Of a stretch of 64,000 nucleotides of DNA, positions 1 through 64,000 are shown in pieces (positions within the stretch are counted from its first letter, which is position 1; each line of letters begins with the position of its first letter). A program made the translations under genes and the position numbers. The notes below the pieces were generated by a model. That model was given only the letters and a program-made list of their open reading frames with translations. It had not been told where the DNA came from and ran no database searches. Source of the stretch: Anthoceros angustus (Eukaryota > Plantae > Anthocerotophyta); assembly GCA_010909165.1 (NCBI GenBank), contig MU008176.1:364856-428855 (forward strand), read 5' to 3'.

Positions 1-13000: not shown

Positions 13001-16000
13001 TGCCGTAATAGGACCCCCCTGTGAGGTGCTTACCCCCTCCTCCGTAGGCTACACACAGTTGCACGGCCTATGTCCTCGCGAGGCGCCACGTCGCACATCG
13101 CCCCGCCTGCTTGGGTTGGTTGCGCCAATGTCGGTGGCGGTTTCGACTAGTAGTGGACTCCACCGTCGTTGGTCGGCAACATGTAGGTGAGGTTTCGGCT
13201 ACCTCGGTTCTTTGCTTCCTTCCGCTCGGTAGGCCCTTCCGCTACTCGATCGTGGTCCTGCTACCCCTTCCCTTTGTCTTTTCGGCCCGGCGTGCCTCAT
13301 CCGCTCCGCTTATATCGCTCCGCTAGCTTATGGGCCTTTTCCACGAGGCCGCTTCACGCTCTGGGCTCGCAACAACTCCCCGCATCTCTGGTTCGTCTCG
13401 TGGGCATCCTTAATTTGAGCCATGAGTGCTTCCTGGCTCGTCATGGCTTGCAACTTCTCACAGGCCTGCACCTTCTTGAATCTTGGCCCTTATTTCCTCT
13501 AGGTTCCGCTTGTCTTCCTCCATTGCTTGCGCTTGGCCTCCTCTTCACAAACTGGCCTTCACCACTTCCTCCGTCGCCCGCACATCGAGCGTGAGAGCTA
13601 AAGCCGCTTGATCCAACAACCGCTTGGGCCCGGATCATCGGCGTGGTCGGCTCTGCAAGTCCACTTGTTGTGGCCCCGCGACGCCATCCCTCCGTCGAGA
13701 ACTTTCCTCCCAGCAGTGCGCACCCTCACCAATTCGGTTGCATCCACCTCTGTTGCGGTGGAGTCCCCTTGAAAATCTCTTCCCATCGAGGAGGGTCCGC
13801 CTCGAGGTCGCCCCTAAACCCTCCGGAGTTGATTCATCATCGCATCCAGTCCAAAAATTGTCCTCGGATCGCGCCTCCTCTTCTGCCACCTCCAAGCTGC
13901 CGTTTGGCTTTCATCAGGCGCCTGCTGACTGTGACGCGCATCCGCCTTCACCTTTTGCCGATGCCGCCTTCACCCCGGTCTTCCTCCTTTTCTTTGGTGG
14001 GAATTTCCTTCTCTTCCTCCGAACTGCCTGTCGCCACCGACTCCCAGCTATCCGATTTTTCCTCCTTGGGCTCCTCCGCCTTCCATTTCACCTCCCTAAC
14101 CGGCTTCCACATGTGGAGGAGGCTACAATCTCCACCTCCGCAGCTAGCGTAAACATAAAGATGGACCGAAATGGTGAGATTAGAGAGGCCGAGGCGAGGA
14201 AATCAAGTTCAACCTCTCTTCACACAACTTGTCAAGAGAATTCGCAATCGATCTTCGCCTTGACCACTTCATGAAGGAACGAAGTGGTCGACAAATAATC
14301 CCTTCTTGTCTGCGAAACATAGGAGCCACTGGCGGACCCATCAAGCTGCTGTTGCCAAATCCTCGTCAACCAGCCGTTGGGTTCGCGACCACGCCCGCTT
14401 TAACGTATGCTGCCGCGTGCTTCTTTTCTGACGGCTCCATCACCAACCCGCCCGCCTCCTCTTCCGCCCATACACCCTCTAACCAGCCTGGTCCCAACTC
14501 GCTCTAAATCCCCTTTGGTGTTGTCCTTGGTGTGCGCACACTCTGCATCCCTGTGTTCATGTAATTCCACCGCTCTTCCATGAAACCCGGCTTGACTCCT
14601 TCACAGCTCACTCGAACTTTCCAATGATCCATGTTCGGCCATTGGGCAAGCACAATTCGGTGGTGACCTTGGCGCCATCCCTCTCACGGTCTTCACGGTC
14701 TCGCGCCACAAACCAACGCCACCTCGCTGCGAATTTCACGGAGGTCGGTCTCGGGGTTCCTACCTCGGTTCTTTGCTTCCTTCCGCTCGGTAGGCCCTTC
14801 CGCTACTCGATCGTGGTCCTGCTACCCGCTTCCCTTCCCTTTGTCTTTTCGGCCCGGCCACGTGCCTCATCCGCTCCGCTTATATCGCTCCGCTAGCTTA
14901 TGGGCCTTTTCCACGAGGCCGCTTCACGCTCTGGGCAACAACTCCCCTGCATCTCTGGTTCGTCTCGTGGGCATCCTTAATTTGAGCCATGAGTGCTTCC
15001 TGCTCGTCATGGCTTGCAACTTCTCACAGGCCTGCACAAATCTTCTTGAATCTTGGCCCTTATTTCCTCTAGGTTCCGCTTGTCTTCCTCCGTTGCTTGC
15101 GCTTGGCCTCCTCGTCAAACTGGCCTTCACCACTTCCTCCGTCGCCCCTGCACAGGCGGTGAGAGCTAAAGCCGCTTGATCCAACAAATCGCTTGGGCCC
15201 GGATCGCGTGGTCGGCTCACGCAAGTCCACTTGTTGTGGCGGCCCACGCCATCCCTCATCGAGAACTTTCCTCCCAGCAGTGCGCACCCTCACCAATTGG
15301 TTGCATCCACCTCTGTTGCGGTGGAGTCCCCTTGAAAATCTCTTCCCATCTTTGAGGAGGGTCCGCCTCAGGTCGCCTAAACCCTCGGAGTTGATTCATC
15401 ATCGCATCCGGTCAAAATTGTCCTCGGATCGCGCCTCCTCTTCGCCACCTCCAAGCTGCCGTTTGGCTTTCATTTTCATGGCGTTTTTGACGTGGCCGCA
15501 TCCGCCTTCACCTTTTTCGGATGCCTTCACCCCGGTCTTCCTCCTCTTTGGTGGAATTTCCTTCTCCTCCTCCAGGCGCCTGTCGCCACCGACTCCCAGC
15601 TATCCGATTTTTCCTCCTTGGGCTCCTCCGCCTTCCATTTCACCTCCCTAACCGGCTTCCACATGTGGAGGAGGCTACAATCTCCACCTCCGCAGCTAGC
15701 GTAAACATAAAGATGGACCGAAATGGTGAGATTAGAGAGGCCGAGGCGAGGAAATCAAGTTCAACCTCTCTTCACACAACTTGTCAAGAGAATTCGCAAT
15801 CGATCTTCGCCTTGACCACTTCATGAAGGAGCGGCAAGTGGTCGACAAATAATCCCTTCTTGTCTGCGAAACATAGGAGCCACTGGCGGACCCATCAAGC
15901 TGCTGTTGCCAAATCCTCGTCAACCAGCCGTTGGGTTCGCGACCACGCCCGCTTTAACGTATGCTGCCGCGTGCTTCTTTTCTGACGGCTCCATCACCAA

Positions 16001-17442
16001 CCCGCCCGCCTCCTCTTCGCCACCTCCAAGCCTTTGGCTTTCATTTTTCTGGCGCCCGTTTTCGACGTGGCCGCATCCACCTTCACCTTTTTCGATGCCT
16101 TCACCCCGGTCTTCCTCCTTTTCTTTGGTGGGAATTTCCTTCTCCTCCTCCAGCGCCACCGACTATCCGATTTTTCCTCCTTGGGCTCCTCCGCCTTCCA
16201 TTTCACCTCCCTAACCGGCTTCCACATGTGGAGGAGGCTACAATCTCCACCTGGCGGGGCAGTTAGCGTAAACATAAAGATGGACGAAATGGTGAGATTA
16301 GAGAGGGGGCGAGGAAATCAAGTTCAACCTCTCTTCACACAACTTGTCAAGAGAATTCGCAATCGATCTTCGCCTTGACCACTTCATGAAGGAGCGGCAA
16401 GTGGTCGACAAATAATCCCTTCTTGTCTGCGAAACATAGGAACCACGGCGGACCCATCAAGCTGCTGTTGCCAAATCCCTCGTCAACCAGTTGGGTTCGC
16501 GTCGCCCGCTTTAACGGGCGGCTGCTTCTGCCGTGCTTCTTTTCTGGGCGGCTCCATCACCAACCCGCCCGCCTCCTCCTTGCGACACCCTCTAACCAGC
16601 TCCGGTCCCAATCCTGCGGCTTCGCTCTAAATCCCCTTTGGTGTTGTCCTTGGTGTGCGCACACTCTGCATCCCTGTGTTCATGTAATTCCACCGCTCTT
16701 CCATGAAACCCGGCTTGACTCCTTCACAGCTCACTCGAACTTTCCAATGATCCATGTTCGGCCATTGGGCAAGCACAATTCGGTGGTGACCTTGGCGCCA
16801 TCCCTCTCACGGTCTTCACGGTCTCGCGCCACAAACCAACGCCACCTCGCTGCGAATTTCACGGAGGTCGGTCTCGGGGTTCCTACCTCCTCGGCAAGGC
16901 GCGCTGTCGCCGCGCCTTCCTCCTCTGCGTCGCGCCTCGCGATGTCGGCGACGGGGTTGAGCTCCTTCCCGTCGTTGCGCCTCGCGCCTCCTGCGATCAC
17001 GGTGCAACGCCTCGACGCCGCGCTCACCGTCCGCGCTCGCTCGCTCCCGTCCGGCCGTTGCGCTCCGTTGTTTGAGCGGGATTACATCATTTCCTAGGGT
17101 TAAGTTTCCCGGGTTCCCCTACTCTGTTACCTCGACCGCTTCCACATCCCAATCCACAACCCACACTCATTCGCTACTGCTTGGTCGACCCCAACTTATA
17201 GACTCTAATTATTCCAAACCCCCTATCTCACATATATAGACTTTTTAGGGAACATTAGTCCATGGGCCAAGGAACACCAAATTCCGGACCATTTATTTTC
17301 TAACCTAAAATCAAAACAAAAGAACTCCATAGGCCAAGGACATTTTTCTATGAATATCCCACTACCAACCGACTTATTTTCACACCACTCCCAAAAACAA
17401 AAAAAACACTTCGCAGACAGGGTTTCAAGACTAGATCCTACA
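10020..17442 (-). repeat. 3' LTR of the gypsy element (7.4 kb; ~3.8 kb core plus three internal tandem duplications)
   Basis: Minus strand begins TGTAGGATC right after the PPT. The plus-strand start TGTGGGTGTGGATTCGTG matches 23736. Duplication junctions lie near 12141, 14761 and 16010. Confidence 0.88.
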
Positions 17443-17444
17443 TA

Positions 17445-17454
17445 CTCCCTTCTC
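17445..17454 (-). other. Polypurine tract
   Basis: GAGAAGGGAG on the minus strand, 2 nt before the LTR TG; overlaps a probable pol stop codon (AAA TGA GAA GGG AG). Confidence 0.8.
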
Positions 17455-20400
17455 ATTTGTTGGCGTCCTCGCCAACTTATGTATAATACTTCTTGACCCT
17501 CCACCCATTGACTCGGGTTGGTAGTGGAGCCACCTAGTTCTTGCGGTAGCTGCATCCATTTGAAAGACTTATATGGCCCCATCCATCGAAGGTGGAGCTT
17601 GCCGGAAAGTGCATGTACCTATTGTCGTGCAATGAGGCCAAGTCACCGGAACTACCCACTCTTGCTTCCAACCATTGTCATGCCATATTTTCCGTTTACT
17701 TTGAATATCACGCATGACGCTCAACGCTCCCTATCCTCTGTATGTTTAGCGGTGACCAGGCGTTCGGTGACTTTCCTCGCCAACTTATGTATAATACTTC
17801 TTGACCCTCCACCCATTGACTCGGGTTGGTAGTGGAGCCACCTAGTTCTTGCGGTTATCGGATCCATTTGAAGAACCTATGGCCCCATCCATCGAAGGTG
17901 GAGCTTGCCGGAAAGTGCATGTACCTATTGTCGTAAATTGAGGCCAAGTCACAATACCACTCTTGCTTCCATGGCTGTCATGCCATATTTTCCGTTTCTT
18001 TGAATATCACGCATGACGCTCACGCCTGCCCTATCCTCTGTATGTTTAGCGAAGCGACCAGGCGTTCGGTGACTTTCCTCTCGCCATGCGGTTAGTTTCG
18101 GATACGCAGGTGGGAATTTCAAACTCAATAGGCATTAGGAGAATGGCCGTAGGTGAGGTAGTACGGTGTTTGTTGCGTTGTTATTTTCTGCGATCCTGTA
18201 TGCCTGAGCGGAGTGAAGCTTAAGATCCCAGACGCGTATTCCACCGTTAGCTTGTTGAGGATCCCGCAAGCGCCTTTTCCGTTAAGCCATTTGCCTTGGG
18301 ATTATAAGGAGTCGTTTTCGTATAACGTTGAAGTAGATCGTCATATGAGATATAACCGTTGACGAAATGTGACCCGTCACAAGCTCCAAGGGACGACCAT
18401 ATCGGTGATAATCATTCATAGAGGAACGCCACTACATGAGTGTGTCTACTGCGGTGCTTGGGCTTCCACCATACGCGTGTCTGTGCCACGAGGATGTATT
18501 GGTTTTGTCGCGTCCTCGTTTTGGTATGGGACCAACAAAGTCTATTCCCCATTTCTCGAATGGCGCGGGGCCAATATCGGAACCATTGGCCATTGAGTGG
18601 TTGCGACGGTTTCCCAACCCTCGGCGTGCATCGCGTTTAACAAACTCCTAGCATCACGATGCATGGTTTGCCACCGATTACCCGTTTCAAGCACCTTCTT
18701 GCACGTGATATGTGCGAAAATGTCCTCCGCTTCCCCTCGTGCATCTCCACAAGACTCGGATAACTGCTCCTTGTTACCCATAACTGTCCGCCCATCCGGT
18801 CCCGACATTGATTGTCTTTGCGTCGTACAAGCGGATAATAGTGCACAACGCCTTGGGTTTCAAAGATCCGATGGTATTTTCTGCTTCCAAGAATTCCATC
18901 ATCTCCTCGTGAGTGGGCCTTGTGTATCCGTTCTCCCTTCTCATTTCTGCCGAGCCACCATTTACCCTCGCCTTATGGTTCGTGCTTCCTCTAACGCCGC
19001 AGAGCTTCATCGGGAAAATCGTCGTTTTGGTCTGTGTAACCTCCTCTGCCTCTCGAAATGTAATCTGCATTCACATGTTTACTCCTCCTGGTCTCCACCG
19101 TGAGCGTGAATTCTTGCGAGTAGGATCCATCTTGCTATGCGTCCGGACAAGTCGGTTTGTTTACGGTGTTTGAGGCGAAGTGGTCCACATGGAAGACGAA
19201 CTCGTGGGATAGCAAATAGTGACGAAACTTGCGAACCGAGTACACCATCCCAGCGCCTCCTCTCGGTGGTGGTATACTTCTTCTGCTGAGCTGCCTCCTG
19301 CATAATAGATTGGATAATCGTGCTTCTTGTCATCCCTTTGGCTTAGAATGGTACCGATTGCATAGGCGAAACGTCTACAAACACGTGGAACTTCTTGTTC
19401 GGTCGGCCCCAGCGTGGGTCTTGTGATCGGTGGTGCGAAGATCATTGAAGGCCTCCTCTCGTTTTGCGTCCATTCCACTCCGGTCCTTGGGCAGAAGCGG
19501 AGCTGCCTTCCGGAGAAATTCTTCACAAACCTTCGATAATAGCCTACCATTCCGAGGAATCCCTAAGCTCCTTGATTGTGGTAGGTGGCTTGAGGCGGTA
19601 ATGATTTTGACCTTATCCGGGTCGACCTCTATAAAATGCGGTGCCCCAACAAAATACCCTCGGCATGCCGAAATAACATTTCGGGATGTAGACACAATTG
19701 GTCTGTTCCGCACATTTGCGAAGGTGGTTGAGGTGATCTTCGCCGCTCCAAACACGCAGAAGTCATCCGAAGACCTCCATGAAGTCCCTAAGGTATTCCT
19801 TGAAAATCTTGACAACCCGCATGAAGGATCACGGTGCCCTGTTAATCCGAACGCTCGCTTTGTAGGCATAGGTTCCCGATCGTAGTGAAGGGTTAGGGGC
19901 CAATCACTCTCCACGAGATGTGTTATACCGAATACCCATCCGAACGAGTAGACCATTCTCCTGCAACTAAGTCCGATGTTGTCTATGAATGGAAGCGGGT
20001 AATGGTCTTTTTGGTCACCTTGTTTAACTTCCTCCAATCTGGCGGGTATCTTCCCTTACGCTTTTGGGAACCACCACAATTGGGGCTACCCACCGATGTC
20101 ACAATAGGATATATGACGCGCCGCAAGTAAAGCTCCAATTGTTCCTTTACCTTCAGAATACTTTGGATTTAGCTTGTATTGCGGTATCCGACCGCACACC
20201 CGGCTCGAGATCAATCTTGTGCTCCCCACTCCCTCGGTATACCCCTTCATGTCCGTAACGTCAAAAGCAAAACGTGGATAAATTCCATGTTGTTTCATAC
20301 CCCTTTCCAAGTCTGCATTCATCCTGCTCGAAAACTTAAGGACCTTGCCGCAACACTTCCACATCCTTGACCTCATCCGTCTGCATTCCACTCTCTCTCC

Positions 20401-23400
20401 ACCGGCGGATGTGATGCGAACCCTTCCTCATTGTCTTGGTTCTCCTTGCGCATTCCCCATTCCGGAATAGGTCGTCGAGGTAAACGTGAGACACCCTCCT
20501 CGCACCCTCAAGTTTGTCCGGATCGTCGCTCCCGGCTCGACCACCTCTACTTCTGTTCCTCGACCTCCGTCTGGTCTCCTCGGTCCGACCACCGGGTTGT
20601 CAATTGTGACTCCATAGCACCCTAATAGGTTGATGGAATGGGAATATCTCTCCGAATCGTCCTCTTCATCGACCACGAAATATGTGCGAATGGGAATTTC
20701 TCCTTCTCATCCTCTCCCCAGGTATCTTGAGGTGTATCCCTCCGTTTCGTGGGTGTCTCCCTGCGTCGTATCTCTGCTCCAAGTCAAACATATCCTTCCT
20801 CCTTAATTTTGGGGTCCCAGAGGTTTGAATCCCACTTCCTTTCTCGCCCATTTGAAGGTGCAACGTGCCCCATACATCCATGTTCGTCAATGAGAACCTC
20901 ATACCGGCGCTTTTTGTTTAATGACCACGTAGTCCATGAGGTGCGGAATGGTACCAATATGGGTTAGGACTCCGTCACTCCCTCGCGCCATTTTGGACAT
21001 GTCCGCCACCGCAACACCTTTGATGTATGTTCTATCGCAACCCAAGCTTAGGCGGTCTCCTCTGTCATGATGTTGACTCGACCCGGAATCTAGCGGCACC
21101 TTCTTGATTACACATCCCGCAATTTCTATCAGCTCAGCAGACCCCAGTCCATCATGGCCACCATATTCACAAAGAAGGATTCGGCCTTGGGGTGGAAAGG
21201 TTCCGTCTCTTCTTGGGTTGTGCCGCCTTCAATGCCCCAGTTCTTTGGCGGTCGGATTGTCCTCGAGAGCTTCAACGTTATCATGAACTTTTGGTCCATG
21301 ATAGCCCGCCAAATTGAAAGGAACACTGTTTTCTGCTTTCTCCTTGCCAACCCCACCGTCATTTCGAGCGCTATGTTGATGTTGCGGTCGTTGAAGCAGG
21401 TGGCGGTAGGTGGGTCGGTGGGTCGATGGCCAAAAGGTACGATGCTGAGTCTGTTCGATTCTTGTCGGATCATATCCATAACCTTCCTCGACATCCGGAA
21501 ACGCCGACTCATCCTTTTTTCCTCTTGCGGGTTTTCGCCCCATGTGTCGACTCGAGTCCCACGCCGTTTGTCCTCGTTGCACTTCACCCTCGAATCCAGC
21601 GGTCTCGGTAAGGGAGTTACACGTGATGCCATCCAAATCGCAACCCTCGCGTTAAGTGTGGCGTTCGTGCCTTGCTCCCGTCCATTTTGGATTCGCATGC
21701 CCTTTTCTTTTGACTCCCATACGAGTCCCTCGTTTTGTGGTTGGACTTCTTCCTTCCCGCTTTGATGAAGACGCCTCTTCCTCCTCACTTGCGGACGTTA
21801 TGGAAGCTCCCACTCCGTTCTTCTTCCTTTTTTCCCGCTCCCCTTCTTAGGGTGTCCGCCTTCCTCCCGCGTCCAACAGCCCATCGCAGGAGTTCCGTAA
21901 TACCCACTATCCACATCCCCAACCCTTCCGGGCTCCTCAAGACAGCCTCGGAATCCTCCCATACGCCCATGAGCGCATCTTGACTTGCATTGCAGCGGCT
22001 TTGTCATGCGGGGTGGGTCGCCAGAATCGGAGGTTGAGCGATCCTCACTGTTTTCGGTGTCCGCAGGAGCGCTGCCACGTGACGATTGCTTGCGGTCCAC
22101 ACACGACCTTTCAAAATCACCATTCCCTGGCGAGATGCGGAGGGGCATCCATCGCAAGATGCCCGAACCCTCGGCAATTGTAACACTGACGGCACTCATT
22201 TGCCCGGGTTCCTTGCCATCGATTGCGAATGCCCATGCACGTGGGGTTTCGCAAACTCGAGGTACAAAGTTTTGGTACCAGATCGGTGTTGCCTCTTGAA
22301 TTTGGTATGTATCTTCCAAGCACATCTCCTCATCCTCTTCCTCGTAGCCCGATGGTTGCACTTTTGTTTGTGGACGTTCGACCTCGAGTGCCCTGTCCAC
22401 AAGTTGAGCGAAGAGATTCGCCGCTCCGAGCAACCCTTCTTCTATCATGGTCCTTGATGGCATTAAGATGGAGTTTCTCGGTTTGACCATCATTTCCTCC
22501 ATCTTGTTCCTTGTTGCTCCACTTTTTGGCTGCTTCCACCTCTCTTCTCACCGCTCCGTCCTTTCGTGCATATAGCTCCTTCCCTTTTGCACGTCGTCTT
22601 GTTTCCCGTCATTTTTCCCTTCTTCCTTCTATCCCTTGATTGCGCTCACCTTCGAATTCTCCTCCGAATCCTCACCGGTCTCCTCTTCCGTGGAGCTACC
22701 CGAGTCGGTTGAAAACTATCCTCCGCTGAATCCATCGGAGGACGAATAGTACTTCTTCTTCTTTTGTATTTCTTTTTGTCCTTCCGCCCTTGTTCGAGTT
22801 CTTCTTCTCTTCGCGTTGGACTCCTCATAGTTCGAGGCTGATCGCCCGATCCAAATCTTTCTCACCGAGACGACGTGCCTTCCCATCTCGCCCAATCCTC
22901 TTGCAAACCGAATGGCCATTAGCTCAGTGCGGACCGGCCCGATCCGTGAGGTGTGGAACCTTTCCACATAAGCTGCAGGTCTCCTTCTTCCCTCTCCGCC
23001 TCGAGTTTGGACAAGACATATCCTTCCACATCGACCCCTCCGAACCTTTCACAAAAGCTCTCTTCAAGGCCCCAAAGTAGGCGGGGTGTGGCGAAGCTAT
23101 GTACTCCGCTTGTACCACTTGGCGCCGCTCGCGTAAGACTCCATAAAGCAGTGGGCACGATCGCATCCTCACGGTTGGCAAGTCGCTCAAAACGCCGACA
23201 AACTCGTCGGGATCCTCATGGCCCTTCTTTTCTCGCACAACGGTAAGATTGTAGTAGTAACGAGCACCGAGTATCGCCATTGGTAGTACTTTCAACGATC
23301 ATGCGGTAGTTGACGCACCACGTGATGACCTCTACATTCACGAAGTTCGACTGGACCGCAGCTGGTCTAGGCACTCGGGAGCAGAGATCAAAAGACAAAG

Positions 23401-23640
23401 TGGAATCGGGGTACCTGGCCCCTTGTACCGCTTCTGTAGTCGAGAGTTGGGAATCTGAATCCGATAAGATCGAATTCCCAACTCCGAGTCGACTCCCTGC
23501 CCCTCTTCCTCGTCCAACAGGTGTGATCTCCGCCCGTGCTCTCCTCGTAACTCTCTGCAATCTTTCCGCTGCTTGGCGTTGCCGTCTTGCCAGAAGCGTT
23601 TCCCCACAGTCAGATCCAGAATCGCTTGTCTCCACCCGAG
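17455..23640 (-). pseudogene. gag-pol of the gypsy element (many frameshifts as assembled)
   Basis: Gag-like region with HEDPDEF; CCHC knuckle CYNCRGFGHLAMD; protease VPLDSGSS; RT KDHYPLPFID and DDFCVFG; RH GYYRRFVKNFS, AIGTILSQ, YPIYYA; integrase PFEKWGIDFVGP; C-terminal RWMGPYK (GPY/F motif). Confidence 0.9.
17466..18085. repeat. 308-bp tandem duplication of the integrase C-terminus
   Basis: TCCTCGCCAACTTATGTATAATACTTC starts at both 17466 and 17774. Confidence 0.85.
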
Positions 23641-23714
23641 GCATCCATCTATCAATCTAGTAATGCTAGACTCTACTTAGGCTATGGTTAGTTCTACCTC
23701 GTCCTGATGAGCAT

Positions 23715-23732
23715 TCCCCGGCAACGGCGCCA
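23715..23732 (-). other. Primer-binding site complementary to tRNA-Asp
   Basis: TGGCGCCGTTGCCGGGGA, 3 nt downstream of the 5' LTR CA; it is the complement of the plant tRNA-Asp(GUC) 3' end TCCCCGGCAACGGCGCCA, the PBS used by Athila elements. Confidence 0.92.
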
Positions 23733-23735
23733 AAA

Positions 23736-26700
23736 TGTGGAGTGTGGATTCGTGTCCGGGGACACCGTGAGGTCCACATTCACCCTCAATGTCGTTGTAG
23801 GCTTAGGATTCGCTCCCAAGGGAATGGTTTGTGCCAAGAGACGCTAACTTCTATCATCGACCTTCACCTAAGTCAAGACTTACTTGCTATTACTCCTCTT
23901 ACCTATCTACTCAACCACTACTACCCCGACTTGTCTAGCCACCTGCTCTTATTCCACGACCGCAAATCTTATTCCACGGCGGTGGCTCTCACGGTAGTTG
24001 CTTGACCACCGAGGTGGGTCCCACACCCAAACCCTAGCGACTTATTTCCGCGCGCGGATCTCGCCACGGCCCATCACGCACGGATCCGGCTTTATTCTCG
24101 CACTCCACACTTCATGCACACACACACCGATTCCTAGGGACCTAAATTCCACAAATCCTCACCGCTCCACACACACACAAGGCGCCACACTCACACAATT
24201 TTACAAGGGAACTGTCCCGACGCTTCCACCACGGTTTGGTTTCTTTTGGATTCACACAATCTCCACCGCTAGCCTCTCAATTAGTTCCCTTCTCAACCCC
24301 TCTCACACCTCGCATCGTCTGATGTTTAGTCACTCCTTCACCCAATCTTCTCCCTCTCTCTCTCTCTCAATTCGCCCACAGCTTCCAACCATCCACTCAA
24401 CACTTCTCTCAATTGAACACAACTAGCGGGGACAAGTGTGAAGGAAGAAGAACCCCAGGCCACAGCGCACGAGCAAGCTCCGGACCGCCCGCCAATCCCT
24501 TGGTTTCCTCCTCCTTTGTCAAAGATTGCTTTATCACCCCTCCTCCCCGGGAGCAAGCTCTCGACCACCCCTAGGGCGTCTCGCGCACCGCCTCAATCGG
24601 ACGTCTCCAACCAGCCACAGCGTGGGGATCTCAACCAGAATTATCGGCGTGAGGGACCTAATTCGCCCCTCTTATACATCGGTGGGGCACCACCGGATTT
24701 TAGGTCCTAAGATGGCTATCGCGAAGGACGCCCCACACCGGAGCGATCCTAGGTCGCAAGATCCTAACCAAATTATCTTTAGGTTGCTACCACCACCTCA
24801 CGCTATCTGCGCCCTACCTCGACTTGGCCTCGCCCCTCATCCTCCATTGCTGCCACGAGCTCTCCGCCCCGCTGGTCGGACGGGTTCTCCACACTACTTC
24901 CACCTCACCGCCACTGGACGTCGAATTTGAGGTGTACCACCTGGGCTTCCGCATCTTCCGGCCTTTATTGCCGAGGATTATTCGGCTCCTCCACCCAAGC
25001 TGGACCTCCTCCTCGCTCAACTCCTCCAAAGTCGCCTCCGCATAATAGGGAGCCAACCCCACACCGCGGTAGAAGTATGCACGGGTCCTCACTTGCGATG
25101 GGTAGGCCACGATCCCTCCTATTTCCACACGCACATGGGCGGTGAGGTTAAGCACGCGTTCTCCATTCACATATAGACCGAGCACATAAGTTTCCTCATC
25201 CATGTGCCGTAATATAATAGGACCCGCACTGAGAGGTGCTTACCCCTCCTCCCGTAGGCTACACACAGTTGCACAGCCTATGTCCTCGCGAGGCGCCACG
25301 TCTCGCCCGCCCCGCACCTTGGGTTGGTTGCGCCAATGTCGGTGGCGGTTTCGACTATGTAGTGGACTCCACGACCGTGCGCTCAAGAACGCGTAGGTGA
25401 GGTTTCGGCTACCTCGGTTGCTGCTTCCTTCCGTTCGGTAGTTCCTTCCGCTACCCGATCGTGGTCCTGCTACCCGCTTCCCCTTCCCTTTGTCTTTTCT
25501 GGCTCGGCCACGTGCCTCATCCCGCTCCCGTTTATACCGCTCCGCTAGCTTATGGGCCTTTTCCACTGAGGCCGCCTCCTGCTCCTGGGCTCGCAACAAC
25601 TCCCCCTGCATCTCCTGGTTCGTCTCGTGGGCATCCTTAATTTGAGCCATGAGTGCTTCCTGCTGGCTCGTCATGGCTTGCAACTTCTCACAGGCCTGCA
25701 CAAATCTTCTTGAATCTTGGCCCTTATTTCCTCTAGGTTCCGCTTGTCTTCCTCCGATTGCTTGCGCTTGGCCTCCTCTTCACAAACTGCCTTCACCACT
25801 TCCTCCGTCGCCCCTGAGCGGTGAGAGCTAAAGCCGCTTGATCCAACAACCGCTTGGGCGGATCATCGGCGTGGTCGCCCCGCAAGTCCACTTGTTGTGG
25901 CGGCCCCGCGCCGACGCCATCCCTCCGTCGAGAACTTTCCTCCCGCAGGTGCGCACCCTCACCAATTCGGTTGCATCCACCTCTGTTGCGCTGGAGTCCC
26001 CTTGAAAATCTCTTCCCATGCCGAGGAGGGTCCGCCTCGAGGTCGACCCTAAACCCTCCGGAGTTGATTCATCATCGCATCCAGTCGCAAAATTGTCCTC
26101 GGATCGCGCCTCCTCTTCGCCACCTCCAAGCTGGTTTGGCTTTCATTTTCAGGCGCCTGCTGACTGGTGACGCGCATCCGCCTTCACCTTTTGCCGATGC
26201 CGCCTTCACCCCGGTCTTCCTCCTTTTCTTTGGTGGGAATTTCCTTCTCCTCCTCCAGCCTGCGCCACCGACTCCCGGCTATCCGATTTTTCCTCCTTGG
26301 GCTCCTCCGCCTTCCATTTCACCTCCCTAACCGGCTTCCACATGTGGAGGAGGCTACAATCTCCACCTCGCAGCTTAGCGTAAACATAAAGATGGACCAG
26401 AAATGGTGAGATTAGAGAGGGCCGAGGGGCAGAGGAAATCAGGTTCAACCTCTCTTCACACAACTTGTCGAAGAGAATTCGCCCCCAATCGATCTTCGCC
26501 CCCTTGACCACTTCATGAAGGAACAGCAGCAAGTGGTCAGACAAATAATCCTGCTTCTTGTGCTGCAGGAAACATAGGAGCCACCTGGCCAGACCCATCA
26601 ACTGCGCTGTTGCCAAATCCCTCGTCAACCAGCCGTTGGGTTCGCGAATTACGCCCGCTTTAACCAGGGCGGCTGCTGCTGCTGCCGTGCTTCTTTTCCT

Positions 26701-28792
26701 GGACGGCTCCATCACCAACCCGCCCGCCTCCTCCTTGCTTCGCCCATACACCCTTCTAACCAGCCTGTGTCCCAATCCTGCGGCGCTCTAAATCCCCTTT
26801 GTTTGTCCTTGGTGTGCGCACTCTGCACAGTCCGAGTTCATGTAATTCCACCGCTCTTCCATGAAACCCGGCTTGACTCCTTCACCACCTCCCATCGAAC
26901 TTTCCAATGATCCATGTTCGGCCATTGGGCAAGCACAATTCGGTGGTGACCTTGGGCGCCATCCCTCTCACGGTCTTCTGGTCTCGCGCCACAAACCAAC
27001 GCCACCTCGCTGCGAATTTCACGGTCGGTCTCGAGTTCCTACCTCCTCGGCAAGGGCGCGCTGTCGCGCCTTCCTCCTCTGCGTCGCGCCTCGCGATGTC
27101 GGCGGGGTTGAGCTCCTTCCCGTCGTTGCGCCTCGCGCCTCCTGCGATCACGGTGCCCCGGACACGGCTCCTCGACGTCGCCACCTGCCCGCCGCTCCTC
27201 CCGCCGTTGCGCTCCGTTGTTTGAGCAGGATTACATTTCCTAGGGTTAAGTTTCCCGGGTTCCCCTACTCTGTTCGACCTCTACGACCGCTTCCACATCC
27301 CAATCCACAACCCCACACTCATTCGCTGGTCGACCCCAACTTATAGACTATCACACTCTAATTATTCCAAACCCCCTATCTCACATATATAGACTTTTTA
27401 GGAACATTCCGAGTCCATGGGCCAAGGAACACCAAATTCCGGACCATTTATTTTCTAACTTAAAAATCAAAACAAGAAAAGAATCCATAGGCCAAGGGCA
27501 TTTCTTCTATAAATACCTCCGCCTTCCATTTCACCTCCCTAACCGGCTTCCACATGTGGAGGAGGCTACAATCTCCACCTCTGGCGGGGCAGTTAGCGTA
27601 AACATAAAGATGGACCGAAATGGTGAGATTAGAGGGCCGAGGCGGAGGAATCAAGTTCAACCTCTCTTCACACAACTTGTCGAGAATTCGCTAATCGATC
27701 TTCGCCCCTTGACCACTTCATGAAGGAGCAGAAGTGGTCGGACAAATAATCACACTTCTTGTCTGCGAAACATAGGAGCCACTGGCGGACCCATCAAGCT
27801 GTTGCCAAATCCCTCGTCAACCGGCCGTTGGGTTCGGTCGCTTTAACGGGCGGTGCTTTTGCCGTGCTTCTTTTCTGGGCTCCATCACCAACCCGCCTCC
27901 TCCTTGCCCGCCCGCCCATACACCCTTCTAACCGACTCCGGTCCCAATCCTGCGGCGCTCTAAATCCCCTTTGTCCTTGGTGTGCGCACACTCTGCACCA
28001 GTCCAGTTCATGTAATTCCACCGCTCTTCCATGAAACCCGGCTTGACTCCTTCACACTCGCTCGAACTTTCCAATGATCCATGTTCGGCCATTGGGCAAG
28101 CACAATTTCGGTGGTGACCTTGGGCGCCATCCTCTCACGGTCTTCTGGTCTCGCGCCACAAACCAACGCCACCTCGCTGCGAATTTCACGGTCGGTCTCG
28201 AGTTCCTACCTCCTCGGCCAGGCGCTGTCATCGCGCCTTCCTCCTCTGCGTCGCGCCTCGCGATGTCGGAGTTGAGCTCCTTCCCGTCGTTGCGCCTCGC
28301 GCCCTCCTGCGATCACGGTGCCCCGGACACGGCTCCTCGACCGTCGCTTGACCGTCGTCGCTCGGCTCGCTCCGTCCGTTGCGCTCCGTTGTTTGAGCAG
28401 GATTACATTTCCTAGGGTTAAGTTTCCCGGGTTCCCCTACTCTACCTCTCGGCTTCCACATCCCAATCCACAACCCCACACTCATTCTACCGCGTCGGTC
28501 GACCCCAACTTATAGACTATCACACTCTAATTATTCCAAACCCCCTATCTCACATATATAGACTTTTTAGGGAACATTCCAGTCCATGGGCCAAGGAACA
28601 CCAAATTCCGGACCATTTATTTTCTTAAAAATCAAAACAAGAAAAGAATCCATAGGCCAAGGGCATTTCTTCTATAAATACCTCGCCTACTACCAACCCG
28701 ACTTATTTTCACACCACGGATCCCAAAAAAAACAAAAAAAAAACACTTCCGGGCACGTCCCAACAGGGGTTTCCAAGTCCAGATCGTCTACA
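23736..28792 (-). repeat. 5' LTR of the gypsy element (5.06 kb; ~3.8 kb core plus one ~1.2-kb duplication)
   Basis: Starts TGTAGACG (28792), ends CTCCACA next to the PBS. 26304-27515 is repeated at about 27516-28685. Confidence 0.9.
25240..27184 (-). pseudogene. LTR-embedded accessory ORF of unknown function (conserved domain, basic linker, coiled coil); boundaries approximate
   Basis: Colinear ORF pieces 26882..27184, 26206..26775 and 25240..25701: NGWLTRDL, DYLSDHLLLFLHEVVKGAKIDWGRILFDKLCEERLNL, ISPFLVHLYVYA, then QEALMAQIKDAHETNQEMQGELLRAQEQE. Partial copies recur in the 3' LTR (e.g. 16731..17027, 15994..16275, 11923..12153). Confidence 0.65.
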
Positions 28793-29271
28793 GAGTGTTA
28801 GACGTGATTTATTACAACATATCAAAATATGTTATGAAGAGTGCCCTAAAAGCAGGTTATGAAGAGTGCCCTAAAATAACATACTTGAAAGTCATGCATC
28901 TTCTAGAAAGTATCTTCTAGAAAGTATCTTCTAGAAAGTCCAAAAGTAAAGGGCAAGGTCAAGTAACCAATAGGAATCAAGGTCAAGTGACCAGTAGGAT
29001 CAAAGGCTAGGACTATATAAGGCCAAGCCCACCTACTTGTAAGGTGTGGTGTGTGCAAGTGTCCTTGTGTGCTTGTGTGCTAGTTTCTAGTGTGCCTAGT
29101 GCATATAACCCATATTGTATGGGAGTGTTGTGTTCCCTTTCTATAAAGTCTCAGCTCTTTTCCTAACATCCACAAGCATCAAGCATAAGCCCATGCAGCA
29201 GGTGAGTAGACTCACAAACATGGTTGGTGCCAAATTGCTTCTCGATCCCGTCTGTCGACAATTGGAATGGG

Positions 29272-30993
29272 CACATCATGAAACCTGCATTGTTTCTTTA
29301 AGAGAATTCGGAGATTGGGAGTGTTGAGATTGGGAGAGTTAATATGGAGTAACCTCGTAGGGCACTAACAACCTGATGAACCTGCATTGTTTCTTTAAGA
29401 GAATTCGGAGATTGGGAGTGTTGAGATTGGGAGTGTTAATATGGAGTAACCCCGTAGGGCACTAACAACCTGATGAACCCGTTTCTTTAAGAGAATTCGG
29501 AGATTGGGAGTGTTGAGATTGGGAGTGTTAATATGGAGTAACCATTAGAAAACAAACAACGATCGTCACATCATGAAACCCATTGTTTCTTTAAGAGAAT
29601 TCGGAGATTGGGAGTGTTGAGATTGGGAGTGTTAATATGGAGTAACCCCTCATGAAACCTGCATTGTTTCTTTAAGAGAATTCGGAGATTGGGAGTGTTG
29701 AGATTGGGAGTGTTAATATGGAGTAACCGTGAGGGTACTAACAACCCGATGAACTGCATTGTTTCTTTAAGAGAATTGAGATTGGGAGTGTTGAGATTGG
29801 GAGTGTTAATATGGAGTAACCGTGAGGGCACTAACAACTTTGATCGTCACATCATGAAACCTGCATTGTTTCTTTAAGAGAATTCGGAGATTGGGAGTGT
29901 TGAGATTGGGAGTGTTAATATGGAGTGTTAATATGGAGTAACCCCGTAGGGCACTAACAACCTGATGCGTCACATCATGAAACCTGCATTGTTTCTTTAA
30001 GAGAATTCGGAGATTGGGAGTGTTGAGATTGGGAGTGTTAATATGGAGTAACCGTAGTAATCTACTAACGATCGTCACATCATGAACTGCATTGTTTCTT
30101 TAAGAGAATTGAGATTGGGTGTTAATATGGAGTAACCGTAAGTACTAACAACTGATCGTCACATCATGAAACCTGCATTGTTTCTTTAAGAGAATTCGGA
30201 GATTGGGAGTGTTGAGATTGGGAGTGTTAATATGGAGTAACCCCGTAGGGCACTAACAACGTGATGCGTCTTTAAGAGAATTCGGAGATTGGGAGTGTTG
30301 AGATTGGGAGTGTTAATATGGAGTAACATCATGAAACCTGCATTGTTTCTTTAAGAGAATTCGGAGATTGGGAGTGTTGAGATTGGGAGTGTTAATATGG
30401 AGTAACCCCGTAGGGCACTAACAACCTGATGCGTCTTTAAGAGAATTCGGAGATTGGGAGTGTTGAGATTGGGAGTGTTAATATGGAGTAACCCCGTAGG
30501 GCACTAACAACCTGATGCGTCACATCATGAAACTTGCATTGTTTCTTTAAGAGAATTCGGAGATTGGGAGTGTTAATATGGAGTAACCCCGTAGGGCACT
30601 AACAACCTGATGCGTCACATCATGAAACCTGCATTGTTTCTTTAAGAGAATTCGGAGATTGGGAGTGTTGAGATTGGGAGTGTTAATGGAGTAACCCCGT
30701 AGGGCACTAACAACTGATCGTCACATCATGAACTGCATTGTTTCTTTAAGAATTGGAGATTGGGAGTGTTAATATGGAGTAACAGAGCACTAACAACGAT
30801 CGTCACATCATGAAACACGCATTGTTTCTTTAAGAGAATTCGGAGATTGGGAGTGTTAATATGGAGTAACCCCGTAGGGCACTAACAACCTGATGCGTCA
30901 CATCATGAAACCTGCATTGTTTCTTTAAGAGAATTCGGAGATTGGGAGTGTGAATATGGAGTAACCCCGTAGGGCACTAACAACCTGATGCGT
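29272..30993. repeat. Tandem satellite, ~110-bp unit, ~18 copies
   Basis: Consensus CACATCATGAAACCTGCATTGTTTCTTTAAGAGAATTCGGAGATTGGGAGTGTTGAGATTGGGAGTGTTAATATGGAGTAACCCCGTAGGGCACTAACAACCTGATGCGT; contains an internal 15-bp doublet and usually an EcoRI site. Confidence 0.95.
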
Positions 30994-31671
30994 CCCAAGA
31001 ACGCTTGACTGTGGAGTTCCAATGAACCCATGTGTGGATGTCACTCCACCAACTTCAGGCTCTATCTCCCATGTCGTGTTTGTCAAAGGTGTCAAAGGTC
31101 AGGAGGCTGGTGCTGAAGTGACCGCAGAAAGTGTTTCAGTTGTAGAAGAGCCTCGTAGTAGTTAGCACACTCTTTTTTCTTAAGTGACGTGTTACCGAGG
31201 TTGGAGACAATCTGACAGTGGCACCAAGTAGAAATCTCATTAATTAGCATGAGCATCTTACTAGCTGGTCCTCAAGTTCTCTGCTCCAAGGGCTTGTAAG
31301 CTCTTCAGCACTCGTAAGCATACATGCAAGCAAACCAGCAGTTGGCAACCTGGCATGCGTGTTTTCCATTCATAAGCACTGGAAATGTAAGCTCAAGACA
31401 GGCCATGCCTCACAGGATCTGGTTTTACCCAGCTATTTAATAAATTTGGTGAAGACAAGCAAGATGTGGCCAGGCAGTCGAATCTTCTGCACCCTGCAGG
31501 TTCAACTGACAACGTCACATACGCATACCACGTGCGGTTCGCATCTGCTGGTGGTTTTGATTGGGTGATTCTTAACGCTCTAACCTATTGACAATCAGCA
31601 ATCCTGAGTTTCCTAATCAGTTGTCAGAATTCTGACGACTCTGAAGTCCTATACAGACGATCATCCAAATT

Positions 31672-33111
31672 TTACTTTGCATCCTGGGAAGGAAGCGAGG
31701 CAACGGCAGTGTCTGATTTATCAGCAGGTGCATCCAGCCCGTATTCCTTGGTGGGTGAACCAGCTTCGATGTTTTCTGTGGTTGTTTCTTCCTCACCGTA
31801 CAGTTCTGTCCTTCCGTAGGTGACAAGCGTGTCTTTCACAGACATGACCACCGGGATCGCACACACGACACCCAGAGCGACTAAAATCCAGTTGATGATC
31901 AGCTCCCACAAATAAGACACCTTTTTGGCATCCACTTGTGCCGCCATGGCATTGCCCGCGTTCTGTATGGCCTTGTAGAAACCAGAAAAGCGGGCCGCCT
32001 GCTCCGAGTTGTTGGTGAGAGCTCCCAAGAGCCAGTATACGTAAGTTTGCCAGAAGGCATCGAACAGACCGTAGCAAGTGTAGAGGGCTATGGGGCCAGC
32101 ATAGCTCCTGCTCTTGGAAAGATCAAGCAGCTCGTCGTCGCTGAGCAGCTTCACGGAATCCCTGGTGAAGGTGAGCTGAAACGCGAGCCCTCCCCCCCAG
32201 ACCGACAGCACCAGCACGGCCAGAATTCCCAGCCCCAGCCACGCCCTGCCGCTTCTCCGCATGAAACGGTTGTCCAGAGTGTGGCCCATCAGGTTGGACC
32301 CTAGGATCTGCGCTGCCCAGTAGAAGGCACCATTGAACGCTCGTGAGCGGATGCTGAATTTCCCCCCTCCGTTGACATCGTTGAACTGGTAGGTGTAGAA
32401 CCAGTTGGAGCAGATGAACATGGGGATCAAAGTCACCATCCTCCAGTCACCAAAAAGTTTGAGAATCTCCACGGCCTCCGTCTTCCAATCCGAGTACTTG
32501 TAAGGAGCGACAGCCGTCCCGTCATCCCGAATCACCTTGCTGGGCGGGAGCAGAAGCACAGACAGGAAGGCTCCGAATGCCATTATCGCCATGAAAGCGA
32601 TATAGGTTCCATCGCCCACATGGGTTTTGGAGTTCCCCCACTCGATGATGAGCGCTACGACGGATCCCAGAGTGCCACCCAGATTGAAAATGCCCCAGAA
32701 AATGCCGATGAACTTGCCCTTGTCATTCTCGTCAGGATAGGAAATCATGATGGCCCCCTGAGCTGCCCACAGGAAGCCAGCTCCCACGCCCAACACGGCC
32801 CCAGCGAAGATGACGAAGACGGCATTGTAGGAGAGATAGGAACCCACGTACAAGACGTAGGTGAGGCCTCCCAGAAGCAGCGTCAGGCGATGGCCGACCA
32901 CGTTGAACACTCCTCCGGCCAGCAAAGAACACACAGCAAATGTCACTGACAGAGCAGTGTTGGCGTTGTCAGTGATGGTGGATTCAGCCTTCCCCGCACC
33001 TCCTAGCCCACCGAGAGCATTGAACATGCCCGGACAGCAGAAACAAATGACACCAAGCAGAATGACTTGTGCCAATGGGCTCCGATATCGGAATCGCTCG
33101 AACGTCTTCAT
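31672..33111 (-). CDS. UNC93: UNC93-like MFS membrane protein (plant UNC93-like 1/2 type), single exon, 479 aa
   Basis: RYRSPLAQVILLGVICFCCPGMFNALGGLGGAG N-terminus, LWAAQGAIMISYP, SNWFYTYQFN, GFYKAIQNAG; about 12 hydrophobic segments; intact ORF from the ATG at 33111. Confidence 0.92.
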   Translation of the reverse strand: MKTFERFRYRSPLAQVILLGVICFCCPGMFNALGGLGGAGKAESTITDNANTALSVTFAVCSLLAGGVFNVVGHRLTLLLGGLTYVLYVGSYLSYNAVFVIFAGAVLGVGAGFLWAAQGAIMISYPDENDKGKFIGIFWGIFNLGGTLGSVVALIIEWGNSKTHVGDGTYIAFMAIMAFGAFLSVLLLPPSKVIRDDGTAVAPYKYSDWKTEAVEILKLFGDWRMVTLIPMFICSNWFYTYQFNDVNGGGKFSIRSRAFNGAFYWAAQILGSNLMGHTLDNRFMRRSGRAWLGLGILAVLVLSVWGGGLAFQLTFTRDSVKLLSDDELLDLSKSRSYAGPIALYTCYGLFDAFWQTYVYWLLGALTNNSEQAARFSGFYKAIQNAGNAMAAQVDAKKVSYLWELIINWILVALGVVCAIPVVMSVKDTLVTYGRTELYGEEETTTENIEAGSPTKEYGLDAPADKSDTAVASLPSQDAK

Positions 33112-33813
33112 GGTGGGCGATGGATAACATTCAACAAGGGAACTGCAATGTCTCACAGGATTCGACTGGAAGGTCCTATACTTCTATAAGGACAAGCTCG
33201 TCGCGTCCGGGTCTACGTCAAGGAGAGCCAGTCCAAGAGCAATGCCGGCACCATAGGGGGAGTCGACTTGTTGGTACCGTCCGGGCCGGCAATGCGTCAT
33301 TGTTCCGACAGAGATGGGTAACTAGAACAGCAGGCCAAAACGGGCACTCTGCTTGGTTACTTGGTAGATTCTCTATCCACTGAATCGAGTGGTGTAATCA
33401 TACATGTTCAGCCTTATCATTCTCATCCCAGCTTGGTGGTTAAAGCCCTACAGTCCACAGAAGCAGTGAAAGATTCATCAACTCGTCCTTCAAAGATGTC
33501 GTCTTGGAGTCGCTGGCGTCATCAGCCACCCCATGGCCACCGACTCCCGAGGAGGAGGCTTCATTGGAAAGTAGAACAGTTTTGTACAACCTGCCCGACT
33601 CCTGTTATGTGGACATTCTACACCCCTCAACACTATTAACTCACAGCTGGCAAGGTTTCAGAGACTCGATTGAACACCAGTTGATTGGCTTCGTAAGTAC
33701 ACTTCCGGCATGACGAGGCCTTCAATCATCATGAAGAGAGGTGCAGGTGGCCCCACCATAATGGCTTCTGGGGGAGCAGAAGGAACTATGCAAGCAAAAT
33801 TGTGTGGATTGGA

Positions 33814-36800
33814 CTACCTGGCAGCACTGAGCCTCTCAATCTGCACATGCCACATCATTCTTAGCTTGCCACTACTGGGAAGACGACAGTGATGCCTGCT
33901 ACTTAAAAATGCGTCTTCGAAACATCTCCAACAAGCATACCTTACCTGGCCCACAAGCATATCTATTTGTTCCCTGTACATTTGTTTGACATCTGCAATA
34001 TCTGCCCTCAACTCTTCCACCTGCGACGTACACATAAACACGGCAAAACATGACAAGTCTGATGCTGGACCACCTCAGAATGTTGACAAGATTTCAGCCA
34101 TGACTCATCCGAAAGGTTCAATACTCCCAGTGCCAGCAACATAGATTACCTCTTCATCACGTTCCCCCATGAGTTCCAAAGCTGAAGTGTGTCGACGGCG
34201 GAGTGAATCAAACTCAGCACGCAAGGCAGGTAGTGAAGATGCCTCCAGACGGTACTGTTCACACTGAAAAACACAGAGAAAAGCTGACGATAAGTTTCAT
34301 CAATTGCGCTAAGCAGACTAGAATCCTTCCACATTTTGAAACCAAATGTACCTGTGTGGTGAGCTTCACAAGCTCTTCCGCCAGTGAGTTCCGAGTACTT
34401 TCCAAAGAATTCTGCACCAAAGAGTATTAGGTGGACAAACAAGACGACAAAAGAAATAAATGAAATACCATACCAAGAGCATGCACAAATAGCTAAACGA
34501 GAGATTCCTACTTACTCCAGACCTGACGACCATGACTCCAGACCTAGCTGGAGCACTTTCACAACCAAAACCAGCTGTTGAGATGCATACCAGTCGGGAC
34601 GCATATGATGCCAGTTCTCCATCTTTCTGGCGTAGATGGGCTTCTACCTGCTCCAATGTGGCAGGCGTGATAAATCCTTTGCCAAAATGTGTTGGTTCAC
34701 TGAAACTAAATCTTTCACCAAATTGTCGGTCTGATGAGTCCAACGTCGTCTGCAAGTAGTAGCTCTCCTCTACACTGCCTGCACTGCTTCCACTGGGCAA
34801 TCTCCTGAGGCTTCTAGTAGAGCCTGGCAAGAGGGGAAAAGCCGTAAGTCCTTGCGAACAGAATTCGGCTCTCACCAGCATACCGTGCTGCAAAGTTGCA
34901 GGAAACTCTCAGACTTACTATGTTCTGTGTGTGAGTTTTGAGAAACATTGTTTTTATCATTCGCCCAGCCATCTGAAGGCACCCTCTTCTCAAAGTCTGC
35001 TACTGCTTGACGTGCCTGTTCAAGCTTCTGCGCACCCAGGCAAGCCTGGCTTTAATTTCCATATTTGAAGGCAAGGGCTTTTAGTCATCAACATGTGACT
35101 GGTGTTTCACATACCTGCTCCAAAACCTCCCTGCTGGCTCGCTCCTCAGCTGAACTACGCTTGACTTTCTTTTTCAGCTCATTGAGCTCTTCTTCTAACT
35201 GCTTGTTTCGAATATCTTGATTAGCAGCTGACTCGGCAGCGGCTAGGTACTCTTGACGGTTCTCAAGTGCTCGTTGTCTTTCCTTTTCTACTGATCGTTG
35301 AAGTTGCGCTTGTTCTGCTCTCAAGCAAGAAAGCTGCAAAACCAAGAAGTGAAAGACACTCTCCTTATACACAGAAGAGACGTGGAGAAACTCAAGGAGC
35401 ATGACATAGCATGTCTGAACCACAAACCTGTGCCTCCATCACAGCCATCCTAGATAATGTCTGAGATAGACGGTCGTTGCTAGATCTCTCTCTCTCCTGA
35501 GCTGCCGCAGCCCTCGCTTCTGCCTCCTGTGTGCAAATGACAGAACCAGAGTTAAGGAGGCACCTGCACAAAGGTAGTGATATAGGAAACAAACGTCATC
35601 AAGCTCATAAGATAACAATTTAACATGTAGCCTTTTGAGTGATTGTACGAAGGGCAACCTGAAGCCGAGCATTTAGCGACCTCTCAGCCGCAGACCATGC
35701 CTCAGCCTTCACAGCAGTTGCTTCCTGCAGTTAAAAACCTCACGTTTAAACCCATGGGCCAATACAAGATAACTGCAGACTTCACAGGTCAAAGAGAGAA
35801 TTTATTCCCAGTCTGTGGGATCACCTGCAGTGCTTCAATCTGGCGGAGCAGTGGCCTAGTAGACTCAGGCATGTTTGCCAGGAGCTCTGCATATCGCTCT
35901 TCTGCACCCTGTCACAGCCATCAAGGGCTTATCAGACAAGATGTGGAAGCCAGAATGATGATAACGCAGAGGAAGTGTTCACCACCAAGACAATCACTCT
36001 TACAAAATTTTCGTTACTGGAAGTCAGTACTGAAAAAGACCAACCTTGCAGCGACTTTCCAACTCTTCCATATCCCTTTGAAGCATGTCTTCTCGATGAC
36101 CAGCCTAACACCAACATAAGTGACAAACAATGTGAACACACTGCATTCTGAGCTCTTCGACTAAACAGAGTGTGCACAATGGCATACCTGCTGGTCAGCT
36201 TTGCTCAGGGCATGGCGAAGTTCGTCTAGAGTTTGTAGCAAAGTTGCTTCCCGCTCTGCTGCCTCTCGCACACGTCTATCAAGGTCTGCCTTGGCATCAC
36301 TATTTGCACGTGCCTCTGCTTGAGCTTCAGCTTCTTTGGCCTCATGCAGGAGATTGACATAGTGCTCCTTTTGAGCAGCAAGTTCTGCCTGACCCTTTTC
36401 TACAGCTTCTTGCAAGGCCTTCTCTGTTGCAGCTTTGTCCTTTCTAATGCTTTCCACTTTTGCCTCTTCCACCTGTTTCATTATCCTTCAGGTCAGAAAG
36501 TTCTCTTTCGGGGGCCATGATATCCAGTCTTAAATCAAAAGAAAGACCACAGCTCACTCTCTCTGCTGCTCAGCAAGTTGAATGATCACAATCTACACCC
36601 TCCAAACAGCACAAAATCTTGTGTGAGGGTGGACTACAAGTCATCTTCCAACAGACTGCAAATCCAGAGAGAATATTGCACACCTGTAACCTAGAATTCA
36701 ACCGTGACTTCTCTTCTTCCAACTCCCGGATCTACGTAAAAGAAAAGATCATTAGATACATGAAACAGGAACAGCCAACAAGCTGCGTCACGAAACACTC

Positions 36801-38454
36801 TCAGAAAGATATTTGTACCTGGGCCCGCAGTTTCTTCATGTGAGCCTCTTGTGCTGCCTGTTTTTTAGAAAGCTCTTCACCTGGCCCAAAGGAGGGTCAC
36901 GTCTACTGAGTACATATTGAGAGAGAAGAATAATGACCAAGACCTTCCAAGTGTCGCCACACTCCTGAAAAACACTCAACCAGATGCATGTGTCCGACCT
37001 TGGTGTTACCTTCAGCCATGACTTGTTTGATGATCTCGTCTTTCTCTTTCAGAAGTGGTGAAGAGTCACTTTTGCGACTCTGCTCTCTTCTCAGCATATC
37101 CCTCTCCTTAGTTAGGGTATAAACCTTCAGAAACAAGGGAGTGTTCAAATCAATTTGTTTCTCAGATCGGGGCAGCCTATGAACAGAACAAAAGAAATGC
37201 TTGCATGAAAGCTGATAGTCTCACAAGTCTTTCATCAGTTATGAGAAAAATGTCAGACCTTCCGCTCAGCAGTCCCCAGTCGATGCTGGTACTCTTGTCT
37301 CAATGCCTCTAGCTCAGCATCAGATGACTTGCTCTGTCACCACCGAATAAATGAGTTCAAGAGACATAAAGAGTCATGACTGGACAGTGAAACCTAACGA
37401 ACAATACCTTCGACTCACCTTCAGCTCAGCAATAGTAGCCTTCAGGTCTTCATTTTCGATCAGCAGCCTCGAGATCTCGTCAGCTTTTGCCTGCCAACAG
37501 GCACCGTCACATAACCATATAAAAAACCCAACCAGCTCTCATGTTTAGAAATCATCCACGACTAAGTTGACAGTACTGGACCTCAGCCCTCATCTCAGGC
37601 ACCACCAATGCCAGGACAAGGATCTTCAACTGACTCCTACCTGTGCTTGTCTCGCAGCACCCTGCAGAGCAGCCTCCAGCATTTGCATTTCTCTTCCTCC
37701 CCCATGCTTCTCCTCTGCATCAGAGGATCTGACCACAGGACCATTGATGACTCCATTTGCCTTCCCATCATGCCGTTCCCCATCTGGTGATCTATCAGAA
37801 CCTATCGGCCGAACTTCCACAGAATCCTCCGCCTTTTCTACTTCAATACTCTCATGCACTACTTCCCCATTCGCACGAGGAGCCTCCGCCACCTCAACCT
37901 CAACCTCAACCTCTTTCAAAACCTTGGCTGAGGGACTGGCGACCTGAACCACCGGAGGCTCAACAGCACCCTGCGTCTGCTCCGAAGATCTATCAAGCTG
38001 CAAAGCTTGCACCACCTGACCATGTCCATCTCCACCCCCTCTTCCATCCTCCGACGAACCCTCACCCTCCCCCTGCTGCGGATCTTGACTGGCCCCATCC
38101 GGCAACGCAGAGCCTCCCGCTGGTGCCACATCCTCTGCTGATCTAGGCTCCGGCAGCAAGGGCTCCACTCCCACCTCACTCGCTGGTGCTGGTACTGCCG
38201 CTGGCTCTGGCTCGGGAACAACAACTGCAAAATTAGGAGCAAAGTGATTGAGCTACACCGGAATTGGCACGAATGCCACACTCCACCAGAGAGCTTGCTG
38301 CATTACCTGGTTCAGGAGCATCACTCCTGACCTCGAAACCAAGGGCGGAGTCGAAATTCTTCTCGATGGACTTGACGCCCTCGCTGAGCTTGGTCACAAC
38401 CAAGTCCCCGAGATTGAGGTTGTTGAGATTGTTCAAGGTCGTGAACCACGCCAT
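33814..38454 (-). CDS. GC5: Golgin candidate 5 (TMF/ARA160-like), multi-exon
   Basis: N-terminus MAWF..KLSEGVKSIEKNFDSALG; coiled-coil exons (LTKERDMLRREQSRKSDSSPLLKEKDEIIKQVMAEG); C-terminus VEELRADIADVKQMYREQIDMLVGQ|IERLSAAR*, with last exon 33840-33814 and GT-AG introns. Confidence 0.9.
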
Positions 38455-39625
38455 CCTAAACGCGTGGCTGGATCTGGTAGCCTTGCCAGTATGGTCTGAT
38501 TGCCCCCGGCAGGGGCCCCTCCCGCTTCCAGCAGATAAAGATCTCAGAAGATCTGCTACCGGGTCACAGCCCCATCACCCAGTTCGCCGCTCCCCAAGAT
38601 TCCACTGGATCCTCCACAAGCCTGCTGCGGGAACAGGACTTGGCAAGCTTGCCACTGTCCACTACCTATTCACTACTCACTGGACTTCCTTAACAATTGC
38701 AACAAACCATTTGTGTCCTTTACGTCATTTATGTACTGCGGTCATTATGTGTCTGGTGTCTCTCACCGAATAAAGGCTAGAAGCTCGACCATCTGGGAAA
38801 ATGCTGGCCACAACCTGTGGTGGAAACCTTCGTGCTATGACCCAGCCTGGCAAGGTAGAACGGTAGTAGGTCGCCCAGTTGCTCACAGCTGATGAACTGG
38901 GATGCCAACACAACGTTGCGTGTTGGTATGTTTGTCTCAGTCTACTAATTAGGATGAAATTAGGGCAACTAATTGTCATCGTCGTCTTGGTGTGCTAGGG
39001 GGCTTACTCTCCTGCAGTGCAGTTGGTAAGACTGATGAACAGTTTCTTGACTCCGCACTGCTGGGTAGTGAAGCGTTCATAACATGGTGGCAGCACGGTC
39101 GGTCTTCAAGCGGACCGTCGTTCAAGTCAAGCTGACGGGGAAAAGCTGGTGTACATACTTGGAACCAGAGAATCAGCACTTCATGACAGCTCTTGTACAA
39201 ACTCACAACATCTCTCAATGTGCTACGTCATAGGATGGTGGAAGGATACTTGATGTAACCTTTATTTATACCGCACTCTTGTGCTAGGAACAAAGACTGG
39301 CTGGATCATTGCCACTCGGTCATTTCCACGCTACGGAGAGAACATCTGGTATCTACGGATAAGCTACACCTTGCCTGAAGCAAAGCACGGGGTGTGAGGG
39401 GTCTTCGTTCAGAGCACCAAGCCTGTTCTGCAATACCTCAAACTCCATGTACAAATCGTTTTTCTACTAACAGACGGCTGCAAGACAGAGCATCCGAAAC
39501 TGATGTTGAATCCCGCTGAATCCCATCCCGCTCCCATTCGAGGGTTGCCAAATCTGAGGACATTTTGTGAATAGCGAACTAAGCTTGTCATCAACTTCCA
39601 GCCTGCCTCTACAGTGTGTGAGCTC

Positions 39626-40455
39626 TCATTTTCTGTACCACAGTGTCAAGTCTTTACGGCGCCTGATCTTCTTCAGCAATTGCAAGAGGCCATAGAGGAG
39701 GGCCTCGGCAGTTGGAGGACAACCAGGAACGTAGATATCCACAGGCACAATACGATCACAACCCCGCACAACAGAGTACGAGTAATGATAATAGCCTCCT
39801 CCATTGGCACAGCTTCCCATAGAGATGACCCAACGAGGGTCCGGCATCTGGTCATACACTCTGGAAACATGCCAAAGACAGAGGACGAATTAGCAGCCAG
39901 TTCTCCAAATTCCCGAAACCTCTCACCCGCTTCAAGAGTTGCAACCAGACTATCCTGCCTACATCTCAGCTTATCAAGGCCTCTGGATACCCGTAAAACC
40001 CTCACCAGAGCCAGGATCCATCACGCGCAGACAACAATTCAGAACAAAATCTCAACCCTAGTTTGCATCACGACTCACTTGCGCAGAGCAGGCGCCATCT
40101 TGTTGGTCAAGGTCCCAGCCACGATCATACAATCCGACTGCCGAGGGCTGGGCCTGAAGATGATGCCGAATCTGTCCAGATCATACCGAGCTGCTCCCGT
40201 GTGCATCATCTCCACTGCGCAGCAGGCCAGGCCGAACGTCATGGGCCACAGGGACCCCGTCCTGGCCCAGTTCATCAACGCATCCACCTTAGTGGTCACA
40301 TACTCCGCACCCTTGGACGGCTCCAAGGATGCGTGGGAGGCTCCGACGAGCGCTGGCACACCGGTGTGCAAAACCCTGCAAGACCCCAGCCCGCTCCGCA
40401 TCAACCGGGACGAGCCTGCGGCAGCCGCCTGCGCCGCCCGCGGCAGCAGCGCCAT
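39626..40455 (-). CDS. NDUFS7: NADH:ubiquinone oxidoreductase 20-kDa PSST subunit; exons 40455-40079 and 39860-39626
   Basis: [68 protein letters not shown]; presequence-like N-terminus; 218-bp GT-AG intron inside the K codon. Confidence 0.97.
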
Positions 40456-41266
40456 CGCTATCTCCGCCTTCCCTCCTGCTGCAGCGGCTGGAGACACAAA
40501 TCAACCGTCTCCGATCGTCCTTCCTCCAACGCAGCTCTTGCTCCCTGCTCCCTACTCCCTGCTTGCTCCCAGTACCGCATAAAAACTAAACAGACGCCGT
40601 CTAAAAACCCAACCACACGGCGTCACTTGGCCCCAGAGCGTGCCAAGTCCGCACGGCCAGGTCACGGGAAGGTTTGAACCACGTCGTCGCCAGGTAGTGT
40701 CACAGGAAGCGGGATAGGCCAGTGGCCGTCTGTTTTAGCCGGATTTCCGGTGGTGACGACACCCGGACGAGCTCAGGCCGTAGCGAGGGGAGATGGCTGG
40801 GTGCGCATACCGAGGGCCATGTAGTCTATTATTGCTGCTGAAGCTGAGAAATTAATGTTGCAGGACCTTGCGAAATCCAAGGTGACGTGAGGAGTTGCCA
40901 AATTTCGGGGAAGGAGGCTCACGACTGAGACTGAGGTGCTCCCCGTCGAATCATCGACAAGAATGGCAGGAAAGCAGCTTCCGCAGGAGTTGGGCAGTTT
41001 TGACCCGTAACAGATTTTTCCGGTCCGGAGTCTATATATGTGGACTGAGGTGCGGGATAGATAGCTGGTTTGTTGGGCGGACGTCTCCAGTCGGCGGATG
41101 TGTGGCAGAGAGGAATTTATGCTATCAGCAACAGCATATTCGAAAAATTTTGTTTCAGAAAACGGGGCGCTGTACATGTCATGGTGCGGAGGGCTGCTGT
41201 CCCGGGAGCTGGTGAGGTATCGGGTTAGAGGAGGCGGTGAAGGTGAAGGTGAAGGTGCTCTCAGCA

Positions 41267-44200
41267 ATGCGCGAGAGCTTCACAGGGGTTTGGAAGGCAG
41301 GATGGATTTCGCTGGTTTGCCTGCTGGCAATGATGTGCTGGCGAGTGGTAGCGCCAGGAGTGGATCCCAAGCTCTGGGAGGCTCGCAGCGCAAAGCTCTC
41401 GGGAATTATAATTCCGGGATTCGCGTCGTCTCGGCTGAGGGCTTGGTCCATGGTGGACTGTCCGTTCTCTCCCATGGATTTTCAGCCGCTGGATCCCGTG
41501 TGGCTCGACATTAGAAAGGTGCATGGTCTGCTCCAGGATTCAGCTGGCAGTGGCTGCTGTCGGAGGGTGGACGTACCAGGGCCTACTAGTGAATTTAGTC
41601 GATGGACTGAATGTCTGCAATTCTGTTTTTTCTCAGGTCTTGTCCGTGTTGAACTGCTGGATGAAGTGCATGACCTTGGATCCCGACACTCAGAAAGACA
41701 ATCCTGAGTGCAAGTCTCGTCCAGATACCGGTCTCTCGGCTATAACTGAACTTGATCCTGGTTACATCACAGGTACCTTTCCTGGAGCGTTGAATTTTTC
41801 TAGTGAGTTGGGGTGGAATCAGGTTTGCAACCTTTCATTGTTGGGCGGAGGTGAACCACTTTCTAATGCAGTCACTGTTTTCTTTACTGTAGGTCCTCTG
41901 TCCTCCATATGGAGGGAGTGGGTGAATTGGTGTGTGGAATTTGGGATTGAAGCTGATTCCATCGTTGCAGTCCCATATGATTGGAGGCTGTCTGCTTCCA
42001 TGCTTGAAGAACGTGACCTCTATTTTCATAAGCTTAAGTAGGCGCTGGCCAAAGGCTTTTTTCAGACTGTATTTGTTAACTTGCTGCTTGGTGTCTTCTC
42101 ATTGACATGCTACTGACGGTTTCTTTGTGCCTTGGAACTTGTACCAGGTTAACATTTGAGACGGCTCGCAAACTTAGAGGAGCTCCCTCATTAGTATTTG
42201 CTCACTCCTTAGGGAACAACGTATTCAGATATTTTCTTGAGTGGCTCAAGCTGGAAATAGCTCCTAAGCTGTACAACAAGTGGATCGACGACCACATTAA
42301 CTCATACTATGCTGTTGGTATGATTCAGTTCCCCATGTCTGCCAGAGTAGCAGTGTCATGAGTCTAATGCGGTTTAACTCTCTTGACTCCGTGTTCATAA
42401 TGCAGGAGCACCTTTGCTTGGAGCCGCAGAAACCATTAAGGCTTTGTTATCAGGAGTTACCTTTGGTCTTCCCATTTCAGAGGCACTGCACTTGTTGACT
42501 AGGGGCACTGTCATTACTGTAACAACTGTCAGTGGACATGCCACCATATGCCCAGCTGAAACTTTGTTTCTGCTGTTTTCCTTGTGTGGATCAGGGGACA
42601 GCTCGGAGGCTAAGTAATTCTTTTGGCTCATCCCTATGGATGTTGCCATTTTCAAAGTACTGCTATGAAGATAGCAAGTTTTGTAGATCATCAAGTGAGA
42701 ATACGGGTAATAAGAGAGGCAGTTGCAGAGTCTGCCATGCAGACGAATATGCAGTGAACGCCTCTGGCTGGCCGGTGGATGTTTTGAGGGTCGATTTTCC
42801 TATCACACCAGGTAGCTTTCATAACGTTGGGCTAGGGTGAGCACGGTGCGCAGTTAACTCGCAGCTATGCTCTATCTCTTGGTGACTTTATCTCTTACGT
42901 TTTACCCTCAACGGGTTTGTTCTGATCTAAACTCGTTAACGAGCTTGCCTATTGTTGTGCAGGCATATCTTATCCTGGAGTCTCTCTTGAATCAGAGACA
43001 GTTGCTCTTATGTCAGCATGTACTGTCCCAGTTCAACGCTCATATTCTGCTCATGAGCTGTCCGAGGGGACATTTTTCCGTGAAGTTGGTGATTTTGATG
43101 CTGACGTGAAGAGGTTTTTTAACACCCTCAAGAAGTAAGGGCGTAAATCTCTTGACAGTGTGCTTCAGTTGTGTGTTTCGTCAGTCTCGTGACTGACTGG
43201 AAAACTTGCCATGACCAGTACAGATTCTACCACGATGATCCTATACTGAATCCTCTCACCCCCTGGGAGCGGCCTCCAATACAGAATGTTTATTGCATGT
43301 ATGGCATCAACATGAAGTCTGAGGTTAGCATCTCGGAGTGAGCAATTAGATAAGTTGTGTAGCCTCGTACACTTGTTTAATCTGGCATATTTCACTGCAG
43401 GTTGGTTACCATTTTGCGCCTAGTGGCAGGTTCTATCCAGAAAACTGGACCATCAAAGACATCGTCTACGAAACAGAAGGAGGTGTTCTTCAGTCCAGGT
43501 TAGCTTTATCGGGTTCACCCATCTTGCTTGCGTTGGTTTTCCTTAGCCGTCTTTGTTACACGTTTTGTGACATTGCTCGTCCATGGTGGATTGCAGATCA
43601 GGTGCACCAGTGTTTGGGAATCCTGGTCCAGCTAGTGGTGACGTCACGGTGCGGATTTCTGTTGCATTTTCGGGTGTTGGTTTTCTGCGGCTGTTGGTTT
43701 TGGATACGGGTTTTCTGAATGATCTTTGGGTTGTCGTGCAGGTCCCGTACCATTCACTGTCGTATTGTAAGACGTGGTTAGGTTCACGCGTCAACATCAC
43801 AAGAACACCACAGGTCGTTGGCCTTTTGCCTCATCAAGTGGCTCCATGGTCAGGGGTTTTTAGGCGGAGGCTTAAACTTTTGTGCTGTGTTGACCTGTCA
43901 TGGTGTGCAGGGTGCCCACGATGGGAGTGATGTGCAGGAAGAACTAGAAGTGGAACATGAATATGGAGGTGATGTTCTTCCTCAGAATATGACTAGAGAT
44001 AGTCGCATGAGGTACATCACATTTTACGAGGATGGCGTGAGTGTTCCTGGGCAAAAGACGGCCGTGTGGGAGCTTGATAAACGTAAGTGCTTTTCGCAAA
44101 AACTGTTTTGAATGTGCGTGAAGCAGCGTATCAGACTGCGAAGAAGTCAGATATGTGCTAAGCAGACGGGTATGCGTTATGCCAGTGGATCACAGAAACA

Positions 44201-44626
44201 TCGTGAGATCAAAGGTCCTGCTCAGAGAAATGTGGCTGGAGACGATGCACAGTTTCAATCAAGACCCACAACGAACTTTCGCATCCAAATGTGAGCCACT
44301 GAAACCTGAAGCAGATTACGGCTCATGACGCCTGACCCAGCTACCTGACTAAGCTTTTCATTGACCTGGCAGCGAGACGGGACCCAATGAGAGATGATGA
44401 TTGCTTTTGGGATTACTCCAAGGCCCGGTGTAGCATGCCAGAACATTGCGAATACAGGTTAGTCGCTGACCCCAGCTCGCTTGCTCGTCTGATTACCTTC
44501 ACTTGTGCAAGATGAATCGTTAACTCTGGTGGCCGAAACAGATACGGGTTCGGTGATGTTCATCTGGGACAGAGCTGCAGGTTGAAGGCTTCCTCCATTG
44601 ATAACCACATTCTTCATTATTTGTAG
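41267..44626 (+). CDS. PSAT1: Phospholipid:sterol O-acyltransferase (LCAT family), multi-exon
   Basis: KLSGIIIPGFASSRLRAWS, CKSRPDTGLSAITELDPGYITG, VAVPYDWRLS, lipase motif VFAHSLGNNVFRYFLEW, TAVWELDK, GDVHLGQSCRL..HYL*. Matches the plant (Arabidopsis-type) sterol acyltransferase PSAT1, not phosphoserine aminotransferase. Confidence 0.93.
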
Positions 44627-45977
44627 CCATAATTAGACACCCGTCCCTAGCTTGCCTGGCTGTAAACCAAACCAATACAAGCTTGAGGTTGCACAGTCCG
44701 CATGTAGAGGGTGCCCTATCAACCACCACCTCGGACCCCATTCAATTGTGGGAGGTCCGCAAATTAGGACCACTCCCTCTATTCGAGAGCACACCACCTT
44801 CAAGCCGGTGATGCTTTCTAATTGTCTTATACTTAATACTCCAGATTCCGGACTCTAGGCGAACCTGGCTACCATTCTTCCCCCTGCCGACGACGGAAGG
44901 GGTGGATGATGTGTAAGTAATCTCCATGAAATAGAATGGAATGCCAAATTTACGAAAGACCAAGACGTAAATTAAATGGTGTCCCGGACTCAGGTCCAGC
45001 GGAATGCACGCAACACCACCCACCGCTAAACCACAAGAACTGTCGCCCATAGCTGGGCTATGAATCGGCGGGCCCATACCCAACTGTCCATGTTAGATCC
45101 TATTCAAAGTACGAGACCCAATTCAGGACAAAACTTGTGCTTTGTGAAGTGTAGTGGGACATAAGAAACGGGAATTGGTGAATCGTGACTTTTCTGATCC
45201 ATTTTCTAGCCTTGTTATATATGATGATCTCTAATATTTTACAAATGATTTTGAAAGTTTTCGAATATTCATGGATTGTTTCAGTTTCAACTATCCAGAA
45301 GTCTTTCTGGATCACCAGAAAAAAGATGTCCCAATTTGGGAATAGATCCAGCGGAGCCAATTCTGAAAGAGGACGGATCAAACTCCGAGCGACGCGCCTC
45401 AGACGGCCCCAGATTCGGCCACTCCCTCACGCTAGGAGCGCTCGCCCGAAAGGATGATGCGTCCCCTTCCAGATCCGGTGGTGGTTGTATAAAATTGTGC
45501 ATGAAATTGTGCACCAGCCGTGTGCTCGTCTCACAAGTATTGCCGCACAAGAAAAGACGCGCAACAAGATCCTTCCAGATCCGGTCCTGGTTGTATACAA
45601 TGGCGCACCAGCGGTGTTTTCAGTATACAAGTATTGCTGCAAACGAGGAAAGAAGCGCATGGTGCATGTACATGCTTCCGTGATAGAGGCCACTTGACCC
45701 TCCGCCGGCCATTCCGCAGCCGTTTTGCGCCCCGGTGCGTGCCCCACCTACCCGGAATCATCATGAGACGCGCAAAGAGCGAGAAAGGGCTCCGAGAAGC
45801 GGCTCCAGCGATGCCTCCAGCAGCGAGCCCACGCCCAATGCTGGCCCGGGTTCATCCCGCTTTCCACGAGTTTGGTGAAAATTCGGGAGTCCGGGTGTCC
45901 GTCGAATTGGGCGTTGCGGAATGCTAGTGCGGTGCGGGCTGGCCCTGCAGGATTGAGGAGAAGGGCTGTCCGGACGA

Positions 45978-47853
45978 TCAGGATTGCGGGATATACGTCT
46001 TCCACCAGTCCGTGCCGGCGACGCCGTCCAGATCGTCGGCGGCCAGCCAGCGCCAGTCCGGCTCCAGCAGCCCCTGGGAGCAGTCGCTGGGGCAGCCCGG
46101 AAGACCCACGATCCGGGGCTCGGCTCGGACCAGGCACGCTTTCCTGGAGTCTCCGGGGAGGTCCCTGTACAGCCTGGCCTCCGTTGCGGGCCCGTAGGGG
46201 CACCTCTGCTCGGGACTCGGGGCCTGGGTGAGCTCCAAATGCTCTTCATCGGAGGCGCCTGTGTGGTAGAATTGCGGGTCCTGGATGCCGTGATACCTCA
46301 CCAGAATCACCGCGAACGCCAGCATCCTGCCGTCTATGCTGCAGGTCCAGCCCACCTCCCTGTGCACCCTCTCCACCATCTCCCGCATCTCGCCGTCGTG
46401 AGCCTGCATGTACTCCAGCACCTCCGGCAGATCCTGGAAGCTGTAGGCGACGCGCACCACGCAGATTGTATCAGATGTTTTGTAAGCTTCGCAAACGTGT
46501 CACGAAAATTGAGAGACAAGCGAGACAAGACAAAGACGCGTTGTCGGTGTTAGAGACTGAGAGGCAGCGCGCGACATACAAGTGGTCGGTCTCCATGAAA
46601 TGCCGCCCCTTCTTGAGCAGCGGGTAGAAGAATTGGATGAAGGGCGAGTCCTGGAGGATGAGGACGCGCTGAGTGAGGAGGACGCCGCAGAGGCGGCCGC
46701 CGCCGAGCCCGCCGTCCACGACCATCTCGTACTTGAAGTCGTTCTTGTGGGTCTCGTTGAGGCGGTCGCCGAGGCGGATTCCCTCCTTCTCCTCCAGCTC
46801 GCGGATGATGGGCTGCGGGACGTGGCTCCATCTGGTGACCCTGGCGTCCAGCATTCGTCCCAGCCCGTTGGTCATGCGGTGCAGGCGGAGCCGGGGGCTG
46901 CTCACCCAGTTGGACAGCCGGAGCCAGAAGTTGGTGGTGGCGCCGCGGAAGACGGCCTTGGGGATCTTCTCCTCCCATTTCCTGCCGCTGGCCCGGGCCT
47001 CCGCCATCTGGTCCCGGGACTGCATGTACGCCGGACGAAGATCCAACATGTCGGGCACCGCCAGGTCCGCGTCCAGCTCCTCCGTCACGTGCGGGCTCCA
47101 GACGAGGAAGTTGGACCTCCCGCCCTCCGCCATCCCCTCCCGCGCCAGGGCGTGGTCGCAGGTGTTGAACAAGAACTCCACCCTCACGTCCCGGAGCCGG
47201 AATCGGTCCAGCGTCGCCTGCAGGAAGGAGGCGGCGTCGTTGGCGCGGTCCAGCCGGTACTGCGACTTCATGGAGTGGGTGCCGTAGCGGAAGAACACCT
47301 TGCCGCCCACCACCCGGAAGTGCGCGCAGCAGGCCATGAGCGACGAGGTGTTGGCGACCGCGTCGCGCACATGGCGCACGGACCAGGCGCTGCGCGTGCG
47401 CGGTGAGCCCCCGAGGCGATCCTGCTCCTGCACCGGCGCCCAGCCCCGGGTGAAGCTCTTCACCAGCTGCAGCGCCTGGTGGAGCCTGGGGTCGGAGAGG
47501 TCGAATTCCGGGCTGGCCGCCCGCAGCTCCGCCAGGTCCTGCCCCTCGATCCGCACCCCCTTCACCCGCCCGTGCCGCACGTCGGAGGCGCTCATGTGCT
47601 GCGGCAAGCGCACCCTCCCCGGCCCCGCCCCGGGCCCCAGGAGCTCTGGGCCGCGGCCAGCAGCAGCTTCCGGCAGCCCCGGCAGCCCGAGCCGCAGCCG
47701 CCCCCGGTACCTCATCTCCACAGCGCTGGCCGCCGGCTCCCCGTAGTTGATGAGCGTGCAGGAGCTGGTGTAGGACACCAGCAGCAGCGACAAGGTGATG
47801 CCGAGGGGCACCAGGATGGCCACAACCATCAGCGACACTGTGGCTCCCTTCAT
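45978..47853 (-). CDS. Glycosyltransferase family 90 (CAP10/KDELC-like) type II membrane protein, paralog 1; exons 47853-46580 and 46440-45978; true start may be further upstream
   Basis: N-terminal TM segment; KIPKAVFRGATT, RLRLH, KYEMVVDG..GRL..QDSPFIQFFYPLLK.G.HF match the CAP10 core; a 139-bp phase-2 GT-AG intron restores DHFFQDLPEV. Confidence 0.82.
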
Positions 47854-48838
47854 CGCTCCGGATCCGCGCTTCGACCTCACCGACCTCAAGCTTCCGCCTT
47901 GCTCCGACCACGACTCATCCTCCTCCTCGTCCTGTTGCCCAACATGTATGTGATCTCCACTTCGAGCCTGGAGGCCGCTCCGACTCGGTCGCGGCGCCCT
48001 GTTCCCATAACTCCAGCGTCCGCTCGGACCATGGAGACCGACACCAACGCCAACACCTCCCCTCCCTCCCTCTCTCTCTCTCTCTAGACATTTTCCTTGT
48101 CTAGTACACGAGGCCACACCGACGTCGGCGGTGACCTTAAAATGGCCTCAACTCTCCTCTCTCTAGACGCAGTTTTGAGTCTGTTCGTCTGTTACAGACC
48201 GCACGGGCAGGCACACTGTATTACGTCTGCTCGGTGCTGGACACCCTGCTCGCACTTCACTCAAACTTTTCCTTCCACACTTGCTGCTCAAACAAGCACA
48301 ATATCGTACGGCGAGGTTGGTGGACCCCACCTCGCCCATGTCATGCTTATGCGATAAGCCATGAAGGCATGCATCTATGTACATCTACCCGCCTTGCGCC
48401 ACCGGCAACGGGCACCACACCACCCTCAAATTTAAAATTTGGCTTTCCTCCTCCCTGTTGCAAGTCAAGGCATATGCCTCATGCATGGACATGATATAGA
48501 TAAGGTGGGACCTCTAACCTGGCCTCCCAAGCCGCGACCACCACCCGTGCGCACTCACCACCGTGGTTGCAACACTCATGTCGTCCTCCGTTTCTAATTC
48601 TAATATTTTAATTTATTTAGTTTGTTTTATTAGGCGTGAGGCTCACCCTTTGACCAAGGACCAAGTTGTTGGGGAATATTTTCTCCCTTTAGGAGCACAA
48701 GCTGCCTCTTCTATTCTTCTATTGCAGCACAAGCTGGCTGTTAGATTTTCCCTTTTTATTCATTGAAAAAATAGGTATCAAAAGTTTTTTTAACTAAGTG
48801 TGTATTCAACAGGTAAAAAATAACATCCTTAGAACATG

Positions 48839-51800
48839 CCTAAGTTATATGTCTTTCTATTTTTCTCTTTTATATTGTATATGAATAAGGTTGCTTGCTA
48901 AGCCTAGAGAACATCTAGAATATAATAATAATACTATTGCTACATCAATAACTAAAACATCGTGACAAATGTACGTTCAGTAAGATAAACAAAGCCCGTC
49001 CCAAGTAGTCTCCTAATTCAGATTTTTATTCCGGATATTTTAATAATTATTTAGTTTCCTTTCCATACCCTCTTATTGGTTTGTCTTGTTGAATGCAGGT
49101 GCAAGTGAACGACACTATTGGCTACAATGACAACTTTGTAGCTACCATCATTCTCGGATACACATGCGGAGTTCCTGTCACAATTACCCCAACTCGAATT
49201 CTTCAAAGGGTGCAGGGCTAAAATCCAGATGCCTCTAGTCTAGGTGGGGCAGGGCAGGCAACGGACACGATGGGAAGTCGCGTAACTCTTGTTCAGACCT
49301 GAAAGTGAACATCAATTTTGAATTTCCCAGCAAGATTTGAACTTGTCTGTTAAGCTACTTATCGAATAGGAAATGATTTGACTGATGATGATGTGAAGAT
49401 AAAAACTACGCTACTTCTCACTTGCAGTCCTCATATTTATGTCAAAGTTTTTCTTTATATAGAAAAAATAAGTTTAATAAGTTCTACATCTAAGGGTCAA
49501 TGTTGTTTTTATCTTCATTTTTTCCTTTTTTTTCTTCTTTCTTTGATAATAGCTTATATCTGATGTTTGTACTAATTTTTCATTAACATAGCGCCACCTT
49601 GCTCTTTTTCTTCTTGATTAGACTTCACCGTAACCTCTAATATGAGTGCACACAGGAGAGTGAACGATCATATCCTCATGTGAACCATATCAAGTTGGTC
49701 TTGTTTAATTGTGTTACTCATTAGATACAAACAAGTTGGTATTGTTCACAATTTTTGGGGTACTTGCATTTTGTCTCAAGGAAAGATTTGATCTCGAAAG
49801 CGGTGGAAAGAGCTATGAGATGTACAAAAATAAAAAGGAGTGTAGGAGTCGTGGTATTCCTTAGTACTAGTCTTGCAGAAACACAATTCTTGTGAGTAAG
49901 ACGGATGGGGCTACATGTAGGCTCACGAGGACCTCTCACACATAAGGTGGCATCACCAAATAATTTGTAAGGACTTTTGGCCCTTGACTCAAATTTATGT
50001 GTGAAGCTCGTTCTGAAATGTGATATCGATAACAAATGTATGTTTAATGTGAAATATTATGTTCAACTCTCGTCTTTTGGTCCCTAGCTCAAGTTATGTG
50101 TGAAGCTCGTTGTGAAATGTAATATCGATAACAAATGTATGTTTAATGTGAAATATCATGCTCAGCTCTCGTCTTTTGGTCCCTAGCTCAAATTATGTGT
50201 GAAGCTCGTTGTGAAATGTGATGTTGATAGCATATGTATGTCTAATGTGAAAAGTTATTTTCACCTTTCAAACACGAGTATTGTCTGGTAAGATGCATGC
50301 ATGGTCTTTCATGTATGCCAATGAGGAGCTAAAGCAAAACGGCCTTTCCACGAGGCTTGTGCCACTCACAAGATTTGATTTCGAAAGCGGTGGAAAGATT
50401 TGATCTCGAAAGCGGTGGAAAGAGCTATGAGATGTACAAAAATAAAAAGGAGTGTAGGAGTCGTGGTATTCCTTAGTACTAGTCTTGCAGCAAACACAAT
50501 TCTTGTGAGTAAGACGGATGGGGCTACATGTAGGCCTACGAGGACCTCTGCCACATAAGGTGGCATCACCAAATAATTTGTAAGGACTTTTGGCCTTTGA
50601 CTCAAATTTATGTGTGAAGCTCGTTCTGAAATGTGATATCGATAACAAATGTATGTTTAATGTGAAATATTATGTTCAACTCTCGTCTTTTGGTCCCTAG
50701 CTCAAGTTATGTGTGAAGCTCGAAATGTGATATCGATAACAAATGTATGTTTAATGTGAAATATCATGCTCGCTCTCGCCTTTTGGTCCTAGCTCAAATT
50801 ATGTGAAGCTCGTTGTGAAATGTGATGTTGATAGCATATGTATGTCTAATGTGAAAAGTTATTTTCACCTTTCAAACACAGTATTGTCCGTAAGATGCAT
50901 GCATGGTCTTTCATGTATGCCAATGAGGAGCTAAAGCAAAGCCTTTCCACGAGGCTTGTGCCACTCACAAGATTTGATTTCGAAAGCGGTGGAAAGATTT
51001 GATCTCGAAAGCGGTGGAAAGAGCTATGAGATGTACAAAAATAAAAAGGAGTGTAGGAGTCGTGGTATTCCTTAGTACTAGTCTTGCAGCAAACACAATT
51101 CTTGTGAGTAAGACGGATGGGGCTACATGTAGGCCTACGAGGACCTCTGCCACATAAGGTGGCATCACCAAATAATTTGTAAGGACTTTTGGCCTTTGAC
51201 TCAAATTTATGTGTGAAGCTCGCTCAAATGTGATATCGATAACAAATGTATGTTTAATGTGAAATATTATGTTCAACTCGCCTTTTGGTCCCTAGCTCAA
51301 GTTATGTGTGAAGCTCGTTGTGAAATGTAATATCGATAACAAATGTATGTTTAATGTGAAATATCATGCTCAGCTCTCGTCTTTTGGTCCTAGCTCAAAT
51401 TATGTGTGAAGCTCGTTGTGAAATGTGATGTTGATAGCATATGTATGTCTAATGTGAAAAGTTATTTTCACCTTTCAAACACGAGTATTGTCTGGTAAGA
51501 TGCATGCATGGTCTTTCATGTATGCCAATGAGGAGCTAAAGCAAAACGGCCTTTCCACGAGGCTTGTGCCACTCACAATACAAGATTTTAGGCTGCAAAA
51601 TAAGAGTGAATTCATGCTGCACCTCCAAAGCACTCACAATACAAGATTTTAGGCTACAAAATAAGCAGAGCAATGCAACTACACTGTTCGAGGCAAAGCA
51701 ACTACACTGTTTGAGATAGGTTCCCTGTAAGCTATGCGGATACCATTAATAGAGTGTTGCAATATGGCCAAGAACAAGGTGGCGCTATGTTAATGAAAAA

Positions 51801-52703
51801 TTAGTTTAAACATGAGATATAAGCTATTATCAAAGAAAGAAGAAAAAAAAGGAAAAAATGAAAATAAAAACAACATTGACCCTTATATGTAGAACTTATT
51901 AAACTTACTTTTTCTATATTACAAAGAAAAACTTTGAATAACTATGAGAACTGCAAGTGAGAAGCTGCGTAATTTTTATCTTCACATCGTCACCAATCAA
52001 ATCATTTCCTATTCAATAAGTAGCTTAACAGACAAGTTCAAATCTTGCTGGGAAATTCAAAATTGATGTTCACTTTCAGGTCTGAACAAGAGATACGCGA
52101 CTTCCCATCTTGTCTGTTGCCTGCCCCGCCCCACCTAGACTAGAGGCATCTGGATTTTAGCCTTGCACCCTTTGAAGAATTCGAGTTGGGGTAGTTGTGA
52201 TAGGAACTCCGAATGTGTATCCAAGAATGATGGTAGCTACAAAGTTGTCATTGTAGCCAACAGTGTCGTTCACTTGCACCTACATTCAACAAGATAAACC
52301 AATAAGGTGTCCTTCACTTGCACCTACATTCAACAAGACAAACCAATAAGGTGTGCTTCACTTGCACCTGCATTCAACAAGACAAACTAATAAGAAGGTA
52401 TGAAAAGGAAACTAAGTAATTATTAAAATATCCGGAATAAAAATCTGAATTAGGAGACTACTTGGGACGGCCTTTGTTCATCTTACTGAACGAACATTTG
52501 TCACGATGTTTTTACGGTATGATTTCTATGAAGCTGGCAGAAAACTACAACTTTGCTAAGAAAAAATGGGTATGACAAGCGTAGACTTAGTTATTGATGT
52601 AGCGATAGTATTATTATTATTTTCTAGATGTTCTCTAGGCTTAGCAAGCAACCTTATCCATATACAATATAAAAGAGAAAAAGAGAAAGACATATAACTA
52701 AGG
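48839..52703. repeat. Long inverted repeat (arms 48839-49606 and 51770-52703), foldback-like
   Basis: The arms are reverse complements over ~770 bp (e.g. GTTCAGACCTGAAAGTGAACATCAATTTTGAATTTCCCAGC vs its complement at ~52045-52085). The right arm has an extra triplicated 44-bp unit and a ~75-bp insertion. Confidence 0.9.
49781..51578. repeat. Higher-order tandem repeat: ~600-bp unit x3, each with ~3 copies of a ~95-bp subunit
   Basis: CACTCACAA recurs at 50365, 50962 and 51570; subunit TGTGTGAAGCTCGTTGTGAAATGTGATATCGATAACAAATGTATG. Confidence 0.9.
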
Positions 52704-55700
52704 GGGTCGAAAGCTTATAGGCAATGTGAGCATGGAGAAGAGAGGCTTGTACCCTTTCCACCTTAGCCCCAGAGGAAGAGGGAAGACCTGGGCCCCAAAC
52801 TTCAGTGCCAAATAGAGTGGAGGGGATGACAAGTGTGTTGAAAAGTTGCTTACGGAGGTTGATATCCTGAATATTCATCTTGTATAACTCGCGACGCAAA
52901 GCACTAGTAGAACCCATCCCCTTAGTGACGCGGGAAGGGGCAGAAAAAGTCCAGTTGAACTAGCGACGAAAAATCGTTATACTCAGGTACATGTAGGAGC
53001 AGACCATCTCCACTGTTGTTGCTATAAGGCCTTCGGAGAATGCGAAAAAAGCACAATATCATCTGCATATAAAAGAATAGGAATATTGTCGAGGAACAGG
53101 CGAGCGCCGGAATCACCAGAGGACAGAAGCCACTCTTCAAGCTTGTCAATCTTCAACCCAAAAAGATTTGGGAACAAAGGATCACCCTCACGAACGCCAA
53201 GTTGAATGGGAATCTGATGAGTAGATAAACTAGCGGGAGTTTGGATGCGAGCATAAACCCGGCTGTAGAATAGAGTAGAAGCATGCCATAGATGGGAGGG
53301 TATCTCTAGAGATTTCAACCTGTCAAACAGCTTGTCCCAAGGCACAGAGTTGAAAGCTCACTTAAAGTCCACAAAGCAGCAGTACACATCCTTCTTTCTA
53401 CAACGAGCCTAATCCATGATAATCTGAAGGGCAAAAATATTGTCTAAAGTATTCCGGTCAGGGCGGAAACTAGTTTGACCACGAGCACGCACCTTAGCCA
53501 CCTCAGCCTAAGAGGTAGTGATCATGAGAATCTCCAAGCAAGAGCTGAAAATCTTAGCATTTATACACTCATTAGTGATAAATCTGTAGTTAGAAGGGAG
53601 GTGAGGGTTGCCAACTTTAAAAGTAGAGTGGATATCATTCTCACACCAGGGAGCAAGGAAACCATGAGACATGGAGTCGTTAAACAAAGTGGCAAGGTGA
53701 GAAGAAAGGGAGACAGGATCAGCAAAACGGAATAAATCCCCGGGAATACCCACAGGGTCCGATGGAGTACCACTTCTCAATTTCCGGATGGCATGAGCCA
53801 GGAGATTGGCGTTGAAAAACTTGAGGCTTGGATCAGAGGAAAAAGGGGCAAGGAGGGCAGAGGGGATGTGGTAAAGGCTATCAACGTAGGAGAGCAGCTC
53901 AGGTCAGCTTTGAGCAGGATGAGAGAGTGAGTATGGAATTCCTTCCAAAAGGCAGAGCTACCAGAAGACGTCCGGAGGAGGGAGAAAAGATGGATGTGTT
54001 CAGATTGGAGGAACGATCGTCCATCCTGAATGATCGTCTCTGTTGAAAAATGAATTACTCGAACTGTCGAGCCAGCGAGGAAGTCCGTTGAAGATGACCA
54101 TGTTATGAGACTCGACAAGGCGCAAAAGAGCAGCGTCATAGGGGTTGACTGGATGGGTGTCGGAGGAGGTCCTGTTGAGGCCAAGGTCAACAAGATCGAG
54201 CGGAGAAATCTTGTCAAAATCCAAAGCATCAAATATGGCGGCTTGCTGACAAGTAGTCCAAGCATTGAAATCTCCTACGAGAAGGACGTCCGCAATAGGG
54301 GAAAACTGAAATATGGGTTGCCGCTCTAGGCATAAAGGAAAAACTGGGAGGAAAATAACAAGCACCCACATGGAGGTCACGCAGAGAAGAGAAAAGGGTG
54401 GCAGCAATTCGGATCCAAAGGATAGTGCGAAGCTCATCATGCCAGAAAAAGAGATATAAGTTGCCAAGGACTCACGAAAGTAGCATGCAATACCTCCAAA
54501 AGCCGTAGAAGAATTGCTGGAGACATGGTGTTTAAAGGTAGAGACTTGAATCCGGAGAAGGACCGAAGAGGGCGAGTATGATGCTCATGAGTCTCAGACA
54601 AAAACACAATATCATGGCAATCCCGGCCTGTGAGTAGGTCCAACATACTACCTTAATAGAGCCATTGGAAAACAGGCAGAGGGAACCAGCACAAGCCCCA
54701 TATCCCTATGGGAGAGGTGCAGCAGTCTTTGGTTCGCGGATGACCAACTCATCATCAATAAAATAAGCCACCATACCCTCAGACTCTACCTTCTTACAGT
54801 TCCGCTCCCATTGCAGAGGGGTAAAGTTAGTATTGACAAACATGTCTTGACCCTTCAAGTTAGTACACGCCCGCAACACATGCAATCTGTCCTCCAAAGT
54901 AAAAAAACGGACAATATAAGTTGGAGGACCAGATTGGCCCTTACCAACTCTCCAAGCATGTTGAAACCGGACATTAACCTTTATAGTATCCTCCCAAAAG
55001 GTCTTTACTGTTGCGTCTGGTGTAGTTCCGAAATCCCTGTAATACGGAGGTTCCGAGGTCACTCATCATGGTCGCGAGACTCCGAAATAATAGCACTTAG
55101 AACAGTTGTAGAGTTTGTTGCATACGTGACAACAACATATGAGCGGCATGGTCCACAATGGGCCTAACCTGCAATTCTTGAAGGGCCTCATCACATTTGG
55201 ACAAGCGTTCATAAATAGAGGTTAATTTGTCTTCGATAATAGTCTCCACCTTCTCCAAAAGGCCAGGAAGGTCAGCCGTGTGAGCCCCATTAGGTTTTGA
55301 GATCAGATCAGCCTGCTCACAAATCTTCCCTGTTAGCCCATCTAGAGACTTCTTGAGATCAGCCTGTTGTAACAGCATTCATTTTCCCTCGAAATTCGTC
55401 AAGAGATGTTTGCAATAGGGAGTTTCCACTCTGGAGGTTCAAAACATCTGCTTGCGCTTGCCGCTGTTCACTGCGGCGAGAGTCATTGGTGGTCTGGAGA
55501 GCAGCAAATTTATCTGAAAGAGATGAGTGTCAGGAAGAGAGATCTTCGAATTTGGCGTCCAAACTAGCAATAGTCCCCAACAAAGTACAATAATTACCCA
55601 CAATACTGGTGTGCCTCTCCTCGAGCCCCTCCATCCTAGATTCCAATTCTGCCACCATACTTTCCAAAATTTTAACTGTAATCTTACCAAAATTAGAAGC

Positions 55701-55800
55701 ACCATTCTCCGGACGAATGCTGATCCTTGGAATTGGCCATACCGGCCCGAAAACCTATTCAAAGCCCCTAACAAAAGCCACCAGCTCCATAGACTCGGCC
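52704..55800 (-). mobile_element. Non-LTR retrotransposon (LINE) with ORF1 and APE-RT ORF2, decayed, 3' truncated
   Basis: ORF1 coiled coil plus HAWRVGK..PPTYIVRF..EDRLHVLRA..LKG; APE DIVFLSETH and VLLVGDFNA; RT PSNYRFI, CFVDFK, PWDKLF, GVREGDPL, LLYADDIVL, LFNTLVIPSTLFGTEVWG. Confidence 0.9.
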
Positions 55801-56069
55801 AAATCCTAAACCGAAAGATCTACCAGAGGCTGGATTGACCCTGCCAGCCATGCACATAGAAGACCCCAACCCCATGCCCACGGATGGAGGTCATGCGGGC
55901 CCACAACCTGCAGGCCCCACACAGACGACCTAGAACCCTCCCTCCGCGAGATAGTAAGGCCAACCGCATGCCCCCCCGCACCGCATGCCACACTGCCCCT
56001 TCCGCTCCGGAGCTGCAAACTTCAGACACTCCGCGCCGCAATGCCGCTTTGCGCACCACTTCACTTAAC

Positions 56070-56420
56070 AATAAGTATTAGCAATTATTAGTTATTAGCA
56101 GTAATTATTAATAGTTATTAGTTATTAAAGGTAAGTATGAGTAATGATTAGTAATTTATAGTTATTATTTATAAATATTAGTTATTAGCATTAATTATTA
56201 GTTCTAAGTATCAATGGTAATTAGTTATTAGCATTAATTATTAGTTATTAGCAGTAATTATTAATAGTTATTAGTTATTAGCATTAATTATTAGTTCTAA
56301 GTATCAATGGTAATTAGTTATTAGCATTAATTATTAGTTATTAGCATTAAGCAATTAACTAGTTATTACCAATTGGCAGTTAACAAGTTGTTAGCAATTA
56401 CCAAATAACTAGTTATAGTT
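56070..56420. repeat. AT-rich TTATTAG-type degenerate minisatellite
   Basis: Repeated TTATTAGCATTAATTATTAG and TTCTAAGTATCAATGGTAATTAG blocks. Confidence 0.85.
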
Positions 56421-56599
56421 GTTAATTTAAGTATTTTTAAGAATGAAAAAAATTATTATATCACTTAATCATTTATTTATTAAGATTGATACCTATGTTT
56501 AAAGAGTAAGAGAATTAATAGGTGTTTGGGTAAGTAAAACTGAAATTGTTTTAATAGCTCTCTCTCTCTAATAATCTTTACCGATATATCGTTAGTGAT

Positions 56600-58040
56600 G
56601 TAATTTAGCGATGACTAACCTTCCTGCCCTCCATAGCGATATCCATAAACGTTTAGGTCAGCCCCACAGCTGCAGGTCAAAAGAGAACAACCTAGAGTTT
56701 GGACCAAACCTAGGCGAAACCTCATCGCGGTAGAAAAAGAAGCGAAAGCGATCCGAAAAGCAGGGATGTAAACTTGGGCCAGAAGCCAAGAACCTACTCC
56801 CTTCCCCTATCTCCTAGAGAGAGGCTCGAAGCTCACGTGGCCCGTCCTCGAAGAACGAAGAAAAATGAGGCATGATCGTCGTAGCCTTAGAGAATACAAA
56901 ACCCTTCGCCAATTTTAAGGACACTTGTAAGGGAAAGGCCCCCTCCTCAACGCCCGAGACGAAGGCCTCCAAGATGTAGGAATCCTTGATTTAGGAACGA
57001 GAGATCAGGACTTGGGCAAAGAGGGACCAGCTCCTTAGAAAGGCCGCTTGTGCAGGGGCCTCTGTGGCCAAGAGCTACACTGTACCTACGAGATCAGAGA
57101 TGTCTGATGGAAGGTGAAAAATGCACCGGCCCTGTGGGGTTTTCTTGGAATTTCTGTTAAATGTCTCTCACCGTATAATCCTTGTAATGGCGAGAGACAT
57201 GAAGACATGTTGTGGTTTTTTAAAGGTTCCTGCGGCAAACCCCAGGATGTAATGCCTTAGTTTTGTATCTTTATTCCTCGGGGTAAATAGGGCATTGTCG
57301 TGATATTTTTAGACCTGGCCCCCAATGTGATAGGCAGGCCTACCGCTTGCCGCCGCGCTGGATCCCTAGTAGTGCAATCGAAGGTTCTCGAGCCGATGAT
57401 GTCTCCTAACTCTTCTATAACCTGTTTGTTAAAGTCCCTCAAGCTAGATAGAAAAGCCAGAGAGAGAACTACCGTTCGGATAAGGTATCCCAGCCGACAC
57501 GCGAGCAGGAATGATTCCAAATGCCACTTGTGGGTCCTCTAGTTAAGAGAGGTCCTTCAAAGCCGCGTCCACATATTCCTGTATGAAGTCTGGGGGCTCC
57601 ATCGAGACGCTTAAAACGCGAAGTCCCTGTGAAGAAATAATATCCTCCTCAAGTTAATAAAGAGAGGGCGTAACACCTTGAGGGAACCAAACCTTGTAGT
57701 TCAAAATCTTGACTTTCAGACCAAGGCATGAGAGCTCCAAGGAGAAGAGCGCACTCCTTGCACTGATGGATACATACATTCCCAAACCGATAAGGCAGTT
57801 CATGACAGAGCTCTGAAAGTCCCTTAAAAGCGAAGAGGACAACCCCTACAGGGTCCCCTTGCCTCATGCCCATTGCCGAGTCGAGTACGGAAACCCCTTC
57901 CACCGAGGGTCCATGCTAACAGTAGAGGTTAGATGGGGAACCGTACAATGAATGGACAAAAGGAATAAGACTTGCTAACTATCCGCATACGTCTTTGAGC
58001 TCGCCGAAGATGGGCACTCTGGAGACAGTGTTGAAAGCTT
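56600..58040 (-). mobile_element. CRE-clade (RLE-type) non-LTR retrotransposon remnant: RT, thumb and CCHC region
   Basis: KAFNTVSR..LIPFVHSLYGSPS..MRQGDPVGVVLFA; LLACRLGYLIRT..RQAVGLP; AAFLRSW; GVGSWL..FSTAMRFRLGL..TCSCGADL. These follow the usual CRE/SLACS motif order. Confidence 0.72.
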
Positions 58041-59044
58041 ATATATAAGCTTATACATATGTATAAGCTTATACATAAGCTTATACAAGTTACATAAATC
58101 TAGGACTAACAAGCCTAACACACTTTAGTACTAACTCATATACATTAACATACATTCTCCTATTTCACATTACGGTAGTACAACTTATCACTTATGCATT
58201 TACATGCCTTAAATGTGACTTAAACTTTCAAATTCTGTAACTATAATCCTGGATATAATGTTATTAAAATAATAAAATACTGAAAGAGGATAATATATCA
58301 CTCATTAGAATCAATATTTTAATATATATTTTCAATATGATATCATTAAATTATAATTAGAGTATATATATTAGAGTTCTTGAGGAAGAGTTGTAAGTTG
58401 TTTCATACTACAAATAAAATTGGCTAAAACTGGCAAAAAGGCAAATAAAACTTCCTACTAGTTCTTGAAGACCATATACAAGAATATGCTAAGTAGCTTC
58501 CAACTAAGCTAAAAATCTTGATGAAGGTTAGAAGAACAGTACCAAAATAATTGAAGTTTGGATATGTTGCTTCTCATTTTTCCAAAGCAACAATTTCATT
58601 CCCTCAACTCCCCAATAAATGATCAATTCCAAGTCATCAAATGCTCAATATGCCATTGGTGAAGGCTACAGAGGGCACTTTTAATTTTAACTTTAAGATG
58701 GGGTGCTCATGTGTTTTGATGAGATTGGGACCAGGGCGGTGAAACTCCGATGAAACTCATCCGTCAGATTATCGAATCCGGAGGCACAAGAAGAGGAATC
58801 AAAGAAAAGAAGATTAACTTATTAGATTACCGAATCCAGAGTTACAGGTGGGAAGCTCGTAGCAAACAGGAATAAGATCCTCGGAGAAGGGATGAAGGAC
58901 ATGAAGGTGATGTAGAGGTCATTCTCGTCCCTCACCTCCAAAGCCAAGCTAAGTCCGTATGCGACCCACCTAGCTCGCTGGCCAGCTTGTAGGGAGCGCA
59001 TAGCTGCACATGACGCCGTCTGCAACGTCATATTTTCGATGTCC

Positions 59045-59490
59045 ATGGAGAGTGGTTTCTTTCCCTGTAGGGAGTGCCCTTATACTTTGCTCAACGGTGT
59101 TTCTCTCAAGGCTGATCTATTTCTAAAATGGGAGGATCAGGTCTCTATTGCAAATGTGGTTGTAATAGACCCTAACCGGGATGAGCATGTCGTCATCAAC
59201 CTTTGAGTTAGGTGGCGAAGAGATGCATGATAGCAAAGGTTCACGAGTACTCTCCCATGCATGAAGGCCATGACTCGCCCATGCATGAAGGCCATGCCTT
59301 CATCCCCCTCGCTATCAGGACTCACAAGCCCAAGTGCAAGGATTTCTCAAGGTTCACAAGCCCAAGTGCAAGGATTTCTCAAGGTTCATCAAGGCCTGTG
59401 CTAAAGCCCACCATAGCCACAAGAATGGGGTTGGCCTCCCTCTATTCTATATGGTGGCTATTTTCAACGAGCATCTTGGGCATCAGTGGT
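59045..59490 (+). mobile_element. C-terminal restriction-like endonuclease fragment of a second CRE-like element
   Basis: RE..GVSLKADLFL..EDQVSIANVVVIDP..AKVHEY..HEGHAFIPLAI..FIKACA fits a decayed PD-(D/E)xK RLE pattern; contains 24-bp and 32-bp tandem duplications. Confidence 0.55.
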
Positions 59491-59831
59491 GGGTACCCAA
59501 AGGTCCAATACCATGGTCCTACGCGTGACCATGGTATTGGACCTTTTGTCCAATTCGACCCTCTCGTCCCATACCATGGGCACGCAGTTATTGCCAATGG
59601 TGCCTAAGTTTTCTAACTTTAAGTTTTCTTTGCCATGGCATGGCCTTCATGTCCTTTATCCGTTCTTTGAGTATCTTGTCTTGGATCTCCTTGAGCTTTC
59701 AACATGCGGGTCGGAATTGGATTAGTTGCCCCTCGTCTATTACCGATATCATCAACGAGCACCACCTCATGGTCGTAGCCTCCCACACACCCGGTCATCT
59801 ATGGCCGCGAGTTGCATTAATCTAAAACGCT

Positions 59832-60300
59832 TTAATGCATGGCTGAGGACATTCTACAAGGACCAAGACTTGAAATGTCCCCGTTACCTAACATAAATGC
59901 ATGGCTGAGGACATTCTACAAGGACCAAGACTTGAAATGTCCCCGTTACCTAACATAAAACGTTTTCATTGATGTAGGCGGAGAATATCATAGTTTAAGA
60001 AACAAAATAAGACACAAAGGAAAAGGATTTTATACTATAGGACCAACAAGAAAATATAGAAGTGTCATACCTTTTTAATGAGTCATGATAGGAAATATAG
60101 TCATAAATGCACAAATGTTGAGTATGAGAGGCATTCTAAGATTAATGATTTGGAATCATTGGAAATATAGTCATAAATGCACAAATCTTGAGTATGGGAG
60201 GCATTCTAAGATTAATGATTTGGAATCATTGGAAATATAGTCATAAATGCACAAATATTGAGTATGGCGAGCATTCTAAGGTTAATTATTTGGAATCATT
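59832..60300. repeat. Short tandem duplications (~64 bp x2 at ~59832-59958; 70 bp x3 at 60091-60300)
   Basis: Directly visible repeats: ATGCATGGCTGAGGACATTC... and GGAAATATAGTCATAAATGC... Confidence 0.85.
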
Positions 60301-60911
60301 TATCAAGGAATTGAAGGAGTGGACCGCTTGCTTTGGGAAAATGAAAACCCCAAGGTTAATGATTTGGAATCATTTATCTTGGAGTTGAAGGAGTGGACTA
60401 ATTGCTTTGGGGATTACATCTTGGAAGTGTTATTAATCCTAAAACACTTCCAACTTTTGATTAGCAAGACCAGCAATATATATTTTTCATGTATGATGTA
60501 CTTTAAAAATCTCTAAAGTATTCTTCAACAACTACTTGAAATACAACTTAAAATAGATCTTACGACAAAGAGCTTATATCACCTCGCCCCCAATAACATT
60601 AAATAGATAACTCACCAAGGGCTACAATTGTCAGGGTGTGCACCGCATCCTAGATGTGATCCAACAAGTGATAACAAGGTTTCTAATGAATCTAATGCCA
60701 AATGTGTAAGAGGCCAAATGAAATATAGAGATCATGAGGGTAGAGAGCAGAATCAAGGGCTGAACAAAAATAACACAAAAGATAATGAGAGAGCTCTTAG
60801 GATAAATTGTACAAAAGAATATAATCAATTATTGTAGATCACTTTGTCTGATTAATTTTTCTTTGGTACATTGTACAAAAAATCTTTCCTCCAGCGATCA
60901 TTTTACCCAGA

Positions 60912-60983
60912 TTCTATTGCCGGGATTCGAACCCAGGTCGTTAGGGTGAAAGCCCATACAACAACCCTCTATGACCTAAAAGA
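60912..60983 (-). pseudogene. Degenerate tRNA-Glu(TTC)-like sequence
   Basis: 72 nt: anticodon loop CTTTCAC, intact T arm CTGGG-TTCGAAT-CCCGG. The acceptor stem has two mismatches, the D arm is decayed and no oligo-T terminator follows. Confidence 0.7.
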
Positions 60984-62108
60984 TGGCAAACGACGTTCTA
61001 TTAAATTCATTGAACTTAGATTTACTTTATCTTCTTAGTGTATGATAATTATATAGTATATATTGTATTATTTTTTAGTGAGAGCCAAATATTCTTGCCA
61101 AAATTACAGATAATTGTCTGTGAAATACATAAAGTGTCAACATCATATAAGCCAACTATTGTTAACTACTTCTCCCATTAAAGGTATCAGGTTTGCTTAG
61201 GTAGAATGGCCCTTCTCCCTATCTCACTGCTGGTACGGCACACACTATCATACCCTCATAGCCTCTCTTATGGCGTAAGAGACTTTCTATGATGAAGTAT
61301 GGTTTCTCTTATGGAGTAAGAGATTTCCTATGATAAAGTATCCCCATATATGTTACTGGGGAACAACGATGTGTGAGACGAACAATGAACTCATAAGCGC
61401 TTGCTAATGCACGGGCCTATGGGCTGCCATTGATGATGCTACAAGGGTGTTGAAGGCAGATGTCTGTAATGATCAGACCTTGTTACATACATAAAGAGTA
61501 GGTGAAACCTACACGCATAACAACTTTTTGCAAGGTCTATCAACAATGAGTGACCAGACACACAACACACGTGCACAAGAGCTACCCAGCAGGAAAGCTT
61601 GTAAGGTTAAGATACAAGAGCTTCTAATAGAAGCTTCGTAGTGAGCAGAGAGCCATGGCCTCGTTCATTGCTGAATGCCCAAAGGTCGCTCTATGTTGCG
61701 GGAGCCATGGCCTCGTTCATTGCTGAATGCCCAAAGGTCGCTCTATGTTGCGGGAGCCTACTGCTAAAATTGGTGCCAGTTTGTTTCGTGGAATCCTAGG
61801 CGCATAAAGACTCTGAGTATCGTCATCGCAGGAGCCACATGCTCTAAACCAAAAAGCTTCGTCGCAGGAGCCACATGCTCTAAACCAAAAAGCTTTAATC
61901 TAACCATGAAATCCTGTTTCACATTGTTTGTCTTCCTTTCCAGTCACTACCTAATTTTAATTAGAAAAGTTCTAAGATGTTAGTTCAAGTGACTTTAACC
62001 TTATGTAACATCAGGAGTGAAAAGTATAAGAATGTATGAATGCATGTGAAATTACATTTGAGCTGGTACGTGAAACTAATAACATGCCCTAATTATGTGT
62101 CAACTCTC

Positions 62109-64000
62109 TCACTGCAGAGGCACATGAGATTTCCACCAACCTATAGCGTCCACAGTCCCAAGCTCATCAGCTGGTATCCATCGCCAGTCCTCCTCTAGCA
62201 ACCCTAGTGAGCAATCGCTGGGGCATCCCGCCATGTCCAGCACTCTTGGCGGCTCCCTTCTGCTAGGGCAGTCTCGCCTCACATCCCTGGGTATGCCTCC
62301 AGACTTATACTCGCGAGCATCTAGGGCAGGGCCCCACTTGCACGTCTGTGCCAGCGTGGGAGCCTCAATCAGCACGTCTCCAGAAGGCGTGCTCTCTCTA
62401 CCTTCTGCAACGCTGGGGTAGAATGAGGGGTTCTGGATGCTATGGTACTTCACCAGCAAAATGGCATATGTCAGCATCCTTCCCTCAATGCTGCAAGTCC
62501 ATCCCAGCTCCCGGTGCACCGTGTTCACCATGTCCAACGTCTCCTGGTCATGATCTTGCATGTATTGCAGGACCTCAGGCAGATCCCTAAAACTGCACAC
62601 AATGGACAAGGGGTGGTGTAAGAGCGTGCAGTCTGTCACAACCGAGGGCAGAATTTTCAAAGAGGAGAGCGAGTTGGTGTTGCAAGCACGGACAAGTGAT
62701 CTGTCTCCATGAAATGCCGCCCACGTTTGAACAGCGGGTAGTAGAACTCGGAGTAGGGGGAGCTCTGCAGAATGACGGCGCGGTCAGCGAGCATGACTCC
62801 GCACAGCCTGCTGATCCCCAGCCCGCCGTCCACTATCACCTCGTACTTGTACCTGCTCTTGTGGGTGTCATTCAATCTGGATCCCAGCTTGATCCCGCCT
62901 TCCTCCTGCAAGTCTCGGATAGCTTCCGGCGTGGTATGGCTCCACCTGCTCACTCTGGCGTCCAGCAAGTCCGGGATCCCGTCCGTCATGCGATGCAGCC
63001 GCACCCGGGGACTGCTCACCCAGTTCGACAGCCGCAGCCAGTAATTGGTGGTGGATCCTCTGAACACAGCCTTGGGCACCTTCCCATTCCATTCCTCTAG
63101 ATTCCAGCTGGTTTTCAGAATCTCCTCTCGGGATGGCATGTAGGCAGGCCGCCAGTCCATGAAATCCGGCACTAGGAGGTCGGCATCCAGCCCCTCGCTC
63201 ACGTGAGAGCTCCACACCAGGAAGTTGGACCTGCCGCCTTCGGCCATGCCCTCCCTGGACATGGTGTTGTCGCATGTGTTGAAGAGCAGCTCGACTTCCA
63301 CGCCCCGCAGCTGGAAGCGGTCGACGGTGGCCTGGAGGAAGGACGCCAGATCGTTGGCCCGGTTCAGCTTGAACTGGTCCCCCAGGAAGCCCCCGTAGCG
63401 GAAGAAAACCTTGCCACCCACCACTCTAAAGTGAGCGCAGCAGGACGCAAGAGTGCTGTTCTGCAGCGATTGTCGGAGAAGCGAGACGGACCATAAGCTC
63501 CGTCGCACTGCTCTTCCCCCCGGTTGCAATTGCTGCATCGGAGCCCACGCCTCCGTGTATTTCTTCGCCAGCTGCAGGATCGGGCGGATTCTGGAGTCCG
63601 TCAGGTTGAATGCGGGGCTCGCCAGTCGCAGCTCCTCTAAGTCGGAATCCTCGATCTTGATGCTGCTCACGCGGGCGTGTTGGACGTCGGACAGAGTGAG
63701 CCTGCTGCGGGCCGCACTCAGGATCCCATACTTGGGAATGTCCGGGGGAAGCTTGTACCCCGACTTCCTCTCGCACCTGTAGGAGCGTCCTGAAGCGCTC
63801 GGAAAGATTGTGATGGGCTGGTACTCGAAAACCTGGTCCAGAAAGCATGCGCTGCGGTGCAAAATGAAGATCGTCGCCCACAACGGAACGCCCAGCAGCC
63901 AAACCATCCACCGAGGCCGGAGACATGGCCTTTTGGCCCCTCTGAGCTGCAGCGAGGATGATCGTAGCAGATCTGCGTTCTTGACATCCTTAGGCTGCTC
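62109..64000 (-). CDS. Glycosyltransferase family 90 (CAP10-like) paralog 2, 5' end beyond the window; exons >=64000-62694 and 62592-62109
   Basis: Frame is open to the window edge; KVPKAVFRGSTT, KYEVIVDG..SRL..QSSPYSEFYYPLFK.G.HF; 101-bp phase-2 intron at the same position as in paralog 1. Confidence 0.82.

Follow-up and report, generated by a model that had tools for sequence, protein, structure and literature searches.

Genes lodged in long terminal repeats (LTRs) are known from animal retroviruses, in which MMTV sag, an ORF in U3 encoding a membrane superantigen, and HIV nef lie in the LTR and are present twice per element. Extra ORFs of LTR retrotransposons are classed in surveys as up- or downstream of the polyprotein (PMC6317226). 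In Athila, a sense extra ORF (Pfam ATHILA PF03078, Transposase_32 PF20167) is described as an env-like ORF between pol and the polypurine tract (PPT) (PMC7264820, PMC11728184, PMC6317226), and in sunflower its product has a Transposase_32 domain and a TM helix (PMC11728184). The extra ORFs of Retand, Grande, RIRE2, and PvRetro13 are antisense, between pol and the 3' LTR, and encode nuclear accessory proteins, some with Transposase_28 or an SMC-like coiled coil; that of Grande has its own promoter (PMC7264820). Plant mobile domain (PMD) proteins comprise those of Ogre extra ORFs, which are mostly antisense and internal (PMC6317226), Gypsy PMD-A, and the host proteins MAIN/MAIL1/MAIL2; the anti-silencing VANC proteins of MULEs are structural homologs of MAIN (PMC13547354). 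In CRM group A, the LTR holds the integrase tail (PMC3059260). Our literature search found no plant report of a gene inside a retrotransposon LTR.

Here, we describe a Ty3/gypsy element in a 64,000-nucleotide window of the Anthoceros angustus genome (contig MU008176.1), both LTRs of which hold a broken copy of what is likely a ~570-codon protein gene. The element resembles Athila in its non-chromovirus anatomy, 5-bp target-site duplication (TSD), lack of room for an aRH, and presumed tRNA-Asp-type primer-binding site (PBS). As in Athila, an accessory ORF follows pol in sense orientation, and the core of the encoded protein weakly matches Transposase_32. The element differs from Athila in that the ORF lies beyond the PPT, in both LTRs, and in that the match scores 12 bits against a cut-off of 45; unlike that of the sunflower Athila ORF, the product has no TM helix. 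With MMTV sag and HIV nef it shares the location in the LTR and the two copies per element, whereas those are animal retrovirus genes encoding unrelated proteins. Unlike the ORFs of Retand, Grande, RIRE2, and PvRetro13, and most PMD ORFs of Ogre, it is in sense orientation and inside the LTR. In contrast to CRM group A, the pol frame does not reach the PPT, and what the LTR contains is a gene apart from pol that is likely self-contained.

Results

The window contains a full Ty3/gypsy non-chromovirus LTR retrotransposon on the minus strand (10020..28792; all features below are on this strand unless stated otherwise), with TG...CA ends, a PBS, a PPT, and the TSD GAGTG on its left (10015..10019) and right (28793..28797). 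The insertion point corresponds to the border between the PPT and 3' LTR of a copia element, and the empty site is present in a short-read contig of run X1. As assembled, the 5' LTR (23736..28792) measures 5.06 kb and the 3' LTR (10020..17442) 7.42 kb, whereas the core without duplications is 3.8 kb. This is explained by internal tandem duplications, which are not alike in the two LTRs. As assessed by self-blastn, the 5' LTR consists of a ~3.84-kb core and a 1.2-kb internal tandem duplication (28688-27516 / 27524-26304), and the 3' LTR of four overlapping core segments, each with part of the frame described below. Substitutions between the two LTRs amount to at most ~2.3%, and the element is young.

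The PBS (23732-23715), 3 nt past the 5' LTR, is the sole match in the window and was reached by none of 100 shuffles; we take it to be of the tRNA-Asp type. At the other end, the integrase frame, which ends with RVNGWRVKKYYT, stops at 17479-17477, and the PPT GAGAAGGGAG (17454-17445) lies 22 nt further on, followed by TA and then by the 3' LTR from the TG at 17442. There is therefore no pol-to-LTR interval. One short-read contig of run X2 holds an independent copy of the junction (pol end, PPT, and LTR start) and agrees with this arrangement, bearing out the claim of the first-pass annotation that pol ends essentially on the PPT and leaves no interval for an env-like ORF. Genuine, long LTRs are thus present, i.e. 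TG...CA repeats with a TSD, a PBS after the 5' LTR, and a PPT before the 3' LTR. The possibility that the apparent long LTR is a series of elements in tandem, each having short LTRs around an internal ORF, was rejected, the PPT, TG end, and TSD all being at the outer edge.

Between the LTRs lies gag-pol (17477..23656), with a zinc knuckle, protease, RT, RNase H, and integrase, many frameshifts, and a 310-bp tandem duplication at its integrase end. Pfam matched 3 of its 47 fragments (zf-CCHC, E 0.0095; RT_RNaseH, E 0.001; RT_RNaseH_2, E 0.037) and placed RNase H at 19562-19138. The protease, RT, and integrase were recognized by eye from motifs that we take to be diagnostic, and the resulting domain order, PR-RT-RH-INT, marks the element as Ty3/gypsy. 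Neither a second RNase H nor a chromodomain was matched by Pfam in the 47 fragments, a search of low sensitivity. Some 250 nt separate the end of RNase H from the start of integrase, and the PPT follows the pol stop at a distance of 22 nt, so that there is no room for an aRH. The description of the element as Athila-like is partly sustained, by the 5-bp TSD, the presumed PBS type, and the absence of space that a second RNase H would need. In Athila, 72% of elements have a tRNA-Asp PBS and 95% a 5-bp TSD, and a tRNA-Asp PBS also occurs in 37% of TatII. The aRH-less Tat Z1/Z2 elements, which exist in non-seed plants, are candidates as well (PMC10508981, PMC13468544).

The likely extent of the LTR-embedded gene is 25240..26962, from an ATG at 26962 to a stop at 25242-25240 (~574 codons), with several frame switches in the 5' LTR copy. 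ATG 26962 is the first in the protein-like frame common to all three covering copies, and the gene probably starts there, not at 27184, as had been proposed; there is no ATG at that position, which is probably ~220 nt too far upstream. Of the sense frame of some 600 codons originally reported in the ~3.8-kb LTR core, pieces were confirmed in both LTRs; a single continuous ORF was not. The cleanest stretches are stop-free over 193, 179, and 141 codons. The first of these (26787-26209) contains all the core peptides that had been singled out (NGWL..DL, DYLSDHLLL...CEERL, and ISPFLVHLYVY), within or around a conserved, probably helical core (26370..26760) with a weak Transposase_32 match and PMD/DUF1985-like neighbors. 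A basic, putatively NLS-like stretch, PPKKRRKTGVK, lies at 26204..26236, and its counterpart in the 3' LTR copy was found as annotated (PPKKRRKTGVKASKKVK). A coiled-coil-like segment, also as annotated, lies at 25805-25480, composed of 64-68% E/K/Q/R/A. Next to the gene is a further stop-free frame of 141 codons (24817..25239), without a Pfam match, which may be a C-terminal domain of the LTR gene or a second small ORF; copies are out of phase with one another at the junction. In agreement with the initial description, no TM helix was detected, the best 19-residue Kyte-Doolittle window scoring 1.28 when all frames are considered and ~1.0 for the core frame alone. The product is therefore not an envelope protein.

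A diverged paralog was found on the plus strand in a second element (1142..3055), which begins like an LTR, has an ATG at 1910 and the shared core at 2092-2480, and is truncated against a copia fragment. Run X1 covers it in 9 of 30 bins, gaps in this coverage proving nothing. Its core is identical to that of the LTR gene at 26 of 68 residues (38%; tblastx E 1.6e-11), whereas DNA similarity is almost nil. At the first, second, and third codon positions, 31, 39, and 25 of 68 nucleotides are identical, in a segment chosen by protein similarity, which biases this test. The BLOSUM sum is 118 in frame, the five remaining frames giving -11 to 55, and pS is 0.74 vs a pN of 0.47, with synonymous sites saturated. 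An outside homolog, P0001, was retrieved from 1.84 billion representatives (E 7e-4, 33% identity), and the N-terminal starts are similar (MAPK, MGPK, or MGQK). This conservation spans ~130 codons, the linker and N terminus having no homolog support beyond the similar start. Other searches returned nothing: no homolog of the 193-aa core in two candidate sets (1863 proteins with lengths of 339-2000 aa and 310 with lengths of 106-338 aa), nothing except P0001 itself among 7996 candidates searched with a 4-row alignment, and no confirmed match in metagenome and viral contigs among 431 and 50 pattern matches for the core locus or 52 for the P0001 locus.

Change between copies in the window leans synonymous: of the 13 sites that vary, 7 are synonymous (P 0.015-0.05, against an expected share of 0.23-0.29), as are 5 of the 6 sites at which at least two copies depart from the reference copy (P 0.003-0.009), these counts being small and partly sequencing error. 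The N-terminal segment, entered one base out of frame, contributed no variable site in 46 codon comparisons. All three sites that vary between copies in the coiled-coil segment are synonymous. Judged from the comparison with the paralog, the core is under purifying selection, and the coiled-coil segment may be too, with weak support from the copies. The core very probably is, or recently was, a selected gene.

The paralog also bears on whether the frame belongs to the LTR. PMD genes are carried by MULEs in addition to Gypsy elements (PMC5418596), and an unrelated mobile element, such as one of the MULE type bearing a gene for a PMD or VANC-like protein, might have inserted into the U3 of a master copy and been a passenger since. 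A search for such nesting gave no sign of it: there are no flanking terminal inverted repeats or target duplication, and none of 14 direct and 10 inverted short repeat families convincingly brackets the frame. Moreover, the paralog has a leader resembling that of the LTR (score reached by 4 of 300 shuffles) and a similar leader-to-ATG distance (768 vs 662 nt in the LTR gene). We regard a nested passenger as highly improbable.

No intact copy of the gene was found. None of the six partial copies in the window reads through (one anchor was off-frame in that test), and about ten phase switches, counted by eye, remain after frame tracking over aligned copies, and one continuous ORF was not seen in the window. 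Depletion of stop triplets over 27184-25240 is not significant (z -0.78 vs -3.47 for pol). In all seven copy pairs, substitutions (1.7-2.4%) are outnumbered by gap openings (4.7-5.4%); of 92 gap events, 71 are private to one copy and 21 common to two. The gag-pol is as shattered as the LTR frame, whereas in neighboring host genes frames remain open over 503 and 558 codons. Comparison of the assembly with short-read contigs gave 202 indel rows, 12 of which were displayed. Because ~2% substitutions are accompanied by ~5% gap openings, and gag-pol is equally broken, the breaks look like long-read errors, and we infer that they are mostly errors of assembly. On this basis, the family probably has one intact ORF. 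The alternative is a decayed relic, i.e. an ancestral gene that is now non-coding U3 throughout the family, many of the breaks being real. It would account for the absence of read-through copies, the shared gap events, the weak stop depletion, and the tandem duplications that break the frame in both LTRs, but it sits poorly with the equally broken state of the essential gag-pol, given how few substitutions separate the two LTRs, with the synonymous lean of variable sites, and with the three long stop-free stretches. We consider it quite unlikely.

Family assignment of the LTR protein yielded leads. Transposase_32 (PF20167) matched the core at 12.3 bits (E 0.16, and 0.089 in a second test) over profile positions 79-168 of 177; the Pfam gathering cut-off of 45 bits was not reached, and only the second half of the domain is in frame. 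P0001 and the paralog have no Transposase_32 match. An Atlas language-model cluster near the core scores 0.83, with 10% of its members Transposase_32, and clusters near P0001 at 0.87 correspond to PMD (20% of members) and DUF1985 (82% of members), scores below 0.9 being leads only. No Pfam match to PMD was obtained for the LTR protein or the homologs tested, 20 further fragments gave chance-level Pfam rows only, and a PDB sequence search gave no match. Both AlphaFold2 models failed, with a pLDDT of 39.4 for P0001 (alignment of 4 rows) and of 36.9 for the frame of 141 aa (single sequence); the Foldseek rows obtained with the P0001 model carry no meaning, the best E being 5.6 and none reaching E <=0.001. 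The proposed comparison with PMD families thus produced a sub-threshold Transposase_32 match and a PMD lead, and neither a PMD profile match nor a usable fold.

These leads admit another reading, in which the family has a real, intact gene whose product acts in replication, as other Athila extra ORFs would, and not on chromatin; it might handle RNA, assist in assembling particles, or bring the integration complex into the nucleus. The sole sequence-family lead, Transposase_32, is a domain of Athila extra ORFs (PMC11728184), nuclear import and Rev/Tat-like roles are listed as options (PMC7264820), and the Athila domain has been predicted to form coiled-coil pentamers (PMC13547354). The missing TM helix speaks against an envelope protein, the named Atlas neighbors of P0001 include PMD, and location in the LTR, which would spread the gene to solo LTRs, seems better suited to a trans-acting regulator than to a particle component. 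A replication role is, in our judgment, unlikely.

Consensus matches suggest how the LTR might be transcribed. A TATATA box, ~230 nt into the LTR (28555..28560, duplicated at 27391-27386), is a candidate promoter of the LTR gene. Downstream of the frames are a TATAAGAGGGG box (24666..24676), a candidate promoter for genomic RNA, and an AATAAA, a candidate polyadenylation signal (24091..24096); all three are consensus matches only. Contigs of run X2, which may be DNA, touch 1 of 30 bins, which speaks neither for nor against expression. With a genomic RNA promoter downstream of the frames, the gene would be in U3 rather than R. Conversely, transcription of the genomic RNA might start after TATATA 28560; the LTR gene would then be its first cistron, situated in a very long R and acting in the manner of 5' extra ORFs such as Ogre ORF1 or Retrosat2 ORF0 rather than as a U3 gene of its own. 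The only canonical sense TATATA box is indeed upstream of the ORF, and Tekay, Ogre, and TatII elements frequently have a 5' extra ORF (PMC6317226 additional file 5; PMC3485330). However, this would require ~3.5 kb of minus-strand strong-stop DNA, and downstream of the frames the TATAAGAGGGG box, a GA repeat, and AATAAA succeed one another as they would in an ordinary U3-R-U5 end; we consider a long R very unlikely. As for how the gene came to be in U3, a shift of the PPT had been invoked that moved a 3' accessory ORF there. This is not supported, no relic PPT-TG having been found in the interval from the frames to the TATA-like box downstream of them; two purine runs with TG, at 24548 and 24368, are both downstream of that box.

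Discussion

Our preferred, still tentative, explanation, for which we would claim a little less than an even balance of probability, is that the product of the LTR-embedded gene is a nuclear DNA- or chromatin-binding factor of the Transposase_32/PMD kind that keeps LTR promoters unsilenced; given a gene, a role in chromatin, argued by analogy, is evenly balanced. The family would have one ORF of ~570 codons or more, the breaks being mostly assembly errors. The gene would be its own unit in U3, with its TATA box ~230 nt from the LTR edge, and genomic RNA would start after the TATA-like box at 24676. Reverse transcription would put the gene in both LTRs, and a solo LTR would retain promoter, gene, and poly(A) signal. 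The protein might enter the nucleus through its basic stretch, oligomerize through its coiled coil, bind the LTRs of its own family, and oppose silencing by H3K27me3 or DNA methylation in trans, like MAIN/MAIL and VANC.

Several published observations make such a role conceivable. MAIN/MAIL are reported to oppose H3K27me3 at DNA motifs (10.1101/2024.09.27.615353), PMD is encoded by Gypsy elements and also by MULEs (PMC5418596), and long LTR elements of a hornwort carry H3K27me3 (PMC10952607). The LTR protein resembles PMD/VANC proteins in the PMD-cluster neighbor of P0001 (0.87), predicted helical core, basic stretch, and coiled coil (PMC5418596, PMC13547354, PMC6317226, 10.1101/2024.09.27.615353). 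It differs in having no Pfam PMD match, and the resemblance is a lead as to how the protein works, not membership. Our literature search found no report of an ATHILA protein inhibiting Pol V. More broadly, an old non-seed-plant Athila-like lineage might have made the LTR a complete PMD/VANC-like anti-silencing gene, with two copies per insertion and solo LTRs that stay working trans sources, a scenario that we find possible and on balance doubtful.

LTRs are regarded as non-coding, and hosts are considered to disarm elements by reducing them to solo LTRs. If a self-contained gene is in U3, solo LTRs would keep coding capacity and gene dose would rise with every recombination remnant, and the masked repeats of such genomes would hide many copies of genes for nuclear proteins. 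Because its product lacks a TM helix, which excludes a function as envelope protein, the LTR gene would also offer a clean handle on the role of Athila "env-like"/Transposase_32 proteins.

Results

Gene content and Streptophyta neighbours mark the host as a plant. Self-comparison revealed two repeat families in the window (10020-17412 and 23736-28749), which are the LTRs of a single minus-strand Ty3/gypsy element, Athila-like, running from 28792 to 10020. Both LTRs start with TG and end with CA, and a target duplication, GAGTG, lies at 10015-10019 and 28793-28797. The PBS (23732-23715), three bases after the 5' LTR, is the sole match in the window, and none arose in 100 shuffles. On the minus strand, the integrase frame stops at 17479-17477, the PPT occupies 17454-17445, and the 3' LTR starts at 17442; this junction of pol end, PPT, and LTR is also present in a contig from sequencing run X2. 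The element sits exactly at the PPT/3' LTR border of an internally deleted plus-strand copia element, which it splits (8157-10019 and 28793-29027), and the joined empty site, i.e. copia without the insertion, is present in a short-read contig from a second run, X1. These boundaries, together with the PBS, the PPT, and the independent contig junctions, identify the long repeat as a genuine LTR and bear out the first-pass annotation in that no interval separates pol from the LTR. Flanking repeats that would support a nested unrelated element were not found.

The assembled LTRs measure 5.06 kb (5', 28792-23736) and 7.42 kb (3', 17442-10020); internal tandem duplications, one in the former and three in the latter, extend a shared core of ∼3.84 kb, in line with the ∼3.8 kb previously estimated. 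Since these duplications are unlike between the two LTRs, and one is also found at the integrase end, they probably arose in the assembly, the less likely alternative being duplication after insertion. Between gag and protease (22900-21100, minus strand) lies a low-complexity stretch of unusual length (∼1.8 kb) that includes a zinc knuckle. A tandem array with a ∼100-bp unit (29272-30997) directly follows the copia 3' LTR.

In all seven pairwise alignments between LTR segments, substitutions amount to 1.7-2.4%, versus 4.7-5.4% for gap openings. Of the 92 gap events in the ORF zone, 71 affect a single copy and the other 21 are common to two, and 202 indel rows separate the short-read contigs from the 5' LTR stretch. 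The gag-pol region is heavily frameshifted (Pfam recognised just 3 of 47 fragments), and host genes further along the window retain frames of 503 and 558 codons. We infer that this error pattern reflects long-read assembly without polishing of the repeats. In an element this young, the frame breaks are not readable as decay. Elsewhere in the window, two paralogous glycosyltransferase family 90-like genes (46471-48147, minus strand, and 62692-63444) show 73% DNA likeness over 760 bp, the former with a Pfam match (E 3.7e-5) within a long uninterrupted frame, and three ∼600-bp tandem units (49780-51578) lie between a long inverted repeat pair (48839-49606/51770-52703).

The first ATG in the protein-like frame of the LTR, at 26962, is common to all three copies covering it. 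It lies ∼660 nt inside the LTR edge, downstream of a TATATA box, and from there to the stop at 25242-25240 there are ∼574 codons. All peptide motifs quoted for the ∼600-codon frame proposed earlier were found. None of the six partial copies in the window reads through without interruption, and about ten phase switches are left after frame tracking across copies. Stop codons are not significantly depleted across the ORF zone (z −0.78 and −1.74, versus −3.47 for pol). One continuous ORF is nonetheless likely. Because a second stop-free frame of 141 codons, ending at 24817, follows 3' of the stop, and the copies differ in phase at the junction, the LTR gene may be longer than ∼574 codons. No segment reaches transmembrane-level hydropathy, as first noted. 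The 3' end of the LTR (23746-23761) and the sequence just upstream of the LTR gene (27156-27171) form a 16-nt inverted repeat (88% complementary).

Among 1.84 billion representatives, the conserved core of the frame (∼26760-26370) has a sole match, P0001, a 244-aa protein from one 4.9-kb contig (E 7e-4, 33%). Searching the window with P0001 revealed a diverged paralog at 2092-2362 on the plus strand, which shares 38% identity with the LTR core over 68 residues and only short DNA matches. Identity at codon positions 1, 2, and 3 is 31, 39, and 25 of 68, with a pS of 0.74 and a pN of 0.47. The comparison scores 118 in frame, and the five remaining frames range from −11 to 55. All these figures are to be read knowing that choosing the paralog segment by protein similarity biases the test toward a coding outcome. 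Among clean codons of the window's own copies, numbers being small throughout, 7 of 13 variable sites are synonymous (expected share 0.23-0.29, P 0.015-0.05), as are 5 of the 6 at which at least two copies depart from the reference copy; in the coiled coil all three are. Taken together, these comparisons argue that the core is protein-coding.

Pfam returned only Transposase_32 for the core (E 0.16 and 0.089, 12 bits versus a cut-off of 45). Among language-model cluster neighbours (Atlas), unlabelled clusters, mostly from Streptophyta, rank first for the core, followed by a cluster at 0.83 with 10% Transposase_32 members; P0001 has a plant mobile domain (PMD) cluster (20% of members) and a DUF1985 cluster (82%), each at 0.87. 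We treat the Transposase_32, PMD, and DUF1985 matches as leads. Structure prediction for P0001 and the 141-codon frame yielded no usable fold, and neither protein searches nor metagenome/viral contig scans found homologs beyond P0001 and the paralog.

The paralog lies in a GC-rich, LTR-like block (1142-3055, plus strand) that ends abruptly against a copia integrase/RT fragment (3056-5200). The block begins TGTAAC, at which point two contigs diverge from the window. Its T-rich leader is similar to that of the element's LTR (score reached by 4 of 300 shuffles), its ATG is 768 nt from the block start, and a basic PKRRR stretch is close to its end; neither a PPT nor a PBS nor a second LTR was found to accompany it. 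The block suggests a second, diverged family sharing the LTR-gene layout. Contigs of high summed depth match the paralog only at its most conserved stretch (2290-2354) and diverge beyond it, a hint that a third related family exists.

Discussion

Both the anatomy of the observed arrangement and the coding character of its core hold up. Extra ORFs are mostly placed between pol and the 3' LTR (PMC7264820). The nearest plant precedent found for LTR-embedded coding is CRM group A, whose integrase tail runs into the 3' LTR (PMC3059260). Among the papers listed, no title or opening of an abstract describes a plant LTR that contains an entire gene; additional files 1 and 3 of PMC6317226 could hold LTR-overlapping ORFs.

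Along the LTR, the frame lies between the TATATA box and a TATAAGAGGGG box at 24676, beyond which come a GA repeat, the AATAAA at 24096, and finally the end of the LTR. This order, in which the motifs are consensus matches rather than mapped transcript starts, fits an LTR gene that would lie inside U3 with its own promoter, the ordinary genomic-RNA promoter standing behind it. The first-pass annotation had invoked a PPT shift that moved the ORF into U3; a relic PPT supporting such a shift was not found. The plus strand, opposite to the element, carries a canonical CTATAAATA box (28670-28682, duplicated at 27505-27517) that faces outward at a distance of 120 nt from the edge of the LTR. It is a possible antisense promoter; the 3' LTR version reads differently.

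Given a gene, the odds are about even that its product would be nuclear and trans-acting, with an anti-silencing or activating role, a proposal prompted by a basic stretch and a coiled coil in a protein that lacks a transmembrane helix, and by the PMD lead in combination with the published roles of MAIN/MAIL (10.1101/2024.09.27.615353) and VANC (PMC13547354). The LTR frame represents a variant form of the Athila-type accessory ORF. Through reverse transcription each LTR would receive a copy of the gene, which would also survive complete in a solo LTR.
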